Below are positions 1 to 64,000 of a stretch of DNA of 64,000 nucleotides, piece after piece. Within the stretch, counting starts at the first letter, position 1; each line of letters begins with the position of its first letter. The DNA is from Candidatus Saccharimonadales bacterium. GTDB taxonomy: Bacteria; Patescibacteriota; Saccharimonadia; Saccharimonadales; UBA4665. The notes under the pieces are model-generated. The model was not told the origin of the DNA. It ran no database searches and worked only from the letters and a program-made list of their open reading frames with translations. A program made the translations under genes and the position numbers. The DNA is taken from contig DATIHR010000022.1 in assembly GCA_035480575.1 (NCBI GenBank), forward strand, positions 750-64,749, written 5' to 3'.

Positions 1-3000
1 TCATCCGGCACTATCAATAACGATTGGTTTTACTCTAGATGGTCCGGCTATTTCGTAGCCCCAGCAACTGGCACCTACTACTTCGGCGGTAATAACGACG
101 ATTTACTCAAAGTAACTATCAATGGCCAGCAAGTATACATTAACGGTGGATGCTATACGGGCGTCTGCTATGGCTCGAGTATTACGCTGCAAGCTGGACA
201 AGTTGTGCCCATCGACGTACAACACAAAGAAGTAACCGGCCCGGCGTATGCACATCTATACGTTAAGGGGCCTGTGGACGAACAGGTGGTACCGCAAGCC
301 TGGTTACAGACTGGTGTACGGCCAGTATCCAACCAGCATGGTCTAACCGGCAGCTACTACGGCAAGTTCGACGGCACTAATACTTTCTCAAGCGGTAACG
401 CCCTGGTTATGAAGCGCACAGATACATTCCTGAACTTTGATTGGGGTAGCGGAGCGCCGGTAGCTAACGGCCCGGCAGACTTCCTGGTGCGTTGGTCCGG
501 ATACGTAACTGTACCGGTAAGCGGCACCTATAACTTCGGTACTAACAGTGATGATGGTTCCAAGATTACCGTCGGCACCGGCAATACTGTCGTGTACAAC
601 GATTGGACTACGCATGGCCCGACAGAGGGCTATGGTACGGGATATTTCCTAACCGCCAATCAGCCAGTACCCATTACGATTGAGTACTTCGATCAAGGCG
701 GCCCAGCTAGTTTCCAATTCAAAGTCCAGGGTGCTGTATCGCAGCAGATCGTTCCAAGCGATTGGCTGTCGCCAAAAGCCCAAGTATTACCTGACGGTTG
801 GAATCTGGGCATTGATCCAGATGGCGATCTTAACTATGATCACCTGAAAGCTAATCAAAATAGCGTAGTACTGAGCGATTCCACCGGCGATACGCACGAA
901 TATACCTACGTCAATGGCGGCTACAGACCACCAGTGAATGAAGACGGCCAGCTAGTGCGTAATGCTGACGGCACCTTTACTATGCAGGATACCGACGGCC
1001 GTACCTATGTGTTCGCGGCTGATGGCACACTCAGCTCTGTTACGAACCCAGTAGACGACCGCAAGCCAGCTGCTTTGCAGTATACCTACGGCAGTATCAA
1101 TGGCGGCCCGGCTACGCTAACTCAAATTACTGATGCCGTAGACTCCAGCCGTTGGGCAAAAGTGTACTATAGTGGCGATAGTAACTGCGGCAGCGCCCCA
1201 AGCAGCTTTGACACCAATGCACCCGCTGGTATGCTGTGTGCAGTAAAAACCAATGACGGCCGAGCCACCTACTTTTACTACAATACTGGCCAGTTGGCGC
1301 GTGTGGCCGAGCCAGGCAACCAGTACAATGATTACCAGTACGAAGCAGTAACAAATGGCGGTACAACGATTGGCTATCGTATGATAGGTACTCGCGATAG
1401 CTTGGCCAACGATGCTATTGCTGCCGGGGTTCGTTCAAACGATTCTACTGCTAAGACTGAAATGAGCTACGATGTACTTGGCCGTGTTACTAGCATTACG
1501 CAACCTGCAGCTACTGCTGGTGCCAGCCGTATGCAGCACACAGTTGAATATTTACCAGGCCCACTCGACAAGAGCTACGCGGGTGCTTCGCAGCAGCATA
1601 TAGTTGGAGCTACAGAACCAAATGGCTTCACTCATCGCGTGGAATACGACAATCTATTCAGAACTACTAAAGACACTGACATCACCAATCTCAGCACAAT
1701 TACTGAATGGGACGCCCTTAAAGACCTCCAGTACAGTACGACTGACGCCACTGGCCTTAAATCCACTGCGATTTACGATGACGAAGACCGCCCTACCGAC
1801 AGCTACGGCCCGGCACCAGCCAGCTACTACGGCACCGACCGCAAACCAACCAGTACATATGTGAGTCAAGTACCTCGTACCGAAAGCAAATACGACGAAG
1901 GGATAGTCGGCCCCGCTATAGCCTGGTATGACTACACTAAACAAACAGGCAACACTAACGGTACACTCTTTGGCGCTCCAAAGTTGCATACCACAGGCAT
2001 TAATACGGCTACGCCAGGCACGCTTAGCTACGACTTTGTTAGCCCACCTATTACTGCCAGTAGCGGTACGCAGGGCATTGGCCTGAGCGCTACCGGCAAG
2101 TTGCGACTACCTACCGGCACCTACGCCATTAACGCAGATACCAGCGATGGTGTTCGGGTATGGGTAGACGACCAGCTAGTGCTGGACAGTTGGATAGACA
2201 GTGCCTACCGAACTACTACCACCGGCATCGCCTTTACCGTTAGTGACAGCGTACCAAAACGTTTCCGCGCGGATGTATACCGTCGTACCGGATCTACGGG
2301 CACACTCAACCTCAAGATACAGCAGCAAGGTGGCTTTACCGCTACTACCGATTGGAGCAGTTACCTTAAGTCGGACTACTCGTTAGCCACTTCTGCCAAG
2401 ACTTATGACGCTACCCTTGGCGACAACACTACCACGACCAGCTATGGCAGTAACCCAGAGCTGGGTTTGGCCCAAAGCACTAGCCTCGACCCCACCGGCT
2501 TGAATCTAACTTCCACCAGTACCTACGAAACCCAGGGTGCTACCGGCAGCTACTTGCGCCAGCTAACCAAAACGTTGCCCGGCGGCAACACTACCAGCTA
2601 TAGCTACTACGGCGCAACTGAAACCAAGGACAACCCGTGTACTACCGGGACGACAGAGGCTTACAAACAGGCCGGTATGCTCAAGCTGCGTACTGACCCG
2701 GACCCCGACGGAGCAGGTTCCCAGACCCCTCGCACCACCGAAACAATCTACGATGATGCAGGTAAAGTTGTAGCTACACGCATAAATAGCGATTCGTGGA
2801 CGTGTACCACATACGATTCGCGCGAACGTGTAGCAAGTACAACTATCCCTGCTTACAATGGTGCGGCTGCCCGCACTATACAGAACGATTATGCCGTAGG
2901 CGGCAGCCCCCTGGTAGTAACAAGTTGGGACGATCAAGGCTGGATTGTAACTTGGATGGACCTTTTAGGCCGTAGTACTAAATATCGAGATGTACATGAT

Positions 3001-4788
3001 GACGAAACAACCAGCACTTACGACTCACAGGGCCATTTGACACAGCGGGTCAGCCCCCTCGGTACGGAAACATTCACCTACGACAATTTTGATCGGCTCG
3101 TAGACCAGAAGTTAGATACTGTCACCTATGCTCACATAACCTACGATACGTATAGCCGCATAGACAATGTTACCTACCCAGCCGCTGGTCAGCAAAAGGT
3201 CACCATGGCGCGCGACGCCCTGGGACGGCTCAACAGCCTCACCTATACCCTTGGAGACGGAACGACAACAGTTAACGATGTGGTAACACGCACACAGTCG
3301 AACCAAATCACAAGCGACGTCGTAACTTCCGGCTCTAACAGCCTCTGGTATAACTACAGCTATGACACAGCGGGTCGTATAACCGGCGCTACGGCTGGCC
3401 CGCATTCGTACAGCTACGGATACGGCACCGAATCTTCAACATGTAGCTCGGTAGCTGGTAACAATACAAATGCTGGTAAAAACAGCAATCGCACCACGCA
3501 AACAATTGATGGTACGACAACTACCTTCTGCTACGACCAGGCAGACCGTCTCAAGAGCAGCTCGAATGTGCTCTACAACGGTGGCGACTACGACAGTCAC
3601 GGCAACATGACGAGCGTAGGTACTGGTACCACTCCACTCCGTCTTTGCTTTGACAGTTCTGACAGGAATACCTGCATGACCCAACGTGACAGCAACGGTA
3701 CGGGTACAGCCATGTATTACAATCGCGATGTCCAGGGCCGCATTGTGGCAAGGTTCAAGAATACACTCACCAACTGGACAGCCACAGACGCTGGTGACTA
3801 CTGGTACGGCTTCACCGGCAGCGGTGACACTCCTGACTTTGTCCGTGACGCAGCCTGGAATGTTATCGAGAAGAATCTAGAGCTGCCTGGGGGCGTAATA
3901 GTGACCATAAAACCCCAAGAATCATTAGCCGCAAATAAAGCACTCTACTCGCTGCCGAACGTCCATGGCGATGTATTGCTGACAACCAACGCGAATGGTG
4001 TTAATACCTCTGCCGGTAATGGCCCGTTGAACACCTTTACGTATGATCCCTTTGGCCAAGTGTTAAGCGGTTCCGTCCTCCCCGCTAACGCAGACCATGC
4101 CAGCTATGGCTACGTAGGCCAGCACGAGAAGCTTACTGAGAGTGAGTATGCTCTTACACCCATCCAGATGGGATCGAGAGTGTATATACCAGGACTTGGT
4201 AGGTTCTTACAGGTCGACCCCCAAGAAGGTGGTACACCCAATAACTACGTGTACCCGCCAGATCCGATTAATGACTTTGACCTAAGCGGAGAATTCGGAT
4301 GGAAAAGCTTTGCGAGTATCGCGAGTGTTGGTTCGATGATACCCGGGCCCATAGGCATGGCGAGTGCTGCGGTGTCTGCTGCAGCTTATGCTGCTGCGGG
4401 GGATAAGAAACAGGCTCTGATAATGGCTGGCTGTGTCGCTGCGGCGGCAGTTGGGGCTGGTGCGGCGGTACAAGCCTACAAGATTGCCAAAGACGTTAAG
4501 GCGGTTTCTACGGTCGCTAAACTAGGTCAAATGCAGAAGGTCGCGGGGACGTCTGTACATGCAGCTCAGAGGATGCAGCAACGTAGCATCACGTCGACAA
4601 TGATACAAAAGGCGATACAAAAAGGCGTGAGATACAACGACGCTAAACATCTGAATACATACGCTCACGTTTTGCATGGTGGCATGGCATCGGGTAAGAC
4701 GCTGTATGTATCGACAAACAAATTCACCGGTAAGGTAATCACCGCTATAACGCGAAGGGTATTTAAGCCCGGAAAGAGGTGGTTCTAA
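1..4788 (+). CDS. Rhs/YD-repeat polymorphic toxin with PA14 domains, 5'-partial (frame is open from base 1); C-terminal DUF4258/RelE-like tip
   Basis: Frame 1 has no stop from base 1 ([18 protein letters not shown]...). PA14-like blocks (RWSGY...GTYxFG...DDG) at about 1-260, 340-770 and 1915-2330. YD repeats; Rhs core end GRFLQVDP...[10 protein letters not shown] ending at 4290; tip [12 protein letters not shown]. Confidence 0.9.
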
Positions 4789-4789
4789 A

Positions 4790-5020
4790 ATGAAAAGGAG
4801 AGATGAAGTGAAAGTTACTTATGATAAAGAGGCTGACGCAGCCTATATATACCTAGATGATATCAGTCAAGATGAAGTGTCAGAAACCTTCACTTGTGAC
4901 GATCTCCCCCCCACTGTTAAGGGGGATATTAACCTCGACTTTGACTCAAAGGGAATCTTAAGGGGTATTGAGATCCTTGGCGCATCGAAAGTCCTACCCC
5001 AAAATGCTCTCAAAGGTTAG
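4790..5020 (+). CDS. DUF2283-family protein, probable cognate immunity/antitoxin
   Basis: YDKEADAAYIYL...INLDFDSKGILRGIEILGAS motif; starts 1 nt after the toxin stop. Confidence 0.8.
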   Translation: MKRRDEVKVTYDKEADAAYIYLDDISQDEVSETFTCDDLPPTVKGDINLDFDSKGILRGIEILGASKVLPQNALKG

Positions 5021-5023
5021 ATA

Positions 5024-5500
5024 ATGCCAAAGTACAACATAGATTTTGAGGGCCAACCAACAAAAGGTACACTTGTTTATATAGAAGAAGATCATGCCTT
5101 CAACTTTACCGGCTTTGATAAACGGATGAAGACAGCGGCCATCACCATAAACGAAACACTACAAGTTGAATTTTTAGTTGAGACGGGAAAAGTGGTTTAC
5201 GTATGGGGTTATTATCCAAAAGAGTCCTGGGGCAGTGGCAAGGTTGTGCCTCCCCATCACACCAATGGGGAGGTGTATGTTGACGTGGGCGAAGCTCCTG
5301 ATATGGGGGTTGGTTATGAAGAACCTTCTGTTGTCGGCAAGGCGGTGTTTGATCGGGAGAGCGGCTGGTTTCATATTGGTGCCCCTGAATGCTCTACTTG
5401 CATAGAGGTGGCCGACCATACCGTCCTAGGATTCGATGTAGAGAATCATTTAAGGTCAGTATGGCTCCATCCGGACATTCAGGCAAAAGACGCCCTATAG
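5024..5500 (+). CDS. Putative orphan immunity protein
   Basis: 158-aa ORF 3 nt after DUF2283; beta-rich, ends LRSVWLHP; position in the toxin locus. Confidence 0.5.
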   Translation: MPKYNIDFEGQPTKGTLVYIEEDHAFNFTGFDKRMKTAAITINETLQVEFLVETGKVVYVWGYYPKESWGSGKVVPPHHTNGEVYVDVGEAPDMGVGYEEPSVVGKAVFDRESGWFHIGAPECSTCIEVADHTVLGFDVENHLRSVWLHPDIQAKDAL

Positions 5501-5522
5501 CTTAAGGTACATAGAGATCAGT

Positions 5523-5840
5523 ATGACAGTGAACAACAAAAGTTTTTGGGTGTTTGCCTATCGGCATGAGGGTGAATACGTCCCCGAAGAGATTGTGGGT
5601 GCCCCAGAAGATAGGTTTGCAAATCTTGAATACGGGGACGTCAAAGAGGGTTCATATCAGTTGTGGGAATACCCAAGCGGCAAGATATTCAATATAGCAC
5701 CCGATAGAGAGCTTGGTAAAGACGAGGACTATTATGCGACGCCGTATAACAACAAGGGTAGCGTATGGTTGCCGAAACTTGTGGAAGTGGGTGTTGACCA
5801 AGATAGGGTCGCGAAGGCGTATAGCGGCTTGAAGGTCTAG
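5523..5840 (+). CDS. Hypothetical protein, possible orphan immunity
   Basis: 105-aa acidic ORF, co-oriented and tightly packed in the toxin locus. Confidence 0.5.
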   Translation: MTVNNKSFWVFAYRHEGEYVPEEIVGAPEDRFANLEYGDVKEGSYQLWEYPSGKIFNIAPDRELGKDEDYYATPYNNKGSVWLPKLVEVGVDQDRVAKAYSGLKV

Positions 5841-5842
5841 AC

Positions 5843-6415
5843 TTGATGATAGTTACACCCAAACAAGACATTTTTGAGCCAGGAGACTCTAAAAATCCCC
5901 TAAGGATATTCACCAAAGGTAAAGATTATATTGTCTACGCGCTTTACCTAGAGAAAGATATACCAAAATGGTATTGCTTATTGCACGATGAGGATGCAGG
6001 CTATTATCCGATGGCGCATGAGGCAATCAAGTTTAAGGTAGTTGACAATGACACTACTGCTAACTGGGTCTACTCAAAGAAACGCGGCGTATTCCGCAAA
6101 GAGCAAACCTACTCGTATCCAGAATGGGCAAACGATAAAACCTATTATCAATACCTGGTTGGCGACGACCTCCATCCGGCCGAGAGCAAAAAGGCAGCTA
6201 ACGTATTCCAAGATAAAGTGGCACAGTACACCAAAGATTATGCCATCAAAAAGTTTGGTTCGGTCAAAGCGGCGAAAGAACACGTACTGAAGAAGCGCTA
6301 TGAGGATGAATTAAGACTTCATAAAGAGCGCGGCTTTGACCGCCCGGAGAAGCCGGAAGTTACCGATAAAATCCTTGATAGTCTGCCTTTACGCATGGCG
6401 GATATAGCCGACTAA
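5843..6415 (+). CDS. Putative orphan immunity protein
   Basis: 190 aa; Y..YAL...YPMAHEAIKFKVVD...YSYPEWANDKTYYQYLV pattern recalled from toxin-locus immunity genes. Confidence 0.5.
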   Translation: MMIVTPKQDIFEPGDSKNPLRIFTKGKDYIVYALYLEKDIPKWYCLLHDEDAGYYPMAHEAIKFKVVDNDTTANWVYSKKRGVFRKEQTYSYPEWANDKTYYQYLVGDDLHPAESKKAANVFQDKVAQYTKDYAIKKFGSVKAAKEHVLKKRYEDELRLHKERGFDRPEKPEVTDKILDSLPLRMADIAD

Positions 6416-6745
6416 TCTCGATCTAGACACAGCTCCGTTGGCAGCTTTTGTCGTGCCCCGTGTGTTTAACGGTATGTTCAACGAGAGGTTCGCGGAAGCT
6501 CTTATTGTCGATATGACTTTGACGGCTCGGCCTACATAACTCATAATACTGAGCATTAACAACTAGACCCCGATTCTCATCAGGACACTTGCCAGCGAAG
6601 CGAACGCGTAAACATTTCTTAGACGATGAGAACTAGTAAGTAGTGGACACCACCCACGTAAAAAAGGGATGCTTGCGGACGGATCGTAATTGACCAAAGT
6701 CAAATACACCCCCGCTTTATTTGGCTTTGGGCGAGGAGATCGCTC

Positions 6746-6922
6746 ATGGAGCCTCAAGCAGCTGCTTTGCCGCAAGAAGCGCACGAACCGTCATACGATG
6801 ACCCTGATAGCAATCTTGTTGCGTTTATAGACGAACTACAAAAGATAGATTTAAATAGTCCGTTAGCGAAGTTAAATCCAACATCCATCTCAGATAATAA
6901 TGGCGGTAGGATCGCACTATAG
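6746..6922 (+). CDS. Small 58-aa ORF upstream of the recombinase (MEPQAAALPQEAHEPSYDD...)
   Basis: Read manually; GAGGAG Shine-Dalgarno upstream; stop is 6 nt before the recombinase ATG. Confidence 0.45.
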   Translation: MEPQAAALPQEAHEPSYDDPDSNLVAFIDELQKIDLNSPLAKLNPTSISDNNGGRIAL

Positions 6923-6928
6923 TTTTAG

Positions 6929-8506
6929 ATGTTAAAATGGGGCATGCCTCGCAAAGAATCGATAGACATACGCAAACTCCGATACGTGTTGTACGCCCGC
7001 AAATCAACTGAAGATGAAGCGCGTCAGGTGCGTTCAGTCGGTGACCAGATAAAGGACTGCCAGAAGCTGGCAAAAGATCTTGGGCTGAACGTCGTCGAGA
7101 CAATAAAAGAGACCAAATCTGCCAAGCGTCCGGATCAACGACCTCTTTTCTCGAAGATGATTAAAGACATTGAGGCGAAGAAATACGATGCCATCCTTTG
7201 CTGGCACCCTGACAGGTTGTGTCGAAACATGCTTGAGGGTGGCCGCATTATCAATATGTTGGACGAGAACACGTTAAAAGATATTCGTTTCAACAGCCAC
7301 CAATTTAGCAATGATGCAAACGGCAAAATGCTCCTGGGTATGCTTTTTGTTTTCTCGAAGCAATATTCGGACGACCTATCTGATAAAGTAAATCGCGGTA
7401 TAAGCGGTAATCTGGAAGAAGGTAAATCGGCGGGTGCGCCTAAGCTGGGATACACGCGCAGCGAGGTGACTGGCTATTACGAACCTAACGAATTTTTTGG
7501 TGTAATCGAAGAGGCCTGGCGTAGAAGGCTTACCGGCGAGAGCTTAGATGCAATAACTGCCTACTTACATGAACAGAATGTCCATAGGGTGACGAAGAAT
7601 AAGAAGAAACAGCGAATTCTAAGACCAGGCAAAAGTACCGTCGGTTATATGTTCAGCGACCCATTCTACTACGGCATTTTGATACAGGCTAGCCAAACTG
7701 TTGATTTATGCGAGCTTACACCTTTCAAGAAGATCGTCACCAAAGAGATGTACGAACAGGTGCAGGCCCTGGGTTACGGCAGGACAAAAAGTCATGCCGA
7801 CAAGAAACGGACAACGTTTTTCCCGTTGCGTGGTTTTGTATATTGCGGAGTTTGTAATAGCGATAAATACATGAAGGTGGGCAAAAATAAGACTGGCGGC
7901 GGCACGTACGTCCTTACTTACAGGTGTGACAATAAAGAGTGCACGCGTCAGGTGAAGTCTTTTAGAGCCAAGTACATATTTGAATCGATTTATAAAACAC
8001 TGGATAAGTTTGAACTAGGCGATGAGGCTTATGGCCGCTATAGTGCGAAGATTGACGGCCGCACTGATGAGAAGATAGTTGAAATCAAACAAGCCATTCA
8101 CAGTAAGCGTGGAGTCTTGAGCCACATTAAAAGTGAGCTTAGTGAGCGGGCGTTGGCTGTTGGGCGTATGGAAAAGAAGTCGCCAGCATATCAGCCGAAC
8201 ATGGATAAGCTCGAACAGCTTGCCGATCAACAGGCCGATCTTGAAGAAGAAATTCGCAAGCTGGATGAAAAAGTGGCAAATCCGCGCCAAATAAAGGTAG
8301 GCAGGGAAGAGTTTTTGAACCTGGTGAAAACAGCGTCACAACGGATGAAAGCTGGCTCTGCAGTCGAAAAAGACGTACTTTGTCGCATTTTGTTTTTGAA
8401 CCTACGCGTAGATAACGAAAAAGTGGCCTCCTACCTCTGGCGCGAACCGTTCGCGACGTTGGTAAAGGCCACTGAAATCCAGGATGGTGGGGGTGGATGG
8501 ACTTGA
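6929..8506 (+). CDS. Large serine recombinase/integrase
   Basis: YARKSTE catalytic motif, resolvase domain, recombinase domain, Zn ribbon (CGVC...YRCDNKEC) and coiled coil; 525 aa. Confidence 0.92.
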   Translation: MLKWGMPRKESIDIRKLRYVLYARKSTEDEARQVRSVGDQIKDCQKLAKDLGLNVVETIKETKSAKRPDQRPLFSKMIKDIEAKKYDAILCWHPDRLCRNMLEGGRIINMLDENTLKDIRFNSHQFSNDANGKMLLGMLFVFSKQYSDDLSDKVNRGISGNLEEGKSAGAPKLGYTRSEVTGYYEPNEFFGVIEEAWRRRLTGESLDAITAYLHEQNVHRVTKNKKKQRILRPGKSTVGYMFSDPFYYGILIQASQTVDLCELTPFKKIVTKEMYEQVQALGYGRTKSHADKKRTTFFPLRGFVYCGVCNSDKYMKVGKNKTGGGTYVLTYRCDNKECTRQVKSFRAKYIFESIYKTLDKFELGDEAYGRYSAKIDGRTDEKIVEIKQAIHSKRGVLSHIKSELSERALAVGRMEKKSPAYQPNMDKLEQLADQQADLEEEIRKLDEKVANPRQIKVGREEFLNLVKTASQRMKAGSAVEKDVLCRILFLNLRVDNEKVASYLWREPFATLVKATEIQDGGGGWT

Positions 8507-8560
8507 ACCATCGACCAAAGGATTATGAGTCCTCTGCTCTAACCACTGAGCTACACCCCC
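8485..8560 (-). tRNA. tRNA-Ile2 (CAU, lysidine type), CCA encoded
   Basis: GGGGGTGTAGCTCAGTGGTTAGAGCAGAGGACTCATAATCCTTTGGTCGATGGTTCAAGTCCATCCACCCCCACCA. Ile2 assigned by resemblance and by elimination, since fMet and elongator Met are found elsewhere in the window. Confidence 0.85.
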
Positions 8561-8717
8561 GGAGTGCGCAAGTCTGCGCACGAGTATTCGATAGCTCGGA
8601 TTGGCCATGCAGTCCAACCGTTAGCCCGAATACTGTTCGCGTTACACTCGCTTCAAGCAATGTAACAGAGTGAGTATAGCAGATTTGGTCCCTGTTATAT
8701 AATGGTTATACCTACTT

Positions 8718-9182
8718 ATGGACACAAATATTACAAAATATAGGCAAAAAATCGTTCAATTCCTCGTAAGCCTTAAAGATTTGCGGGTATTGGGGCTGTT
8801 TGTGTTTTTGGTTATTGTGCTGCTGGTAAGCTGGAGCGGCGTGAAGGCTATAGAAACAAACTACACGTTGCAAAAGCAAATTGCCCAGTTGCAGCAAGAA
8901 AACGCCGTGCAGAAACTAGCCAACCAAAACCTGGCGCTAGAGAACGACTACTACAAAACACCCCAGTACCTAGAACTGTCAGCGCGTAAAGATTTTGGCT
9001 TGGCGGCTGCGGGCGAAACAGTGTGGGTCGTGCCGAAGCATGTAGCGCTGGCACATACGGTAGATGTGCCCAAGCCGGTAGGTGTGTCAGCTGTTAAAAC
9101 CGATACCAACAAGCGGCCGGCGTACCAGCGCAATGTAACTGCCTGGCTCGACTTCTTATTCCATCGCCAACCGGCGCAATAA
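8718..9182 (+). CDS. ftsB: Septum formation initiator FtsB/DivIC family
   Basis: Single TM, coiled coil, YLELSARKDFGLAAAGET motif. Confidence 0.8.
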   Translation: MDTNITKYRQKIVQFLVSLKDLRVLGLFVFLVIVLLVSWSGVKAIETNYTLQKQIAQLQQENAVQKLANQNLALENDYYKTPQYLELSARKDFGLAAAGETVWVVPKHVALAHTVDVPKPVGVSAVKTDTNKRPAYQRNVTAWLDFLFHRQPAQ

Positions 9183-9198
9183 CGGTTATTATGATTAC

Positions 9199-9720
9199 GT
9201 GAACGCTTTGAGGCGCTGTGTTGGTTTAGTAGCCGCCGCTGTTTGTATGGCAGTTGGATTTGGCGCTGCCACTGCCCACGCGCACATTAATGGCAAGGCA
9301 CTGGTAAATATTAATGGCATCGACGTTATTGCCAGCACCAATCCGTATTCTATAAACGACCAGGCGCCCGAACTCTACGAGACAAAACAAGTACTGACAT
9401 TTTATATAAATAAAATCGCGCTGCCGGCATCGGTGCCGGCGGACGCAACGTTCCAGTGGTCGTGGGGTGACGACACGCCTGACGAGCAAGGCAGGCTTGC
9501 CCGCCATACCTACACGAAAGCAGGCACCTACCATGTAAAGGTATTGGCTCAAACGAAGGGCAGTACGGAATTTACGCGGCTCGATATAGTAGAGGTAACA
9601 CTGAAGCAACAGCCACGAACGCTGGCTAATGTAATTACCTTGGGCGTAGGTATTCTGGTTATTGGCGGTATTATTGCTGGCTTGCGGTGGGCGCACGCAC
9701 CGCATAAAAAGCGGCGCTAG
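9199..9720 (+). CDS. Secreted/anchored PKD-domain protein
   Basis: Signal peptide ending AHA-H; WSWGDD...HTYTKAGTYHV PKD motif; C-terminal TM. Confidence 0.75.
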   Translation: MNALRRCVGLVAAAVCMAVGFGAATAHAHINGKALVNINGIDVIASTNPYSINDQAPELYETKQVLTFYINKIALPASVPADATFQWSWGDDTPDEQGRLARHTYTKAGTYHVKVLAQTKGSTEFTRLDIVEVTLKQQPRTLANVITLGVGILVIGGIIAGLRWAHAPHKKRR

Positions 9721-9759
9721 CGCTGTGGTAGTATGGAACCATACGCAAGGATAGTAACA

Positions 9760-10128
9760 ATGAAATCTAAATATATCGTGTTTGTTGTCGTGGCTATAGC
9801 CGTACTGGTTGGCCTATTTGTATTGCTTAGGCCAAAAGATTCGACGCAGCCATCCACGTCGGCAACGAAGTCATTTGTACTGGTCGTTAAAGGCAAGCGG
9901 TTAGCGGAAGGCCCACAAACTCTGACGGTTAAAAAGGGTGATGTTGTGGCAATCGCCATTACCTCTGACGAAGAAGAGGAGCTACACCTCCATGGCTACG
10001 ACAAGAGTGTCGACCTAGAGCCAAACAAACAAGCCACGCTGCGTTTTACAGCCGATAAAACCGGCAATTTTCCGTATGAACTAGAGCATTCAAAAACGGA
10101 TATCGGGTCGCTGCAAGTGCAGCCGTAG
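9760..10128 (+). CDS. Membrane-anchored cupredoxin-like protein
   Basis: N-terminal TM; TVKKGDVV...HLHGYD...FTADKTGNFPYELEH. Confidence 0.75.
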   Translation: MKSKYIVFVVVAIAVLVGLFVLLRPKDSTQPSTSATKSFVLVVKGKRLAEGPQTLTVKKGDVVAIAITSDEEEELHLHGYDKSVDLEPNKQATLRFTADKTGNFPYELEHSKTDIGSLQVQP

Positions 10129-10130
10129 CC

Positions 10131-11462
10131 ATGAGCCCAATGCACATCGCCCTGTTTGCACATGCGTTCGGACAACGATACGACTTGCCTGTGCCGCTAT
10201 GGCTATACATATATGGCGGAGCTGCCGCGGTGTTGTTGTCGTTTGTGGTAGTTGGCTATTTTGTAGACAAAAAACGCAGCACTGTGCGACCGCCGGTGTT
10301 TATCTGCATGGTGCCGCATTGGGTACGTGTAGCGCTTGGTGTGTTTGGATGCGCGCTATTGGGCCTTATTGTGCTGGCCGGTTTAGTAGGCGGCCAAGTA
10401 CCCATACAAAACATAACGATTACCTTTTTTTGGATTACCTTTTTGCTTGGATGTACGTACCTGACAGTACTGTTGGGCAACTGGTGGCCGTATATCCGGC
10501 CCACGAGCGTACTAGTGCGTTTAGCGGAGCGGCTTGCCGGTGTACGGTTGGGGCCGTTTGTGCGATACCCTGAACGCTTAGGCTATTACCCCGCGCTTGT
10601 AACGTATATTGGGTTGATATGGCTTGAGCTGTTGTCTACAGGTTTTGGCGTAGTGCCGCAAAACTTGGCTTGGGTGTTAGTTGGGTACAGCGTTGTGTCT
10701 GCCACGGGTGCTATTGTATTCGGCGCCCGCGATTGGTACCGGTATGGCGATTTTTTTAGCGTCTTTTTTAGACTAATTGGCGCAATGGCGCCGTTTGTTC
10801 GCAAAGACGGCAACCTGTACGTGCGGCGGCCGCTGACTGGGCTACTGACGGCGACGCACCTGCGTTTTAGCTTGCTGTTATTTGTGTTATTTATGCTGTC
10901 CTCTACTGCTTTTGATGGCCTGCGCGATACCAAGGTGTTTAACCGTTTGCTTGCAGTAATGCCACAACTGTCTGGTCTAGATTTTTGGCTGTTATTGCTA
11001 CTGCCCTGCGTTTTTTTGGCATTGTACATGGCATGTATGGGGGTAATGTATAAACTTGTGCAGTCGGGGCGCACGGTGCGCGAACTGGCGGTTGTCTTTA
11101 GTGTAACGATTGTGCCCATTGCGTTCGCATACAATGTCGCGCACTATTGGACATTGCTCGTCATTCAGGGGCAGCAACTTATTGCGCTTGTATCCGACCC
11201 ATTAGGCTGGGGCTGGAATGTGTTTGGTACGGCGGGCTATACGGTTAACGTTGGTATCGTTGGCGCGTCCACGGTTTGGTACACCCAGGTGGGACTTATT
11301 GTGTTGGGTCACATTGCAGCGGTCTACCTAGCGCACCGTGTTGCCTTGCGTTTGTACCCCGATACAAAGCAGGCGGTGCGTAGCCAGTACCCAATGCTGG
11401 CACTCATGTTGCTGTATACCATGATCAGCTTGTGGATTATTGCCCAGCCTATTACGGCTTAA
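10131..11462 (+). CDS. Polytopic membrane protein (family often labelled fenitrothion hydrolase-like)
   Basis: AHAFGQRYDLPVPLW N-terminus, about 10 TMs, GHIAAVYLAH and SQYPML C-terminal motifs. Confidence 0.65.
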   Translation: MSPMHIALFAHAFGQRYDLPVPLWLYIYGGAAAVLLSFVVVGYFVDKKRSTVRPPVFICMVPHWVRVALGVFGCALLGLIVLAGLVGGQVPIQNITITFFWITFLLGCTYLTVLLGNWWPYIRPTSVLVRLAERLAGVRLGPFVRYPERLGYYPALVTYIGLIWLELLSTGFGVVPQNLAWVLVGYSVVSATGAIVFGARDWYRYGDFFSVFFRLIGAMAPFVRKDGNLYVRRPLTGLLTATHLRFSLLLFVLFMLSSTAFDGLRDTKVFNRLLAVMPQLSGLDFWLLLLLPCVFLALYMACMGVMYKLVQSGRTVRELAVVFSVTIVPIAFAYNVAHYWTLLVIQGQQLIALVSDPLGWGWNVFGTAGYTVNVGIVGASTVWYTQVGLIVLGHIAAVYLAHRVALRLYPDTKQAVRSQYPMLALMLLYTMISLWIIAQPITA

Positions 11463-11474
11463 GCCACTCGCTAT

Positions 11475-12122
11475 TTAGATGTGCCGTTTTAGGGACGTGC
11501 CAAGTTTTAGTAGTACCCAGCTAACCAAAAAGAACAGCGCCATAATGCCTATGGCGTGCGCAGCAACGCCGCCAAGACCGCCAACTTTATCTGGATTAAG
11601 AAACGGGTACGGGTACCAGCCGGTAGCCGCACCGCGCAGGCACACGTAGATCAGGTATGTGCCGGGGAATACCAACCATACCGTGGCCTGGGTGGCTACC
11701 AAATGCGTGCGCGGTGGCTGGTATAGCCAGTCAATAAGCACGGCAACGGGCATAATGTAGTGCACGACTACATTCACCCAAGGCAGCAGGGTGCCTACGT
11801 CTTCGTTACTGAGTAACAGGCCATATACAATGCCTACCAGCACAATTGCAACCACGGCTGCACCGCGCGCCAGGTCGTCCGAGAGCTTAGGGGTACGGTG
11901 CTTCGCTAAAAAGTATGCGCCGCTTAGTAGTACGCCTGCGGCAAATATGTTGGAAAGATTGGTAAAGTAGCTAAAAAAGTTTACGACACTAAAGCTATTG
12001 GTAACATGCACCGATAGCTGTGCGGTAACGGCTAGCAACCCGAGTACGCCGAAAAATATGCGGTACGCAATAAGTAGCTGCCGTTTGGATGGTGTTTTGT
12101 TTGGGTGTGCTTTTTGCTTCAT
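11475..12122 (-). CDS. Pr6Pr/FAR-17a-like membrane protein
   Basis: FFSYFTNLSN, HYIMPVAVLIDW and WYPYPFLNP motifs. Confidence 0.75.
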   Translation of the reverse strand: MKQKAHPNKTPSKRQLLIAYRIFFGVLGLLAVTAQLSVHVTNSFSVVNFFSYFTNLSNIFAAGVLLSGAYFLAKHRTPKLSDDLARGAAVVAIVLVGIVYGLLLSNEDVGTLLPWVNVVVHYIMPVAVLIDWLYQPPRTHLVATQATVWLVFPGTYLIYVCLRGAATGWYPYPFLNPDKVGGLGGVAAHAIGIMALFFLVSWVLLKLGTSLKRHI

Positions 12123-12124
12123 GG

Positions 12125-12979
12125 TTATTTGCAATAATCACTTGTTTTGCCAGCTTTGGCATCGCCGCCAGGCAGGGCAAGGGCCGCGGTTTTATCGGCT
12201 GCGGGCAGGTCGTTCAGCCAACAAATGCCATAGTACGCTTGCGATTTTACATCCGCGTGGGCAGATGCGTATGCGGCATTTTTGGAAGCTTCGTTGGGCT
12301 TACGCAAATCGTAGACGCCAAAATCCATGCTTACATTTAGGGCAGGGTCGGGGAATCCTACGGCGCTGGCAATACTGTCGCCTGCTTTGAATGGTTTAGG
12401 GGTACTAAAGTTGGTCGTTTGCGATTGGTTTGCTTTCGCCTCTGGTAGTCCATCTGCAAGCTGCTGGAATGCATCGCTTAGCGTCAGCAAGTGGTCGTAA
12501 CGCAGCATAATACCGCAGTCGTTTATAAAGTCGAACAAGTATTGCTCGGTACCGTTTTCTAGGTACCGTACTCCATCGACGGCAGTTGCATCCATAGCCA
12601 GCGACACATCGACGTCGTTATCTGTATTGTTGCCAAACAAAAAGCCACCATGTGGTTTGTACTGGTTACGGGTTTGGCCTGGGTACAATATGGCTGTTGC
12701 TTGGCTAATATCTACCGGACTTTGGCTTAAGAGCGGATCCGGGCATGTCGGTGGTGTTGCCGCCGCTTTCCAGGCCGACCCATCGAATGCCCAGCTGGCC
12801 TGCGAAGTTTTATTGGATTTATTGCTTCTATTAACAGTAATTGCATTTTTAAATTCGCTGTTTTTGCCAAACACATAGTAGCCGGCGTATCCAACCACGC
12901 CCAGCATTACTAAAATAAGGAGCACAAGGAACACATGCCCGAAGCCTGCCTCGGAGCGTAATTGTTGTGTAGTTTTCAT
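12125..12979 (-). CDS. Prepilin-type N-terminus fused to an M23/LytM-like fold
   Basis: RSEAG/FGHV then a hydrophobic helix; PHGGF, RYDHL and FKAGDSIA elements. Confidence 0.55.
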   Translation of the reverse strand: MKTTQQLRSEAGFGHVFLVLLILVMLGVVGYAGYYVFGKNSEFKNAITVNRSNKSNKTSQASWAFDGSAWKAAATPPTCPDPLLSQSPVDISQATAILYPGQTRNQYKPHGGFLFGNNTDNDVDVSLAMDATAVDGVRYLENGTEQYLFDFINDCGIMLRYDHLLTLSDAFQQLADGLPEAKANQSQTTNFSTPKPFKAGDSIASAVGFPDPALNVSMDFGVYDLRKPNEASKNAAYASAHADVKSQAYYGICWLNDLPAADKTAALALPGGDAKAGKTSDYCK

Positions 12980-13095
12980 ATGTGTAACTATAGCGTGCCA
13001 GAGTGAGCAGCACAACGTGCTTGTGGTAATACGATAAAGTAGCGACGTTGTTACGTTGACGTTAGTAGTACTATCTTCTATGATGCGTGTCACAT

Positions 13096-14028
13096 ATGGG
13101 GCATCAGGAATACAACGAGTATTTTGTCGAGACTGCTGCGGGCGTGTTCAAGCCCGCTCCCTTAGTGCTTGCCGAGCAATTAACAGCCGACCAGGTCTGG
13201 GAATATAATCGTAATCCTGCACATCAGGGACCTACGGACCTGCGCTTTGAGCAAGGATCGGCAAACCTAGAGCTAGCACTCTGCTTGCCTCGGCCTGAAA
13301 ATCAAGGAGCATTTGCCCGCGCAAAGACTATTTTTACTGATATATATAGGGGCGTCGATTCTCGCAAGCAATATGCTGCAGGCATTTTTTTGGATTACAT
13401 GCCGGTTTACGCTAGGCGTATGGAGTGTGTATCGATTCCATCGTCCACACGCAGGCAGCTATACGAACGTCTTGGCAGGAAAGCGCTTAGCCAAGCACAC
13501 GGAGAGTCGGGTGCCGCGCTAGGCAATTTTTATGAGACAACGTTTTTAGGCTTATGCGCTGGCATGGAGGACGAGCGATACTTAGCCTTTCCTGCGTCCG
13601 TGCGCGAAGAGGCGTCATCGCCACGGCATAAGAACTATAACCACGACGCCTATTGGGTCCATCCTGCGAAAGTTCCAGTCCAGCTTAAAAGTAGCAAAGA
13701 TAGCGACTCTAAGACCTACGAATCCACAGTGCCCAAAATAGCTGTTCGCGACTATATTATGCGGTCTGCAGTTGATGTGTATGGCCAGGATAGATGGCAG
13801 GCAACGCGGCGCAGTAGCCCGCGACGCTACTCTATGCCTCGCAGTAGTATGGCGCAGCTGTTTCGTTTGACGGGCGAATGCATGATTGCCGACGCCGAGC
13901 AACGGCACCTACCTAAAGATAGGGCAGAGTACCTCGCGCTGCTTGAGTATACGATGCAAAGACGCATCGATACCATCTGGGCTAAGTACTCGCATCGTGC
14001 TGCGCAATCATTAATTTCAGGGGAATGA
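13096..14028 (+). CDS. Hypothetical protein, PD-(D/E)XK-like; paralogue 1
   Basis: NHDAYW...VPVQLKS motif; clear paralogue of the next gene. Confidence 0.55.
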   Translation: MGHQEYNEYFVETAAGVFKPAPLVLAEQLTADQVWEYNRNPAHQGPTDLRFEQGSANLELALCLPRPENQGAFARAKTIFTDIYRGVDSRKQYAAGIFLDYMPVYARRMECVSIPSSTRRQLYERLGRKALSQAHGESGAALGNFYETTFLGLCAGMEDERYLAFPASVREEASSPRHKNYNHDAYWVHPAKVPVQLKSSKDSDSKTYESTVPKIAVRDYIMRSAVDVYGQDRWQATRRSSPRRYSMPRSSMAQLFRLTGECMIADAEQRHLPKDRAEYLALLEYTMQRRIDTIWAKYSHRAAQSLISGE

Positions 14029-14039
14029 GGGGGTAGTAT

Positions 14040-14909
14040 ATGGAAGTACCCCCGCAGCTTTTGCTTGCCGAGCAATTAACAGCCGACCAGGTTTCTGTGC
14101 TTAACCGCTACCCTATCCGTGACGATCATCGCCACGGCAAGGCTTATAGCCGGGCCACGAGATATCTAGAGCTAGCGCTCTGCCTGCCTGAGCCCGAGGA
14201 ACAAGAGGAGGCACTGCGGCGTGCTGCAATTCGTTTTACTAAGCTCCAGGAAAGTAGCCGTACGTATGGGTATATGGCTGGTATTTTTTTGGACTACATG
14301 CCGGTCTACGCGAGGCGAATAGAGCAACTCTCGCAGCCTTCAATGCTTCGCAGGCAATTATACGGGCAATTGGGCAAGAAAGCTCTGGGCCTGGAACTCG
14401 AGCGGCCAGGTCGCGATTTGGGTCGTTTTTATGAAACCGTATTTTTAGGCTTATGCGCTGGCATGGAGGACGAACGTTATTTTGCCTTTCCTGCGTCCGT
14501 GCGCGAAGAGGCTACGTCACCCAAGAGTGCCAACTACAATCACGACGCCTATTGGTTACAGAGCGGCAAAATTCCGGTGCAACTAAAAAGCGCCAGATCC
14601 CACGGTGGACAGGCCTATAAGGTCCCCATTATAAGGGTGCGCGATTGTCTATTACGAAGCGCAATCGATGTGTATGGCAAGGGGCCGCTAGAGGCCCGGC
14701 CACGTGCGGGGCCTGGACGAACCTATACAATGCCTCCTGATCGTATGGGGAAGTTGTTTCGTTTGACCGGCGAGCTGATGGTTGCCGATGCCCAGCAACA
14801 GACGATACCAGAGGCCGACGCAGCGTACCTGACAAGTCTGCAAGGCAATATACAGAAGCGGATACGCACCGTTTGGTCTACGTATTCGCTGCCGGTTATA
14901 GAGGCATGA
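14040..14909 (+). CDS. Hypothetical protein, PD-(D/E)XK-like; paralogue 2
   Basis: NHDAYW...IPVQLKS; shares FLGLCAGMEDERY and FPASVREEA with paralogue 1. Confidence 0.55.
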   Translation: MEVPPQLLLAEQLTADQVSVLNRYPIRDDHRHGKAYSRATRYLELALCLPEPEEQEEALRRAAIRFTKLQESSRTYGYMAGIFLDYMPVYARRIEQLSQPSMLRRQLYGQLGKKALGLELERPGRDLGRFYETVFLGLCAGMEDERYFAFPASVREEATSPKSANYNHDAYWLQSGKIPVQLKSARSHGGQAYKVPIIRVRDCLLRSAIDVYGKGPLEARPRAGPGRTYTMPPDRMGKLFRLTGELMVADAQQQTIPEADAAYLTSLQGNIQKRIRTVWSTYSLPVIEA

Positions 14910-14993
14910 CATCGCTGGACTGTGGGTGAGGGTAATCACAGTACACTATTCGTACAGGCAGTATACTAGTAATAAATATAAGGAGGGGCAGGC

Positions 14994-16157
14994 ATGAAAC
15001 GAGCGCGACTGTTGGTGGGGGCAATTGTTATTACTGCGTTCGCGTTATTGGGCGCGGCCCGTATGGCGAGTGCCTACAGCATACACACTGGCGATGCGGT
15101 GAATGTATCGGGCAATAAGGTTGTACAAGATACGGTATACGCTGCCGGCAGCACCGTGAATATTGCAAGCGAAGTATACGGCGATGTCTTTTGTGCCGGC
15201 CAAACGGTTACGATTACGGGTACCGTGCATGGGGACGTTATATGTGCCGGCCAAACGATTACTATTACCGGCCACGTTACCGGCGATGTACGCCTGGCCG
15301 GCCAAAACGTTACTGTCAGCGCACCGGTTACCGGTAACGCCACGTTAGCAGGCCAAACATTTGTACTGTCGTCTTCTGGTTCTATTGGCGGCGATGCAAC
15401 CGTAGGCTCTAGTAGCAGCACCCTTCGCGGGCCTATTGGGCGCGATTTAGTAGTTGGCGGCGGCACAGTCGTTATAGATAGCAGTGTTGGCCGCGACATA
15501 AAGGCCCAAGCGCAATCTATGGAACTGGCCAGTGGCGCACACGTCGGCGGTTCGATTAGCCTGGTAAGTCAGCAAGACGTCAAGAAGGATAAAGGAGCGG
15601 TTGTTGTTGGCAAAATAAGCCGCACCGAACCCACCCACGAACAGGCACGGTCTAAGCACGGGGCGGTGTTTGGCTTTGGGTTTGGCTGGTTTGTGTACTG
15701 GCTGGTGGCGCTGTTGGTTATGACACTAGCACTGACATTGCTATTCCCACGGCTGTTTGTAGGTGTCAGTGCCCATGCAATACCGCGCCCATGGAAAGCA
15801 TTGCTTGTTGGTTTTGTAGCAAGTTTGGTTGTGCCTATTATTGTGCTCCTGTCGCTGGTAAGTATCGTCGGTATACCGCTCGCGATTGTGGTTGCCTGCT
15901 TGTGGCTTGCAGCGCTGCTTGTAAGTGGCCCGCTTTTTGGGTTTTACCTGGGCAGGCTTATACTGCGTGGCCCGTCTAGCCCACTGCTGATCGCATTAGT
16001 AGGCGTCGGCGCCTTAGTCATTTTGTACTTTATTCCTATTATCGGCGCACTGACGTTAGCGGCAAGTACCTGGATTGGCACCGGCATGTTGCTGTTGCAT
16101 ATATTTCGTAGTACCCCAAAGCCTGCATACGGGGCAATCGAGCACAAGTCTAAGTAA
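14994..16157 (+). CDS. Bactofilin-like beta-helix repeat protein with a C-terminal membrane domain
   Basis: Signal peptide; repeated GDVxxAGQTVTITG units; about 5 C-terminal TMs. Confidence 0.75.
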   Translation: MKRARLLVGAIVITAFALLGAARMASAYSIHTGDAVNVSGNKVVQDTVYAAGSTVNIASEVYGDVFCAGQTVTITGTVHGDVICAGQTITITGHVTGDVRLAGQNVTVSAPVTGNATLAGQTFVLSSSGSIGGDATVGSSSSTLRGPIGRDLVVGGGTVVIDSSVGRDIKAQAQSMELASGAHVGGSISLVSQQDVKKDKGAVVVGKISRTEPTHEQARSKHGAVFGFGFGWFVYWLVALLVMTLALTLLFPRLFVGVSAHAIPRPWKALLVGFVASLVVPIIVLLSLVSIVGIPLAIVVACLWLAALLVSGPLFGFYLGRLILRGPSSPLLIALVGVGALVILYFIPIIGALTLAASTWIGTGMLLLHIFRSTPKPAYGAIEHKSK

Positions 16158-16229
16158 AGTGTCTAAATATTGACGGATTACCTCTGTTTTGGTACTATAT
16201 ATCTAGTTTGCCTATCTAGGCACAGATAT

Positions 16230-16304
16230 CGCGGGGTGGAGCAGCGGCAGCTCGCGTGGCTCATAACCACGAGGTCAGAGGTTCGAGTCCTCTCCCCGCA
16301 ACCA
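16230..16304 (+). tRNA. Initiator tRNA-fMet (CAU)
   Basis: C1:A72 mismatch, CTCATAA loop, CCA encoded; TTGACG-17-TACTAT promoter upstream. Confidence 0.9.
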
Positions 16305-16337
16305 AACAAGGCACCCACTTTCGTGGGTGTTTTGTTT
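16305..16337 (+). terminator. Intrinsic terminator of tRNA-fMet
   Basis: GCACCCAC-TTTC-GTGGGTGT followed by a T-rich tract. Confidence 0.8.
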
Positions 16338-16473
16338 TGGTTTTGAGAGTCGGGCTCAAACCTGCGGTAGCATGTATCACAGACACAGCCTGATATAGTT
16401 AAGCTAATGGCCAATAAAGTGAAAGCCCCGCTTGGTGCAAGTCTTGTAGTATTGTCGTCAATTTTAATATTTT

Positions 16474-17427
16474 TTATCCAAATGTGAATGCGTAGGCCTC
16501 GGCGCCGGGTTCGGCAAATGTGATTGTTAGTGTCGCATCTTGTACTACACCTTGCTGGCGAATAAGTTGGTATAACCGGCCGTACTGCAGCAGGCCTGCT
16601 CCATGCTCGTCGATATCTGCCCCGTGGGCTCTGCCTGGCGCCTTATCGTTCAGGAGCACGCGGAAGGGTATGGGTTTGTGGCTGCCTGGCGACAGCACCA
16701 AGTGCGCATCGCGGGCATGGAAGCGGAAGGCAATACTGCCTCCGGGGCTGGCAAGTACTGCTCGTTCGGCGTCTATGGTCCATGTGCCAGTACATGCCCA
16801 ATGGTTGCGGGCAAGTTGAGCGGGCGCTGTGTAGGTAAGGGGTTGATCTATGAGCGCATTCTCGGGCGAGGCAAAGTTTTGGCCGCGCGCGTACCCCAGG
16901 TATGTCTCGGGCGTGCGCAGGCTGGGCCAATCGGCCTCGGCTTCAATGTTTGCCCCAGTAACGACTACTGGTTTACGTTCCACACCTAATAATTGTTGAA
17001 TAACATGCTCTGATTCCTCGTAGCGTCCCTCGCCGAAGTGTTCGTCGCGAATCACTCCGTTTTTGTTTACAAAGTAGAGCGCGGGCCAGTAGTGGTTAGC
17101 GAACGCGTTCCAAATTGCGTAGTTGCTGTCGACCGCGACGGGGTAGTGAATACCCCGGTCTTTTATTGCTTGCTGCACAGCGGCAACATCTTGTTCAAAC
17201 GAAAATTCTGGCGTGTGCACACCAATAACAACCAGACTATCCTTTTTGTAGGTGTCCGCCCAAGCACGAACGTATGGCTCGGTACGCAGCCAGTTAATAC
17301 ATGTAAGGGTCCAAAAGTTTACCACTACCGCGCTGCCGCGCAATGCATCTACTGTAAGTGGCTTGGTGTTCAGCCATGCAGTTGCTCCGTCCAGCGGGGG
17401 CATATGCAGGCGCTCCGATAGGGCCAT
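16474..17427 (-). CDS. DipZ-like redoxin (thioredoxin fold plus C-terminal beta-sandwich), without a CcdA membrane domain
   Basis: NFWTLTCINWLRT, GVHTPEF, YWPALY, HFGEGRY and TPETYLG motifs. Confidence 0.85.
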   Translation of the reverse strand: MALSERLHMPPLDGATAWLNTKPLTVDALRGSAVVVNFWTLTCINWLRTEPYVRAWADTYKKDSLVVIGVHTPEFSFEQDVAAVQQAIKDRGIHYPVAVDSNYAIWNAFANHYWPALYFVNKNGVIRDEHFGEGRYEESEHVIQQLLGVERKPVVVTGANIEAEADWPSLRTPETYLGYARGQNFASPENALIDQPLTYTAPAQLARNHWACTGTWTIDAERAVLASPGGSIAFRFHARDAHLVLSPGSHKPIPFRVLLNDKAPGRAHGADIDEHGAGLLQYGRLYQLIRQQGVVQDATLTITFAEPGAEAYAFTFG

Positions 17428-17495
17428 GTATTTATTTTATACCTCTTGTGCTAGTCGGCATTGAGCAACAACACCCCTATGTATAATCATTAATT

Positions 17496-18224
17496 ATGAG
17501 TAATGCTATCAAGTACAAGCAGACTTTCGATTTTTTAAGTGCGCCTTTTTTGCCGACCAGTCCCGAGCCGGCGGTTGCATATGGTAGGAGCGACCGGCTG
17601 GTGGCTGTTGCTTTGGGTGATTTAATTGCTGATTCTTTGGTGAGTAAGGCGGTTATTACCGGCGGTGTCGGCAAGGATACGCAAGCTTTACTTACGCAAG
17701 GATACCGCTCTGAAGCTCAATTTTTGAACGCGCAATTGTGGGAGGATTCTTGGGAGCGCGGCTACAAACTGCCCGATGTCTGGCTTGACGAAAAAGCCTT
17801 GCATAGGGGCGAAAATGCACGCAACTCGGTTAAGAGACTTGGCAGATTGTCATCCACGACCGCCGTCGCCCACGCAACCCAATGCCGCAGCCTGGCTGCA
17901 AGCCTTGAGTTTGCGATTGCACAGAAGACTGGTATGCGACCAACAATACACAGGAAGCCGACAGCCTATACATTTAACCCAGAAAATCCTAGCGACCAGG
18001 CCGAGGCAGCACGGGAGCTGTTGATTTTAGCGGATTGGTCAGCAAAGGGCTGGCTGCTCTCGCAGCCTTTCCTGCCCGAAGACCTCATTGATTTTGCCCG
18101 CGACGTACATGGTACCGCGCCAGAACCGGTGTCCTCATTAAAGACAGCAGTATTACATGCCTTACCCAGGCGTTTGCGGCTGCGTGCTATTCAGGCTGCT
18201 GCCAAAGCGCCGGTAGCCAGATAG
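17496..18224 (+). CDS. Divergent YdcF/DUF218-like protein
   Basis: ITGGVG, SEAQ and LDEKALHRGENARNS resemble DUF218 motifs. Confidence 0.55.
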   Translation: MSNAIKYKQTFDFLSAPFLPTSPEPAVAYGRSDRLVAVALGDLIADSLVSKAVITGGVGKDTQALLTQGYRSEAQFLNAQLWEDSWERGYKLPDVWLDEKALHRGENARNSVKRLGRLSSTTAVAHATQCRSLAASLEFAIAQKTGMRPTIHRKPTAYTFNPENPSDQAEAARELLILADWSAKGWLLSQPFLPEDLIDFARDVHGTAPEPVSSLKTAVLHALPRRLRLRAIQAAAKAPVAR

Positions 18225-18268
18225 TACGCCGGCCTTTTGTTTTGGGGAAGGCACGGTACAATAAAGGC

Positions 18269-18682
18269 ATGATTATTACGATTTCCACCCAGGGCCGGCG
18301 CCAGGTCGTAGACCTTACTAAAATGCTTACCGAGCAAGCACGCGGTAAGGACGGCCTTATGAGTTTGTTTGTGTTGCATAGCAGCGCTGCCATTACCACC
18401 GCCAACCTCGACCCAGGTACCGACCTGGACCTGCTTGATGCGCTTGCAGGCATAACGCCGCAATTGCAGTGGCGGCACCCACACAACCCTGCGCATGCGC
18501 CCGACCATTTACTGGCTTCTATTGTTGGCCCTGGTTTAGTGGTGCCGGTTAGCCAGGGCACGGTACGGCTGGGCGAATGGCAGCATATTGTGCTGATCGA
18601 TTTTAACGGCCCCCGGGAATGTGCCGTAGAGGTTACTTTTATAGAGAATTTAAAACGCGACGAGCCGGCATTTCAATTGTAA
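18269..18682 (+). CDS. yjbQ: YjbQ/UPF0047 family protein
   Basis: HSSAAIT, HxHNPAHAPDH and LGEWQHIVLIDFNGPR. Confidence 0.9.
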   Translation: MIITISTQGRRQVVDLTKMLTEQARGKDGLMSLFVLHSSAAITTANLDPGTDLDLLDALAGITPQLQWRHPHNPAHAPDHLLASIVGPGLVVPVSQGTVRLGEWQHIVLIDFNGPRECAVEVTFIENLKRDEPAFQL

Positions 18683-18775
18683 AAACTGTGGATAAACAGA
18701 GGTGTTCGTAAAAGATTCTGCTTGTAAGTTTAGACCATATCGTTACACTAAATAACAAGTGGCGAAAAACACTAA

Positions 18776-18823
18776 TTGACAAAACATAAAAAATATGTAT
18801 AATAATTAGTGTTGTGATCACAA
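18776..18823 (+). promoter_or_regulatory. Sigma70 promoter with a downstream palindromic operator
   Basis: TTGACA(18776)-16-TATAAT(18798); perfect palindrome TTGTGATCACAA at 18812-18823. Confidence 0.7.
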
Positions 18824-18865
18824 ACAAAAACATTCACAAAAAATAAAAATAAAAAAGGTTATGAC

Positions 18866-18961
18866 ATGACAGTCAAAACTAAAAGTGGGCTAAGCTTTGA
18901 GTTCGCAAAAACAAGCGATAAAAAGATACTTGCCCTGGACAGCTTGCTTAGCAAAGTATAG
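18866..18961 (+). CDS. 31-aa small ORF (MTVKTKSGLSFEFAKTSDKKILALDSLLSKV)
   Basis: Only ORF between a consensus promoter and a terminator; AAGG upstream. Confidence 0.45.
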   Translation: MTVKTKSGLSFEFAKTSDKKILALDSLLSKV

Positions 18962-18980
18962 GCAAGTTACCAAAACACCA

Positions 18981-19016
18981 AAGAAAAAGGCCCTACAAAA
19001 CCAGGGCCTTTTTCTT
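18981..19016. terminator. Bidirectional intrinsic terminator
   Basis: 14-bp perfect stem AAGAAAAAGGCCCT/AGGGCCTTTTTCTT between convergent genes. Confidence 0.85.
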
Positions 19017-19031
19017 TTGGTCTTGGATGAC

Positions 19032-19304
19032 TTATTTGCGGTTCGTTGGAACGGCGCGAGCAGACAGTTTGGTAATAACCAGGCTATACAGGAGCGCCCA
19101 AGTAATAGCGTTTACTAAAAAGATACCTAAGCCAATAAAGCAAATGCGTAAAATGGTTCGGCTTGCGTCGTAGTTTAGTAGGCCAACTAGGCCGGCAATG
19201 ATAACGCCACATACACTGACAACAATGTACGTGTGCTGCAGCTTATCGCGCTCGGTGTGCCGACTGTTCCACTTGACAAGCATCGTCTTCAGGGTGCTAA
19301 TCAT
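19032..19304 (-). CDS. Small two-TM membrane protein, apparently leaderless
   Basis: 90 aa; TTGACA-17-TATAAT ends 6 nt before the ATG. Confidence 0.7.
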   Translation of the reverse strand: MISTLKTMLVKWNSRHTERDKLQHTYIVVSVCGVIIAGLVGLLNYDASRTILRICFIGLGIFLVNAITWALLYSLVITKLSARAVPTNRK

Positions 19305-19411
19305 GTGTATATTATAACCTCTTAGCTTTTATATGTCAATTAGTGGCAAATGTTACAGCGTTCAACGTTGTACAGTGCGTATGCTAAAGGAGCCAGGAGG
19401 GTAGGCACAAT

Positions 19412-19519
19412 ATGAGTAAGTTTAGGTACAATATGACGCCAAAAGAGCGCCGCATTGCAGCGTACAAGCACAGCAAATTACACGGTAAGCATGGCGGTTC
19501 TGCACGCTACGCTATGTAG
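19412..19519 (+). CDS. 35-aa basic small protein (MSKFRYNMTPKERRIAAYKHSKLHGKHGGSARYAM)
   Basis: GGAGG upstream; fills the gap exactly and stops 3 nt from the convergent APH stop. Confidence 0.45.
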   Translation: MSKFRYNMTPKERRIAAYKHSKLHGKHGGSARYAM

Positions 19520-19522
19520 ACA

Positions 19523-20446
19523 TTACCAAAGTAGTGCGAGCGTTTTATCGGTAACAGCTTTTAGACCGTCCCAGTTTTGTTGAAAGGCATTCCAGCCTTG
19601 GGCATCAAGCCCGATATGCAGTTTGTAGCACAGCATGCGCTCTTTGAAGTTGTTGACCTGCAGGCCTGTAGCTTCGTAATGGGCGGCCGCTTGTTCGTCC
19701 CAGTTAATGTCTTTCATAGCGTGATACCAGGGCGACCAAAAGGAGAGCCAAGCGAGGTCGTACAAAAAATCGCCGCGCATGGAGTTGCCCCAGTCCAGGA
19801 CGCCAGCAATATGGCCGTCCTCGACAAGCACGTTTTTGTAGAGCAAGTCGCTGTGTATAAGGTGCGGTTCTTCGGGGCAAAAGTGCACGAGTTTTTGCAG
19901 TTGGTCGAGCGCCTGGTTAAAGCCATTCAGGCCAACGGGCGAGGCGGCAAGTTTGTCTTTCCAGCCGTGCATGCGGCTATCTATGTTGTCATTGCCGGCG
20001 TCGGCAATATGTTCTTGCCACGAGCTATATGGCCCTATGCCTTTGCCGTTCCACCGGCCGTAGCCGCTCAGTTCCGCTGTACTGGCATTGCGCAGCCCAT
20101 CCAGCATCTCGAGTACGGCTGGTACGGTGCGCTGCATGTCGGCTTGGTTAAGGCTGTCTAGTATGTGCCCTTGTATGTATTCGGATATGGCAAAATAGCC
20201 ATCCAACGCTTCGCCAACTTCCAGAATGCGCGGGATGGGTAGTTTTTCGCCGGCAAAGCTGGCAGCAAGCTCGTCCTTTAAAAAGTCTTCCTCGCGCTGG
20301 CTAAACCGTATAACGTGCTGGACACCGGAATACATGTAGCAAAAGGCTTGCGACGATGCGCCCCCGTTAATAATGGTTACTTCGTTTACGGCAGGACCAA
20401 TGTGTTCGGTTAAGAATGCAGTTACTTGGTCTATGCTCAGGGCCAT
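19523..20446 (-). CDS. Aminoglycoside phosphotransferase family kinase (APH(4)/hygromycin-kinase-like)
   Basis: HSDLLYKNVLV and GVLDWG motifs; AAGGAG Shine-Dalgarno before the ATG at 20446. Confidence 0.85.
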   Translation of the reverse strand: MALSIDQVTAFLTEHIGPAVNEVTIINGGASSQAFCYMYSGVQHVIRFSQREEDFLKDELAASFAGEKLPIPRILEVGEALDGYFAISEYIQGHILDSLNQADMQRTVPAVLEMLDGLRNASTAELSGYGRWNGKGIGPYSSWQEHIADAGNDNIDSRMHGWKDKLAASPVGLNGFNQALDQLQKLVHFCPEEPHLIHSDLLYKNVLVEDGHIAGVLDWGNSMRGDFLYDLAWLSFWSPWYHAMKDINWDEQAAAHYEATGLQVNNFKERMLCYKLHIGLDAQGWNAFQQNWDGLKAVTDKTLALLW

Positions 20447-20476
20447 GGCGTACTCCTTTCCCCCATTGTATATCAA

Positions 20477-20638
20477 AGAACCCATTTCAAATCTCCCCCC
20501 AGCTACAAAACCACCTGACGGTGCCATATTTCAGTTTTGTTCGTCACCGTAACTACAGTTACGCTTCCTCGCAAGAACTAAAATCTGGCACTCGCCAGCT
20601 GCTTTTTCGCTATCGCGGGGAGATCTGAAATGGGTTCT
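20477..20638. repeat. 162-bp rod-like imperfect palindrome
   Basis: 22-bp terminal inverted repeats (21/22), inner inverted repeat 20521-20537/20575-20591 (14/17) and apical CGTAAC-TACA-GTTACG. Confidence 0.85.
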
Positions 20639-20714
20639 AGGTAAAATACTTCACTGCCAAAGTGCCTGCTTGTTTCTATAGTGCAATGAGCTTACTAATG
20701 TAAGGGGGTGCGCC

Positions 20715-20873
20715 ATGGGTTTTCTAGATGATCTTAAGAGTGATATGAGTGACGAATCGCGCGAGCGCTACGAAGAGCTAAAGCACCGCGAAGCCGCGGG
20801 CGACCTGGACGACCAAGCGCGGGCCGAACTGAACCAGCTTCGTGAGCGGTTCGAATATAGCGAGAGCAGCTAG
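20715..20873 (+). CDS. 52-aa acidic helical small protein (MGFLDDLKSDMSDESRERYEEL...)
   Basis: AAGGGGGT upstream; amphipathic, protein-like composition. Confidence 0.6.
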   Translation: MGFLDDLKSDMSDESRERYEELKHREAAGDLDDQARAELNQLRERFEYSESS

Positions 20874-20912
20874 CCAACAGGTTAAAAATCTGCTATATTT
20901 ACCCTGTTATAC

Positions 20913-20989
20913 GGCAGGGTAGCTCAGCTGGTTAGAGCACAGGACTCATAAGCCTGGGGTCGCGAGTTCAAGTCTCGCCCCTGCTACCA
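20913..20989 (+). tRNA. Elongator tRNA-Met (CAU)
   Basis: GGCAGGG acceptor stem, CTCATAA loop, CCA encoded; A31.G39 mismatch. Confidence 0.85.
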
Positions 20990-21022
20990 AGTAAATGCCC
21001 CACCGCAGGTGGGGTTTTTACT
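20990..21022 (+). terminator. Intrinsic terminator of tRNA-Met
   Basis: CCCCACC-GCA-GGTGGGG followed by TTTTT. Confidence 0.85.
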
Positions 21023-21065
21023 TGGTCAGAGGCCAGGTTAGTTTAATAAGTTATAGTATTTTATT

Positions 21066-21536
21066 ATGCGCATTCACTATGTCTGCCTTGGCAATGCTTA
21101 CCGAAGCCCTATAGCCGAAGCTTACACGAAATTCTACCTAGAGTCTCAAGGGATTGAAGGGATTGCAGTAGTGTCGAGCGGCACGATTGCTAGCGAGGAG
21201 TATGAACATACTCGGCCTGTTGCTGCGAGTACATGCAGGTTTCTTGGTGGCAAGGGCTTGGCAGCATATGCCAAAACAGATTCAGACCAGTTGACGCCGG
21301 AGCTTATTAGGCATGGTGATATTACAGTTTGTATGAACGCAAAGGTGCGCGAAGGGTACGATCAGATTGCACAGCTTCCGAATCAGACAACGTATACCTG
21401 GGACATAACTGATTCAGATGAGTGCGGACAGCCGGCACCAGTACCAGGCGGCGAAAAATGGCTAGAGCACACCGAGCGTATTTACAAGCAAATTACTGAT
21501 TTGGTACACGAGCTAGTGCATCGACAGATTGCGTAG
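21066..21536 (+). CDS. Low-molecular-weight phosphatase/ArsC-like protein
   Basis: P-loop CLGNAYRS, SSGT and D+VCM motifs. Confidence 0.8.
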   Translation: MRIHYVCLGNAYRSPIAEAYTKFYLESQGIEGIAVVSSGTIASEEYEHTRPVAASTCRFLGGKGLAAYAKTDSDQLTPELIRHGDITVCMNAKVREGYDQIAQLPNQTTYTWDITDSDECGQPAPVPGGEKWLEHTERIYKQITDLVHELVHRQIA

Positions 21537-21638
21537 CCAGCAACCTTTCGCAACCACGTACAGTTAGTCGATCCGTGGATAGCATATTGTGTGTAGAAGT
21601 TTAGTTGCTGAAAGCAATAGCAGGTATACTGAATATTT

Positions 21639-22298
21639 GTGACTTCTATTCATACGCTTGATTTGATTGGCGTGTTTGCGTTTGCCATATATGGGGCGCG
21701 CAGGGCGATAATGGCTAAGTTTGATCTGTTCGGCGTGCTGCTGTGTGCGGCGCTTACTGCGGTAGGTGGCGGTACGATTCGCGAGGCAATCCTGCACGGC
21801 ACACCTGCCTACCTGCATGATTACAGCTACGGCATTGCAATAGTGGTTGGGGTGTTCTGCGCAATCGCCATACACGATTATTTTAGGAAGCTCGAAAAAT
21901 ATTTGCTGCGCGTGGATGCGATTGGCGTCGCTGTTTTTGCGTATATTGGAGCGCGCCGGGCAGATGAAGCTGGCTTAGGGCTTCTGGCAATGGTTCTATT
22001 TGCGGTACTAACAGCAGTTGGCGGCGGCACACTAACCGACGTTATTACTCGGCGAAAGCCAGAGGCGCTGTATAAGGATTTTTATCCATTGGCTGCCATA
22101 GTGCTGGCTACTGGGTATTATCTTGTTCGCCCTGCAGCCAGGGAGGTGCCGGTTGCACTGGCGTTGATTGCGCTGGCGTTCGCGGTGCGGCTTGCCTCGT
22201 TGCAGTTTAAATGTAAGCTGTGGCGGCCATATAACGGACTACGCATAAAACTCAAACTGCCGGTGTGGCGCCGCCGGCTTGCGCCCGAAGCCGAGTAA
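21639..22298 (+). CDS. TRIC channel/UPF0126 (YadS-like) membrane protein
   Basis: Duplicated TAVGGGTIR/TAVGGGTLT motifs; DAIGVAVF. Confidence 0.9.
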   Translation: MTSIHTLDLIGVFAFAIYGARRAIMAKFDLFGVLLCAALTAVGGGTIREAILHGTPAYLHDYSYGIAIVVGVFCAIAIHDYFRKLEKYLLRVDAIGVAVFAYIGARRADEAGLGLLAMVLFAVLTAVGGGTLTDVITRRKPEALYKDFYPLAAIVLATGYYLVRPAAREVPVALALIALAFAVRLASLQFKCKLWRPYNGLRIKLKLPVWRRRLAPEAE

Positions 22299-22299
22299 A

Positions 22300-22854
22300 T
22301 TATAAGAGCTGTATAACCTGGGCATGCGGTGGGGTGTCGTGCGGTTTGGGGTCGCGGTACTCGTCGGTGTAGGGTATGTGTTTGATGCTTCGTACGAATG
22401 CGCGGCCAAAGCCACCGTGGCTGACAACCAGGATGTTATTTTCGAAGCGCTCCTGAATGGCCTGCAGGGTATCGCGGGCGCGGTCTTGCAAGACGGCAAC
22501 GGTTTCGGCGCCCTGGATGTAATCGATGTTTTTATACTCGCGGCCGTCGGCATAAAAGAAGTCATACGGCCTGCCCTTTAGCTCGCCAAGCTCGCGCTCG
22601 CGGACGAAGTTGGATAGTTCTATGTGGGCTGTATCTACACCCAGCACTTCAGCAGCAATAGTGGCGGTTTCGCGGGCGCGGGCTAGCGGGGAGGTAATGA
22701 TAAGGTCTATGGTAATGCCTTCGGCTTTGGCGGCTTCGGCTGCGGCGCGAACTTGCAAACGGCCATTGTCGCTCAGTGGTTCGTCATCGGTATTAAACTG
22801 TTGGCTTGCGTCAGCTGCAGTGACGCCATTGCGCATAAAGTAAAGTTTCTGCAT
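22300..22854 (-). CDS. Histidine phosphatase family protein with RHG changed to RNG
   Basis: YFMRNG, TSPLARARETA, ERELGELKG and VVSHGG. Confidence 0.85.
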   Translation of the reverse strand: MQKLYFMRNGVTAADASQQFNTDDEPLSDNGRLQVRAAAEAAKAEGITIDLIITSPLARARETATIAAEVLGVDTAHIELSNFVRERELGELKGRPYDFFYADGREYKNIDYIQGAETVAVLQDRARDTLQAIQERFENNILVVSHGGFGRAFVRSIKHIPYTDEYRDPKPHDTPPHAQVIQLL

Positions 22855-22869
22855 TTGCCTTATTATAGC

Positions 22870-23289
22870 TTACGCGAATAGTTCGGGTTTTATGGCGCGT
22901 AGGTTAGACCAGAAGGGCTCAAAAAGTGGTGCGGGGAGGCTATGTAGCCTGCACCACTGTACCTCGGCTATTTTGTCTGGTTCTTTGCTTCTGGGTTCGT
23001 TAGCTGCCCAGTCGGCGGTTAGCCAAATACTTATGTAGTGCTTGTGGTCGGCCGCAAGCACGTCGTTCGTGACCGCCAAAAAATGGACATTTTTTATTTC
23101 GACGCCCACCTCTTCGAGTGCCTCACGTCGTGCACATGCCTCCCACGATTCGCCAAACTCCAAGTGTCCAGCTGGGATGGCCCAAGTGTTGGCTCCATGC
23201 GACCCCCGCCGTTTAAAGATAATAACCTTGCCGTCGCGCCATACAAGTACGCATACGCCCACCCCTGGGCGGACAGGTCGATGCTGCAT
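22870..23289 (-). CDS. NUDIX hydrolase (MutT/NUDT15-like)
   Basis: Nudix box GHLEFGESWEACARREALEEVG. Confidence 0.9.
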   Translation of the reverse strand: MQHRPVRPGVGVCVLVWRDGKVIIFKRRGSHGANTWAIPAGHLEFGESWEACARREALEEVGVEIKNVHFLAVTNDVLAADHKHYISIWLTADWAANEPRSKEPDKIAEVQWCRLHSLPAPLFEPFWSNLRAIKPELFA

Positions 23290-23308
23290 AGCTGATACTA
23301 TGGTGTAT

Positions 23309-24199
23309 ATGGATATTGCAATCAAGCCTGGTACATACATTGTTGCCGTGTCAGGTGGTGTGGACAGTATGGTGCTCCTTGATCTGCTCGCTCGGCAGAA
23401 AGAGGATTTGCGGCTGATTGTAGCGCATTTCGAACACGGCATTCGGCCGGATTCCGAAGCCGATTTTAAGCTGGTACAGGCTGCCGCTAAAAAATACGGT
23501 CTGCCATTCGCAGCTGCCCACGGCAAACTAGGCCCGGATGCGAGCGAGGCTGCGGCCCGGACTGCCCGCTACGCTTTTCTGGAGCAGCTGCTGGCAGAGG
23601 AAAAAGCCGACGCCATTATTACCGCCCACCATCAAGACGATGTGCTTGAAACGGCTATTTTGAATATGCTGCGCGGCACCGGACGCCTTGGCCTCAGTTC
23701 GTTACGCTCGCGCGATCACCTGCTTCGGCCCTTACTTGGTTATTCTAAGCAGGGCATACTGGATTACGCGGCCCAGCACGATATTGTGTGGCACGAGGAT
23801 AGCACTAATGCCGACGAGCGGTACTTACGTAATTACATTCGTCATAGTATCGTGCCCCGGCTGGGCGTACAGGGTAGGGCTATGCTTTTGGAGCGCATCG
23901 AACAAGCCCGGGCTATTAACGACCAAATTGACGAGTTACTCAATAAAGATATAGACCTCCAGCCGGCACCTGATCAGTTGGGGCGCAAGTGGTTTATACA
24001 ATTGCCTTACGCTGTATCTACCGAGGTTATGGCGACGTGGCTGCGCCGGCAGGGGATTACGCAATTTGACCGCACGCTTATAGATAGTTTAGTAGTACAA
24101 GCCAAAACCAAGGCGTCCGGCAAAATGGCAGATATTGATGCAGGGCATATGTTGAAATTCAGCAAGGAAAATATACATCTGACCACTCGACGGAATTAG
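23309..24199 (+). CDS. tilS: tRNA(Ile)-lysidine synthetase, short form
   Basis: AVSGGVDS, AHHQDD, WHEDSTN and RNYIRH. Confidence 0.95.
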   Translation: MDIAIKPGTYIVAVSGGVDSMVLLDLLARQKEDLRLIVAHFEHGIRPDSEADFKLVQAAAKKYGLPFAAAHGKLGPDASEAAARTARYAFLEQLLAEEKADAIITAHHQDDVLETAILNMLRGTGRLGLSSLRSRDHLLRPLLGYSKQGILDYAAQHDIVWHEDSTNADERYLRNYIRHSIVPRLGVQGRAMLLERIEQARAINDQIDELLNKDIDLQPAPDQLGRKWFIQLPYAVSTEVMATWLRRQGITQFDRTLIDSLVVQAKTKASGKMADIDAGHMLKFSKENIHLTTRRN

Positions 24200-24215
24200 T
24201 GTATAATTTTATGAT

Positions 24216-26090
24216 ATGGACTCATCTAAAAAACCGTTTTCCCGTAATTCTAAGCGCCCCGGTGGTGCAAAGCGTGGCTTTAAAAGCGCTGGCTTTATAG
24301 CGCTGCTTATATTGTTTGGCATGATTGTGTTTGCCTTTTATGGGCAAGCCGGCGGCCAAAAAGCCATTCCAATGACCGACGCCATTCGTGACAGCAATGC
24401 TGGCAAATACAGCAAGCTGGAACTTTCCGGCAATGAGCTGGCCATTACTAAAAAGGGCGAGAGTAAACCAAGCCTCAAGACCTACATAGAGCCAAATGCT
24501 ACTTTGCGCGAAGAAGGCTTTAACCTAAACACCGTTACCGTCGATCCTAAGCCGCAAAGCAGCACAAGTTCTACGATAGCCAGCATTGCGATATCGCTGC
24601 TGCCGGTTATTATTATTGCCGGCCTCTTGTTCTTTATGCTCAGAAGTGCGCAGGGGCAGGGGAACCAAGCGCTGAGCTTTGGCAAGAGCCGTGCCCGCTT
24701 GTACGGTAACGAGAAAGACAAGGTAACATTTACCGACATTGCTGGCAGTGCCGAAGCCAAGCAAGACCTGCAAGAAGTTGTAGAGTTTTTGAAGTTTCCC
24801 AAAAAGTTTGCCCACCTGGGCGCCCGTATTCCAAAGGGCGTTTTGTTAGTTGGCCCTCCGGGTACTGGTAAAACCATGCTCGCCCGCGCTGTTGCTGGCG
24901 AGGCGAACGTACCGTTCTTTAGCATTTCGGGTTCTGAATTTGTGGAGATGTTCGTGGGTGTCGGTGCTAGTCGTGTTCGTGATTTGTTTGCAAAGGCTAA
25001 GAAGAACGCACCATGCATTATATTTGTCGATGAAATTGATGCTGTTGGCCGCAAGCGCGGTAGTGGCATGGGCGGCGGCCACGACGAACGCGAGCAAACT
25101 CTTAACCAGATATTGGTAGAAATGGACGGATTCGAACAAGGCCAAAACGTTATTGTGCTGGCTGCTACCAACCGCGCCGACGTGCTCGACCCTGCCCTGC
25201 TCCGCCCGGGCCGGTTTGACCGTCGTGTTAACATCGACCTGCCTGACCGCAAAGATCGCGCAGCAATCCTTAAGGTGCACTTTGCCAAGAAGCCGGTTAG
25301 CGCCAGTGTCGATATTGACGCGCTTGCCGCAAAATCTGCCGGTTCGTCGGGTGCCGACCTTGCGAACATCGCTAACGAAGCGGCCATTATTGCCGCTCGC
25401 CTCAACCACAAAGAAATCTCCAACGACGACGTTACTGCTGCGTTCGAGAAGGTCGCCATTGGCCCCGAGCGCAAGAGCAAGATAATGAGCGACAAAGAGA
25501 AGGAGCTGACCGCTTACCACGAGGCGGGACACGCGCTCGTCGGCCATGTCATGCCAGACAGTGACCCCATCCATAAAGTTACGATTATTCCCCGTGGCGG
25601 TACCGGCGGTGTTACATGGGCAATTCCACCCGAAGATAAAAGCTACCACAGTATTGTCGAATACAAGGACGTGCTAGCCCGTATGCTGGGCGGCCGTATT
25701 GCTGAAGAAGTTGTATACGGCGCAGACCGTGTAACCACTGGCGCAGGGAGCGACCTGCAAAAGGCAGCCGAACTAGCCCGCGAAATGGTCGTAAACCAGG
25801 GCATGGGCAAACGGTTGCGCGACCAAGTGTTCCATGTAGATGATGGCATGATGCTTGACCGCCTGGTGCACGAACGTGAATATTCCGACGAGACTGCCAA
25901 AGTTATTGACGACGAGGTCGAGGCGCTCATTACCGAAGCCGCCAACCGTGCTCGCTTAGTTATTAAGGCGAACCTAGACAAACTTAGGGCGCTTAAAGAC
26001 CGGTTAATCGAGAAAGAAACGGTCGACGCCGACGAAGTCAAAAAGGTCTTCGCAGGCAGTACTATGCCTAAATCTGCTGCTTTGTACTAA
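24216..26090 (+). CDS. ftsH: ATP-dependent zinc metalloprotease FtsH
   Basis: 2 TMs, GPPGTGKT Walker A, HEAGH zinc motif. Confidence 0.98.
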
Positions 26091-26194
26091 ACTCAGACTA
26101 CTCGTGCAATACGGACTCGGTGGCAAAATACAGGCTAAGTGATATTCCGCTTTAAAACCTATATACTGGAGACAGCTAAAAGCCTCGATTTTCC

Positions 26195-27835
26195 ATGCAA
26201 GAAACCCAGCCAACCAAAACAAAAAAGCGCATCCCGCTCACAAATGTAGCCCTGCTACTCATTGGTGCGGCACTTATTGGACAGCTGTTGGGTTTTTTGC
26301 GGACCAAGCTGGTGAATGGTAACTTCCCGGCTGTTGGACCGGATAGTACCGATGCATACTTTGCGGCGTTTATTATTCCGGATTTCTTTTTTTATACCCT
26401 GGCTGCGGGTGTACTAGGCGTCGCGCTGATACCGGTACTGGCCGACAGGTTACAAAAGGGCGACCGCAAGGGAATGTGGGAAGTGTGCGCCAGCTTACTT
26501 AACTTTCTAAGTATTATTATGGCCTTGGTAGCAATGGTTATTTTTGTGTTTGCCGACCCACTTATGTCGCAGCTTGCCCATAGGTTAACGCCTGAACAGC
26601 ACGATAACGCGGTGACTATTATGCGTTTACTTGCCCTAAACCCCCTGTTATTTACAATCTCGGGCATTTTAACGAGTGTCCAGCAAACTATGGGGCGGTT
26701 TTTCTTTTTTGCCATTGCCCCGCTGTTTTATAACCTGTCTATTATTGTCAGTATTTATGTCTTTCCCTGCCATCAAGTGCATGGTGTGTGCCAGGCGGGT
26801 GGCTTGGGCCTGAAAGGCCTGGGCGTTGGGGCGTTTGTTGGCGGCATACTCCAGCTAGCGGTAGTGTGCTTTGGACTTATTGGCACGCGGTTTACGTGGC
26901 GCCCCAAAATTACGTGGCGCAACGCCGACTTCAGGACAGTACTTAACCAACTGCCGCCGCGTTCGCTCGACCAAGGCATAGACCAAATTCAAACTATGGT
27001 CGAGACTCGTTTAGCAAGCGGTTTGGGGCAGGGTGTTATTACGTACTACAACAACGCCTATATTTTACAGACGGCCCCCACCCTGCTTATTGGTACAGCC
27101 ATTTCTACAGCAGCGTTTCCGCGCCTTGCGCAGCGGCTTAGCCAAGGACGGCCAGATTTATTTAGGCGCGATTTTTTGCGCATTTTACGGTTCATGATTT
27201 GGCTGACTATACCGGTCGCCATTATTTGTTACCTCGGCCGTGGCTACCTCGCGCGTATTATTTTTACGACCGGTGCGCCGCAAATTGCGCTTATTTTCGG
27301 CTTCTTGGCTGCTGCTATATTTTTCAGGACTATTTACACCATTGTGTCGCGTTGGTTTTATGCCCAAAAAGATACCAAAACTCCGCTGTTTGTATCGATG
27401 TTTACCATTGCCTTTAACATTGTCGCAACAGTAATGTTGGCCCGGCCTTCGGCATATGGCATGGCTGGCCTGGCCCTTTCGGTTTCGCTTGCGTCTATGA
27501 TAGAAGTGCTCATATTGGGCGTCATTATGGTGACGCGCGACCGCGCGCTGCTTAATATGCCGTTTTGGGGTGGTGTGGGTCGTATTGTGTCCGTGGGCGG
27601 TTTTAGCATGCTGGCGGGCTACATTGCCGTTAAGTATTTCCCGTTAGGGTTAGCCGATCGAGGTATAACGCTGGGTGTTAAGCTTGGCTTTATCGCACTG
27701 GCAACATTTGTGGTGCACATTGCAGTATCCGGCCTGTTTGGGTTGGAAGAAGCGCGGCCGATTTTCGCTGGCATTAAGCGTATTGTACTCATGCCTATTA
27801 AGGGTATTGCTACCTACTACGACCCGAATAAATAG
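26195..27835 (+). CDS. murJ: Lipid II flippase MurJ/MviN
   Basis: MOP-family membrane protein; DAYFAAFIIPD and RWFYAQKDTKTP. Confidence 0.92.
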   Translation: MQETQPTKTKKRIPLTNVALLLIGAALIGQLLGFLRTKLVNGNFPAVGPDSTDAYFAAFIIPDFFFYTLAAGVLGVALIPVLADRLQKGDRKGMWEVCASLLNFLSIIMALVAMVIFVFADPLMSQLAHRLTPEQHDNAVTIMRLLALNPLLFTISGILTSVQQTMGRFFFFAIAPLFYNLSIIVSIYVFPCHQVHGVCQAGGLGLKGLGVGAFVGGILQLAVVCFGLIGTRFTWRPKITWRNADFRTVLNQLPPRSLDQGIDQIQTMVETRLASGLGQGVITYYNNAYILQTAPTLLIGTAISTAAFPRLAQRLSQGRPDLFRRDFLRILRFMIWLTIPVAIICYLGRGYLARIIFTTGAPQIALIFGFLAAAIFFRTIYTIVSRWFYAQKDTKTPLFVSMFTIAFNIVATVMLARPSAYGMAGLALSVSLASMIEVLILGVIMVTRDRALLNMPFWGGVGRIVSVGGFSMLAGYIAVKYFPLGLADRGITLGVKLGFIALATFVVHIAVSGLFGLEEARPIFAGIKRIVLMPIKGIATYYDPNK

Positions 27836-28840
27836 CTACGGTACGAACTGTGGATCGCGGACCTCAAAATCGATAGACGCTATAAGAGCAGGCCTGGGGC
27901 TTTGTGTGTGCGAGGACGCTTCTGGCCTGTACTCGATCTGAATGGGCGCGTGCAGTGGTTCGCCTGCTGCATTTTCCCATGCTGCGAATAATGCGGTGTC
28001 GCGTACAAGTATGCCTGGCGTAACGCGCGTTGAGCCGTCGCTGTACGCATGTAGTTCTGCGGCTGGCTGTACGAACCGCCTTGGGGGGACTCCTGGGGCG
28101 ACGGCGTTTGTGAAAGATCGGTATGAATGTTCTGCTTTGATGGTGTCTGTTAGTACCCACCCAGTGCTGTTGTTAACCAGATCTTCGCGCCAGGTAAATA
28201 TCGCGCCGGCTTTTTTTTGTTTTTTCTCACCTTGATAAGGGTGCGCGAAGTAGATCGTTACTCTGTCTTCTGGCTTGAGCATAGCGGTAACGCGAGGATC
28301 GTTTATGTCGATTTTGCCGTCGAACATAAACTGTACGTCAAGCTTATCTAGCTCTATTTGTCGGGTTACTTCATTGCCAAGAATGCGTTCTTGCTCTGCG
28401 GTAATATTGCCGGCAACGATGCCTTCGGCACGGGCTAGGATTGCCTTGCGAGCACTGTCGTGCAGCTGTTTAGCTAGTTTTTGATCGGTTTCAACGCGTC
28501 GTTGTACTTCTTGTAAGATATCTGCACCTTGTGTCGCCTCTATATCCGCTAACACTTGTCGGTATAACTCTTGGCGGTGTTGGGCTTCGTAGCGGGCGGC
28601 TAGTTCTTTTTTGGCTTTTTGGGCTTGGCGGAGCATGACATTTTCGTAAGCGATACGGCCAATTTCATCTTTGTGGCCGCCTTGCTGTATTAAACTTTGG
28701 GTCTCGGCATCTAGTTCTTGTGCGAGCGTCAGGAAGCCAAGCAGCGGTTCGATATCAGTATATTGTCGCTGCCAGTAGTCTCGCTCCGTGACTACCTCAT
28801 TGTGTACCTCTCTACTAACCCATGGCCATGGCATATGCAA
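27836..28840 (-). CDS. Hypothetical coiled-coil protein
   Basis: 334-aa ORF with charged heptad-rich N-terminal half. Confidence 0.65.
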   Translation of the reverse strand: MHMPWPWVSREVHNEVVTERDYWQRQYTDIEPLLGFLTLAQELDAETQSLIQQGGHKDEIGRIAYENVMLRQAQKAKKELAARYEAQHRQELYRQVLADIEATQGADILQEVQRRVETDQKLAKQLHDSARKAILARAEGIVAGNITAEQERILGNEVTRQIELDKLDVQFMFDGKIDINDPRVTAMLKPEDRVTIYFAHPYQGEKKQKKAGAIFTWREDLVNNSTGWVLTDTIKAEHSYRSFTNAVAPGVPPRRFVQPAAELHAYSDGSTRVTPGILVRDTALFAAWENAAGEPLHAPIQIEYRPEASSHTQSPRPALIASIDFEVRDPQFVP

Positions 28841-28905
28841 CGTTCCCTATATTGGTAACAATATACTACATGTCGTCAATAATATGGTCTAGGCTATTAT
28901 TTGAG

Positions 28906-29409
28906 CTAAGGCGCGGAGTTGTCGTAGTTATCAATACAAGCCGTGTTATGGCTGCTTGGGTTGTCGGGTTCGATCAGGGTCCATACAACGTATAGGTTGC
29001 GGTCGATATTGCTTCCCGCAACTGGCTCGCCGGCTGTGCCGTTACCGTATTTGTTACACCAATGGGCTTGCTGGACGGCTATGGTGTCCATAGCTGGGAA
29101 GTAGTTGTTGCTTTGGTTACGGTCCCTAAACTCTATGGCGTAGTACTTGGTAAGCTCGGGTGTGTTGTTTTTGAAGGTGTCGAACTCGGCGCTCGTGGTC
29201 GGGTAGTGGCCGTAGGTGTTGTAATATTCGACCAACGCACCACCGATAAGCTCCATGGTGTGTTTGCGCCGGTTGTTGCGTTCGTTGCGTTGCATGGAGG
29301 GCACGGCAATAAACAGTGCCAATATTATGATGCCAACAATAGCCAACACGATAATGACCTCAATAATAGTGAAGCCAGTCATTTGCTTGCGGAGTCGTAA
29401 CTGTTTCAT
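28906..29409 (-). CDS. Type IV pilin/pseudopilin
   Basis: G/FTIIEVIIVLAIVGII methylation motif; C-terminal Cys pair. Confidence 0.9.
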   Translation of the reverse strand: MKQLRLRKQMTGFTIIEVIIVLAIVGIIILALFIAVPSMQRNERNNRRKHTMELIGGALVEYYNTYGHYPTTSAEFDTFKNNTPELTKYYAIEFRDRNQSNNYFPAMDTIAVQQAHWCNKYGNGTAGEPVAGSNIDRNLYVVWTLIEPDNPSSHNTACIDNYDNSAP

Positions 29410-29503
29410 GATTAAAATGCTTATACTTATTAAAGCACAACACTTTCAAAGCCGGTACGTTTGTCGCCTGGTGTACAATGGATCGTAAAGGGCGAGGAGG
29501 GGT

Positions 29504-29827
29504 ATGGACAAACGTAATATGCAATATAGTGCGGTCGCCGGTATCGTAGTACTGGGGGCTATTATTGGTTTGGCTATACACCTGAGTGGTAGTGGCAATG
29601 TGGCACCGACCGCAACCACACAGCCGGATACGCGACCGCCTGTGCTAACGGTTGTACCGGATGGCAGCGGCGTTAGCTCAACCCAGGCTGCTGCAGCGTT
29701 GCAATCGCAATCCAGCCAGTCGTCTACACTTGGGGCATCTACCGGCACGCAGTCATCGCTTATGGGTCAGCCGACCCCTAGCTTGCAGAATGCCGGCAAC
29801 GGCGGTATCACCAACCTATTACGATAA
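29504..29827 (+). CDS. Membrane-anchored S/T/Q-rich protein
   Basis: GAGGAGG Shine-Dalgarno; N-terminal TM, low-complexity tail. Confidence 0.65.
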   Translation: MDKRNMQYSAVAGIVVLGAIIGLAIHLSGSGNVAPTATTQPDTRPPVLTVVPDGSGVSSTQAAAALQSQSSQSSTLGASTGTQSSLMGQPTPSLQNAGNGGITNLLR

Positions 29828-29922
29828 AGAGATTGTGTAACCTGTCTTTTCAGGAAGAACTTGTGGCGATATGGGCATGCCTGTGTTGTTACTACCCTAT
29901 CACCCCTGTATAATCAAGTGCG

Positions 29923-31701
29923 ATGCCGCAAGACCATATTCGAAATTTTTGTATTATCGCGCACATCGACCACGGCAAGTCGACACTTGCCGACCGATTG
30001 CTTGAAGTCACTGGCACGGTAGAGAAGCGCCTCATGAAAGAGCAGCTATTAGACCGCATGGATTTGGAGCGTGAACGCGGTATTACTATTAAGCTGCAAC
30101 CGGTGCGTATGGATTACCAAGGCTATCAGCTCAATCTTATAGACACCCCCGGCCACGTAGATTTTAGCTACGAAGTATCACGCAGCCTAGAAGCGTGCGA
30201 GGGTGCTATTTTAGTGGTCGATGCCACCCAGGGCATGCAGGCCCAAACGCTGGCCAATGTATATCTGGCATTAGCGGCCGACCTTACAATTATTCCGGTG
30301 CTTAACAAAATTGACTTGCCTGCAGCCGATGTGGAACGTGTTGGGGCGGAAATTGTCAGCCTGTTAGGTTGCGCGTTCGAGGATATCCTACAAATTTCGG
30401 CCAAGACCGGGCAGGGGGTGGATGCGGTACTGGAGCGCGTGATTGCCGATGTGCCGCCTCCCAGTGGCGACAAAGATACCGCAACCCGGGCGCTTATTTT
30501 TGATAGTTATTACGATGATTACCGCGGTGTTATTTTGTACATACGCGTGGTAGATGGCCGTATTGGTAAGGGCGATGGCATACATATGATGGCGTCCGGC
30601 GGCAAGGGTCTGGCGTTAGAGGTGGGTGCGCTACGGCCAGATATGTCCCCGCTTGGTGCAATTGAAACCGGCGAGATCGGCTACATTGTAACCAACCTTA
30701 AAAGTACGCGCGAAGCAAAGGTGGGCGACACTATTACGCTTACTAAACTACTCGCTACCACCCCCCTGCCCGGCTACCAAGATGTTAAGCCATTTGTATA
30801 CGCCGGGTTTTTCCCAGATAGCAACGAGCACTATCAAGAGCTAAAGGACGCTATCGAAAAACTTAGCCTCAGTGACTCTGCTCTGCAGTTCGAACCAGAA
30901 AACTCACCGGTGCTTGGCTTTGGGGTGCGGGTTGGGTTTTTGGGGTTACTACACATGGATATTGTGCGTGAACGCTTGGAGCGCGAGTACGACCTTGACC
31001 TCGTGGTCACTAATCCATCTACTGACTACCAAGTGACCATGCAAAATGGCCACGAGCTAGACATTAAAAGCGCGGCCGACTTGCCCGATGTGGCCGGTAT
31101 TGCAGAAATCCGTGAACCCTGGATTAAGGGCGAGATTGTTGCCCCCAAGCCATATGTGGGGCCACTTATACAGCTTATAAACACCAAGCGCGGCCTGCAT
31201 AAAAATCTTAGCTACTTAGACGAGCGAGCGCTCATTACCTTCGAGGCACCGCTCGCTAACTTGTTGACCGATTTTTACGATCAGCTTAAGAGTATTACTA
31301 GCGGCTACGGATCGTTTAACTACGAGCTGGCCGACTACCGCGCCGAAGACCTCGTGCGCGTTGATTTTTACGTAGCCGGCGAGAAGGTAGACAGCCTCAG
31401 TATTATGGTGCACCGTACTGAGGCCGAGCGCCTTGGCCGGAGTATTGTCGAAAAGTTAAAAGAAGTTATTCCTAGGCAGCAGTTTGCCGTTAGCTTACAA
31501 GCCGCCATTGGCGCCCGTTTTATTGCCCGCGAGGATTTGTCGGCCTTCAGGAAGGATGTGACCACCGGCCTGTACGGCGGCGATGTATCACGCAAAAAGA
31601 AGGTGCTTGCTAAGCAAGCCAAAGGTAAAAAGCGTATGAAACGTTTCGGTAAGGTAGATATTCCAGCCGAGGCATTTACCGTAATGCTCAAGCGCGATTA
31701 G
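29923..31701 (+). CDS. lepA: Elongation factor 4
   Basis: IRNFCIIAHIDHGKSTLADR, DTPGHVDF and GGDVSRKKK. Confidence 0.98.
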   Translation: MPQDHIRNFCIIAHIDHGKSTLADRLLEVTGTVEKRLMKEQLLDRMDLERERGITIKLQPVRMDYQGYQLNLIDTPGHVDFSYEVSRSLEACEGAILVVDATQGMQAQTLANVYLALAADLTIIPVLNKIDLPAADVERVGAEIVSLLGCAFEDILQISAKTGQGVDAVLERVIADVPPPSGDKDTATRALIFDSYYDDYRGVILYIRVVDGRIGKGDGIHMMASGGKGLALEVGALRPDMSPLGAIETGEIGYIVTNLKSTREAKVGDTITLTKLLATTPLPGYQDVKPFVYAGFFPDSNEHYQELKDAIEKLSLSDSALQFEPENSPVLGFGVRVGFLGLLHMDIVRERLEREYDLDLVVTNPSTDYQVTMQNGHELDIKSAADLPDVAGIAEIREPWIKGEIVAPKPYVGPLIQLINTKRGLHKNLSYLDERALITFEAPLANLLTDFYDQLKSITSGYGSFNYELADYRAEDLVRVDFYVAGEKVDSLSIMVHRTEAERLGRSIVEKLKEVIPRQQFAVSLQAAIGARFIAREDLSAFRKDVTTGLYGGDVSRKKKVLAKQAKGKKRMKRFGKVDIPAEAFTVMLKRD

Positions 31702-32195
31702 GCTGCTGGCATGAGATTGGCGGCCCTGCGTATGGCGGGCCAGGTTTCTGGAACGTACTGGACTATGCTGCCGCCAGTGGTCCGGTCGGTTGGCTTGATA
31801 TTTGATACGTGCGGTACGAACAACCGTGCGGCATCCATTAGTGGCCGGCCGGCAATAACAACTATCCCGTGGTAGTCCGAAGGGTCAGAGCCCGTCTCGT
31901 GCACGGCGCGGGTGAGTGTGAAGTCTAGATCTACTATGCTGTCAGGATACGCACTGGCGGTGTCTAACGATGGGGCCGCGAGTACGGTGGCGCCGAGCTC
32001 TACGCATATCATGGCGGCCGATTCTTGCTTATATCGTTCGGTGCCGCTCATGACAAGGGCGCGTTCGCCGAGCCCTTGTGCCCGTAGCCAGTCGCCTGCC
32101 CGGGTCATTTGCTCAAGCCCTAGCAAGTTCAATTGTCCTCGGTCAATATCAATAGCCCCACCCTGTACTAGATATACTGGTGATTGTAGCCCCAT
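31698..32195 (-). CDS. Degenerate SixA/histidine-phosphatase-like protein
   Basis: VYLVQGG...LNLLGLEQMTRAGDWLRAQGL...KQESAAMI follows the fold pattern but lacks the catalytic residues. Confidence 0.5.
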   Translation of the reverse strand: MGLQSPVYLVQGGAIDIDRGQLNLLGLEQMTRAGDWLRAQGLGERALVMSGTERYKQESAAMICVELGATVLAAPSLDTASAYPDSIVDLDFTLTRAVHETGSDPSDYHGIVVIAGRPLMDAARLFVPHVSNIKPTDRTTGGSIVQYVPETWPAIRRAANLMPAA

Positions 32196-32276
32196 ACGCG
32201 TTACCTCGTTATTTACATCAATTAAATCTCAAATACAAGATTTTGCAAGACCCGCGCTTGTGCCATAATAGAACAA

Positions 32277-32969
32277 ATGGATGGTACGAACTACACACCG
32301 AATCCGGAGGTATTAGAGCGGCTCAAAGGCATTCACTTCTTAGGCGTGGTGGGGCCGACGGCAGCTGGTAAATCGACACTTATTAAGGAAGCTTTGGCAC
32401 GTGAACCCAGCTTACACATGGTGCGTAACCATACGAGCCGCCCCCCGCGCGAAGGCGAGCAAGATCGTACCGAAGTTATTTTCCACCCGCGCCAAGAAAT
32501 GGAATGGCGGATCGATAAGGGCGAATACGTACAGGTTGCCCCCAGCTTTTTTGGCGATTTGTACGCAACCGGCCCAGACGATTACAGTACCGATGGCATT
32601 GCGGTACTGCCCATACTTGCCGATGCAGTGCCGATTTTTCGCACGCTGCCGTTTAAACAGTTCGATTGTATTTTTGTTGTGCCACCTAGTTGGGACGTAT
32701 GGCTGCGCCGCATTAGCCACCACCACTTTACGCTCGATAAGTTGGAGCGACGCATGCAGGAGGCCGAGCGTTCGCTTGCTTATGCGCTTGTTGACCCCGA
32801 CATCAAAATGCTGATAGATCTAGATGTACAAACAGGTGTCGACGATATGCTGACGCTCGCACTGGGCAAGCCTATGTCGGAACGGCTGAGTGCCGATCAG
32901 CAACGTGGTCGCGAACTAGCCGCCGAACTGCTGATGCGCATGAAACAGAGCGACAGCCAGCGAGAATAA
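32277..32969 (+). CDS. Guanylate kinase-like protein 1
   Basis: GPTAAGKST and HTSRPPREGE. Confidence 0.8.
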   Translation: MDGTNYTPNPEVLERLKGIHFLGVVGPTAAGKSTLIKEALAREPSLHMVRNHTSRPPREGEQDRTEVIFHPRQEMEWRIDKGEYVQVAPSFFGDLYATGPDDYSTDGIAVLPILADAVPIFRTLPFKQFDCIFVVPPSWDVWLRRISHHHFTLDKLERRMQEAERSLAYALVDPDIKMLIDLDVQTGVDDMLTLALGKPMSERLSADQQRGRELAAELLMRMKQSDSQRE

Positions 32970-33038
32970 CACGCCGAATACTTATCATGTTAAGTATATT
33001 GTGCTGGAAAATTCGTCATTTTCCTGTATAGTGTACCT

Positions 33039-33839
33039 ATGGAACCGCACGGGCCTATTCTTTTAGGTAGTATGCAAACGGGCACTCCCGCGCAGCCCGG
33101 TACAACGCCGCACCTTGTGCGGCGTTTAGAGTTTAAAGAGGCCCTGTACAATTACAAACCTAGCCCCGAAGCCCGTACGGTCGTACAGGCAACACCTATG
33201 GTGCTGCTCGTTGGCCCCAGTGCCTCTGGCCGTAATACCATCATTACCGAGTTACTTAAGACCGGCCGGTACCACTTTATTGTTTCCGATACGACCCGGC
33301 CGCCGCGGGTAAACAACGGCATCCTCGAGCGTAACGGGGTAGAGTACTGGTTTATTAGCGAAGACGACATGCTAGAGGGTATTCAGCAGGGCGAATACCT
33401 CGAGGCCGAGATTGTATTTGGCCAGCAAGTTTCCGGTACGAGTGTGCGCGAGTTACGTAAGACGCAGCAAGAGGGCCGTATTGCAATTACCGACATCGAC
33501 GTTGGCGGCATAAATGCCATTATGCACACGAAGCCTGACACCATCGCCCTATTACTGCTACCTCCCAGTTTCGAAATATGGCAGCAACGTCTTCACCAGC
33601 GTGGTGACATGACCTTAGATGAAAAACGTCGCCGCTTCGAAACGGCATGCCGCATATTCGCAGCATGCGCTAACGACCACCGGGTAACCATTATCATTAA
33701 CGATAACCTAGAGCGGGCTGTACAGCAGGTGCGTCGTATTGCCGAAGATGGGGCGGTAGATGCTGCTGAGCAAGCCCGTGGCCGCGCTATAGCCGAACGG
33801 CTACTGATCGACACGCAAACATTGCTAAAACGTATGTAG
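33039..33839 (+). CDS. gmk: Guanylate kinase-like protein 2
   Basis: GPSASGRNT, TTRPPR, GVEYWFIS and LLPPSFEIW. Confidence 0.8.
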   Translation: MEPHGPILLGSMQTGTPAQPGTTPHLVRRLEFKEALYNYKPSPEARTVVQATPMVLLVGPSASGRNTIITELLKTGRYHFIVSDTTRPPRVNNGILERNGVEYWFISEDDMLEGIQQGEYLEAEIVFGQQVSGTSVRELRKTQQEGRIAITDIDVGGINAIMHTKPDTIALLLLPPSFEIWQQRLHQRGDMTLDEKRRRFETACRIFAACANDHRVTIIINDNLERAVQQVRRIAEDGAVDAAEQARGRAIAERLLIDTQTLLKRM

Positions 33840-33851
33840 TACACTACGCGT

Positions 33852-34361
33852 ATGAAAGAGCAAGATTTTAGGACCGCGTTTCAAGATAAGTTGAAGGAGT
33901 TTGACCACGTGCACCATGTAAGTGGCTACATTAACTCTGGTCACGAGAGAGGGCTGCGCATTGGTGCGTTTTGGTATATCCAAAAAGAACCGCGCAAAAT
34001 GAGGGCCCATATTTTGTTGTCAGATACGCTTTCCAACGACAGGCTAGCCGTCTATGAAGGCGTGCCAGCAAAATATGATTATCAAGGCAGTTCGCAGTAC
34101 AAAGCCCAGATTCCCGTAAACCAAGACTTGGCACCAGTTGCACCAGCCCAGATGCTGGCAGAGTTTGAATATATTGGTCCTGATGGGCGCATGATTAGAC
34201 CAACGTGTGCAGAAGGCGCACGGCCTCGAACGATAGTGGGTGCGTTGCCGCGGGGCACACGACTTATACTGTCTACACAGTTCCGAGAACCGAGATGGAA
34301 TCTTGGCGGTGTACCGTTTTCGGTGGTCGACCCGGTTGTGCTGCCTAGCTCGCACGTTTGA
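33852..34361 (+). CDS. Hypothetical protein
   Basis: 169-aa ORF filling the gap between gmk and hrcA. Confidence 0.55.
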   Translation: MKEQDFRTAFQDKLKEFDHVHHVSGYINSGHERGLRIGAFWYIQKEPRKMRAHILLSDTLSNDRLAVYEGVPAKYDYQGSSQYKAQIPVNQDLAPVAPAQMLAEFEYIGPDGRMIRPTCAEGARPRTIVGALPRGTRLILSTQFREPRWNLGGVPFSVVDPVVLPSSHV

Positions 34362-34431
34362 TGTAGTGCTAAGCGAGAAGGTTCTAGCACTCTTGACTCG
34401 CAGTGCTCTATGTTGGCTATCTTGAGGTTTG

Positions 34432-34469
34432 CTAGCACTCTTGACGCTGGACTGCTAATCTTTTACTAT
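34432..34469 (+). promoter_or_regulatory. CIRCE operator overlapping the hrcA promoter
   Basis: CTAGCACTC-TTGACGCTG-GACTGCTAA; -35 TTGACG lies in the spacer and -10 TACTAT is at 34464. A more degenerate copy (8-nt spacer) is at 34384-34409. Confidence 0.85.
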
Positions 34470-34478
34470 AAGAGCAAT

Positions 34479-35213
34479 ATGACGGAGCGTCAGAAGCAGA
34501 TTTTATGTTCGATTGTCGAGCAGTATGCCGAAGTGGCCAGCCCGGTTGGTTCTAACCTGCTTGCTAAAGCGTTTGGGGTTAGTAGTGCCACCATTCGTGC
34601 CGAAATGGCTGAACTAGAGCGTATGGGGTATATTGCACAACCGCACACCAGCGCCGGCCGCGTGCCAACCGATAAAGGCTACCGGTTTTACGTCAATACA
34701 CTAGCCGAAGAAAAGGGTAGTGTGCCCAACGCCAACGCCCAGCGTGCCCTGAGTGCCCGGGTGCACGATGCCGGTATGCCGGAGCGTACCATTCGCAACG
34801 CCGTCGATACGCTCGTAGAACTAACCCATAACCTTGGCCTTGCAACCATTGGCAACCAGCTGTACATGAGCGGCCTGTCTAATTTGTTTGGCCAGCCGGA
34901 GTTTATGCAGGCGGGGCAGGTGCGCCAGGTAGCCGAATTACTTGATAACTTAGAGCCATGGCTCCGCGAAGCTGCACCCAACCAGCCGCTGAGTGTATAC
35001 ATAGGTCGCGAGAATCCCATTGGCCGTAGCGCGGGCTGTTCGCTTATTATCAGCCGATTCGTTAGCCCATATAGCGACCGCAGTTATATAGGCGTGCTCG
35101 GGCCGACTCGCCAAAATTACCGCGATGTTATGACGCTGGTAGGGCGTGCCGGTAAAACGCTCGAAGAAGTATTGTATGATGGACCTGTCGCTCCCCAAGG
35201 ACTCCTTAATTGA
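34479..35213 (+). CDS. hrcA: Heat-inducible transcription repressor, short form
   Basis: MTERQKQIL, SSATIRAEMAELE, PHTSAGRVPTDKGYRFYV and GVLGPTR. Confidence 0.95.
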   Translation: MTERQKQILCSIVEQYAEVASPVGSNLLAKAFGVSSATIRAEMAELERMGYIAQPHTSAGRVPTDKGYRFYVNTLAEEKGSVPNANAQRALSARVHDAGMPERTIRNAVDTLVELTHNLGLATIGNQLYMSGLSNLFGQPEFMQAGQVRQVAELLDNLEPWLREAAPNQPLSVYIGRENPIGRSAGCSLIISRFVSPYSDRSYIGVLGPTRQNYRDVMTLVGRAGKTLEEVLYDGPVAPQGLLN

Positions 35214-35242
35214 TTTAAAAAGCGCGAAAGTACGAAAAGACG

Positions 35243-35725
35243 ATGGCAAAGAAACAACCCGACGAACCACTCGAAGACGAACTATTACACCTCCAGCAAC
35301 AGGTGACCGATTTAACCGATGCGCTGCAGCGCGAACGCGCTGATGCAACAAATATCCGCCGCCACCACGAACAGCAGTTTGCGAGCGTACGTACACTTGC
35401 CAAGGTTGGTGTAGTACGCGATCTTTTGCCGGTTATTGATAATTTTGAGCGCGCCTTAAAGCACGTTCCGAAAGATCTAGAAGGCAACGATTTCGTAAAA
35501 GGCGTGCAGGGCGTTGTAAAGCAATTTGACGCAACGCTTGCCGGTATGGGCGTGCAAAAGATTAAAACCGTGGGCGAGCCGTTTGACCCACGCTACCACG
35601 AAGCAGTCAGCATGGACGAGGGCGATGGTGGCGACCAAGAGGTTGTAAGCGAAGAGCTACAATCCGGCTACACCATGGGCGACGAAGTTATACGCCACGC
35701 CATGGTGCGGGTAACGCTCCAGTAA
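35243..35725 (+). CDS. grpE: Nucleotide exchange factor GrpE
   Basis: LLPVIDNFERAL, FDPRYHEAV and GYTMGDEVIRHAMV. Confidence 0.95.
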   Translation: MAKKQPDEPLEDELLHLQQQVTDLTDALQRERADATNIRRHHEQQFASVRTLAKVGVVRDLLPVIDNFERALKHVPKDLEGNDFVKGVQGVVKQFDATLAGMGVQKIKTVGEPFDPRYHEAVSMDEGDGGDQEVVSEELQSGYTMGDEVIRHAMVRVTLQ

Positions 35726-35737
35726 TATCAAATACAC

Positions 35738-36307
35738 TTAGGTACGTTCCCGGAATACTACCGGCGCTGGTAGTTCTTGGCTGTCGGGCACGGCAGGCAT
35801 ACCGCGGCTGTGCGTAAACGTTAAGACCGCAAGACTGGTAGCCGCGAGGCCTAGGCCTATATATCCGAAGGCTTCTGCGGTTAGGGGAGAGGTACCAACC
35901 ACACCGGTACCGATAACAAGCAACCCGCCGCCTATGCGGTTTACGGTTCGCTGCTGTTTGGCGCGGCGCCGGAGTAATAGCTCGAGTGCGACACCTTTCG
36001 TTACGTCATTTTGGACAACGTCAGAATGTGGCAGAGTTACTACCAGGTCATCCTTGTATTGGAAGTCTATGCCAGTCTCGCGGGCGAGATTTATGACCAG
36101 CCGGTGATCGTCTGCGCCCACATGCAATGCTTCCCCTGTATTGACAATAACGATCCGGGGTTGTCTGGGAAGCGGTACCTTGAGTTGTTCGGCTAATGCA
36201 GCCAGGGCAAGGGCCTCGGGTTCTAGGGTTACATTGCGTGCCGCTATTAACCACTCGATGCTCGGACTGGCTGCTACAGTTAGTGTGTTTGGTGATTGTT
36301 CGGGCAT
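35738..36307 (-). CDS. Hypothetical protein with two C-terminal TMs
   Basis: ORF on the opposite strand between grpE and dnaK. Confidence 0.6.
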   Translation of the reverse strand: MPEQSPNTLTVAASPSIEWLIAARNVTLEPEALALAALAEQLKVPLPRQPRIVIVNTGEALHVGADDHRLVINLARETGIDFQYKDDLVVTLPHSDVVQNDVTKGVALELLLRRRAKQQRTVNRIGGGLLVIGTGVVGTSPLTAEAFGYIGLGLAATSLAVLTFTHSRGMPAVPDSQELPAPVVFRERT

Positions 36308-36345
36308 AGGACTATTATAGGCGCAGAAAGCAAGTCGGAAGTTTA

Positions 36346-36419
36346 TTAGCACTCTTGACAGCCGAGTGCTAAAAAATTATGCTAGAATGGTCTTAGCACT
36401 CAACCAACTATACTGCTAA
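36346..36419 (+). promoter_or_regulatory. Tandem CIRCE operators and dnaK promoter
   Basis: Perfect TTAGCACTC-TTGACAGCC-GAGTGCTAA (36346-36372) and TTAGCACTC-N9-TACTGCTAA (36393-36419); TTGACA-17-TATGCT. Confidence 0.92.
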
Positions 36420-36435
36420 AAAGGAGCGATGAATT

Positions 36436-38346
36436 ATGGGAAAGATTATAGGTATCGACTTAGGGACAACCAACTCGGCTATGGCTGTTATGCAAAGCGG
36501 CAAGCCGGATATTATTGCCAACAGCGAAGGCGCACGCACCACGCCAAGTGTCGTGGCTATTAACAAAAACGGCGAACGTTTAGTGGGCCAGGTTGCCCGC
36601 CGCCAGCAGGTTACGAACTCTAAGAACACTATTTACGAAGTGAAGCGTCTTATTGGCCGTCGCTGGGAAGACAAAGAAGTCCAGCGCGACCTTAAACTTA
36701 TGGGCTACGAGATCGTTAAGAGTGGCAATGCTGTAAAGGTTAAAATGGGCGATAAAGAGTACAGCCCCGAGGAAATTAGCGCCATGGTACTTGGCAAGCT
36801 AAAGGCCGACGCCGAGGCATTCCTTGGCCAGCCGGTAAGCGAAGCGGTTATTACCGTGCCAGCGTACTTTGATGACAGCCAACGCCAGGCCACCAAAGAC
36901 GCCGGTAAAATTGCTGGCTTGGAAGTGAAGCGCATTATTAACGAGCCGACTGCCGCAGCCCTAGCCTACGGCCTGGACAAGGGCAATAAGAAAGACGAAA
37001 AGATTGCCGTATACGACCTTGGCGGTGGCACATTTGACGTTTCGATTCTAGAGCTAGGCGAGGGTGTGTTTGAAGTAAAAAGCACTAATGGCGATACGCA
37101 TCTTGGTGGCGCCGACTTCGACCGCGTGCTTGTCAACTACTTTGCTGACGAATTTAAGAAAGAGCATGGTATAGATATTAGCGACGACAAAGCCGCCATG
37201 CAGCGCCTACGCGACGAAGCCGAAAAAGCTAAGATTGAGTTGTCTACCGCACAAGAAGTAGACATTAACCTGCCATTCTTAACCGCCGACGCCGACGGGC
37301 CGAAGCACTTCGAGCACAAGTTGAGCCGCGCCAAACTTGAGAGCCTGGTTGCAGAGCTTATTAGTAAGACTGCCGATCCTTGCGAGAAGGCACTTAAAGA
37401 CGCGGGGCTGAGCGCCAGCGACATTAACGCTGTGGTATTGGTTGGTGGTATGACCCGCATGCCAGCCGTACAAGAGAAGGTAAAGCAGATCTTTGGCAAA
37501 GACCCTATGAAGGGCGTTAACCCGGACGAAGTCGTCGCCATTGGCGCAGCTATCCAAGGTGGCGTACTGCAGGGCGATGTTAAGGATGTGTTGCTGCTGG
37601 ACGTTACCCCGCTGTCTTTGGGTATTGAGACCATGGGCGGTGTTATGACCAAGCTTATTGACCGCAACACAACCATTCCTACCAGCAAGAGCGAAGTCTT
37701 CAGCACGGCTGCCGACAATCAACCCCAGGTAGAGGTACACGTACTGCAGGGCGAACGCGGCATGGCCGGCGACAATAAGAGCTTGGGCCGGTTTATCTTA
37801 GATGGCATTCCCCCCGCGCCACGTGGCATTCCACAAATTGAAGTTACCTTTAACATCGACGCCAACGGTATTTTGAACGTCACTGCCAAGGATAAAGGTA
37901 CTAGCAAAGAGCAGAGCATTACCATCAGTGGCAGTGGCAACCTGGATAAGACCGAGGTGGAAAAAATGGCCAAAGAGGCCGAAGCCAACGCAGAGGAAGA
38001 CCGCAAGAAGCGCGACGCCGTAGAAGCCCGCAACGTGCTCGAAAATTCTATCTATCAGGCCGAGAAGCTCAAGAGCGACTACAAGGACAAGCTGGCCGAA
38101 GAAGACGTAAAAGGCTTAGACGAAGCCATCGAAGCAGCCAAAAAGGTAGCTAAAGACGAAAAGGCCGATAAAGATGCGCTAGAAGCAGCCGCTAAGGCGC
38201 TGAACGACAAGATTATGCCCATTGGCGCCAAAATGTACGAATCCGCCAAGGACGAAGCTCCGGCCGAAGACGCTGAAGCTGCGGCTGACAAAAAGAAAGA
38301 CAAAGATGACGATGCCGTAGAGGGCGAAGTCGTCGACGAAAAATAA
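36436..38346 (+). CDS. dnaK: Chaperone DnaK
   Basis: [19 protein letters not shown] and the Hsp70 layout. Confidence 0.98.
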
Positions 38347-38364
38347 AAAAGTAAGTTCTTTACC

Positions 38365-38793
38365 ATGGAACTCCATAAGGAATATTGGCCGGATGTACAA
38401 CAGTACTGTGCCACTATTCTTGATGGAATACAGGCAAAGCGGCAATGGGTGTTGTGGCCTGTTGCCCGCACTGTATGTATCAAATACAGTTGGCGAGCTG
38501 ACCAGCCTACCCCACCACACGACGAGCAGCTAGGGCTGTATAAAGATCAGCTCTTGCTGCTCGGGTGGACCACGCTTACACACGAACTGACAATTCCGGA
38601 TTATCCGTATCCGCGTGTCATGCGTTTTAATCCAGACGAGGAACGAGTGTACGATGCACTTCCTTGGAAGGGATGGCACGCTCCTCGGGGCTGGCGGCAG
38701 TTAGGTCAGGAACATTACGATTTAATGTACGATGCCCTTGCCCGCGGCGCTGCTGCCAGGCAGCAAGAGCGGCAAGGGGGAAGCGCGCTTTGA
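38365..38793 (+). CDS. Hypothetical protein
   Basis: 142-aa ORF directly after dnaK. Confidence 0.55.
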   Translation: MELHKEYWPDVQQYCATILDGIQAKRQWVLWPVARTVCIKYSWRADQPTPPHDEQLGLYKDQLLLLGWTTLTHELTIPDYPYPRVMRFNPDEERVYDALPWKGWHAPRGWRQLGQEHYDLMYDALARGAAARQQERQGGSAL

Positions 38794-38827
38794 CAAACCA
38801 AAAGTGGCAGGCGACAATAGGAGTACT

Positions 38828-39196
38828 ATGTTAGGACTAACCCATAAAGACGCAAATGCAGATAAGCTAACCGTGCAGGTGCATACCATAGCCGGTAGTG
38901 AAGTGTTTGGGTTGGCCCAAAAAATCTGGGGCGAAAATGTTCGCTCGCTGCGCGTAGACCCGGAATCTGGCAAGGAATTCCTGCATTTCGGCTACGCTAA
39001 CCCAAAGTGCGTGGTTTGGCTGCAGCACGATAAGGGGCGGAACGACATTTACGAGCTTATCGTAAACTGGCAAAGCACTGGTACGCACGAGGTATATGTT
39101 ATTATTGCCGGCGACGCCCAGCCAGTGGGCGACGACACAAGGGCCAAGGCCGTATTAAACAGTATGCTCATTACCCCTTCGGTGGTATTGACCTAA
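38828..39196 (+). CDS. Hypothetical protein
   Basis: Start reassigned to the ATG at 38828, which follows TTGACA-17-GACAAT and AGGAG. Confidence 0.6.
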   Translation: MLGLTHKDANADKLTVQVHTIAGSEVFGLAQKIWGENVRSLRVDPESGKEFLHFGYANPKCVVWLQHDKGRNDIYELIVNWQSTGTHEVYVIIAGDAQPVGDDTRAKAVLNSMLITPSVVLT

Positions 39197-39215
39197 AAGG
39201 CTCTAATTTACACTT

Positions 39216-40307
39216 ATGGCAAAACGAGATTATTACGAAGTACTAGGTGTTGGTAAAAACGCGAGCGCAGACGAGATTAAAAAAGCGTTTCGCCGTTTAG
39301 CCGTGCAGCATCACCCCGACAAAGAGGGTGGTGACGAAACCAAGTTCAAGGAAATTAACGAAGCCTACGAGGTATTAAAGGACCAATCTAAGCGCCAGCG
39401 CTACGATCAGTTCGGCCATGCCGGCGTCGGAGGTAGTGCCGCAAGCGATGGTAATCCGTTCGGCGGTGGCTTTAATGGCCAAAACGTAAACTTCGATTTT
39501 GGCGACCTGGGCGATATATTCAGCAACTTTTTTGGTGGCGGCCAACAACAGCGCAGTACCCGCCAGAATCGCGGGCGCGATGTTGAGGTGCGCATTGAGC
39601 TAACCTTCGAACAGGCAGTATTTGGCACCGAAAAAAACATAGCACTCAATATTGACGACACGTGCGAACACTGCAAGGGCACGACTGCGGAGCCAGGACA
39701 CGAACTCAAAACTTGCGAAACCTGTAAAGGCAGCGGGCAAGTGGTGCAGGTAATGCGCACCATATTTGGCAACATTCAGCAGGCCTCTATTTGCCCTACC
39801 TGTAAGGGCCGGGGCAAGATACCCGAAAAGGTATGCACGGTGTGCCACGGCTCGGGCACGCAGCGCAAAGTGCAAGAGTTGACCATTAAGGTGCCGGCCG
39901 GCATAGACGACGGTGCGGTTATACGCTTGCGTGAGCGCGGCGAGGCGGTTGCAGATGGCCCCAAGGGCGATTTGTACGTTAATGTTCGGGTTAAAGCCCA
40001 CAAAAAGTTTACGCGTGAAGGCGATTTAATTTTAAGTGAAGAACATATAGGCATGGTCGAGGCGGCCCTGGGCACTGAAATTGATGTCGATACTGTAGAC
40101 GGCCCCGTACGCATGAAGGTGCCCACTGGTACACAAAGCGGCACCGATTTTAAACTATCCGGCCATGGCGTACCGCATTTGCGTTCCGAGGCGCGCGGTG
40201 CACATATTGTAACGATTATTGTGGATACGCCCACTAAGCTCACGAAGCAGCAGCGTGAACTGCTTGAACAGTTCACAAAAGACACTGGCAAACGCCGTTT
40301 TTGGTAG
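39216..40307 (+). CDS. dnaJ: Chaperone DnaJ
   Basis: J domain with HPD; four CxxCxGxG repeats. Confidence 0.98.
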   Translation: MAKRDYYEVLGVGKNASADEIKKAFRRLAVQHHPDKEGGDETKFKEINEAYEVLKDQSKRQRYDQFGHAGVGGSAASDGNPFGGGFNGQNVNFDFGDLGDIFSNFFGGGQQQRSTRQNRGRDVEVRIELTFEQAVFGTEKNIALNIDDTCEHCKGTTAEPGHELKTCETCKGSGQVVQVMRTIFGNIQQASICPTCKGRGKIPEKVCTVCHGSGTQRKVQELTIKVPAGIDDGAVIRLRERGEAVADGPKGDLYVNVRVKAHKKFTREGDLILSEEHIGMVEAALGTEIDVDTVDGPVRMKVPTGTQSGTDFKLSGHGVPHLRSEARGAHIVTIIVDTPTKLTKQQRELLEQFTKDTGKRRFW

Positions 40308-40314
40308 GGTATCT

Positions 40315-41217
40315 ATGAAAAAGATTCTTATCATTGCTTCCAATGCACCTAAAGATTCGCCAGCCGTCCAGCGTTACCACGAGTTTGCCCCCAAAGATTC
40401 CGAAATTACTGTGCGCTGGCTGTCTGATTTCTTTGCAATATGGGACGGCCAGGCACTGCGGGTAATCGATGCTATTACTGGCGAAGAGCCTACCGGCTAC
40501 GACGTTGTGCATATTGCGGGCTGGAAAAGTCATGCCGACATTGCTTTTGCTCTAGCTACATGGTTAGAGCACCAACAGGTACCATTCGTGGGGCATACGC
40601 TGCTGGACTGGTACGCGGACTCTAAATTGGGCGAGCTTGTCCGGTTAACGACCGCTGGCCTGCCACACCCGCGTAGTTTTTACGCTGACGATAATACTCG
40701 CTTGTTACAACTATACGATTGGGCCGTAGTGCGGTGCGGTTTGCAACTGCCTGTGGTGGTCAAAAGTACGCTTGCATCGCGCGGGGAGCACAACTACTTG
40801 GTGCGCTCCCGCGATGAGCTGGCGGCCTTGCCACTCGATGCAGGCCATCGCTACCTGATTCAGGAATGTATACCGAATAAATGCGACTATCGGTTAGTCG
40901 TACTAGGCGGCAAAACGAAGATAATTATTAGACGCACGCGCCTGAGTGACGACACGCACTTGAATAATATTTCTCAGGGCGCAGATGCAACTTTGGTCGA
41001 CCTAGCAGATTTTCCAGCCGAGGCAATTGCCGTTGCCGAACAGGCTGCTAAAGCATTGGGCCGTGAGGATATTGCGGGTGTGGACTTGCTGCTAGACGAG
41101 CAAACGAATAAGCCATATGTACTTGAGGTTAATCGTACGCCGCATATGTCGCTCGGCGAACCCGCTGCAGTGGCCGCCAAAATGCAGGCATTATTTGCCT
41201 ATCTTGAGAGCGTATAG
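40315..41217 (+). CDS. RimK-like ATP-grasp ligase A (divergent N-terminus)
   Basis: PVVVKS, LIQECI, DYRLVV, HLNNISQG, AGVDL and LEVNRTP. Confidence 0.85.
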   Translation: MKKILIIASNAPKDSPAVQRYHEFAPKDSEITVRWLSDFFAIWDGQALRVIDAITGEEPTGYDVVHIAGWKSHADIAFALATWLEHQQVPFVGHTLLDWYADSKLGELVRLTTAGLPHPRSFYADDNTRLLQLYDWAVVRCGLQLPVVVKSTLASRGEHNYLVRSRDELAALPLDAGHRYLIQECIPNKCDYRLVVLGGKTKIIIRRTRLSDDTHLNNISQGADATLVDLADFPAEAIAVAEQAAKALGREDIAGVDLLLDEQTNKPYVLEVNRTPHMSLGEPAAVAAKMQALFAYLESV

Positions 41218-41252
41218 ACGTAGAAACGGCATAGTTCTGGTACGCTAGGTGT

Positions 41253-42155
41253 ATGAAACAAGTGCTCGTTATTGGCGGTGTTAGTACCGATCCGGCCGAC
41301 GTCGATGAAATAACTGCATTTACGGCTGGAGTCCACTCGCATGCTGGCGATGCGGCCGTGCAGTTTGCGCATCTCGACCAGCTGCAATTTGTGTTTGCGC
41401 CAGGCGATTTTAGAGTGTTTGATGCTAACAATAATTGCCCGCTCAGCGACTACAACCTGGTTATCCTACGTAGCAAAATGCGGACCTATGCGACGCTTGC
41501 CTATTGCCTGAGCCGCTACCTAACAAATGCCGGCATCCCGTTCTTTAATGATTACAGCACGTACTTTACCGGCACTAAACTGGGGCAGACGGTATTGTTC
41601 TACGAGCAGCGGGTGCCATTCTTAAAAACGGTTTATTCGCTGCATCCGGACCTTTTGGTGGCGGCAGCCGAGCAAGAACTGGGACTGCCGTTTATCTTAA
41701 AAGATAGCCGTGGTGCGCAGGGCAAGGCGAACTATCTGGTGCATTCCCTGGACGAAGCGCGCAGCATACTTGCTAGCGGACCAGACATGCAATTTTTGGC
41801 CCAGGAATATTGCCCCACCGACCGTGACTACCGCGTGCTTATTGCCGGGGGTGCAAATATGGTGTTTAGCAGACAGGGTAATCTAGATACGCATTTGCAT
41901 AACACCTCACAGGGCGCATCGGCACGGGTTGCCACCGACGAACTGCCGGAATCGGTTATTGCGGACGCCCGCAAGCTGGCTCGGCGTTTGGGCCTGAGTA
42001 CCGCTGGTATCGATGTCATACCGGGATCACGTGAACATGGCGCAGCGTTTTACTTTTTAGAGATCAACTCTCAGCCGCAGATTTTTACCGGTACGCTCTT
42101 GCCCGAAAAAGCAGCGTTATTTGAGCGCTTTATTGCTCGTCATCTTGGCCAATAG
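41253..42155 (+). CDS. RimK-like ATP-grasp ligase B (divergent N-terminus)
   Basis: PFILKD, LAQEYC, DYRVLI, HLHNTSQG, AGIDV and LEINSQP. Confidence 0.85.
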   Translation: MKQVLVIGGVSTDPADVDEITAFTAGVHSHAGDAAVQFAHLDQLQFVFAPGDFRVFDANNNCPLSDYNLVILRSKMRTYATLAYCLSRYLTNAGIPFFNDYSTYFTGTKLGQTVLFYEQRVPFLKTVYSLHPDLLVAAAEQELGLPFILKDSRGAQGKANYLVHSLDEARSILASGPDMQFLAQEYCPTDRDYRVLIAGGANMVFSRQGNLDTHLHNTSQGASARVATDELPESVIADARKLARRLGLSTAGIDVIPGSREHGAAFYFLEINSQPQIFTGTLLPEKAALFERFIARHLGQ

Positions 42156-43083
42156 GTTTAAACGGTGTCTGGCTCATGATGTACAGCACATTACGGTGCT
42201 CGGACGCTGCAAAGGACATTTTGGTAGCTGTTTTGGCGTGCGCGTTGTGGCGGTCTATTAAGAACGTGCCTTCCTCGCTTACTGATTGTTGGCACTCATC
42301 TTCTATGCGACCGGTTAGTTTATCGGCAAAGTCGGCCAGCCGGCAGCAGACTAAAAACTCCAGCTTGTTGTCTAGGCTAATGCGGTCGTAGTGCTTGGTT
42401 ATTATCTTCTGCATACGTTTCAGCATTTTGACGTATGTTGGCAAGGCGAACTCGGGCAGTTTATGTTCGTAAAAATTAGACTCGGCAATAATGCAGTGGG
42501 TGTAAAAGTATAGACACAGTCGCAGTTCTTCGTCGTCTTTTAAGTTGTAGCCTTTGCCTATTTTGTACAAACGCTTAAGCTTGATGGCATCTTTGCCGTC
42601 CTGACGCAACATAACGCGTTCGTACAGGTATATAAAGTTGATGGCATACGTGGACAGCATGCGCAAGGCATCGGCATCGCGCAGTAGCTTTTTCTCTAGC
42701 GCAGTCAGTTTGTCTTCGTCGACTGCATTAAACAGCGCGTCGCGGGCGTCGATGTCGTAAATTGCCAGCCAGTGCCGTACCCGGAACAAGGCAAGTTCTA
42801 TGCCGCGCAGGCTGGGGTAACGTGTAAAGTACGGCGCACGCAGCTCGTGCCCGTTAACGGCGGTAGTGGGCGCATTGTGTACGATATTTTCTAGCGCCTC
42901 GCGCAGTACGCCGTCGGCGGGAAATTCGGGAACGTACTGTGGACGCAGGCTGTGCAGTACTGCCGTGGCGCGCTCGTCTTGATACCAGGCGTGCAGGCGG
43001 GCCGCATAATGAAACTGTTTTTCTGTGGGCAACTGCGTCAGATAACCGAAGTAATAATCGCGAATACGACCGGCTAGATCCAT
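42130..43083 (-). CDS. DUF3541-like alpha-helical protein
   Basis: KQFHYAARL, YFYTHCIIAESNFY and EHRNVLYIM resemble DUF3541 motifs as recalled; not searched. Confidence 0.5.
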   Translation of the reverse strand: MDLAGRIRDYYFGYLTQLPTEKQFHYAARLHAWYQDERATAVLHSLRPQYVPEFPADGVLREALENIVHNAPTTAVNGHELRAPYFTRYPSLRGIELALFRVRHWLAIYDIDARDALFNAVDEDKLTALEKKLLRDADALRMLSTYAINFIYLYERVMLRQDGKDAIKLKRLYKIGKGYNLKDDEELRLCLYFYTHCIIAESNFYEHKLPEFALPTYVKMLKRMQKIITKHYDRISLDNKLEFLVCCRLADFADKLTGRIEDECQQSVSEEGTFLIDRHNAHAKTATKMSFAASEHRNVLYIMSQTPFKPIGQDDEQ

Positions 43084-43154
43084 ATCGGTATAATAGCATG
43101 AGAAGTACTATGGGTATTGAAGCATAACGGTTTTTATGTTATAGTTAACAGTCT

Positions 43155-43649
43155 ATGCCAAGTAGCATTCCAAAGAAAAAAATTATCGGCCGCGTTGAAC
43201 AAGTCATTTTCCCTTTTATAGGGCAGCAGCCGGTGCACGCACGCATTGATACGGGCGCGCAGACATCGGCTATCTGGGCGTCGGTTATCACGCAGCAAGA
43301 TGGACGGCTGGGCGTCGTCTTTTTTGGCAAGGGGCACCCGCTGTACGACGGAGTCGTGCATTATTTTGATGATTTTACGTACGGCATGGTGACAAGTTCT
43401 AATGGCCAGGCCGAGCCACGGTACAAAATACGGCTGTCTATTAAGCTGGGCGGCAAGCGTATCCGCGCAAGATTTACGCTTGCCGATCGCAGCACCCAAG
43501 TGTACCCTGTGCTTATCGGCCGTAATATCTTGCGTGGCAAGTTTGTTGTTGATGTCAAGCAAGGTACAGCACTGAAAACCGCAGAGCGTATACATTCTGC
43601 AGCCCTCCAGTCCCGCCTTGAGCGGCCGGTGAAAGAAATAGATTCATGA
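43155..43649 (+). CDS. RimB-like retropepsin-type aspartic protease (DUF785/ATP-dependent zinc protease family)
   Basis: ARIDTGA, FTLADRS and YPVLIGRN; overlaps the rimK start. Confidence 0.85.
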   Translation: MPSSIPKKKIIGRVEQVIFPFIGQQPVHARIDTGAQTSAIWASVITQQDGRLGVVFFGKGHPLYDGVVHYFDDFTYGMVTSSNGQAEPRYKIRLSIKLGGKRIRARFTLADRSTQVYPVLIGRNILRGKFVVDVKQGTALKTAERIHSAALQSRLERPVKEIDS

Positions 43650-44551
43650 AGATAGCAATTTTATCTAAAGGTGCCGCTAACTACACCACGAAGCGACTCA
43701 AGGAAGAGGCGATTAAGCGTGGGCACGACGTTAAGGTTATTAACTACGCCAAGTGCTACATGATTATCGAAAAGGGCCACCCCAAGGTGTACTACAAGGG
43801 GAAAGTTCTTGAGGGCTTCGATGCTATTATTCCGCGCATTGCCCAAAGTTACACCAAGTATGGTGGCGCAGTTGTCCGGCAGTTCGAAGTGCAGGACGTC
43901 TACACCACTGCTAAGTCTATTGCTATCGACCGCTCCCGCAACAAGTTGCGCGCTTACCAAATACTTGCAAAAGCCGGTGTTGGTGTACCTAAGACGGTGT
44001 TCGCTCGTGAAACCGCCGACCTAGAGGACGTTATTGCCAAGGCTGGTGGTGCCCCCTTAATTGTTAAAGTCGCCCGTGGCACGCATGGCAATGGTGTGGT
44101 GCTCGCTGAAACGCATAAGGCCGCCAAGGCTGTAATGCAGGCATTTTACGTCGAGGGCGTGACGTTCTTGGTGCAGGAATTCATTAAAGAATCTGCCGGT
44201 ACCGATATCCGTGCCATTGTCGTTGGCAGCCAGGTCGTAGCAAGCATTAAACGTCAAAGCCTGGACGACGATTTCCGTTCCAATACCCACCAAGGCGGCG
44301 TAGGTAAAACAGTTAAGCTAACGCCTGAGGAAGAGCGCACGGCAATTAAGGCGGCCAAGGCTATGGGCCTGCCGGTATGTGCTGTTGATATGATGCGTTC
44401 GGCTCGCGGGCCACTCGTTTTAGAGGTTAACTCGTCAGGTAGTATTAAGACGCCAGAACTACTTACAAAACGCAACTTAGCTGGTAAAATTATTGAGTAT
44501 ATAGAGCAGAACGCGAAACAACGCAACCGCAAAGATCGCGTTGGCGCATAA
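43646..44551 (+). CDS. rimK: Alpha-L-glutamate ligase RimK
   Basis: MKIAILS...YTTKRL, DAIIPRI, VQEFIKE, FRSNTHQGG and LEVNSS. Confidence 0.92.
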   Translation: MKIAILSKGAANYTTKRLKEEAIKRGHDVKVINYAKCYMIIEKGHPKVYYKGKVLEGFDAIIPRIAQSYTKYGGAVVRQFEVQDVYTTAKSIAIDRSRNKLRAYQILAKAGVGVPKTVFARETADLEDVIAKAGGAPLIVKVARGTHGNGVVLAETHKAAKAVMQAFYVEGVTFLVQEFIKESAGTDIRAIVVGSQVVASIKRQSLDDDFRSNTHQGGVGKTVKLTPEEERTAIKAAKAMGLPVCAVDMMRSARGPLVLEVNSSGSIKTPELLTKRNLAGKIIEYIEQNAKQRNRKDRVGA

Positions 44552-44577
44552 CATCCGTTGCACGGAGGAATAATTAG

Positions 44578-45015
44578 GTGTCCACGTTTAACTGGCGACC
44601 CTTACTGGTTGCCTGGATTGTTGTAGCAGTAGTGGTTTGGGAGGCTTGGCCACGCCAGGCGACAACGGTGCTGGCAGTGGGCACCCAGCGGTACAAACTC
44701 GAAACCATCACTACTCCCCAGGCAATGATTAAAGGTTTGGGTGGTAGAACCAGTTTGGCTAGAAATGCAGGTATGTTGTTCGCGTACGATCAATCGGCAC
44801 CAAACCGCTGTTTCTGGATGCGCGGTATGCGTTTCCCGCTCGACATTATGTGGCTGGATACGTATAAGCGCGTGGTGCACGTCGAGCAAGGCTTGTCGCC
44901 AAAAACCTACCCGAAAGAATTCTGTGCACCCCAAACATCACAATACGTCATAGAGCTCAACGCAGGCGAAGTACACCGTAGCCATATTGGCATTGGCCAG
45001 ACCCTCTCCTTCTAG
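44578..45015 (+). CDS. DUF192 family protein
   Basis: GLGGR...GMLF...FWMRGMRFPLDI...YVIELNAG. Confidence 0.9.
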   Translation: MSTFNWRPLLVAWIVVAVVVWEAWPRQATTVLAVGTQRYKLETITTPQAMIKGLGGRTSLARNAGMLFAYDQSAPNRCFWMRGMRFPLDIMWLDTYKRVVHVEQGLSPKTYPKEFCAPQTSQYVIELNAGEVHRSHIGIGQTLSF

Positions 45016-45052
45016 TTATCGCGGTAGAGACGCGTGATATTATAAGCATAAG

Positions 45053-45550
45053 ATGGATGCTAACATCAGCCTGATTGTTGCGCTTGCCGTGCCTGCTGTT
45101 TTACTTCTAGCGCTTCGTATAAACGCCGCCATGGTGTTTTTGAGCTTGTGTCTTGGGCAAGTGATGGTGCTGTATGTGGCCACTGCAGCTACTGACATAC
45201 TAAAGGGGTCAATTCACGGTATTAGCCAGGCGAGTACCAGTACTATGCAACTTGCAGTGCTATTGGCGCCTGCGGCAGTTACGGCCATTCTTGGCGCGCT
45301 CAGTGTACATGGCAAGCTTAAAAATATTGGCAATTTTTTCCCGGCCGTGGGGGCAAGTGCGCTTGCCGTCTTGCTGGCAGTGCCGCTCTTGCCGACTACG
45401 GTTCGCCTGGCAGTCCAGTCCGAACCGGCATGGGATATATTAGCGAATGCTGAGGCGCTTGTTGTCGGTGTGGGCGGTTTAGTAAGCCTGATGTTTTTGT
45501 GGAGTATGCGCCGCCATTTAAAATCGCCAGAGAAACACAAAAAACATTAA
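45053..45550 (+). CDS. Integral membrane protein
   Basis: 165 aa, about 5 hydrophobic helices. Confidence 0.7.
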   Translation: MDANISLIVALAVPAVLLLALRINAAMVFLSLCLGQVMVLYVATAATDILKGSIHGISQASTSTMQLAVLLAPAAVTAILGALSVHGKLKNIGNFFPAVGASALAVLLAVPLLPTTVRLAVQSEPAWDILANAEALVVGVGGLVSLMFLWSMRRHLKSPEKHKKH

Positions 45551-45591
45551 TATGGCACCTGGGGATTGCCAGGCGGGTTGTTGCAGGAAAG

Positions 45592-45855
45592 TTAGTAATG
45601 AAACCGGCAGCCGATAACCTGGATTTCGGTATCGGTAACCGCATACACGAGCCTGTTCTTTTCGTCTACGCGTCTTGACCAAAATCCGGAATAGTTTTCC
45701 TTGAGGGGCTCCGGCTTGCCTATTCCATTAAATGGATCCCGCCCAGTATCGGCGATGAGCTTGTTGATTTTTTTAAGTGTCTTTTTATCTTGGTTGGCCC
45801 AGAATTGGTAATCATCCCACCCTTGGGGTGTAAACAATATATTTCGCTGTGCCAT
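45592..45855 (-). CDS. yoeB: Txe/YoeB toxin
   Basis: GIGKPEPLK, GFWSRRVDEKNRLVY and C-terminal RFHY. Confidence 0.95.
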   Translation of the reverse strand: MAQRNILFTPQGWDDYQFWANQDKKTLKKINKLIADTGRDPFNGIGKPEPLKENYSGFWSRRVDEKNRLVYAVTDTEIQVIGCRFHY

Positions 45856-45856
45856 C

Positions 45857-46111
45857 TTAGTTTTCTACAAGGTTGTGCTTTTCCAGTTCGCCTTTACGTA
45901 GTGCAGCGATGGAATGTTCTAGGTGTTTGCGGTTAGCGGGACTGCTGTTTAAATAATCGGTTTCTGCTTTGGAATTGTATTCATCCAGAGTCATGACCAC
46001 CACTGTTTGGCCGTCGTTGCGGGTAATAAGTAATACGTCTCGGTCCTCGATAACTTTATCGAAATAACCCTTAGTGTCTTTGCGAAATTTAGAAATAGAT
46101 GTGACGTTCAT
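45857..46111 (-). CDS. yefM: Phd/YefM antitoxin
   Basis: Phd fold; ETDYLNSSPANRKHL. Confidence 0.92.
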   Translation of the reverse strand: MNVTSISKFRKDTKGYFDKVIEDRDVLLITRNDGQTVVVMTLDEYNSKAETDYLNSSPANRKHLEHSIAALRKGELEKHNLVEN

Positions 46112-46150
46112 AGTACTTTATATAGTACTTTAGGGCGTACGTTGTGTCAA
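46111..46150 (-). promoter_or_regulatory. yefM-yoeB promoter and operator
   Basis: TTGACA-17-TACTAT; two TAAAGTACTA direct repeats 12 bp apart, each with a palindromic AGTACT core. Confidence 0.8.
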
Positions 46151-46360
46151 TGGTCGTAGAAGTGGAATAGTGGCCTTTGGCCTTTTCCGTTGTGGCGTGC
46201 TCGGTGCAGCAATTTAGCACTGATCGTAGACAAGCATTCTTACCTCGCTTTGCTCGGATAGCTCGCTCACGGCTAAAGCCTACCGCTTGGCCAAGCTAAG
46301 AAAACTCACCATGCCACTGGCATGGTTCGACCTACGGTTCGAATCCCACTGGCGCGACCA
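46151..46360. repeat. Palindrome-rich element ending in an inverted tRNA 3'-end copy
   Basis: GGTTCGAATCCCACTGGCGCGACCA at 46336-46360; imperfect complement at 46151-46169; internal small hairpins. Confidence 0.7.
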
Positions 46361-46395
46361 ATAAAAAAGCCCCAGCTTTGCTGAGGCGTTTTTAT
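46361..46395. terminator. Bidirectional-type terminator downstream of tRNA-Lys
   Basis: ATAAAAAAGCCCCAGC-TTT-GCTGAGGCGTTTTTAT. Confidence 0.8.
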
Positions 46396-46472
46396 TGGAG
46401 GGCCCAGTGGGATTCGAACCCACGACACGCGGCTTAAAAGGCCGCTGCTCTAACCTGCTGAGCTATGGGCCC
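46396..46472 (-). tRNA. tRNA-Lys (UUU)
   Basis: GGGCCCATAGCTCAGCAGGTTAGAGCAGCGGCCTTTTAAGCCGCGTGTCGTGGGTTCGAATCCCACTGGGCCCTCCA; TTGACT-17-GATAAT promoter. Confidence 0.95.
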
Positions 46473-46558
46473 ATTCTTGACGAAGCCAAAAATGGCGAGC
46501 AAATAACAGGGTACATTATCCTAAAAACAGAGGCAAAAGTCAATCCGTGTTGGTTTTT

Positions 46559-46945
46559 TTATGACTTCTTAATTTTCTCTAGCAGCCACGCAGTGGCGGC
46601 GTCGCGGTCTTCGAAATACCGTACTCGGTAACTTTGGCCGACTGCCCGTAGCATGAGGTTGGTGCCAAAGCGCATGATAAGGCCTTTGCCAAGCATGGCC
46701 GCGCGGTCGTAGTCCAGCCGTTTGGCTAGCTCCACAACTAGGTTGCGCCCGTCGGCACCAACGGCACCAAGCCCCAGCAGATTGTCTAATATAAGGGCGG
46801 GTTTGCCCGTTGCCCTTTGGCTGGTTATGAGTGCGTCGACCTCGCGGCCCATGAGTTCAATAGAGGTTGCGGTTTGCGGTCCGGAGGTTACGATTTCTAT
46901 AATTCCATCTTCGTTTAGGATTACTTTATTTTGCAGCATACCCAT
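46559..46945 (-). CDS. SpoIIAA/STAS-SEC14-like protein
   Basis: LILDNL..LG...RAAMLG...VRYFEDRDAATAWL. Confidence 0.7.
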   Translation of the reverse strand: MGMLQNKVILNEDGIIEIVTSGPQTATSIELMGREVDALITSQRATGKPALILDNLLGLGAVGADGRNLVVELAKRLDYDRAAMLGKGLIMRFGTNLMLRAVGQSYRVRYFEDRDAATAWLLEKIKKS

Positions 46946-47006
46946 ATAGTAAAAGTCATTGCAGTGGGTCGTCTAGTCGGAAACATTTTGGTATGATGGG
47001 CGATAT

Positions 47007-47339
47007 ATGGGTGGTGCCTCATACGACCTAGACTTTGTAACCAGCAGCCTTACCTGGGGCGAGGGGTTATACACAGAATTTGGGTATGACAAATCGGCCC
47101 CCACTAACAGCGTTGATTGGTGGACCGACCACATACATCCTAACGATGCCATGATATTAAATTATGCCATGGACAAGTTGCTTGATCCGTATGCGCAAAA
47201 CTGGCTTGTCGAGTACCGGTTTAGAAAAGCAGATAACAGCTATGTAGTAGTCGAAGACCAGGCAACGATACACCGCGATAGTGTCGGTAAGGCGATACGG
47301 CTAACGGGTACGCTGACACCACTTGCAACCTATTCGTGA
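47007..47339 (+). CDS. Stand-alone PAS_3 domain protein
   Basis: WWTDHIHPND, EYRFRKADNSYVVVEDQA and IRLTGT. Confidence 0.85.
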   Translation: MGGASYDLDFVTSSLTWGEGLYTEFGYDKSAPTNSVDWWTDHIHPNDAMILNYAMDKLLDPYAQNWLVEYRFRKADNSYVVVEDQATIHRDSVGKAIRLTGTLTPLATYS

Positions 47340-47387
47340 TAGGGTGTTTTTGGTTTAAACACGGCGAGCTGTTGCTACAATGCTCGC

Positions 47388-48821
47388 GTGCTGCAAAAAA
47401 TATATGCCAGGCGCCTAAAACGGGCGCCAATTGTTATCTCGGTTTGTTTGGCTCTATTTGCCGGTATTGGACTGGCTCGATATTACCCCGGCGTGTCTTT
47501 TGGTTGGCTTTGGCCTGTTGGCGTTTTGGTGGCGGTAACGCTGCGCAAGCACAATGTGGCTACGTTGCTTTGTTTAGCGCTGCTTGGCTTTGGTATTGGC
47601 TGGTGGCGGGGTTCGGTGGTTATGTACCGTATGGCGCCTTATAGCCAGCTGGCACTAACCAAGGTGACAGTCGTGGGTAGGGCAACGGACGATGCGGTGT
47701 ACGGCGAGCAATCGCAGTTGACATTTGGGTTAAGTGTCGTGCATGTAGTACAGCCAGTGCAGACTGCCTTGCCGGGGACACTTAAAGTATCCGGTTATGG
47801 GGTTGGTGGTGTATATCGGGGTGACAGAGTGGTGGTGTCCGGCAAGTTATACCCAACTCGTGGGAGTAACCAGGCGAGTATCAGTTTTGCCGAGCTAAAG
47901 ATTGTGGAGCGGGGGAGTTCTGGCATTGATGCGTTCCGGCGTAACTTTGCAGCGGGGTTGCAGTCGGCATTGCCCGAACCTTTGGCATCACTGGGCTTGG
48001 GCCTCCTTATTGGGCAGCGCAGCACGTTGCCGGCGGAAGTAACGAGCGTGCTGCTAACTGTTGGCCTAACGCACATAATTGCGGTGTCGGGATACAACCT
48101 GACGATTATTATCCAGGCAGTGCGGCGTCTTATGGGCAAGCGTTCTAAGTTTCAAACTATGGCGGTGTGCTTGCTATTAATGGGTACGTTTTTGTTGATT
48201 ACAGGCAGTAGCCCCTCAATTGTACGCGCTAGCATAATTAGCATGTTAAGTTTAGGTGTTTGGTATTACGGGCGGACCATTAAGCCATTGGTATTGCTGC
48301 TAACAGCAGGCGCGATAAGTGTGCTGCTAACGCCACTATACTTGTGGGGTAACGTTAGCTGGTATTTATCTTTTTTGGCATTTTTTGGTGTGCTGGTGTT
48401 AGCCCCATTGGTGACAAAGCGGCTGTATGGCAGGCGCACTCCAAAAATAATTGGGCAGATCGTTATAGAAAGCTCGTGTGCGCAAATAATGACCGTGCCC
48501 TACGTGCTGTATATATTTGGGCATATTTCATTTGTAGCATTGCCGGCAAATGTGTTGGTGGTGGCTGCTGTGCCGCTGGCAATGCTACTGTCCCTTATTG
48601 CAGGCCTCGCAGGTATGTTCATGCCAATTGTGGCCGGCTGGCTTGCTTGGCCGGCAGCCTGCGTACTGTTGTATATGCTGGATGTTTCCAGCTTACTTGC
48701 CGAGTTGCCATTTGCCGCTAGGAATAACACCTACAGTACTGCTACTGCCATGGCGTGTGCTTATGGCGTTATCGGGTTTGTGGCAGTGCTACTGTGGCGG
48801 CGGGCTGGGTCGGCCAGTTAG
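47388..48821 (+). CDS. comEC: ComEC/Rec2 DNA uptake channel (OB and competence domains, no beta-lactamase domain)
   Basis: GLTHIIAVSGYN, SIVRAS, LSFLAF and SLPANV-type motifs. Confidence 0.92.
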   Translation: MLQKIYARRLKRAPIVISVCLALFAGIGLARYYPGVSFGWLWPVGVLVAVTLRKHNVATLLCLALLGFGIGWWRGSVVMYRMAPYSQLALTKVTVVGRATDDAVYGEQSQLTFGLSVVHVVQPVQTALPGTLKVSGYGVGGVYRGDRVVVSGKLYPTRGSNQASISFAELKIVERGSSGIDAFRRNFAAGLQSALPEPLASLGLGLLIGQRSTLPAEVTSVLLTVGLTHIIAVSGYNLTIIIQAVRRLMGKRSKFQTMAVCLLLMGTFLLITGSSPSIVRASIISMLSLGVWYYGRTIKPLVLLLTAGAISVLLTPLYLWGNVSWYLSFLAFFGVLVLAPLVTKRLYGRRTPKIIGQIVIESSCAQIMTVPYVLYIFGHISFVALPANVLVVAAVPLAMLLSLIAGLAGMFMPIVAGWLAWPAACVLLYMLDVSSLLAELPFAARNNTYSTATAMACAYGVIGFVAVLLWRRAGSAS

Positions 48822-49436
48822 GTAGTCTATTTCGTCACCTTGTCGTGCCCGGCGAATGTAGCCAAACGTTAGCACGGTATCCGGCGGAATATGCTGGTTG
48901 GCTACTGCTTGTAGCGCGACTTCAAGGCTTGGAGGGCATTCGGTGTAAAATTTGAGCCAACCCACATGTATCTGAGGATGTTTATTCGATTTTGATTTAT
49001 TGCCGAGTCTTTTGACTGTTTCTTGGCTGACCTGACGCTCTTGGTGCATACTTGAGCGTGCAAGCTGCCCGCAGAATATTTTGCGATCTGGCTGGCCGCC
49101 CTGCAGTGAGTGGTTGAGACAGGCTGTCCCCACTTTTTTGCTGAACGATGGCAGTGAAGCAAGTTGTTCGTGTATACGATCTGCTATCTCGTCATAGCCC
49201 AGATATGTCAGCTCTGAGTCTGGCGCTGCATTCTGGACGGAGTGCTCGATAAAATTGCCACCAACGATTGGTATGGAAATTTTGTTAGGATCCATAAAGC
49301 GTACCGTGTTGTCGCTAATGGGCATATATTTGGTGACGGTATGCATAAGGGCTACGCTGAGTGCACTAATTACCTCTGGCTTGGGCAATGAAAGGTCTCG
49401 TTTAAAAACAACAATGTCCGGCGAGTGGTTAGGCAT
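48789..49436 (-). CDS. Tandem paralogue C, unknown function
   Basis: Shares IVGGN, PDSxL, PDR, QLA, HIPP and RQG with the next two; start inferred from the shared upstream motif. Confidence 0.65.
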   Translation of the reverse strand: MPNHSPDIVVFKRDLSLPKPEVISALSVALMHTVTKYMPISDNTVRFMDPNKISIPIVGGNFIEHSVQNAAPDSELTYLGYDEIADRIHEQLASLPSFSKKVGTACLNHSLQGGQPDRKIFCGQLARSSMHQERQVSQETVKRLGNKSKSNKHPQIHVGWLKFYTECPPSLEVALQAVANQHIPPDTVLTFGYIRRARQGDEIDYLTGRPSPPPQ

Positions 49437-49487
49437 GCAGCCGAATATAGCATACATTGCCGCTACTGGCTATACGGGGCCTCAGTC

Positions 49488-50120
49488 TTAAAGTCTCAGA
49501 TACTTATCTTGTTCGCTACCTTGCCGTATGCGTTTGACGGGGTCAAATATGAGTTGGCTGTTCGGCGGAATATGTTCGTTCGTTACCTTTATTAAATCCT
49601 CTTCCAATGATTTGGGGCATTGCGTAAGGAACTTTATCCAACGCAAGGCGTGCCGTCGAGAGTATGGAGGTGGCGTTAGGACACCCCCGAGTGCCGTCAA
49701 CGCTGCCTTGCCTAGATGGCGCTCTTCTAGGATGCTGGACTCGGCCAATTGTGTGCCGTACATTTTACGATCGGGTTTTCTGCCTTGTAGCTTATGAGCC
49801 AAAACAGAAATAGTTGTTGGGTCGGCGTACATGGGCGTGGCTGATATTTCTTCTTCTATGGCATCGGCTATTTGATCGTACGTAAGATGTACGAGTTCTG
49901 AATCGGGGTGGGCGGTCCTCATGGCATATGCTATGGCATTACCGCCAACTATACTTATGGCGCACTTTGCCGGATGGCTAAAACGCACCGAGTTTTTGTC
50001 GATAGGCATGTACTGCCCCACGACCCCAATAAGGTTGGCTTGGAGTTCACCAATAACCTGTGGCTCGGGCCAAACAAGCGGCCGCTTAAAGGTAATAATG
50101 TCAGGCGACAGTTCGGGCAT
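49488..50120 (-). CDS. Tandem paralogue B, unknown function
   Basis: Same motifs as paralogue C; ATG follows TATATTCGGCTGC. Confidence 0.65.
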   Translation of the reverse strand: MPELSPDIITFKRPLVWPEPQVIGELQANLIGVVGQYMPIDKNSVRFSHPAKCAISIVGGNAIAYAMRTAHPDSELVHLTYDQIADAIEEEISATPMYADPTTISVLAHKLQGRKPDRKMYGTQLAESSILEERHLGKAALTALGGVLTPPPYSRRHALRWIKFLTQCPKSLEEDLIKVTNEHIPPNSQLIFDPVKRIRQGSEQDKYLRL

Positions 50121-50161
50121 GCAGCCGAATATACCACATACCGCCACTACAGGGCTATACG

Positions 50162-50796
50162 TTACGTTATTTCTAAGTACCGATTTTTTTCGTCGCCCTG
50201 CCTCATTGATCTAACGCGGTCAAATACCATTGGCGTCCCTGGTGGAATGTGATCATTAGTGACTGTTATTAATTCGTTCACTAGAGGTTCGGGGCAGTCA
50301 ACTGCAAACTGTATCCAGGATACGGCATGCCAGGGAACGCGCCTACGTGGCAATGGAATATTGCCAAGCATTCTGAGTGCTGCTTGGCCTATAAAGCGCT
50401 CGTCTAGTATGGGCGATTCAGCTAGCTGTGTGCCGAACACTCTGCGGTCGGGCCGTCCGCCTACCATGCTGTGGGCAAAAGCGTGCGTAGCTAGTGGTTT
50501 GGTGTAGGTGGGAAGGATTGACACCTTTTCTTCTATGGCATCGGCGATCTGGTGCGGGGTTATGTTTGCGAGTGCCGAATCGGGGTCTGCGGTTTTAACG
50601 GCATGTTCAATGACATTGCCGCCTACAATACTTATGGCACAGTTGTTCGGGTTGCTAAAGAGTGCCGAATTCGAATGTATCGACATATAGCCTTTGACAA
50701 CTTGGATAAGGTCGGCCTGAAGCCTGCCGACCACGTCGGCTTCAGGCGAGAGGAGCTGACGTTAAAGACGACAAGATTAGGAGACAGATCGGACAT
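50162..50796 (-). pseudogene. Tandem paralogue A with an apparent 1-nt deletion near 50762
   Basis: The ATG at 50796 gives MSDLSPNLVVF, homologous to MPELSPDIITF; homology then continues in another frame (RQLLSPEADVVGRLQ). Span is 635 nt. Confidence 0.6.
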
Positions 50797-50894
50797 GTAG
50801 CCGAATATACCACACTTGGCTGTTGTTGGCTACAACAGATTGTAAATGGTATAATTATAGCTAGTACAACAGGTGTAAAGGAGTAGAGGCACAC

Positions 50895-51620
50895 GTGAGC
50901 GGACATTCAAAGTGGTCGACCATTAAGCGGGAAAAGGGCGCCAAAGACGCGGCTCGTGGGGCAGTTTTTACTAAACTTGGCAATGCTATTGCCATTGCCG
51001 CACGCAGCGGCACCGACCCAACTACTAACTTTGCCCTTCGCCTGGCAATCGATAAAGCCAAGGCTGCAAACATGCCTCTGGCTAACATTGACCGCGCTAT
51101 TCAACGGGTGGCCGATAAAAACGCCGCACAACTACAAGAGGTTTTGTACGAAGGCTACGGCCCCGGTGGTGTCGCCATTTTGGTAGAAGTAGCCACGGAC
51201 AATATTAACCGCACATATCCCGAGGTAAAACTGGCGTTCAGTAAGCATGGCGGCAATATTGCCGAAAAGGGCGCCGTTGCCTTCCAGTTTGACCACAAAG
51301 GCATGATTCGGGTAACCGGCAGCGGCGATGACCTTATGCTCCAAGCCCTGGACGCGGGTGCCGAAGACGTGCAAGAGGAAGGCGCTGAATCGGTCGTATA
51401 TACCGAGCCCACCGACCTTGCTAAAGTACGCGACACCCTGCGTGAGCAAGGCATAGAGGTCAAAGAAGCAGAGCTCACCTACGTGCCTAATACAACAGTG
51501 GAAGTTACTGATGCAGCAACCGCTGGCAAGATCATGCGCCTCATGGACGCGCTTGATGCTATAGACGACGTAACCAACACGCACGTCAATTTCGATATTG
51601 ACGAATCGTTATTAGGGTAG
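50895..51620 (+). CDS. yebC: YebC/PmpR family protein
   Basis: MSGHSKWSTIK and YEGYGPGGVA. Confidence 0.97.
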   Translation: MSGHSKWSTIKREKGAKDAARGAVFTKLGNAIAIAARSGTDPTTNFALRLAIDKAKAANMPLANIDRAIQRVADKNAAQLQEVLYEGYGPGGVAILVEVATDNINRTYPEVKLAFSKHGGNIAEKGAVAFQFDHKGMIRVTGSGDDLMLQALDAGAEDVQEEGAESVVYTEPTDLAKVRDTLREQGIEVKEAELTYVPNTTVEVTDAATAGKIMRLMDALDAIDDVTNTHVNFDIDESLLG

Positions 51621-51672
51621 ACATGAGTCAATCCAAAACACTACAACTGAACCCCGGTGTTCACATGCACGT

Positions 51673-52140
51673 ATGCGCATTCTAGGCATTGACCCCGGCA
51701 CTGGCATTTTGGGTTTTGGCGTTGTAGACATACAGGGCACAAAATCGCAGCTGGTAGATGCTGGCGTGATCCGTACGCCCGTTAAGGAAGACGATGCTGT
51801 ACGCCTGCAAACTATTTACGACGAGCTAACCGATATTATTGCCGCCACCAAACCCGCCATTATGTCGGTAGAAAAACTGTTTTTTGCCCGTAATGTTACT
51901 ACCGCTATGACTGTTGCGCAGGCTCGTGGCGTGGTGCTCTTGTGTGCTCGTCAGGCGGGGCTGGAGATTTTTGAATACACCCCCTTACAGATCAAGCAGG
52001 CCATTACCGGCTATGGCAAGGCCGACAAAAAACAAATGCAAGAGATGGTCCGAGTACTGTTGGGTCTTAGCGAAGTGCCCAAGCCGGACGATTGCGCGGA
52101 TGCTCTGGCGGCAGCCCTTACCTATGGCATGTATCGGTAG
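51673..52140 (+). CDS. ruvC: Holliday junction resolvase RuvC
   Basis: ILGIDPG, GYGKADKKQ and DDCADALA. Confidence 0.97.
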   Translation: MRILGIDPGTGILGFGVVDIQGTKSQLVDAGVIRTPVKEDDAVRLQTIYDELTDIIAATKPAIMSVEKLFFARNVTTAMTVAQARGVVLLCARQAGLEIFEYTPLQIKQAITGYGKADKKQMQEMVRVLLGLSEVPKPDDCADALAAALTYGMYR

Positions 52141-52185
52141 CTAGGCGTAGTTTGCAATATGCGCCAGGTACGCTAGTCTGATAGT

Positions 52186-52758
52186 ATGTTGCCACAAGAA
52201 GTTTGCGAAGAATTGAGTCACAATTTAGCCGGGCTCAGCCAGCAACTGGCATTGCACAATGCGCAAGATTATCCCCTTCGAGAGCTGTCGCAGTGCGTCC
52301 CGTTCGATACCGAACCCCTGGCCTTTTTACTGGATGAAAAAATTGAGGAGGCAGAACGGGACGCCTACTTGGAAGCAATGGGTAGCATTGCCACCTGGAG
52401 GGTCGGGGTATCAGAAGAAAAGCCGTCTGATACGCATTGGGTGGGTTTGTACGCCAAATACGACGAAACCATAGCTGCTGCACTCGGTTTGAACCGGGGT
52501 TTAATTATCGAAGAGCGCAGGTGCGATTCAGCGGACGAGCCAGACGTTTCGGTACGGTTATTCGCGGAGATGTTTAGTCGTGTAGATGGCGAGTTGCGCA
52601 GCCAAGAAATACTGCTTCTGGACGCACAGGTGGTCGGCGATCCCAATCCCGAGCAGGGAACAAGTACGCCCACTGCCGAGCAGGCCTTAGCTGTTAACGC
52701 ATTGGTAACTGTCGCTCGCGGCATCCTGACATCTGTGTCGGAAGATGATGTACAATAA
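52186..52758 (+). CDS. Hypothetical acidic protein
   Basis: 190-aa ORF between ruvC and ruvA. Confidence 0.6.
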   Translation: MLPQEVCEELSHNLAGLSQQLALHNAQDYPLRELSQCVPFDTEPLAFLLDEKIEEAERDAYLEAMGSIATWRVGVSEEKPSDTHWVGLYAKYDETIAAALGLNRGLIIEERRCDSADEPDVSVRLFAEMFSRVDGELRSQEILLLDAQVVGDPNPEQGTSTPTAEQALAVNALVTVARGILTSVSEDDVQ

Positions 52759-52764
52759 GCCCCT

Positions 52765-53343
52765 ATGATTGCGACACTTACAGGCACGGTTGCCGAAAAA
52801 ACGCTTGACCAGATTGTGCTGGATGTCGGGGGGGTCGGTTATGGGCTACTCGTGCCTGTCGAGGATTATGGCAGTTTAGCAATAGGTAATACATCCAAGC
52901 TGTATATTTACGAGCATATTCGTGAAAATGCACACGACTTATTTGGTTTTTTGACGCAAGATACAAAGCAGTTATTCGAGCAGTTATTGGGCGTCAATGG
53001 TGTGGGGCCAAAAATGGCGCTCAGCGTCTTGAATACGGGTTCTGCTGGCGCGGTACGGACGGCTATTGCTGGTGGCGACACAAAATCCATCCAGAAAGCC
53101 AGCGGTGTTGGCAAGCGGGTTGCAGAACGGATTGTGGTAGACCTTAAGGATAAGGTGGGGTTGGCCGGCGTAGATCTCAGCACGACCGGCATGCTGCAAT
53201 CCGAAAGTATGCTTATTGCCGACGAAGCCGTAGAAGCACTCGTAGCACTTGGTTATACGCCCCAGGATGCCGCTGCTGCGTTACTAAAAGTAGACGAAAC
53301 ATTGCCTACCCCAGAGCGTATTAAACAGGCACTAAAAAGGTAG
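52765..53343 (+). CDS. ruvA: Holliday junction binding protein RuvA
   Basis: VGGVGY, LFGF, GVGPKMAL and ALVALGY. Confidence 0.97.
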   Translation: MIATLTGTVAEKTLDQIVLDVGGVGYGLLVPVEDYGSLAIGNTSKLYIYEHIRENAHDLFGFLTQDTKQLFEQLLGVNGVGPKMALSVLNTGSAGAVRTAIAGGDTKSIQKASGVGKRVAERIVVDLKDKVGLAGVDLSTTGMLQSESMLIADEAVEALVALGYTPQDAAAALLKVDETLPTPERIKQALKR

Positions 53344-53349
53344 CATGGC

Positions 53350-53823
53350 ATGGCAGCAACATCGGAAACATTATGGAAGCCCCACATCGATAATCTTACT
53401 TCTAGTATTGAACGTAGGAGAATCGCACATGACGTTGCCATGGGCGCCGCTACTACGATAATTAAAGACCTCGTGCGTACAGGTTCATTGCCAGACTTTG
53501 CCGTGTTACAACAGTATCTAGACGAAGAAGAAAAAATAATGCAGCTAACTGCCGTACCGTTCCGGACGGAACAATGGAAGCCGCCAAACGTCATTGAATG
53601 CCGGGATATCGTAACTAGTGAACCACGAGGGCATTGGTTGAATATAACAATAGGCAACGATACGTCGAACCGTGGTTTGTGGTTAGCGGCCGCCCGTTGG
53701 GAAAGAGAACGCAACCTAGACTTGTTAAGGACGGATACGGGTTATCCGGTATTGCCCTGTGGCACTGGATACAGGGAGCATGATGTCAGTGTTTCCGATG
53801 CGCTACCAATACCTCGCCGCTAA
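53350..53823 (+). CDS. Hypothetical protein
   Basis: 157-aa ORF between ruvA and ruvB. Confidence 0.55.
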   Translation: MAATSETLWKPHIDNLTSSIERRRIAHDVAMGAATTIIKDLVRTGSLPDFAVLQQYLDEEEKIMQLTAVPFRTEQWKPPNVIECRDIVTSEPRGHWLNITIGNDTSNRGLWLAAARWERERNLDLLRTDTGYPVLPCGTGYREHDVSVSDALPIPRR

Positions 53824-53859
53824 GGTACTTTCTGCGAGGGTGATAAGATAGGTATACAT

Positions 53860-54894
53860 ATGGCAGTGGAGCGGATAGTTACTACGAGTGTTTCTGGTGA
53901 TGACCAGCAAGAGCAAGAGCTGGAGAATACACTGCGCCCCAAGGACTTCGCGAGTTACATTGGCCAGGGGCGCATTAAGCGTAATCTGCGGCTTGCCATA
54001 GAGGCCGCCAAAAAGCGTGGGGAATCGTTGGATCATGTGCTGTTGTACGGCCCGCCGGGCCTGGGCAAGACGACGCTTGCGAGTGTGATTGCTAACGAAA
54101 TGGGTGCCCACATATGCATTACGTCTGGGCCGGCCATCGAGCGGGCGGGCGACTTGGCTAGTTTACTGACCAACCTCGAAGACGGCGACGTATTGTTTAT
54201 CGATGAAATTCACCGCTTGAACCCAACGGTCGAAGAAAAGTTATATTCGGCCATGGAGGATTTTGCCCTTGATATTGTCATTGGTAAGGGGCCGAGCGCT
54301 CGCGCCCTACGGCTGGATGTGCCGAAGTTTACGCTTATAGGCGCAACCACTCGGGCGGGCAGTTTGGCGGCGCCCCTAAGGGACCGGTTTGGCATGATAC
54401 ACCGGCTGGAGTTTTACACGCCCGAAGAGATCCGCCAGATCATCGAGCGCGCGGCCGGCATTTTGCGTGTCACGATCCACCCCGAGGCGGCAGGCGAGCT
54501 GTCGCATAGGTCGCGCCTTACACCGCGTATAGCCAACCGACTCTTAAAACGGGTGCGCGATTATGCCGATGTAAACGGTGACGGTATTATTGACACGTCC
54601 ATTAGCCGCCAAGCGCTGGACCTGCTAGAAGTAGACGCACTGGGCCTTGACCCGGCCGATCGCATGCTGCTGGCAGCGATTATTGAAAACTACAATGGTG
54701 GTCCGGTAGGCATAGAAACCATCGCCGCCCTTACGGCCGAAGAGCGGAGCACTATAGAAGATTTTTACGAACCGTATTTAATGCAAATCGGGCTGCTGGA
54801 GCGAACCCCGCGCGGCCGCAAGGTAACGCCAAAAACGTACAAACATCTCGGCAAGCCGGCTCCTAGGGATGCAGACCAATCAAAACTGCTATAA
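53860..54894 (+). CDS. ruvB: Holliday junction helicase RuvB
   Basis: [17 protein letters not shown] and [10 protein letters not shown]. Confidence 0.98.
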
Positions 54895-54903
54895 TGCAGT
54901 GAT

Positions 54904-55758
54904 ATGGACTACAATACACCAGACGCAGGCGCTGATAATTTCGGCCGTCCGCAGCCACCATACCAGTTCCCACCGCACCCTGGCCAGCCAAGCAAGGCTC
55001 CCCAGTATGGCGCCCAGCAACAGCACCCGCAGAATCCGTATCAGCCAGTTGCATACGACAACCAAGGCCGTCCTTTGTACGCTCACCCGTCGAATCAACC
55101 GCAAATGATGTACTTTGCCCGGCCCCTCGACGCCAAGCCACAGCCCTTAAGTGAGTACATACAGCGTCGCCATGCAGAATCAGTCAAGAACTTCCCTTCC
55201 CTTAATTTAAGTAATGGCGAGTACATTATTAGTGCCGTCAGTCGCCACCCCATTGGTATTCTGCGCATTTGGGCGGCTGCTTTTTTGGTTATTTTGGCGC
55301 TTATTGGTTTGTTCTCGGTATTATTTACACAAAATACTGGATCTTCGGTGGACACAGCATTTGGTACCGATGTCAGCTCTTTTAACGCCATAGGCATTGG
55401 TGTTATTGCCATTATGATGATTTTAGCCGCTATAGGCGCGCTCATTGGCACCTACGTGTACAATAACAACCGGTTTTATCTAACTAACGAAAGCGTTATC
55501 CAGGAAATACAAAATTCGTTATTTTCCAAGCACGAGCAAACAGTTAGCCTGGCAAACATAGAAGACGCTAGTTTTGAGCAGAGTGGCATTATCCCGACAT
55601 TGCTTAATTATGGACGTATCCGGCTTAGTACCGAGGGCGACGAGACGACATATCGTTTTAACTATGTTGCCGACCCTAAAAAGCACATCGCTGTTCTTAA
55701 TAATGCGGTCGAGGCGTTTAAGAACGGCCGGCCAGTAGACCCCAACGAGGAGGATTGA
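54904..55758 (+). CDS. Membrane protein with a bacterial PH (bPH_2) domain
   Basis: P/Q-rich N-terminus, 2 TMs, FYLTNES...NYGRIRLST. Confidence 0.8.
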   Translation: MDYNTPDAGADNFGRPQPPYQFPPHPGQPSKAPQYGAQQQHPQNPYQPVAYDNQGRPLYAHPSNQPQMMYFARPLDAKPQPLSEYIQRRHAESVKNFPSLNLSNGEYIISAVSRHPIGILRIWAAAFLVILALIGLFSVLFTQNTGSSVDTAFGTDVSSFNAIGIGVIAIMMILAAIGALIGTYVYNNNRFYLTNESVIQEIQNSLFSKHEQTVSLANIEDASFEQSGIIPTLLNYGRIRLSTEGDETTYRFNYVADPKKHIAVLNNAVEAFKNGRPVDPNEED

Positions 55759-55795
55759 CCCCAGGCCCACGTCTTACCGTAGGGGCAAAAAGGCG

Positions 55796-56341
55796 TTAGT
55801 TTATGATGCGTACAAAGGGTGCGTATCTGTTGCGGTGGCCTTTGGGTAGGACAAGTCTGTGCTGCACGGTTTGTGCGCCTGCCCGCATAATTTCTAGGCC
55901 GGTAGCCATGGCTGCTGGAAAATCTTCACTGGGGTCCTCTGGAAAGTTTGTCGGCCTGTTATTGTTGCGCTGGTGGCTGGCTGGAATGTATGGTTGTTCG
56001 GCAGAAGCTCGACGGAAGGTAAATGTATCGTACACCGGGTTCCTGCCTAATGAGCTCTGACTAATTTTTAGTTCGCCGGCGGAAACGCGAAGGTCGCCGC
56101 ATATGGCATGGATCGTTGCGCTGCCAGCGGCTTGCTGTAGATCGTCCGGGCCAAAGATAACGCCTATTGCCAGGTTGCCGGCGTGTAGTTTGGCCTGTAT
56201 GTCCGGATAGATTTTTGTCTCGATGGCAGCGGCAACAACTGTGTTTGCCCATGTCTCTGGGGCATGCGCTAGGCGTTCGCGGCCTGAGCGGGTGGGAATA
56301 TGTAAATTGATATGTTTTTGCGAAAAGTCAAAATCAGCCAT
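55796..56341 (-). CDS. Hypothetical protein
   Basis: 181-aa ORF; TGCTATAGT extended -10 just upstream. Confidence 0.6.
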   Translation of the reverse strand: MADFDFSQKHINLHIPTRSGRERLAHAPETWANTVVAAAIETKIYPDIQAKLHAGNLAIGVIFGPDDLQQAAGSATIHAICGDLRVSAGELKISQSSLGRNPVYDTFTFRRASAEQPYIPASHQRNNNRPTNFPEDPSEDFPAAMATGLEIMRAGAQTVQHRLVLPKGHRNRYAPFVRIIN

Positions 56342-56386
56342 AAGAACTGACTATAGCATCCTTTCGTTGCGAGTGTAACCTGTTGG

Positions 56387-56437
56387 TTAGTTTAGGCTGG
56401 AGCGGGTGTATTTTTCGCCGCCCTCAATCATGACGAC
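56387..56437 (-). repeat. Second copy of the pilin gene 3' end (att-like direct repeat)
   Basis: 49/51 identical to 57995-58045; the first 41 bp are identical. Confidence 0.95.
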
Positions 56438-56516
56438 TTGTACCGCTCCCTCCGTTCCTCGCGAAAATACGCACGCAGCACCCTAGGCACCCGCTTATTG
56501 CAGGCGCAAACCCTGC

Positions 56517-56543
56517 GTCATTCCGGACTTGATCCGGAATCCA
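56517..56543. repeat. REP-like hairpin GTCATTCCGGACTTGATCCGGAATCCA
   Basis: Perfect 8-bp stem ATTCCGGA/TCCGGAAT preceded by GTC. Confidence 0.7.
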
Positions 56544-56554
56544 GGACTAGCCCT

Positions 56555-57286
56555 CTAGTTTGATGAGTTGCCTAAATAACTCTGACCCAAGAAGAACTTA
56601 CCCTTTTCTGTTAAGCCAATTCTTTCGCCCTCTACCTGTACCAGATCGTTTGTGTGCGCCACTGCAATCCCGTCTTTAGGGAGGTCAATACCGACGCGCC
56701 TTCCGAGATCTTTGTCATAGTAAGTGGTAACCCTGCCGCCGTGTTTATAGACCGATTCGGCAATTTCGCCCAAAAAATGGACTAATCCGTTTTTAGCAAA
56801 GGCATTGTATTCTTTTTGCCACACGATCCTCGGGTCCTGTTTGGCGGCTTGTTGTTCCTTTTTTGCCGTGTTAATCTCTGCTTCAAGCGTTCTTTGCGCC
56901 TGGAGCGCTAGGCGCTCCTTTTTGATTTCAATTTTCTCTTCTTCCTCAATCTTTACACGACGTTTATCAACCTTATGCCTTTGTTCTTGCCGATAGGCAT
57001 GTATAAGAACATATTTTGGGACAGGCCATATAAATACGATGGTCAATAACAGTGGCAAAAGATATGCGGGTACTGATGACCAGCCGTGCCAACCAAAAAA
57101 GTATGTGTTTACGTACTCGTTTTTTAAGAGACCGAACTTATCATAGATTTTGTCCTCGCCAGTAAAAAGCGTAGTATAGATGCCTTGCCAATGAAAGGCT
57201 GCCCAAAAGAAAAAATAGGTACCCAACGCGGCCGAGACTACTCTTTTCCGAATCGCTTCTGCTATAGAATCTGTTAGCTCACTCAC
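56555..57286 (-). CDS. Island cargo 2: two TMs, coiled coil and C-terminal winged-helix-like region
   Basis: 243 aa; ends IGLTEKGKFFL; starts 6 nt after cargo 1. Confidence 0.7.
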   Translation of the reverse strand: MSELTDSIAEAIRKRVVSAALGTYFFFWAAFHWQGIYTTLFTGEDKIYDKFGLLKNEYVNTYFFGWHGWSSVPAYLLPLLLTIVFIWPVPKYVLIHAYRQEQRHKVDKRRVKIEEEEKIEIKKERLALQAQRTLEAEINTAKKEQQAAKQDPRIVWQKEYNAFAKNGLVHFLGEIAESVYKHGGRVTTYYDKDLGRRVGIDLPKDGIAVAHTNDLVQVEGERIGLTEKGKFFLGQSYLGNSSN

Positions 57287-57292
57287 TCTTAA

Positions 57293-57846
57293 CTACTGTC
57301 CACCCATGAATTTTTTTAGAACTTCAGATAACACAGATCCTGATACTGTAGCGAATGTTGGATTGGCAAGGATATCCTTTAAACTGTCCAAGATTCCATG
57401 TTTATCCGTACCCTCGGGCATAGCCTCAACTTCCTTAAGTAGGCCGGCCATGAACTCGCCAACCGTAATTTGGCAATGGAGCTGTTATCACCAAATGTGG
57501 CGTCGCCGTGGACGGTAACTTGACTAAATTTTGATTGTAGAGTGGCGCGGGCTTCGGCTTGTTTCTGATTTATTAAAGCATCCTGTGCCCGGGCGTCTTC
57601 TGGCATGCGTTCATTCAGGACAACTAAGAGTTCATTGACGGCATCGATTGCGTCGTCGTTATAGTTAGGTCCATCCATTATTACAATGCCCGACTCTAGC
57701 GCACGTTCAAGTATAGACATATTACCATCTCCGTAGGGTTTCACGGCTGCCCTTACATCGTTGGCCCACACGGCAAATTTTGCTGACCCCATTTTGGTGC
57801 CTCGAAGCTCGTTACCTTCTTTTATTAGTGCCTCGAATTCTGACAC
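57293..57846 (-). pseudogene. Island cargo 1, about 184 aa, with an apparent 1-nt frameshift at 57467-57484
   Basis: A protein-like tail QITVGEFMAGLLKEVEAMP...LKKFMGGQ lies in another frame and stops at 57293; span is 554 nt. Confidence 0.65.
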
Positions 57847-57917
57847 TTGACCCTCTTTTCTCCCACATCGCGGTTTTTATTCCTTGGTGCTATCCCCGCA
57901 CAGCAGTATTTAGCCAG

Positions 57918-57946
57918 ATTGTATTATTAGGAAACTATATTGTCAA
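57918..57946 (-). promoter_or_regulatory. Sigma70 promoter of the island cargo
   Basis: TTGACA-17-TACAAT on the minus strand. Confidence 0.75.
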
Positions 57947-57994
57947 TGAAAAAATAATATGCTTATTTTAACCGGTTTAACGATAGTAATTGAA

Positions 57995-58474
57995 TTAGTT
58001 TAGGCTGGAGCGGGTGTATTTTTCGCCGCCCTCAAGCATGGCGACGAGAGTGTAATGTGCGCAGGGGTTCTTTTTGTTGTCACAGGCCGAGCCGTCGGTG
58101 CCGGTCACTTGGTAACTGTAGCATTCGTTGGTGGCTTTGACGGCAAAGCTGGCTTGGTCTTTTTCTTTGCAGGCGGTATTGGCAATTTTCCAGCTTGGGT
58201 CTTGTATAGCATCGTCCTTAAGTCGTTTAAGGTTCGTGCTACGCCAGTTGTTGCTTGCTAGGTTGGCAAATGTGGGGTAGGTATTAGTCTGCGCGTAGTA
58301 TGCCTCTAGTTGGCCTTTTATGGTGTCTATATCTGCTTTGCGCTCGGCATTACGGTTTTTAGCCTGTACGCCGCTGTACGTAAAGGCAATCAGGCTGGCT
58401 AAAATGAACAGTACAATAAGCACCACAAGTAGTTCGATAATGGTAAAACCGGAGGATTTGTGAGGAATTTTCAT
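57995..58474 (-). CDS. Type IV pilin/GspG-like pilin
   Basis: G/FTIIELLVVLIVL; RNAERKADI...LEAYY...YP. Confidence 0.92.
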   Translation of the reverse strand: MKIPHKSSGFTIIELLVVLIVLFILASLIAFTYSGVQAKNRNAERKADIDTIKGQLEAYYAQTNTYPTFANLASNNWRSTNLKRLKDDAIQDPSWKIANTACKEKDQASFAVKATNECYSYQVTGTDGSACDNKKNPCAHYTLVAMLEGGEKYTRSSLN

Positions 58475-58510
58475 AACTTATGTAATTTTACGGCTAGAAC
58501 GTACCTATAA

Positions 58511-59791
58511 TCAAGCCACGGTATGTACTGCCCGTAATACCTCAGTAATGGTGGTTTGCCCGCGCAGTGCTTTAATAAGGCCATCTAGACCCATGGGGAT
58601 AAACCCTTCTTTAATAGCGGCTGTTTGTATGGTTGGCACAGCGTGCATGTCGCGGTCCATAAGGAGTTTGTGTAAGGCGCTGGTGTTTTCTAGTACCTCG
58701 GTAATGGCGGTACGGCCGACATAGCTGCTGCGATCGCAGGTATCGCAGCCTGCTTCGCTTGGCCGCCATAGGTGGGTAATGCTTGTTGGTGTGCTGTTTA
58801 ATTGTTTTACATCACCAAAAATAGCTGGTGCGGCCTGGCTTTCTAGCTCGTAGATTCTTTTGTAGGCATTGGCACCTGTAATACCAAAACTTTCGGCAAG
58901 CTCACGTTGTTCGTCGCGACTGAGGGCGTAGCGCTCACGACAATCGGGGCAGAGCGTTCGCACTAAGCGTTGCCCGACGCTTGCGCGGAGGCAGGTTATG
59001 AGTAAAAACGGTTCTATACCTGCTGCCCGTACGCGTAAGACGGCTCGAACGCTGTTGTCGGCGTGCATGCCACTCAGCAGTAGGTGGCCGCTCGTTGCGG
59101 CATGGACGGCCTGGGCGGCGGTGTCGCTGTCCGGTACATCGCCCAGCATAATGATGTTTGGGTCTTGTTTTAATGCAGCCCGTAGGCCTGTACTCATGGT
59201 CATGGCGCTACTGTCGCCCAGGTAGGTTTGGTTGACACCGGGCAAACGATGTTTGCGCTGCGTCTCGACGGTGGCAATGCTGACGAGCGGGCTGTTTAAG
59301 GCGTGCACCATGCTAAACAGCGTCGTGGCGGTCCCGCCGTGCCGTGGCCCTGCGACTAGCACTAGCCCGGCAGGACTGGTAAGCACGTGCTGCAATGTTT
59401 GCAGGCCTTTGCCCCAAAACCCAAGGTCCGCCAGCGCGGGTGGGGCGCCCCGCCTAATGCTTAGGTGCAGCACTGCTTTCTCGCCGCCAAATACAGGCAT
59501 AGTGGCCACGCGTACCGTCACGTGTCCGCCCTCGGCGTCGGCGACATAGGTACCCTCTTGGGGTGCGCGCGTTTCATTAACGTTCAGGTCGGCAAGTGTT
59601 TTAAGCTGGGCCATTACGCCGCTTAATGAGTCGCGGGGCAGTTTATGGATACCCCGTAAACTGCCATCTATGCGGTAGCGCACCAGCACGAACCGTTCGT
59701 GCGGTTCAATGTGTATATCGCTGGCACCGCGCTTAACGCCCATTGCAACAAGCATGGCGAGCGTTTCCGCAACTTGCTTATCCTTCCTCAT
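58511..59791 (-). CDS. PilB/GspE-family protein with degenerate ATPase motifs
   Basis: [14 protein letters not shown] and [10 protein letters not shown] are present. Walker A reads [10 protein letters not shown] and Walker B reads MLGDVPD. Confidence 0.88.
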
Positions 59792-59946
59792 TTCCCTTTA
59801 TTATATACGAAACCGTAAGCGGTTTTTTTAGGTTTACTTATTATCCGAGACTTTGGTATAACATATATCGCATAACACTTAAGTTTCTGGTATACTATAT
59901 TGATACGGATAAATCAGTGGGACGAAAGACGATTGGAGGGTACGCT

Positions 59947-60999
59947 ATGGCAGCTGATAAAACTAAAGACTCTAAAGCAACCAAAGAGGCCAAGGCCGCG
60001 GAAATGGCAGGCGGCAGTGACGGTAAAACCAAAGCGCTGGGGATGGCGCTGGAGCAAATCGAAAAGCAGTTTGGTAAAGGCTCCATAATGAAACTGGGCG
60101 AAGGCTACGCCCAAAAGGTAGAGACAACATCTACCGGCAGTATTTCGCTCGACCTTGCCCTTGGCGGCGGTATTCCAAAAGGACGGATTGTAGAAATTTA
60201 TGGCCCGGAGAGCTCGGGCAAGACGACCCTAATGCTCCATGCTATTGCCGAAGTCCAAAGACTGGGCGGCACCGCAGCGTTTATTGATGCCGAGCACGCC
60301 CTAGACCCGGCTTATGCCAAGCGCATTGGTGTCGATGTCGATAACCTGCTGCTTAGCCAACCCGATAACGGCGAGCAAGCACTCGAAATTACCGAAACAC
60401 TGGTGCGCAGCAACGCAGTCGACATTATCGTTGTCGACTCCGTGGCAGCACTCGTACCTCGTGCCGAAATAGAAGGCGACATGGGCGACAGCCTGCCCGG
60501 TCTGCAAGCGCGGCTCATGAGCCAAGCATTACGCAAGCTGACAGGTGTCATTAACCGTAGTAAAGCTACCGTCGTGTTTATTAACCAAATACGCATGAAG
60601 ATTGGCGTTATGTTTGGTAACCCCGAAACCACCACCGGCGGTAATGCGCTCAAGTTTTATGCCAGCGTGCGTATGGATATTCGGCGCATTGGCCAAATTA
60701 AGCAGGCCGAAAGTGTCATTGGCAACCGTACGCGCGTTAAGGTAGTAAAGAACAAGATTGCGCCACCCTTTAGGGAAGCCGAATTCGACATTATGTACAA
60801 CCAGGGCATTAGTAAAAGCGGCGACATCCTGGACCTTGCCACGCAAAACAACATTGTCGAAAAATCCGGCGCCTGGTATGCGTATAACGAACAGAAAATA
60901 GGCCAAGGCCGCGAAGCAGCCAAAGCCTATCTGCAAGAAAACCCCAGCGTCATGGAAGAAATTGCCGTCAAGGTACGCGAAACCGCCAGCAAAGACTAG
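59947..60999 (+). CDS. recA: Recombinase A
   Basis: [17 protein letters not shown] and [10 protein letters not shown]; ATG at 59947. Confidence 0.98.
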
Positions 61000-61013
61000 T
61001 ACAATATATACCC

Positions 61014-61541
61014 ATGGCAAACCAGTACCCCCCGGTTGTTATTGTTGATGGCGAAGATCAGATAATTGGTGCGGCTACATTGGCCGACGCTTGGGCTAAG
61101 AGCCTGCGGCATCGGATTGTGATTGTTATTGTCGAGGATTACGACGGCCGTATTTTACTGCACCGCCGCGCACCAGACATGCAGTTATTTCCGGGGCGGT
61201 GGGATACCGCCGGCGGGCACGTGGATGTAACGCCAGCGTACTTACGATCTGCGCGCCTAGAACTTTGGGAAGAGGTAGGTGTTCGCGACCTGCCCCTTAA
61301 GCAGGTTGGTTATGTGTACACCGAAGACCCGTACGACAATGGGGTGCGCGCCAAGCGGTTTATTAAAATATATTGGGCACGCTACGATGGCCAAGCGGTA
61401 ACACCTGGCGCGGGCGAAGTAACCGAAACCGGCTGGTTCACACACGATGAAATCGCCAAGCTCGCTGGCGAGCACCCGGAACTAGTCAGCGAGTGCCTCT
61501 ACCGTAGCTTGCCATATATATTGGGCAGTGGAGCGTCATGA
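61014..61541 (+). CDS. NUDIX hydrolase (IDI-like)
   Basis: HRIV...WDTAGGHV...ARLELWEEVG. Confidence 0.85.
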   Translation: MANQYPPVVIVDGEDQIIGAATLADAWAKSLRHRIVIVIVEDYDGRILLHRRAPDMQLFPGRWDTAGGHVDVTPAYLRSARLELWEEVGVRDLPLKQVGYVYTEDPYDNGVRAKRFIKIYWARYDGQAVTPGAGEVTETGWFTHDEIAKLAGEHPELVSECLYRSLPYILGSGAS

Positions 61542-62134
61542 AAGTTACCAACATATTGCAACAGGTTAAACAGCCGGGACGGTATTCGGTATATGTAGAC
61601 GGCAAGTTTGCTTTTGGGCTTAGCGAGTCGGGGTTGCTACAGAGCGGCCTTGCCAGTGGGCAGGAGCTGACCACTACAGAGCTAGCTGCACACAAAAAAG
61701 CCGCCGGCTTAGATAAAGCCTATGGCAATGCGCTGCGCTACGTTGCCATGCGCCCACGCAGCGAATGGGAGTTAACGGAATATTTCAGGCGTAAAGGCAT
61801 AGATGGCGAGGCCACCGCGGTAATTATTAACCGGTTACGGGGTCTTGACCTGCTAAACGACGCCGCATTTGCAAAGGCATGGGTTGCCAACCGGCAAGCC
61901 CTTAAGCCAATCAGTAAGCGTCGGTTGGTGCTAGAACTCAAGCAAAAACACGTAGCAGAAGACATTATAACATCGGCGGTTACGCAAGATAGTAAAGATG
62001 AGCGAAATGCAATAAAAAAGCTTATAGAAAAAAAGCGTAAAAGCTATACAGACCCGCAAAAGCTGCTACAATACTTAGCAAGACAAGGATTTAGCTACGA
62101 TGACATTAAATCCGTCTTGTATAACGATAACTAG
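61538..62134 (+). CDS. recX: RecX regulator
   Basis: RPRSEWEL, LNDAAFAKAW and YLARQGFSYD. Confidence 0.92.
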   Translation: MKVTNILQQVKQPGRYSVYVDGKFAFGLSESGLLQSGLASGQELTTTELAAHKKAAGLDKAYGNALRYVAMRPRSEWELTEYFRRKGIDGEATAVIINRLRGLDLLNDAAFAKAWVANRQALKPISKRRLVLELKQKHVAEDIITSAVTQDSKDERNAIKKLIEKKRKSYTDPQKLLQYLARQGFSYDDIKSVLYNDN

Positions 62135-62203
62135 TTCGATCTTGACGTATGTTCCGATTAGGAATATGATCATTTTTTAACTAATCGACACAAGGGCAGG
62201 GCA

Positions 62204-62536
62204 ATGCAAGAGTATAGTGCTGATAGTGGCAATAGCTTAGTAGAGGACAATGATTGGAAAGATACTGACACATCAGTAGTGTCTGTGCATGATAATCCTT
62301 ACTGGAAGGGACGGATGTGGGCCAAAAATCTGAGAATACAGCAACATGCTGTCGATCCAACAAAACCTGTTATTTGCACGGACGCATTGGGGGCTGTCGC
62401 TTCAGCAGGGCACCTTGAGTTGCCGGTTGCGCCTAACGACTGTAGCGAACTTACCCCACTTAGTCCTATGGGACGCCCTGAATTGCCTCTTGTCGCGGTT
62501 GAACCTGCTCGCGAACTTGTCAGCGCTAACTCCTAG
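62204..62536 (+). CDS. Hypothetical protein
   Basis: TTGACG-17-TATGAT promoter and purine-rich RBS upstream; no recognisable domain. Confidence 0.4.
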   Translation: MQEYSADSGNSLVEDNDWKDTDTSVVSVHDNPYWKGRMWAKNLRIQQHAVDPTKPVICTDALGAVASAGHLELPVAPNDCSELTPLSPMGRPELPLVAVEPARELVSANS

Positions 62537-62544
62537 TTGGCGAA

Positions 62545-63063
62545 TTATGCTGGTACTACACCGGCGTGCGCGTGTACTTTTTGGCGCAGGTCTTGCACGA
62601 CAATCTTTTTGTCGGTAATTTCTACAATTTGCGTGCGGTCTATACCTAAGTTGCCGCCACTGAAGTTCTTAAAAATAGATTGCGTGACGTACATTTTTTG
62701 CACATACATACTGCCGGTTTCGACGGCATAGTCGCTCACCTTGCCTAGTTTTGTTTTATCGGTGGTTTCGACATGCTTGCCGATGAGCTCGAAATTAGCA
62801 GCAAGCACATCTTTCATGCGTACAAGTTCTTCGGGTTCGGTCAGGACGTCTTGGTCGTTTACGACAACTCCTTGAGGCAGCACATCGCGGATATCTTGCG
62901 ACACTAAAATAAGCTCGCGCTTAGAACTGTCTTCGCGGCAAAAAAAGCCTTCTATTTTAAGATTATTCGGGTTAATAATAGGCGTTTCCACAACACCTAC
63001 CTGAGTACCTGTGCGCAAACTAAGCAAAGGGTGGTTAATAATCATGCCACTCAACTGCAACAT
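62545..63063 (-). CDS. Tandem PRC-barrel protein
   Basis: LLSLRTGTQVG...IINPNNLKIEGF and VETTDKTKLGKVSDY. Confidence 0.8.
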   Translation of the reverse strand: MLQLSGMIINHPLLSLRTGTQVGVVETPIINPNNLKIEGFFCREDSSKRELILVSQDIRDVLPQGVVVNDQDVLTEPEELVRMKDVLAANFELIGKHVETTDKTKLGKVSDYAVETGSMYVQKMYVTQSIFKNFSGGNLGIDRTQIVEITDKKIVVQDLRQKVHAHAGVVPA

Positions 63064-63155
63064 ATCACTTAGTATACAACGGGGGCATACAAAGCAGCTA
63101 TATATAATCGTAAAGCTACTTGAGGTTTCGGGGAACATTCGCTACGCTCACCGCT

Positions 63156-64000
63156 GTGTATAAGCCTAGTCTCTATTTTGTCACCCTGTTGCTATTGTGC
63201 CTGGGTTCGTCGACTGTTCCGTTAGTAACTGCCGCGCCGGTAGGGTTGCGCATTAGCGCCTTGCAAACCGGCAGTAGTACGAGCGCGGCCGAAGAGTATA
63301 TAGAGTTGCGTAGCATGGCCGCAGGGCCGATAGATCTGAGCGCATATCGCGTGCAGTTTGCAAGTTCTAGCGCCGTGGATTGGACGGCGCCATCGCGTAC
63401 CGTACCTCTTACGGGTACCGTTGCACCTGGCGCTTCGGTACTCATTGCTAGTAAATATCTGCAAAATGGCACAGAAATTCGCTACAAGGCAGACGTAGCT
63501 AGTACTTGGTTTAGTGCGGGTGTAGCCGCAAAAGGTGGCCGGGCAAGGCTGACCTATACGGCCAATATGCTGCAAGCAGATGGCGGCTGCGCGCCCATAG
63601 TTACGGTGATAGACGAAGTAACTTGGACAAACATGCCGCCTGGCCCTAATGTCCAACTTACTCATGTGTCGCCGGGCGTGGGTGTACTGCCGGACGCTAC
63701 CTGTACGCCCCCGTCCGCACCGGCCTCCCCTCCGCCTACCGGCGCGAGTACGCCAAAGCAACCGCCGAGTATTCCGGCAATGGATACAGGGTTGCTGGCA
63801 CCGCAAATAAGCGAGCTATTCCCTAACCCTGCTGCACCAGCAACCGATACAGCCGACGAATACGTAGAGGTATATAATCCAAACGACGCGCCGTTCGAGC
63901 TGAGCGGCTTTGTGCTTAAGACTGGCCTAAAGGGTACCTATTCGTTTACGTTTTCGCAGGGTACGGTGCTTGCGCCCCATGGTTTTAGCGGGTTTTTAGC
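63156..64000 (+). CDS. Secreted lamin-tail-domain protein, 3'-partial (start may be the TTG at 63120)
   Basis: Signal peptide; EEYIELRS...IDLSAY and ISELFPNP...DEYVEVYNP...ELSGF, i.e. two LTDs. Confidence 0.8.
   Translation, partial: MYKPSLYFVTLLLLCLGSSTVPLVTAAPVGLRISALQTGSSTSAAEEYIELRSMAAGPIDLSAYRVQFASSSAVDWTAPSRTVPLTGTVAPGASVLIASKYLQNGTEIRYKADVASTWFSAGVAAKGGRARLTYTANMLQADGGCAPIVTVIDEVTWTNMPPGPNVQLTHVSPGVGVLPDATCTPPSAPASPPPTGASTPKQPPSIPAMDTGLLAPQISELFPNPAAPATDTADEYVEVYNPNDAPFELSGFVLKTGLKGTYSFTFSQGTVLAPHGFSGFL

Follow-up and report, generated by a model that had tools for sequence, protein, structure and literature searches.

Four kinds of protein, namely the members of a RimK-like ATP-grasp ligase family (here called lig), a DUF3541-like protein (here called C), a RimB-like protease and RimK, almost certainly work as one machine, because in related bacteria homologues of them occur as fusions within one polypeptide. 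On balance, we lean towards the view that the locus encodes one multi-enzyme system for building and trimming amino-acid chains that are alpha-linked and probably acidic, with a protein C-terminus, by default that of ribosomal protein S6, as the likeliest candidate for the acceptor. Its conserved core is lig plus C (and a RimB-like domain in some cases) rather than a set of three ligases. Our statements on the nature of the product (peptide tag or polyamide), on the function of C and on the acceptor are inferences.

The locus and its proteins

A sequence-only reading of the window, i.e. the whole 64,000-nucleotide stretch of DNA analysed, had described five genes behind dnaJ, and this layout was confirmed. 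The ligase genes ligA (40315-41217) and ligB (41253-42155), both on the forward strand and each encoding 300 aa, are followed by the gene for C (42130-43083, reverse strand, 317 aa), which converges on ligB such that the two 3′ ends share 26 bp (42130-42155). Across a 71-bp intergenic region (43084-43154), a retropepsin-type aspartic protease gene (43155-43649, forward strand) diverges from C and overlaps rimK (43646-44551, forward strand) by 4 bp. A promoter-like site at 43117-43145 (TTGAAG-17-TATAGT, with TG; consensus matches only) is oriented towards the protease-rimK pair. Further 3′ of rimK, on the same strand, lie genes for a DUF192 protein with a hydrophobic segment at its N-terminus (44578-45015) and for a 165-aa membrane protein (45053-45550); both are syntenic in many Saccharimonadales, and their membership in the system is uncertain. 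The host genome is that of a soil Saccharibacteria, an ultra-small CPR bacterium.

Judged by its profile matches, the gene at 43646-44551 is a bona fide RimK, a homologue of poly-alpha-L-glutamate/S6-glutamate ligases: its product scores 188.5 bits against PF08443, 126.4 bits against PF18030 (Rimk_N) and 241.3 bits against TIGR00768 (cut-off 143.4), and matches Pseudomonas RimK (7qys) with 308 bits over residues 1-291. Specificity for S6 is not certified by these searches, since the model for 30S ribosomal protein S6–L-glutamate ligase (PRK10446) gave 319.8 bits, narrowly under its cut-off of 331; rpsF was found neither in the window nor in any fetched locus. With a mean pairwise identity of 74%, RimK is as conserved as DnaJ (72%), and this agrees with a conserved macromolecular target.

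LigA and LigB are predicted to be RimK-like ATP-grasp enzymes with intact catalytic machinery. They match PF08443 with 44.2 and 40.5 bits, respectively (cut-off 21), and retain every ATP-grasp catalytic, ATP-binding and Mg-binding residue, the series K, K, Q, D, R, R, N, G, D, E, N being kept in 58-59 of 59 lig sequences. The two share 28% identity with each other and about 26-27% with RimK, and RimK residues R211, H215 and E182 are substituted throughout the lig family. All across the family, a loop that by analogy would bind the substrate departs from that of RimK. An identification of either protein as RimK itself was rejected: TIGR00768 gave 67.6 and 55.3 bits, below the cut-off of 143.4, a Pfam profile search returned no PF18030 match, and a rough neighbour-joining tree places the C-associated ligases in a clade apart from RimK. 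The two extra ligases thus appear to be neither degenerate nor plain copies of RimK, in keeping with what the sequence-only reading had proposed. LigB belongs to the main C-associated type, and about 45 loci have an orthologue of 30-60% identity placed tail-to-tail with C; LigA belongs to a minor type, with orthologues of 51-53% identity at the same position on two other contigs (L072 and L073).

The protease scores 62 bits against PF05618 (cut-off 27), carries the motif I-D-T-G-A at residues 31-35 (D-T-G-A at 32-35) and weakly matches the PF05618 structures 9g59 and 2pma; in RimB, the aspartate of the DTG motif is catalytic (PMC11957791). Against the RimB equivalog model NF052261, it reaches 58.4 bits, below the cut-off of 200. 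We therefore call it RimB-like by predicted fold and context, and not a certified RimB orthologue.

Protein C had been likened to DUF3541, and this comparison stands in part. Its score against PF12060 (23.1 bits, covering profile positions 7-300 of 330) falls below the cut-off of 28.2, and its AlphaFold2 model (pLDDT 94.7, all-alpha) found no fold match in the PDB or BFVD; yet 21 of 25 members of the C family match DUF3541, with a best E-value of 4.6e-9, so that C is best described as a divergent DUF3541-like protein, probably a branch of that family. No mention of DUF3541 was found in the literature searched. About 20 polar residues are invariant in the C family, His, Arg, Asn, Tyr, Glu and Asp among them, including H196, D238/K240/E242 and E295-H296-R297. 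No recognisable catalytic motif was found, and the role of C is a guess because it has neither such a motif nor a structural neighbour.

LysX, a RimK-family ligase, acts on the carboxylate of a carrier protein, and C might by the same token be an acceptor on which Lig builds the chain, as LysW is for LysX or as in the self-modification that has been proposed for some ATP-grasp systems. The constant pairing or fusion of Lig with C and the invariant Glu and Asp of C speak for such a carrier. The C-terminus of C, however, is not conserved across the family and is internal in lig–C–RimB fusions, so that it cannot serve as a C-terminal acceptor there, and a protein of 317 aa with this many invariant polar residues looks less like a carrier tail than like a pocket for binding or catalysis. 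Together with the lack of a small acidic LysW-like protein and of Lys or Arg pathway genes nearby, this leaves a carrier function for C improbable. A LysX/LysW system was itself rejected as a candidate, the LysX model giving 44 bits against a cut-off of 275.6 and no LysW-like gene being present.

Conservation and fusions across CPR bacteria

The association of these genes reaches well beyond the present window. Among the 71 genomic loci carrying C that made up our survey set, an ATP-grasp ligase is joined to C in one protein or lies no more than 100 bp from it in about 61, and most of the loci contain 2-3 ATP-grasp genes at distances of up to 6 kb from C. About 50 Saccharimonadales loci keep the order dnaJ–lig–C–rimB–rimK. 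Chance does not plausibly account for the arrangement, as dozens of independent genomes share this set of genes. The sequence-only reading had asked for co-occurrence elsewhere and for a neighbourhood analysis across CPR genomes; both bear it out, as the lig–C association persists, in fused form, in other CPR phyla, and across CPR members of the lig family always stand beside C or carry it as a fused domain, C being their obligate partner. Its description of the locus as a three-ligase cluster holds for this genome but not as an invariant core: relatives usually have RimK and one C-adjacent ligase, a third ligase of varying type occurs in about 15, and the exact ligA-ligB pair was found on the two contigs mentioned above.

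Fusions take several forms. Proteins of 590-616 aa join lig to C in Moranbacteria, Paceibacteria, Minisyncoccota and Uhrbacteria, lig–C–RimB proteins of 744-770 aa precede rimK, and RimB is also fused to RimK (468-488 aa) or to lig (443 aa); a RimB–RimK hybrid from Desulfotalea is experimentally active (PMC11957791). Outside the Saccharimonadales, CPR genomes carry lig–C beside an ATPgrasp_ST ligase and a membrane protein of the 7TM_transglut family, with a PBP1A-like gene alongside, and in one CPR locus (L064) a MATCAP-family peptidase replaces the retropepsin.

These fusions bear directly on the idea that lig/C and rimB/rimK are unrelated neighbours held together by synteny near dnaK-dnaJ. 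Saccharimonadales genomes are highly syntenic, making adjacency alone weak evidence, but RimB is found in independent fusions with lig–C, with RimK and with lig, and the association with a pair of ATP-grasp and retropepsin-like proteins persists in other CPR phyla in different surroundings. C also co-varies with RimB and lig past the species signal: in a mirror-tree comparison, which used p-distances on saturated sequences, the partial correlation of C was 0.55 with RimB and 0.36 with lig (both p=0.001) and that with DnaK or DnaJ about 0. A merely syntenic neighbourhood is already largely refuted by the fusions, and it would be very surprising if this explanation held, or if the locus served RiPP (graspetide) synthesis or anti-phage defence instead. 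LigB does faintly match graspetide maturase models; a graspetide locus was rejected on scores near 19 bits, where the cut-offs are 350-425, and for want of a precursor-peptide gene, and a defence locus on the lack of PADLOC matches.

The heat-shock context

The locus directly adjoins the heat-shock genes. Pfam-confirmed hrcA (34410-35213) and grpE (35243-35725) precede dnaK (36436-38346), two small ORFs (38365-39196) and dnaJ (39216-40307), the last three forming a forward-strand heat-shock operon that runs into ligA, whose ATG lies 7 bp past the dnaJ stop. Upstream of dnaK, a perfect CIRCE on the forward strand (TTAGCACTC-N9-GAGTGCTAA, 36346-36372) overlaps the -35 box of a promoter-like site at 36355-36383, with a second, imperfect copy (2 mismatches) at 36393-36419; the window has 3 CIRCE matches in all, against 0.02 expected by chance. 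No terminator-like site was seen in the 7-bp gap between dnaJ and ligA. The predicted dnaK–dnaJ–ligA–ligB unit thereby combines the marks of the HrcA/CIRCE regulon, i.e. the CIRCE, hrcA and the lack of such a site, and heat-shock control of ligA and ligB is plausible because the perfect CIRCE precedes dnaK and nothing resembling a terminator separates dnaJ from ligA.

In relatives, with identities of 75-93% in DnaK and 62-89% in DnaJ (partial matches included), a CIRCE lies directly upstream of dnaJ, which is followed by lig, with a dnaJ–lig gap of 35 bp in one case (L015). Co-transcription is not universal, since opposite-strand genes intervene between dnaJ and lig in some relatives (L001 and L007). 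Taken together, hrcA, grpE, the CIRCE elements, the short gap and the CIRCE-preceded dnaJ–lig pairs of relatives lend support to the earlier suggestion that the extra ligases may be part of the heat-shock transcript.

Possible products and known relatives

In the mechanism that we propose, RimK would elongate the chain and RimB would cut it, with the Lig enzymes acting as additional writers whose amino-acid or acceptor specificity would be unlike that of RimK, be it initiating, capping or branching. C, rather than serving as a passive scaffold, would dock Lig to RimB as a subunit with a catalytic (non-ligase) or substrate-binding function. LigA and ligB would be transcribed within the HrcA/CIRCE-controlled dnaK-dnaJ operon, and C and rimB-rimK from their own divergent promoter.

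Alternatively, no protein might be tagged at all, and the ligases may add successive or different residues to a peptide or polyamide that is free or associated with the envelope, such as poly-alpha-glutamate or some short hetero-oligopeptide, and that serves as osmolyte, storage or surface material, with RimB sizing or releasing the chains and C acting as a processing or transfer enzyme. The 7TM_transglut, ATPgrasp_ST and PBP1A-like surroundings in other CPR clusters, together with the DUF192 and membrane proteins encoded 3′ of rimK, also fit a free or envelope-bound polymer, and lineages differ in how many accessory ligases they have and of what type, as in NRPS-independent peptide pathways. 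Against this stand three points, none of them decisive: the Saccharimonadales cluster has no transporter or exporter of a recognised family, the DnaJ-like conservation of RimK fits a fixed macromolecular acceptor, and a bulk polymer would be costly as CPR cells are, to our knowledge, unable to synthesise the majority of amino acids. RimK together with RimB forms free poly-alpha-L-glutamate in vitro (PMC11957791), and related retropepsin-like enzymes are required for osmotic stress tolerance in P. aeruginosa (PMC12239564). We regard a polymer of this kind as a serious, if rather unlikely, alternative to the tagging of a protein.

For the protein-tagging system that we favour, the closest described relatives are Pseudomonas RimABK and the RimBK hybrid enzyme (Little et al. 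2016, PMC4741518; Grenga et al. 2020, PMC7343187; Little et al. 2025, PMC11957791), the biochemistry of RimK and RimB being covered by the latter two. As in RimABK, RimK and a small DTG retropepsin-like protease are translationally coupled, and the same write/erase logic on poly-alpha-glutamate may by analogy apply; the RimB–RimK fusions in relatives of the locus mirror the hybrid enzyme. Unlike RimABK, the locus belongs to a CPR bacterium, lacks the EAL regulator RimA, has a protease far under the RimB equivalog cut-off and is tied to an HrcA/CIRCE heat-shock operon instead of c-di-GMP, and it adds a second ligase family and a DUF3541-like domain that some genomes encode as a fusion with RimB.

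More distant parallels exist. In the eukaryotic tubulin code, TTL/TTLL ATP-grasp writers and CCP, VASH and MATCAP erasers act on an acidic protein tail. Several paralogous ATP-grasp writers are likewise set against peptidase erasers here, an analogy of logic only, as the ligases are RimK-like and not of the TTL family and the eraser is a retropepsin. Glutathionylspermidine synthetase/amidase resembles the fusions in joining an ATP-grasp-type ligase to a second domain that deals with the same product, and LysX–LysW in having a RimK-family ligase work on a dedicated partner protein; unlike in these systems, C is all-alpha without similarity to the CHAP amidase or LysW, and related pathway genes are missing from the locus.

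In 2009, Iyer, Abhiman, Burroughs and Aravind (Mol Biosyst 5:1636) reportedly predicted ATP-grasp peptide-tagging and amidoligase systems, including ones with ATPgrasp_ST and 7TM_transglut. As in those systems, RimK-like ligases cluster here with peptidases and membrane proteins, pointing to peptide tags or novel polyamides, and the CPR versions outside the Saccharimonadales hold exactly these two families; the lig–DUF3541 module and the retropepsin fusions set the present locus apart. The literature searched yielded nothing that links RimK with Saccharibacteria or Patescibacteria. As far as we found, the lig–DUF3541 module and its retropepsin fusions constitute a real and conserved, hitherto undescribed extension of RimK/RimB, in which the writing of amino-acid chains would go up under heat or proteotoxic stress through the placement of ligA and ligB in the predicted heat-shock transcript.

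Gene order and domain fusions

ORF listing and HMM scans established a gene series in the window that runs from hrcA (34410-35213) and grpE (35243-35725) via dnaK (36436-38346), two overlapping small ORFs (38365-39196) and dnaJ (39216-40307) to two genes for RimK-like ATP-grasp ligases, ligA (40315-41217) and ligB (41253-42155). The second small ORF (38732-39196) has counterparts with 38-66% identity in related loci and is without family assignment. The arrangement described in the sequence-only reading is borne out in each detail: the ATG of ligA lies 7 bp past the dnaJ stop; ligB overlaps tail-to-tail by 26 bp with the convergent, minus-strand gene for the 317-aa DUF3541-like protein (protein C, 42130-43083); a 71-bp spacer separates C from the divergent gene for a 164-aa PF05618 protease (43155-43649); and the latter overlaps rimK (43646-44551, identified with RimK models) by 4 bp. 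A DUF192 gene, whose product has a hydrophobic segment at its N-terminus, and a gene for a 165-aa multi-pass membrane protein follow 3′ of rimK (44578-45550). The same two genes lie directly 3′ of rimK in many Saccharimonadales, including L001 (the closest locus, from an uncultured Candidatus Saccharibacteria MAG) and L073, and could be a branch of the system devoted to export or the envelope, or reflect synteny only. The window itself stems from a soil-metagenome Saccharimonadales genome.

Several features of the surroundings may be recorded here. Just 3′ of the cluster, on the minus strand (45592-46111), is a type II toxin-antitoxin pair consisting of YoeB (PF06769, 135.6 bits) and Phd/YefM (PF02604, 57.7 bits), adjoining a tRNA-Lys gene (46396-46472). 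Between a ComEC-like competence gene (47388-48821) and yebC/ruvC sit three tandem paralogous minus-strand ORFs of 222, 219 and 190 aa (48789-50734), which have similar N-termini and no convincing Pfam family. Elsewhere in the window, a 13-kb stretch contains three separate tRNA-Met genes with a CAT anticodon (8485-8560, 16230-16304 and 20913-20989).

A scan of one genome per species yielded 71 loci encoding a relative of C. About 50 Saccharimonadales loci share the order dnaK…dnaJ–lig–C (convergent)–rimB–rimK–DUF192–membrane protein, with lig denoting the family of C-associated ligases. According to an iterative ATP-grasp search, nearly all loci have two to three ATP-grasp genes at most 6 kb from C, and in about 61 of the 71 such a gene is fused to C or no more than 100 bp away, the exceptions being mostly short contigs or, in the case of Gracilibacteria, a locus read with an alternative genetic code. 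Fusions take several forms: lig and C form a single ORF of 590-616 aa in Moranbacteria, Paceibacteria, Minisyncoccota, Uhrbacteria and similar MAGs; four Saccharibacteria loci encode ATP-grasp, C and PF05618 protease in one 758-760-aa ORF directly followed by rimK; RimB is fused to RimK in three loci and, in one case, to a lig-type enzyme (443 aa). An exhaustive profile search of 1.84 billion representatives retrieved 480 family members (314 at E ≤ 1e-30), and three architectures recur among the best 150 of the 480, with lengths of about 310 aa (standalone), about 600 aa (double) and 744-770 aa (triple). The survey and the fusions refute the idea that these genes do not co-occur elsewhere. Domain fusion is the decisive evidence for a real association, and a mere synteny of unrelated neighbours is poorly supported in the face of it.

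A softer statistic agrees with the fusions. In 28 loci with separate genes, mean pairwise identity was 0.82 for DnaK, 0.74 for RimK, 0.72 for DnaJ, 0.46 for RimB, 0.43 for C and 0.35 for lig, i.e. RimK evolves slowly and the trio of lig, C and RimB around it fast. Distances of C and RimB correlated (rho 0.52; partial r 0.55 after removal of the DnaK/DnaJ signal, permutation p = 0.001), as did those of C and lig (partial r 0.36, p = 0.001), and in the same 28 loci the C distances showed no correlation with those of DnaK or DnaJ.

Ligases and the retropepsin-like protease

What stays constant across relatives is C together with one lig; as a rule there is also a retropepsin-like domain, either joined to another ATP-grasp enzyme or next to it. 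In Saccharimonadales, this enzyme is RimK; in other CPR bacteria, it is an ATPgrasp_ST ligase whose C-terminal segment weakly resembles PF05618, and a 7TM_transglut membrane protein and a further ATP-grasp protein of 313 aa are encoded with it. The three ATP-grasp genes originally proposed are present in the window, and the third ligase varies across relatives. It is a recurrent but variable accessory, since the exact ligA-ligB pair is found in two other metagenomic contigs (L072 and L073, 51-53% and 53-60% identity) and, in about 15 other Saccharimonadales loci, a third ATP-grasp gene of a different type occupies the position between dnaJ and lig.

In L072 and L073, a 352-358-aa gene of unassigned family, which the window lacks, lies between the ligA and ligB orthologues. 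At least nine related loci (L072:3418-4494, L073:1128-2186, L001:7047-8105, L004:10921-11967 and others) encode this protein of about 350 aa, which has invariant H, D, E and G residues and whose gene lies either between the orthologues of ligA and ligB or between lig and C. It probably serves the system as an accessory enzyme. It gave no Pfam or PDB profile match, and its identification as a hydrolase of the formylglutamate-amidohydrolase/PghP type is unsupported by these profiles. In a Paceibacterota locus (L064:6911-10843), C is preceded by an ATPgrasp_ST ligase, a tyrosine-carboxypeptidase-like metallopeptidase of the MATCAP family and an unassigned 254-aa ORF; the peptidase would thus be a different 'eraser' in place of the retropepsin.

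In LigA and LigB, a RimK-like ATP-grasp domain exceeds the Pfam cut-off; both proteins fail the rimK_fam model, and RimK structures are their closest solved relatives (E about 1e-5). They share 28% identity with each other and about 26-27% each with RimK. In a rough NJ tree, all C-associated ligases fall into one clade separate from RimK, in which ligB belongs to the main Saccharimonadales type and ligA to a minor one; in several genomes, the only ligase next to C is of this minor type. An alignment of RimK and 59 lig sequences (window RimK numbering) revealed that both lysines, the hinge Gln, D187, R189, R203, N213 and G217 as well as the Mg-binding D248, E260 and N262 are conserved in 58-59 of the 59, with all checked ATP-grasp residues present in LigA and LigB. 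E182, R211 and H215 of RimK are replaced by N, L and S across the lig family; by analogy with RimK/LysX-type enzymes, these positions would line the substrate pocket. We infer that LigA and LigB are working carboxylate–amine ligases whose substrate pocket is unlike that of RimK.

The window RimK aligns over its full length with Pseudomonas RimK (7qys, 308 bits) and, judged by sequence, is closely related to RimK enzymes that have been characterised; it passes rimK_fam and narrowly misses the S6-ligase equivalog (319.8 against a cut-off of 331). The protease combines a PF05618 domain (62 bits) with the D-T-G-A motif of retropepsins; its score for the RimB equivalog lies far under the cut-off, and its similarity to PF05618 proteins of solved structure is weak. 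In P. fluorescens, RimB is a DTG retropepsin-like endopeptidase that removes glutamates from polyglutamylated RpsF and stimulates RimK in making poly-alpha-glutamate, and active hybrids of RimB and RimK have been described (PMC11957791). Both the RimB–RimK pair and the RimBK hybrid are thus already known (PMC11957791, PMC7343187, PMC4741518).

The DUF3541-like protein and the heat-shock context

Protein C matches DUF3541 (PF12060) across the whole profile with a score under the cut-off, and 21 of 25 C relatives match as well (best E = 4.6e-9), making 'divergent DUF3541-like' a fair description. Its AlphaFold model (pLDDT 94.7, pTM 0.93) is all-helical with 17 helices. Foldseek against the PDB returned nothing significant (best E 0.2, TM at most 0.41, generic helical barrels or toroids), and neither BFVD nor a PDB profile search with the C sequence gave a match. 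About 20 polar residues are invariant or nearly so in 67 diverse C domains (H25, R29, R82, D136, S144, N149, Y192, T195, H196, Y205, D238, K240, E242, E263, S267, D277, E295, H296, R297 and N298), a pattern more suggestive of a pocket for ligand binding or catalysis than of a passive scaffold. The cysteines are not invariant: a LanC-like Cys-Cys-His Zn site was considered and dropped, with Cys197 and Cys264 conserved within Saccharimonadales and not across the family. That C might instead serve Lig as a carrier or acceptor protein is poorly supported, given that its C-terminus is variable and lies internally in triple fusions.

As for the context of canonical, Vibrio-type DUF3541 proteins, tblastn against plasmids gave no useful match and homologue lists were filled by CPR members. 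A literature search found no mention of DUF3541, and PF12060 was traced to one unrelated Plasmodium paper. The present locus offers a first functional context for this domain.

Upstream of dnaK, a perfect CIRCE, the operator of the heat-shock repressor HrcA (TTAGCACTC-N9-GAGTGCTAA, 36346-36372), overlaps the -35 box of a promoter-like site, and further copies, both near-perfect, are located at 36393-36419 and ahead of hrcA (34432-34458), giving three matches in the window against 0.02 expected by chance. With hrcA and grpE directly upstream, this looks like a classical HrcA regulon. A scan of the window found no terminator-like site between dnaJ and ligA. Among relatives, a perfect CIRCE precedes dnaK or dnaJ in 21 loci, and dnaJ genes located apart from dnaK retain their own CIRCE (e.g. 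L015, L026, L041, L044 and L053), with lig beginning 35 bp after dnaJ in L015. Because of the operator, the lack of a terminator-like site and the CIRCE–dnaJ–lig order in relatives, HrcA-controlled expression of ligA and ligB is plausible. Such control is not universal, as opposite-strand genes separate dnaJ from lig in L001 and L007, the latter on contig DATCRQ010000001.1. Sequencing runs containing the locus comprised DNA soil-metagenome runs and no RNA run. The tail-to-tail overlap of lig and C is kept in about 45 related loci, typically over 4 bp (26 bp in the window, 42130-42155); transcription continuing past the heat-shock operon would therefore run antisense to C, and a regulatory role for it is conceivable.

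A proposed extended RimK/RimB system

Taken together, the locus is best read as encoding a single multi-enzyme system that would build and trim alpha-linked acidic peptide chains, an expanded RimK/RimB system in which the Lig enzymes would act as extra writers with altered specificity and C as an obligate non-ligase subunit tied to Lig and RimB. High RimK conservation favours a protein C-terminus such as that of S6 as the acceptor; an approximate E. coli S6 query did not find rpsF in the window or the fetched loci. The membrane-protein and PBP genes that accompany the system in other CPR bacteria suggest instead that the chains form a polymer, either free or bound to the envelope. A RiPP locus and an anti-phage defence locus are poorly supported readings, the latter having produced no PADLOC hits.

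On a bolder view, which we consider rather unlikely, the lig–DUF3541–retropepsin–RimK ensemble would be a CPR-wide, stress-induced system of several writers and an eraser that tails ribosomal or other proteins with variable amino acids, somewhat like a tubulin code for bacteria. In this view, the DUF3541-like domain would constitute a new enzyme fold that the reaction requires, e.g. one with a hitherto undescribed activity as peptidase, transferase or regulator of chain length.

In 2009, Iyer et al. reportedly predicted, in general terms, peptide-tagging systems that pair ATP-grasp enzymes with peptidases. Our literature search found no description of the lig–DUF3541 module or its retropepsin fusion, nor of RimK systems in Saccharibacteria or CPR bacteria, and the main text of a Cell 2023 paper on Patescibacteria genetics does not mention the cluster genes. 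With the RimK/RimB pair known and the module absent from the literature found, the cluster is classed as a variant of the RimK/RimB kind whose new part is the lig–DUF3541 extension.

RimK/RimB is among the few known systems that reprogram bacterial ribosomes post-translationally and, to our knowledge, has so far been studied only in Proteobacteria. Genomes of Saccharimonadales and other CPR bacteria are roughly 1 Mb in size and retain little that is dispensable. Here, the pair is embedded in a larger conserved machine, which brings in a new ligase family as well as a helical domain without structural relative, and the natural fusions tying these to RimB and RimK provide clear constructs for biochemistry. 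Finally, the HrcA/CIRCE link suggests that proteins or peptides are modified in response to stress in a lineage about whose regulation very little is known.

Follow-up and report, generated by a model that had tools for sequence, protein, structure and literature searches.

An inverted copy of the 3′ end of a tRNA-Lys gene, placed just across the terminator of that gene and close to a toxin-antitoxin pair, raises the question of what the copy is and how it came to lie there. It may be a trace of integration, the remnant of a gene, a regulatory device or a product of template switching. The question is treated here for the window, which is the whole stretch of 64,000 nucleotides (64 kb) analysed from a Saccharimonadales bacterium. 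The original prediction considered the hairpin an att-like scar of an element that had delivered yefM-yoeB. In the reading favoured here, to which a probability of about 60% is assigned, the copy is the proximal arm of a non-coding mini-cassette of ~210 bp, called unit X, for which the 3′ end of tRNA-Lys(UUU) was the target of a site-specific recombination.

The tRNA-Lys gene and the inverted arm

The tRNA gene and the sequences directly behind it consist of the following parts.

46515..46543, minus strand: promoter of tRNA-Lys, TTGACT-17-GATAAT (consensus scan)
46396..46472, minus strand: tRNA-Lys(UUU) with encoded CCA (ARAGORN; Rfam RF00005, 73.8 bits)
46358..46398, both strands: shared terminator hairpin CCAATAAAAA...TTTTTATTGG, whose stem begins at CCA on either side
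46336..46360, plus strand: inverted tRNA-3′-like arm, 21/25 to tRNA-Lys with a perfect 17-nt run

The inversely oriented copy of the T-arm is real. Read as its reverse complement, GGTTCGAATCCCACTGG at 46336-46352 on the plus strand agrees exactly with 46404-46420 within the tRNA-Lys(UUU) gene, and about 4e-4 perfect 17-mer inverted repeats within 100 nt are expected by chance per window (64000 x 100 x 4^-17). The pairing extends, as had been predicted, to an 85-nt hairpin with arms at 46336-46376 and 46380-46420 (41 nt each, 85% complementarity, 3 nt spacer), in which the terminator sequences are included and the last 25 nt of tRNA-Lys form one arm. No other local inverted repeat of the 64-kb window is as long as this palindrome, and the same filter was passed by only one other pair.

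Homologous promoters are found upstream of tRNA-Lys in three loci of other genomes (L003, L019, and L022; loci are numbered with L throughout), and a homologous terminator lies 3′ of tRNA-Lys in L001, L005, L009, and L020. The terminator stem contains a G.U pair when read on the tRNA strand and a C.A mismatch when read on the plus strand. A stem that starts at CCA is seen in the terminators of three of the four tRNA genes of the window. Behind the tRNA-fMet gene, an inverted tRNA-like arm occurs at an equal offset (16/25).

The arm resembles the tRNA 3′ end beyond the perfect stretch: none of 20,000 random 25-mers reached even 16 of 25 positions. Its geometry is that of a tRNA, with a 7-nt T-loop followed by 5+7+1 nt and CCA, and the same spacing is kept in L003, in the L009-B′ unit, and in a soil relative. 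The acceptor part reads CGCGA (discriminator A) versus GCCCU in tRNA-Lys. The statement that the copy ends in a different acceptor (...CGCGACCA) and is devoid of a 5′ tRNA half is confirmed. Among the unit copies described below, the acceptor part of the arm varies, and its end is mostly G-ACCA versus U-CCA in tRNA-Lys.

The exact geometry of a tRNA 3′ half, the ACCA end, and a G72-A73-CCA reminiscent of tRNA-Pro might indicate that the arm is what is left, on the 3′ side, of another tRNA gene that was convergent with tRNA-Lys, used the same terminator and was deprived of its 5′ part by an insertion. Such a tRNA would end in GCGCGACCA, and tRNA 3′ fragments beside terminators have the appearance of an attR. 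A search for a tRNA ending TGGCGCGACCA, as the original prediction had proposed, was run with the 25-mer GGTTCGAATCCCACTGGCGCGACCA and gave no match in 185,579 species genomes. Moreover, a convergent tRNA is absent from every locus examined, and the unit to which the arm belongs recurs with different acceptor sequences; this origin is considered highly improbable.

As it stands, the plus-strand copy does not qualify as a tRNA gene. The 5′ strand of the T-stem is missing, with two of five pairs possible on direct reading of the sequence, the cloverleaf is incomplete, and ARAGORN and RF00005 detect the minus-strand tRNA-Lys only. A tmRNA (ssrA) was likewise rejected, with no match at E<=10 or by ARAGORN; the acceptor of the copy would be U1.G72...U3.G70, whereas a tmRNA is recognised by G3:U70. 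More generally, no tRNA, tmRNA, or other family was found on the plus strand by ARAGORN and at the Rfam gathering thresholds, nor at E<=10 on 45800-46700.

A non-coding unit between the terminator and yefM

The arm forms the end of unit X that faces the tRNA; the parts of this unit are listed here.

46151..46360, no strand: unit X, non-coding palindrome-rich module of ~210 bp between the terminator and the yefM promoter
46261..46346, no strand: best-conserved core of unit X, 78% identical to L003
46308..46326, no strand: hairpin H2, ACCATGCC-ACT-GGCATGGT, with variants in L003, L009-B, and a soil contig
46151..46168, minus strand: degenerate direct copy of the tRNA-Lys 3′ end, ATTCCACTTCTACGACCA, 11/18, distal boundary of X

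Unit X has no conserved ORF, and no further copies of it are present in the 64-kb window. A small ORF common to the units was considered and rejected on direct reading, as the 33-aa frame of L001 is broken in L005. Both strands are predicted to fold well, with z-scores of -3.4 (plus) and -3.7 (minus), and the values across units range from -3.4 to -5.4. The top of H2, GCCACTGGC, is conserved, and its stem varies between copies. On the tRNA strand, H2 is followed by GAGTTTTCTT, which is terminator-like. Covariation was discarded as proof of an RNA structure, because template-switch palindromes pair automatically and both strands fold equally well.

The distal end of the unit carries the degenerate mirror claimed earlier. 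TGGTCGTAGAAGTGGAAT at 46151-46168 matches the complement of the last 18 nt of the tRNA at 11 of 18 positions, and position 46151 does lie flush with the yefM -35 element, since it abuts TTGACA at 46150-46145. Compared with the other arm as an inverted terminal repeat, the mirror scores 15/25.

The predicted folds of the two possible transcripts differ. The terminated RNA would contain the cloverleaf and the terminator (-59.5 kcal/mol), whereas in the read-through RNA (-77.1 kcal/mol, z = -6.9) the cloverleaf would give way to the 85-nt hairpin. That read-through RNA sequesters the 3′ end of the tRNA, as had been suggested before, is thermodynamically possible in this model. The arm might then be a regulatory device that pairs with the T-arm and the acceptor 3′ strand of tRNA-Lys, blocks or redirects maturation, and perhaps insulates yefM-yoeB from tRNA transcription; the position of H2, a second terminator-like hairpin further along the same strand, would agree with this. 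Such a device is very unlikely, given that a strong terminator precedes the arm and that the tRNA would already be folded by the time the arm is transcribed. Moreover, the closest relatives manage without the arm, and the arms of L001 and L005 match tRNA-Lys poorly.

Units of the same layout in other genomes

An exact search with the tRNA-Lys 73-mer returned five genomic and 11 metagenomic loci. Units of the same layout are located directly behind an identical tRNA-Lys in five other distinct Saccharimonadales loci (L001, L003, L005, L009/L013, and L010). Each comprises a terminator flush with CCA, an inverted tRNA-3′-like arm, a hairpin-rich body, and, as a direct repeat, the final 10-19 nt of the tRNA. 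The units of L001 (two copies), L003, L005, L009, and L010 were counted as homologous or analogous to X; homology of X to the L003 unit is visible in the block GGCCAAGC.A.GAAAACTC and in the hairpin GCCACTGGC. The distal direct repeat is better preserved in these genomes (19/19 in L005 and in the second L009 repeat, 18/19 in L001, and 15/19 in L003) than in the window (11/18). In L009, two units in tandem are followed by a gene and then by a third, partial unit at the contig end.

In the soil runs X1-X4, contigs from other organisms also cover the core of X at 46261..46346, with ~90% identity. This core belongs to several co-occurring soil organisms, present in the same runs as this genome, and the flanks differ at both module ends. 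In the soil DNA runs the locus itself is unchanged, with no excised or empty variant and no joints reported; among RNA runs, none was found to contain the unit.

The L001 locus provides the clearest view of an insertion. The sequence after its direct repeat aligns with the native terminator of the unit-free loci L006, L007, L014, L024, and L028, so that the L001 unit corresponds to a ~195-bp insertion between CCA and the old terminator. The same locus has a recent duplicate of the unit with 99.4% identity, located 3 kb away in the loop of another terminator. This terminator loop contains a 9-nt pseudo-core, which is the only match to the tRNA end at that place.

The constant spacing of the arms, T-loop(7)+5+7+1+CCA, and their mostly ACCA ends also raise the possibility that X is the gene of a small plus-strand RNA with a tRNA-like 3′ end, whose transcript would run toward the shared terminator and mature in the manner of a tRNA precursor. 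A perfect TATAAT (TGCATATAAT) is common to the L001 and L005 units on the arm strand, ~65 nt upstream of CCA on direct reading, the 5′ and 3′ ends of the unit are able to pair, and the fold z-scores given above would suit an RNA. However, the window/L003 subfamily has no conserved promoter, and the 5′ pairing partner of the window is situated in the yefM -35 element and is non-homologous to L003. The T-stem of the L003 and L009 arms is similarly poor to that of the window (2/5), Rfam gives no family at E<=10, the terminator is better on the tRNA strand, with its G.U pair, than on the plus strand, and equal folding of both strands is what palindromic DNA is expected to show. A plus-strand RNA gene is regarded as unlikely.

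Empty sites in close relatives

RimK was used as an anchor and identified eight distinct relatives with 91-95% protein identity, in five of which the tRNA-Lys locus was inspectable. All five loci are free of both X and yefM-yoeB, and neither is present in the available stretch of any of the eight. The comparison with relatives that the original prediction called for therefore shows a region that is anything but invariant, as the nearest relatives possess neither the unit nor the toxin-antitoxin pair. Empty sites, that is, tRNA-Lys without a unit, are found in L019-L030 (RimK 91-95%), L006, L007, L012, and L014. The native terminators of the unit-free loci have no inverted arm, and none of the closest relatives contains a GGYCCTCCA repeat.

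The surroundings of the tRNA gene are also variable. The eight relatives share the order RimK, DUF192, a 165-aa membrane protein, a variable interval, and ComEC. The interval between the membrane protein and ComEC is hypervariable (3-5 kb, with different genes in each lineage), and tRNA-Lys lies inside it in either orientation and in two sequence variants. In more distant loci, RimK, DUF192, the membrane protein, and tRNA-Lys follow one another on one strand throughout. With respect to this order, and to L019 and L003, the window block of tRNA-Lys, X, and yefM-yoeB is inverted in place.

These comparisons bear on the proposal that no mobile element was involved at all. The palindrome could have grown in place when a replication template switch at the terminator hairpin copied the tRNA end in inverted orientation, the rest of X being unrelated spacer. 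The terminator stems starting at CCA and the arm behind tRNA-fMet speak for such a process, and the 17/17 stretch, which differs from the corresponding position of L003 and the soil relatives, is what a templated patch would give. Nevertheless, the whole unit, including its arm, is common to other genomes, is closed by a direct repeat, and has a 99.4% identical duplicate in L001, and that second copy already points to the arm being part of units away from a tRNA. The discriminator A and a 5-nt non-tRNA block also stand between the perfect stretches of the window, which a single fold-back copy would not leave, and unit-free native terminators carry no such arm. Growth in place is, in the light of these data, a quite improbable origin of the unit.

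Template switching may still account for a part of the palindrome within the favoured reading of X as an inserted mini-cassette. The position occupied by ATCCCACTGG in the window is taken by other sequence in L003 and in the soil relatives, from which a secondary origin of the perfect 17/17 stretch is inferred, the two arms of the palindrome having undergone gene conversion or template switching. This homogenisation is deduced from three comparators only, namely L003 and two soil consensus ends of moderate agreement. Given the exact tRNA geometry and the mostly G-ACCA ends versus U-CCA in tRNA-Lys, the arm is neither a plain fold-back copy nor a simple scar. Classical att duplication produces direct, not inverted, repeats, and the inverted arm must hence be a property of the unit; a role of the arms at the RNA level or in folded DNA is possible.

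Cassette arrays downstream of tRNA-Lys

The last nine bases of tRNA-Lys, GG[CT]CCTCCA, recur 11 times downstream of tRNA-Lys in L001-L016 (~31 kb), always in the orientation of the tRNA. No copy is inverted and none is located upstream of tRNA-Lys, and ~0.24 matches are expected by chance in ~31 kb. Most of the 11 copies close small gene cassettes. Cassettes in L001, L004, L008, L014, and L034-37 are closed by a repeat of 34 nt, TTTCRGTTGCRAYAG-N-ACGATGGCCCTCCA, with these nine bases at its end; it has no attC-type dyad or palindrome. The cargo, for which toxin-antitoxin cassettes are typical, includes RelB/RelE-like toxin-antitoxin pairs in L004 and L015, which are followed by the core, as well as a C39-like peptidase, an IS transposase, a DUF2283 pair, and a hydrolase-like gene.

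No recombinase or integrase gene is present in X, in the toxin-antitoxin cassette, or in the arrays of L001, L004, L008, L009, L014, and L015, and Pfam analysis of selected ORFs revealed no IntI near tRNA-Lys in any locus examined. The window encodes a large serine recombinase at 6929-8506, with a 3′ end that overlaps another tRNA, and no tyrosine recombinase among ten candidate ORFs. A phage or plasmid origin was also considered and rejected: viral contigs were scanned with the X core, the L001/L005 unit end, the tRNA-Lys 3′ end, and the cassette repeat, and gave either no match or chance matches in unrelated coding DNA.

The yefM-yoeB cassette

The toxin-antitoxin pair adjoins unit X on its distal side.

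46112..46150, minus strand: yefM promoter TTGACA-17-TACTAT with two AGTACT-core operator repeats
45857..46111, minus strand: yefM antitoxin (Pfam PF02604, E = 1e-15; 74% aa identity to the L001 copy)
45592..45855, minus strand: yoeB toxin (Pfam PF06769, E = 6e-40)
45553..45591, minus strand: candidate decayed cassette-end repeat, CTTTCCTGCAACAAC..., judged by eye, with an unrecognisable core

Pfam bears out the YefM and YoeB assignments of the original prediction. The adjacency of the genes, their Pfam families, and the operator repeats at the promoter, where tandem ATAGTACTTTA repeats cover the yefM -10 element, identify the pair as a type II toxin-antitoxin system. The nearest YoeB homologs do not exceed 80% identity. 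At the DNA level, the toxin-antitoxin genes of the window and L001 are only 68% identical, and this similarity is restricted to the coding sequence.

In L034-37, a yefM-yoeB cassette of 0.7 kb is enclosed by the 34-nt direct repeats TTTCAGTTGCAACAGCATCTACGATGGCCCTCCA and TTTCGGTGGCTACACCGTTCACGATGGCCCTCCA, ending in GGCCCTCCA, and GAGTACTATATAAAGTACTATG of the yefM promoter recurs there. The L038 contig starts inside a tRNA 3′ end (...GGGCCCTCCA), and its yefM promoter begins 14 nt past CCA. In L001, yefM-yoeB is located between the two unit copies. The sequence after yoeB in the window, CTTTCCTGCAACAAC..., shows a weak, by-eye similarity to the first half of the 34-nt repeat TTTCAGTTGCAACAGC...GGCCCTCCA, and 45553..45591 is probably a decayed cassette-end repeat. 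A distal att core after yoeB was not accepted, since AATCCCCAGGTGCC reaches only about 10/15 and was estimated as not significant.

The arrangements in L034-37, L038, and L001 support the view that yefM-yoeB behaves as a cassette associated with the tRNA-Lys 3′ end. The further claim that the element delivered the toxin-antitoxin pair does not hold: X is found without toxin-antitoxin genes in L003 and L005 (220-260 nt of downstream sequence), and the pair is found without X in L034-38. A single element composed of both was rejected on the same grounds and in view of the limited DNA identity (68%) to the L001 genes. As each occurs without the other, X and the toxin-antitoxin pair are read as two neighbouring cassettes that belong to one array.

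Proposed mechanism of insertion

According to the favoured reading, the 3′ end of tRNA-Lys, with the core GGYCCTCCA, would serve as an anchor for small units that carry no integrase and are inserted one after another. Every insertion would restore the tRNA end and displace the older units downstream, so that each unit would terminate in a copy of the tRNA end. The window would then contain two units, X and the adjoining yefM-yoeB cassette. X would supply its own hairpin terminator, which starts exactly at CCA, and the inverted tRNA-3′-like arm; together with the tRNA end, terminator and arm would make up the 85-nt palindrome, which would represent an attL-type junction.

Because the repeats of the window are decayed (11/18 at the distal end of X, and the core lost after yoeB), the att status of this locus rests on homology with other genomes. 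There, the X-type units, the oriented GGYCCTCCA cores, and the bracketed toxin-antitoxin cassettes lend support to the reading of the hairpin as an att scar. The original claim may be considered partly supported: the att-type context and the direct repeats behind the same tRNA-Lys in related genomes favour it, and the inverted arm is not explained by simple integration. The process is inferred to be recombinase-mediated, with an unlinked enzyme. A large serine recombinase such as that at 6929-8506 is a candidate enzyme class and nothing more. Both units of this genome are probably old and now immobile. The feature represents, in decayed form, a little-known variant of integration at tRNA genes, whose inverted-arm architecture is not accounted for by classical integration.

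A more far-reaching view, rather doubtful at present, is that X-type units constitute a distinct and undescribed class of protein-less mini-cassettes of the CPR, in which a conserved hairpin core is combined with two imitations of the preceding tRNA's 3′ end, one inverted and one direct. The tRNA end, terminator, and arm would fold, as ssDNA or RNA, into a recombination or targeting site, and the units would move in trans and seed integron-like arrays, for example of yefM-yoeB, at tRNA genes by a machinery unrelated to integron integrases.

Gene gain and loss in the tiny host-dependent Saccharibacteria and other CPR genomes are poorly understood. This locus and its relatives mark the tRNA-Lys 3′ end as a gene-collecting site for tiny integrase-less units, including both toxin-antitoxin pairs and non-coding palindromic modules. 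Should this be confirmed and the enzyme found, it would amount to a compact gene-capture system with an integron-like outcome and other parts, and the palindromic modules would be recombination or terminator cassettes of a new kind. For genome annotation, this reading accounts for the orphan tRNA 3′ fragments and long palindromes beside tRNA genes in these genomes. In the literature, no description of such arrays or modules in Saccharibacteria was found, which is a weak negative.

Relation to known systems

The ssrA islands of Dehalococcoides are arranged in tandem and are bounded by a 20-bp direct repeat of the gene 3′ end (McMurdie et al. 2011, PMC3146451). A conserved motif that is not alignable with ssrA lies just upstream of each repeat, and the region is hypervariable; the islands measure 10-30 kb, and many of them carry a module with a serine recombinase of ~540 aa beside attL (PMC3146451). 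The arrays described here are similar in that tandem units accumulate at one stable-RNA gene, the GGYCCTCCA core and the 34-nt repeat being the counterparts. Conversely, the units are 0.2-1.5 kb in size, their target is a tRNA, no recombinase is found in the arrays examined, and among the units there are entirely non-coding ones that carry an inverted arm. Tandem units that end in a tRNA-end repeat with an upstream motif, as in such islands, are present in the relatives, and the window has two decayed units only.

CIMEs retain attL and attR without genes for integration or transfer and undergo tandem accretion at the 3′ end of target genes, including tRNA-Lys (Pavlovic et al. 2004; PMC5704250). 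They are decayed ICEs or IMEs of kilobase size (PMC5704250). The units at tRNA-Lys are CIME-like, being integrase-less and accreting at its 3′ end. By their sequence, the L001 and L005 units possess both attL and attR without integration or transfer genes, and the attR of the window is decayed. Indirect evidence of mobilisation comes from the two L001 copies (99.4% identical), and joints are absent from the soil contigs. Unlike CIMEs, X is only ~210 bp long and comes with a terminator of its own, an inverted tRNA-like arm, and membership of a family that shares a conserved core. X resembles an independent unit, not what a deletion would leave behind.

Toxin-antitoxin cassettes are a common cargo of chromosomal integrons. 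As in integrons, the arrays consist of rows of gene-sized cassettes, mostly promoter-bearing or promoter-less, each closed by a recombination-site repeat; sites that are imperfect palindromes are able to fold. They differ from integrons in that IntI is absent from the stretches examined, the 34-nt repeat is not of the attC type, and the anchor is a tRNA 3′ end instead of attI.

Quasi-palindrome correction is an intramolecular template switching, that is, a templated mutation of the Ripley type. It would explain a perfect 17-nt patch within an imperfect, hairpin-centred palindrome, complementary to a constrained arm. This is a mutational process and not an element, and it leaves the direct repeats, the shared unit, and the duplicate unexplained.

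MITEs, REP/BIME, and Correia-type repeats resemble X in being short, non-coding, hairpin-rich, and intergenic, with inverted ends, and in sometimes providing a terminator. X is set apart from them by ends that imitate a tRNA 3′ end and by insertion at the tRNA end with a target repeat of 10-19 nt.

Variability of the tRNA-Lys interval and its TA cassettes

The interval from a 165-aa membrane-protein gene to ComEC, compared between window positions 45551-47387 and loci L019-L033, is hypervariable among genomes whose RimK proteins are 91-95% identical. Within it, tRNA-Lys occurs in both orientations and in two sequence variants, with the T-stem GTGGG/CCCAC or CTGGG/CCCAG. Relative to L019 and to L003, another tRNA-Lys locus, the block of the window comprising tRNA-Lys, the non-coding unit X and the TA genes is inverted.

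Near-identical RelB/RelE-like pairs are present in L004 (+2858 to +3434) and L015 (+1865 to +2596), these coordinates being offsets from the tRNA. Each pair is followed by a repeat with the end GG(T/C)CCTCCA, and TA pairs are recurrent cassettes in tRNA-Lys arrays. The yefM operator consists of two AGTACT/GTAC-core repeats at a 12-bp pitch, which overlap the -10 element and the start codon. It is conserved across cassettes with unrelated flanks and is located as follows:

Window 46112-46133: yefM operator
L034 225-250: yefM operator
L038 and L039, upstream of yefM: yefM operator

Non-coding units

A hairpin resembling an intrinsic terminator (CATATGTT...AACATATTTTTT) carries the second non-coding unit copy of L001 (6906-7115) inserted in its loop. 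The match between this loop and the tRNA-Lys end spans only 9 nt and thereby confines the crossover to GGNCCTCCA. A perfect TATAAT (TGCATATAAT) is common to the L001 (3849-4033) and L005 (7594-7783) units, which form one subfamily. It lies on the opposite strand from the tRNA, with the CCA of the inverted tRNA-3'-like arm ~65 nt further downstream, and, judged from the sequence, would give rise to a short RNA reaching into the shared terminator.

The top of H2, a hairpin inside X, is constant (GCC-ACT-GGC), while its outer stem is completely different between copies (window 46308-46326, L003, L009 and a soil contig). In CCACTGG, its central sequence, H2 repeats the centre of the palindrome at the T-stem/acceptor junction of tRNA-Lys, CCCACTGGG.

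Other tRNA ends in the window

The terminators of tRNA-fMet and tRNA-Met are palindromes (regions 16305-16362 and 20990-21030), and their stems, like that of the tRNA-Lys terminator, start exactly at the encoded CCA (CCA...TGG). Behind the tRNA-fMet terminator comes a 25-mer in inverted orientation that resembles a tRNA 3' end and terminates in ACCA. It matches its own tRNA at 16/25 positions and two of the other three tRNAs at 14/25, and is therefore generically tRNA-like.

About 275 nt separate tRNA-Met from a rod-like palindrome of 162 bp on its upstream side (20477-20638). The left arm of this palindrome (20484-20508) copies the 3' end of tRNA-Met in direct orientation (20/25), and the whole resembles an orphan X-type unit.

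At another tRNA, the following genes overlap at their 3' ends (6929-8560):

6929-8506: large serine recombinase, 525 aa (Resolvase, Recombinase and Zn ribbon)
8485-8560, strand opposite to the recombinase gene: tRNA(CAU)

Recombinases of this class are candidates for catalysing insertion at tRNA ends in this genome.

Follow-up and report, generated by a model that had tools for sequence, protein, structure and literature searches.

In the MAG of an uncultured soil Saccharibacteria (TM7), foreign DNA has been inserted precisely where a type IV pilin gene reaches its stop codon, and the pilin has been left intact. The insert lies between two copies of the pilin's own 3′ end, at a site that holds different accessory genes in related genomes. 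We tentatively read it as a decayed or non-autonomous integrative element flanked by att sites and resembling a CIME, and give this reading a probability of roughly 0.4; it is apparently a single insertion of a familiar kind. The features discussed below are collected in Table 1, and all positions refer to the window, the whole stretch of 64 kb that was analysed.

Table 1. Features in and around the insert behind the pilin gene, with positions in the window.
Feature	Position	Strand	Remarks
Type IV (major-type) pilin gene, 159-aa prepilin	57995..58474	-	PF07963 N_methyl; intact; insertion target
Proximal repeat copy, attL-like	57995..58045	-	The pilin's final 16 codons and stop
Sigma-70-type promoter	57918..57946	-	TTGACA-17-TACAAT, 11/12 consensus matches; within insert, upstream of orf184
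Cargo gene 1, orf184	57293..57846	-	Split here by a -1 frameshift; no family match
Cargo gene 2, orf243, 243 aa	56555-57286	-	N-terminal membrane helices, long coiled coil, C-terminal winged-helix-like domain
REP-like palindromic hairpin	56515..56547		Core ATTCCGGA-CTTGA-TCCGGAAT; 8 nt past orf243 stop
Degenerate inverted copy of part of the repeat	56464..56485		17/22; 49 nt into the insert from the distal copy
Distal repeat copy, attR-like	56387..56437	-	Non-coding; two derived substitutions
orf181, separate lineage-specific cargo gene	55796..56341	-	Same hotspot, outside the repeats; GC 52.7%, native-like
Variable region, pilin stop to stop of convergent PH-domain gene	55759..57994		Hotspot

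The earlier note had reported that the last 51 bp of the pilin gene, stop codon included, recur 1608 bp downstream, and a direct-repeat search of the window confirmed this. The copies are identical at 49 of 51 positions and enclose an interior of 1557 nt. They contain an identical core of 41 nt, of which the window has these two occurrences and no others, and 100 shuffles have none. Identity is bounded exactly by the stop codon at one end and by codon -16 at the other. Translated, the copies end in VAMLEGGEKYTRSSLN and VVMIEGGEKYTRSSLN, each followed by the stop, and the two differences prove to be in frame and conservative, as had been claimed. Both represent the derived state by comparison with relatives: the proximal copy keeps an Ala and a Leu that are conserved in the family and the distal copy does not, one of its substitutions placing an Ile where 91 of 91 pilin orthologues have Leu or Phe. 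Both also fall within the 11 nt where the distal copy borders the element. The lineage-specific codons ACC CGC (Thr-Arg) are common to the two copies, and the orthologous sites of 20 relatives are identical to the repeat at just 31-38 of 51 positions. Upstream of the distal copy, an in-frame stop codon lies 31 codons away, and past its stop the sequence (CCAAC...) is similar to the native post-stop context of relatives. Near the distal copy, the insert carries a degenerate inverted copy of part of the repeat, with a match not equalled in any of 268 segments of 1557 nt taken at random from the window. A dyad at the inner edge of the repeat, TCGTCGCC-N9-GGCGGCGA, was not counted as evidence, since it matches at only 7 of 8 positions at the DNA level, with a chance expectation of about 0.2.

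A second, tandem pilin paralogue (pilin1-cargo-pilin2) reduced to its last 51 nt would likewise leave a distal copy that keeps the pilin's frame and stop, and tandem pilin paralogues are common in type IV pilus loci, L124, L143 and L151 among them. This origin is nevertheless improbable. At this locus, just one pilin is present in each of the roughly 20 syntenic relatives, comparison at the DNA and protein levels found no pilin similarity outside the 51 nt of the distal copy, and the near-identity to the pilin, with lineage-specific codons in common, would imply a very recent duplication that spanned 1.6 kb of foreign DNA. We regard as scarcely credible that the distal copy is a functional silent cassette for variation of the pilin C-terminus, similar to pilS or a shufflon. 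Its frame, its conservative differences and the degenerate inverted copy nearby would suit such a role, but it is a lone copy of 17 codons with two changes, one of them from Leu to Ile at the invariably Leu or Phe position; no invertase lies nearby, and the differing positions show no population variation in four samples. Pilin antigenic variation of the pilS, shufflon or Piv type was likewise rejected, there being only two copies in 64 kb and no adjacent invertase. The swapping of the pilin C-terminus that the earlier note had considered possible is not supported either: both differences are derived, Ile is never found at that site in the orthologues, and a crossover anywhere in the 41-nt core leaves the pilin unchanged.

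Between the copies, composition is foreign. The interior has a GC content of 45.3%, against 51.0 ± 2.2%, which places it in the lowest 1% of same-size windows, and its GC skew is opposite in sense. ORF, Pfam, PHROGs and PADLOC scans upheld the earlier description of a promoter and two cargo genes without a recombinase; neither cargo ORF has a recombinase domain or a Pfam or PADLOC match. No terminator-like site was found from the pilin stop to the insert's promoter and cargo, which suggests that the cargo may be co-transcribed from the pilin promoter as well as transcribed from the insert's own. The first cargo gene, orf184, has lost one A from an A4 run (57469-57471) and is thereby divided into ORFs of 155 aa (57379-57846) and 52 aa. 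It is whole, at 184 aa, in run X2 (L082) and frameshifted in three of four samples; the insert therefore appears to be decaying, and it appears to be fixed in the sampled population. The AF2 model of orf184, which has 19 homologues, is helical and has no PDB match. The second gene, orf243, has 41 homologues, and its N-terminus matches phrog_4780 (E = 2.9e-9), a remote PHROG of unknown function. Its AF2 model (pLDDT 91.8) has only weak fold matches, MarR/Sso10a-like at E about 0.3, and Foldseek returned no significant PDB match for either cargo model. The REP-like hairpin behind orf243 is followed by a second, GC-rich hairpin, and searches with Rfam and ARAGORN found no tRNA or ncRNA fragment in this region.

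The locus is conserved among relatives. The pilin has 93 orthologues (best identity 74%), the PilB-pilin pair is syntenic in loci L001-L028, and the order RecA, PilB-pilin, PH-domain gene and RuvB is syntenic in about 20 related genomes. The gap between the pilin and PH-domain genes is usually under 200 bp in relatives, and spans 9-340 nt in 15 of them (L002, L003, L005, L006, L008-L010, L012-L014, L016-L018, L028 and L115). In five lineages (L001, L004, L011, L195 and the window), unrelated cargo fills this interval, which is consequently an accessory-gene hotspot, empty in some genomes and differently filled in others. The earlier note had proposed a search for empty or otherwise filled sites in related genomes, and both kinds were found. 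In the window, the hotspot holds a further gene, orf181, with a promoter-like site of its own (56379-56350). It has no matches in the syntenic relatives and only 7 representative clusters among 1.8 billion. A metagenome scan by pilin alignment, in which generic prepilin N-termini dominated the matches, yielded one true orthologue, L115, with its 340-nt gap only.

The 20 syntenic relatives, including those with other filled hotspots, yielded no second copy of the pilin 3′ end, and a scan of all fetched loci for repeat-flanked inserts returned only tandem pilin paralogues and IS copies. Elsewhere, both cargo genes are mobile orphans, to judge from the sequence contexts of their relatives. Homologues of orf184 and orf243 were each found singly, in other variable contexts, one orf184 homologue sitting between two IS1595 copies. 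In the contexts of six cargo homologues, the two genes were never found together, neither was beside a pilin, and no pilin-like 3′ motif was nearby. The proposal that a pilin gene serves as attB for a non-autonomous element therefore holds in part. Its foreign insert, its duplicated 3′ end and its empty and filled sites stand; mobility as a unit is not supported, given the lack of a second duplicated 3′ end in 20 relatives, cargo genes that elsewhere are never linked to each other or to a pilin, the failure of viral, phage and plasmid collections to yield a cognate integrase-bearing element, and a depth ratio of 1:1.

Sequencing depth also bears on whether the arrangement is real. The earlier note had recognised that reads might reveal an assembly artefact, and the evidence points away from one: two independent MAG assemblies, with contigs of 63.7 and 70.9 kb, have the same arrangement with 3 mismatches in 12.7 kb, and depth equals that of the flanks. 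Pieces of the arrangement are present in the Logan unitigs of five runs, and in four samples that differ in abundance the unitigs of insert and flanks have a depth ratio of 1:1 (17.8 vs 17.7/18.8; 9.2 vs 8.4/10.4; 7.4 vs 8.8/6.6; about 4 vs 4.5). It is very unlikely that an empty pilin site and a separate 1.6-kb circle, both carrying the core, were mis-threaded into one chromosome. The read data are contigs at k=31 and the identical core is 41 nt, so that an integrated insert and an empty site plus a circle look alike in them, and the core unitig is slightly deeper than the sum of its neighbours (45.5 in X1, 23.7 in X2). Yet the two assemblies arrive independently at the identical integrated order, element and flank depths agree in four samples, and a circle of 1.6 kb without a replication gene is implausible. 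The junctions expected are pilin body-core-CCAACAGG for an empty site and ...GGTACAA-GTCGTCATGATT-core-TTCAATTAC for the circle. L110 was not accepted as evidence for the attL junction, since a path at k=31 across a 41-nt repeat proves nothing.

We infer that integration would have proceeded as follows. A horizontally acquired two-gene cassette may have entered the chromosome at the extreme 3′ end of the pilin, through a single crossover of the Campbell type. The incoming DNA would have brought along the final 16 codons and stop of the pilin, and so rebuilt it, while the original pilin end would have been pushed 1608 bp downstream, to persist there without coding function. The remains today would be attL, the promoter, two moron-like genes, the hairpins and attR, with the integrase either lost by internal deletion or supplied in trans. 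For tyrosine-recombinase elements that integrate at the 3′ ends of tRNA and other genes, the pattern is an att identity block by which the target gene regains its end. The repeat matches this pattern, since its identity runs from inside the gene exactly to the stop and no further. Further, mismatches at the edge of the distal copy that faces the element are as expected where the similarity of attP and attB decays. The insert's own promoter, its terminal hairpins, the phage-family match of orf243 and the inverted repeat copy also count for the element reading. The want of an integrase, a second example and a cognate element counts against it.

Pfam scans of 30 further window ORFs found no tyrosine recombinase, and the sole recombinase of the window is a large serine recombinase (6929-8506), 48 kb off and beside tRNA-Met. 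The attL and attR sites of large serine recombinases share few bases and have no identity blocks of 41-51 bp; an element of this class was rejected on account of that distance and of the 41-nt identical core. An IS or transposon was also rejected, with no terminal inverted repeats, no transposase and a duplication of 51 nt as against 2-15 bp, as was an integron cassette, with no integrase, a promoter of its own and no match to an Rfam or attC-like family. The exact core had 0 matches in IMG/VR and JGI metagenome contigs, and neither cargo nor element was found in viral contigs (IMG/VR), GenBank phages or PLSDB plasmids. No cognate integrase-bearing element for the same attB emerged from the 20 syntenic relatives, IMG/VR, phages, plasmids or the metagenome core scan. 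Of the features of a tyrosine-recombinase element, the locus has att repeats that restore the target's 3′ end and has no integrase.

Capture without a recombinase is somewhat less likely and is the main competitor. Transforming DNA would have entered the end of the pilin gene through a staggered break or by homology-facilitated illegitimate recombination, with 51 nt of the resident pilin end duplicated in situ and the distal copy since drifted by two substitutions. Because lineage-specific codons occur in both copies, an 'attP' would have to be specific to one lineage, and in-situ duplication explains this at least as simply; indeed, the copies are far closer to each other than to any orthologue. 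That both differences are derived and sit in the unselected distal copy points the same way, as do the cassette's failure to recur as a unit, its two genes never being adjacent elsewhere, the lack of a recombinase or cognate element, and the repeat-free fillings of other hotspots. Saccharibacteria are naturally competent (PMC10633639), and ComEC, the type IV pilus ATPase and pilin, and RecA are encoded in the same 64 kb. Against capture, a 51-bp target duplication far exceeds any known from bacterial transposition or end joining, and a boundary exactly at the stop codon demands selection or luck. The clustering of both substitutions in the 11 nt of the inner edge has a chance of about 5%, and the junctions have no noteworthy microhomology.

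For the element reading, the closest comparison is with CIMEs, which keep attL and attR without an integrase and without integration and transfer genes (PMC5704250). As in CIMEs and other decayed integrative elements located at the 3′ ends of protein-coding or tRNA genes, for example those from streptococcal ICEs and IMEs, the repeats repeat the end of a target gene that stays intact and enclose cargo; att sites are kept and integration and transfer genes are missing. The present case differs in that no cognate autonomous ICE, IME or prophage whose integrase uses the site is known or was found, and in being a single instance, in a CPR host, with a repeat that is lineage-specific rather than a conserved target. 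Phage morons are similar as self-contained units of promoter, gene or genes and hairpin, with GC below the surroundings and a remote PHROG match, whereas the insert has no surrounding prophage and no relatives in IMG/VR or GenBank phages. In Pseudomonas aeruginosa, the accessory-gene region of pilA consists of exchanged variable genes directly downstream of the pilin, in a conserved pilB-pilA neighbourhood, and its cassettes are not known to lie between copies of the pilin's end. Variable, horizontally exchanged genes right behind a major pilin are common to both cases, although the cargo here lacks pilin-modification domains. In streptococci and lactococci, prophages integrate into the gene for the major competence pilin, comYC/comGC (PMC4774983). 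There too, the host is naturally competent and a mobile element targets its major pilin gene, but these prophages are whole, carry an integrase and disrupt the gene, while here the pilin is intact and the insert is 1.6 kb long and has no recombinase.

We speculate on a wider scheme, rather improbable when all its parts are taken together. In it, the end of the major pilin gene would be a true attachment site for a class of small recombinase-less cassettes of Saccharibacteria. Each cassette would carry the pilin's end and be mobilised by a recombinase of the host or of a helper, or else by RecA following natural transformation. By inserting behind the surface-structure gene with the highest expression, the cassettes would have their cargo expressed along with that gene. 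The recombination site would include the inverted partial copy near attR, and relatives with other fillings of the hotspot would hold older insertions with decayed repeats.

As it stands, the analysis documents an accessory-gene hotspot behind a pilin and one cleanly bounded insertion within it, a finding that helps annotation and will not surprise specialists. Mobile elements and routes of gene gain are poorly described in CPR/Patescibacteria, and these bacteria have type IV pili at the centre of both their epibiotic lifestyle and their DNA uptake. Should the end of the pilin gene prove to be a real attachment site, it would offer a natural neutral insertion site for Saccharibacteria genetics and a handle on how accessory genes are acquired and expressed in reduced genomes.

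The pilin gene ends in one copy of a single 51-nt direct repeat (49/51 identical, spacing 1608 nt), whose identical core of 41 nt has exactly two occurrences in the 64 kb and none in shuffled sequences. The proximal copy is the pilin's final 16 codons and stop. The distal copy translates to VVMIEGGEKYTRSSLN and a stop, has an in-frame stop 31 codons upstream, and loses its similarity to the pilin sharply at both edges, at one of them directly after the stop codon. A TTGACA-17-TACAAT promoter is predicted on the coding strand just within the insert. A direct reading of the region, with its ORFs and repeats, bore out the earlier note's description in every detail; the two cargo genes are here called orf184 and orf243.

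Features of the pilin locus and of other regions of the window
Feature	Position	Strand	Basis or remark
T2SSE/PilB-type ATPase	59791-58511	minus	ORF listing
Prepilin, 159 aa	58474-57995	minus	PF07963
Proximal repeat copy	57995-58045		
155-aa ORF	57846-57379	minus	overlaps 52-aa ORF
52-aa ORF	57451-57293	minus	overlaps 155-aa ORF
orf243, 243 aa	57286-56555	minus	ORF listing
REP-like palindrome	56515-56547		GCGTCATTCCGGACTTGATCCGGAATCCAGGAC; 8 nt past orf243 stop; single-copy in window
Inverted degenerate pilin-repeat copy	56464-56485		17/22; 49 nt into insert
Distal repeat copy	56387-56437		
orf181, 181 aa	56341-55796	minus	ORF listing
orf181 end resembling pilin end	55795-55808		12/14, including stop and next base
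PH-domain membrane protein, then RuvB	beyond orf181	plus	convergent with minus-strand genes
PA14/RHS-repeat protein, 1527 aa	205-4788		DUF4258 C-terminus; small ORFs next
Large serine recombinase, 525 aa	6929-8506		3' end overlaps tRNA-Met on other strand
tRNA-Met	8485-8560		first of three in 12.5 kb (8485-20989); others at 16230 and 20913
Tandem paralogues	13087-14028, 14040-14909		between first two tRNA-Met genes, among ORFs mostly without Pfam match
ComEC	47388-48821		
Three tandem paralogues, about 190-222 aa	48789-50734	minus	repeat families D2/D3; no Pfam match; directly downstream of ComEC

Where the two copies differ, relatives share the pilin copy's base and residue at either position, and the distal copy is derived: its Ile stands where 91/91 orthologues have Leu or Phe, and the orthologous 51 nt of 20 relatives are always 1-2 matches nearer the pilin copy. 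Further, several relatives have a native post-stop context similar to the CCAAC... after the distal stop. Both copies share lineage-specific Thr-Arg codons, whereas orthologous sites are only 31-38/51 identical. Hence what was originally the end of the chromosomal pilin gene, with the DNA beyond it, is now found at the distal copy; the insertion point is the final 51 nt of the pilin, and what was duplicated is the lineage's own sequence. None of the roughly 20 syntenic relatives examined has a second copy of its own pilin 3' end. That the distal copy descends from a second pilin paralogue, since deleted, is improbable, and less likely than integration of an element or capture of foreign DNA.

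With PilB as query, a scan of a single genome per species recovered Saccharibacteria relatives at 40-79% identity, about 20 of which share the syntenic order RecX-NUDIX-RecA, PilB-pilin, PH-domain gene-RuvB-RuvA-RuvC. The pilin C-terminus is strongly conserved (...HYTLTAxLEGGEKYVKSSLN and stop), and the interval behind it, up to the convergent PH gene, is a hotspot. The empty and differently filled sites that the earlier note proposed to look for do exist: the interval measures 9-340 nt in 15 relatives, and elsewhere holds a 298-aa gene (comparison locus L001), a 398-aa DUF1861 protein (L004), 288-aa and 181-aa genes (L011) or a DUF3800 protein (L195), fillings unrelated to one another and to the window's three genes. 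Of these three, orf181 lies outside the repeats, has native GC and is lineage-specific (no match in relatives; 7 clusters among 1.8 billion representatives). Its end (…ATAAACTAAC) resembles that of the pilin (…CTAAACTAAC), which could be a third, decayed repeat of an earlier insertion, or chance.

The window differs from CAYZCG010000007.1, of the soil Saccharibacteria MAG GCA_964476865.1, by 3 mismatches over 12.7 kb, single bases at 52459, 53465 and 62309, and consequently represents a separate assembly of the same population. The integrated order is identical in these two independent assemblies, and every piece of it is present in Logan unitigs of five runs. At k=31, against an identical core of 41 nt, empty-site and circle junctions in the run contigs have no diagnostic word. 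In four samples the insert is as deep as its flanks on either side (17.8 vs 17.7/18.8; 9.2 vs 8.4/10.4; 7.4 vs 8.8/6.6; about 4 vs 4.5), evidence in favour of a single integrated copy in each genome and against both a free circle and a large subpopulation with the site empty. An assembly ambiguity, a possibility that the earlier note named, is very improbable.

The insert DNA is foreign. Its interior GC is 45.3%, against 51.0 ± 2.2% in same-size windows (lowest 1%), and its GC skew runs counter to that of neighbouring genes on the same strand. The 41 homologues of orf243 lie nearly all on Saccharibacteria-type contigs and in unrelated surroundings: beside DUF4287/RsgA (L085), upstream of YebC-RuvCAB (L094-L099) or among NYN, Fic, DUF1508 and methyltransferase genes (L100). 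In L094 (6001-10913), from another lineage, the homologue sits directly upstream of YebC-RuvC-RuvA-RuvB-PH gene-pilin; it thus shares the neighbourhood of the window's insert but lies across the Ruv cluster from it. The 19 homologues of orf184 include ones adjoining an HTH protein (L104) and near metabolic genes (L107). In L101 (3152-6625) and L102 (73-3546), an orf184 homologue and a 451-aa gene lie between two transposase genes of the IS1595 family that have direct repeats of 30 nt at a distance of 3444 nt, a composite-transposon-like layout on another Saccharibacteria-type contig. In the loci examined, members of the two families never adjoin each other, a pilin or a pilin-like 3' motif, and what follows the orf243 homologues has no relation to the corresponding DNA of the window. 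Within the data reached, the 1.6-kb unit thus does not recur as an element.

The orf243 product is predicted with high confidence (pLDDT 91.8) to combine membrane helices, a coiled coil of ~60 residues and a small winged-helix-like domain, with weak fold matches only and a remote match to phrog_4780. That of orf184 is predicted to be helical, without a fold match; neither has a PADLOC match. One A of an A4 run (57469-57471) is missing in the window, both MAG assemblies and soil runs X1, X3 and X4, splitting orf184; run X2 (L082) holds an intact 184-aa allele. Either orf184 is being lost, or the allele differs between samples. Unitigs sharing the REP-like palindrome reach depths of 40-170 in soil runs, where this genome has a depth of about 18. 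The palindrome's 27-nt core is present in 7 IMG/VR contigs unrelated to one another, and in several copies in L090-L092. The hairpin would accordingly belong to a repeated, widespread family, which may have originated outside Saccharibacteria.

Campbell-type site-specific integration classically yields direct repeats that duplicate the 3' end of a gene, remain identical up to where the gene ends, and leave it intact. Where no integrase accompanies them, such repeats define a decayed or cis-mobilizable element (PMC5704250). Prophages targeting a major pilin gene are known, but disrupt it (PMC4774983), whereas the window's pilin is intact. We give a probability of about 40% to the reading that an element integrated in this manner at the pilin 3' end, and that its integrase-less remnant is decayed or cis-mobilizable. 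Clustering of both mismatches at the element-proximal repeat edge fits this, as does a build like that of a moron, with promoter, genes, hairpins and low GC. So does the inverted partial copy, which reads RKYARSTLG on the plus strand (pilin EKYTRSSLN); 0/268 random window segments matched as well as it does. Against it stand the lack of an integrase in the insert, of recurrence, and of any cognate element in IMG/VR, metagenome contigs, and phage and plasmid collections, as well as the lineage-specific repeat. The earlier proposal that the pilin 3' end served as attB for a non-autonomous element is partly supported: the insertion is clean and recombinase-less and the pilin intact, but no recurring or cognate counterpart was found. 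Among 30 other ORFs of the window there was no tyrosine recombinase, only the large serine recombinase 48 kb away beside tRNA-Met; the region 205-8560 around it could itself be an integrated element, or else an island of polymorphic toxins.

The main rival, itself rather doubtful, is that transforming DNA was captured without a recombinase and the 51-nt duplication made in situ. Saccharibacteria are naturally competent (PMC10633639), and genes for ComEC, RecA, the pilus ATPase and the pilin all lie in the window; yet a duplication of 51 bp is unusually long, and why it stops precisely at the stop codon has to be accounted for.

The pilin protein is unchanged by the insertion, and a crossover inside the 41-nt core would leave it the same. 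Swapping of the C-terminus, as once envisaged, is therefore not supported, and a functional silent cassette is the least credible explanation of all. Since nothing like a terminator lies between the stop codon of the pilin and the insert, the cargo is probably transcribed from the strong pilin promoter as well as its own. The mechanism is unproven and nothing in evidence points to present mobility; the insertion itself is real and cleanly bounded, in a hotspot behind the pilin gene, and is best filed with the known class of att-flanked, recombinase-less remnants.
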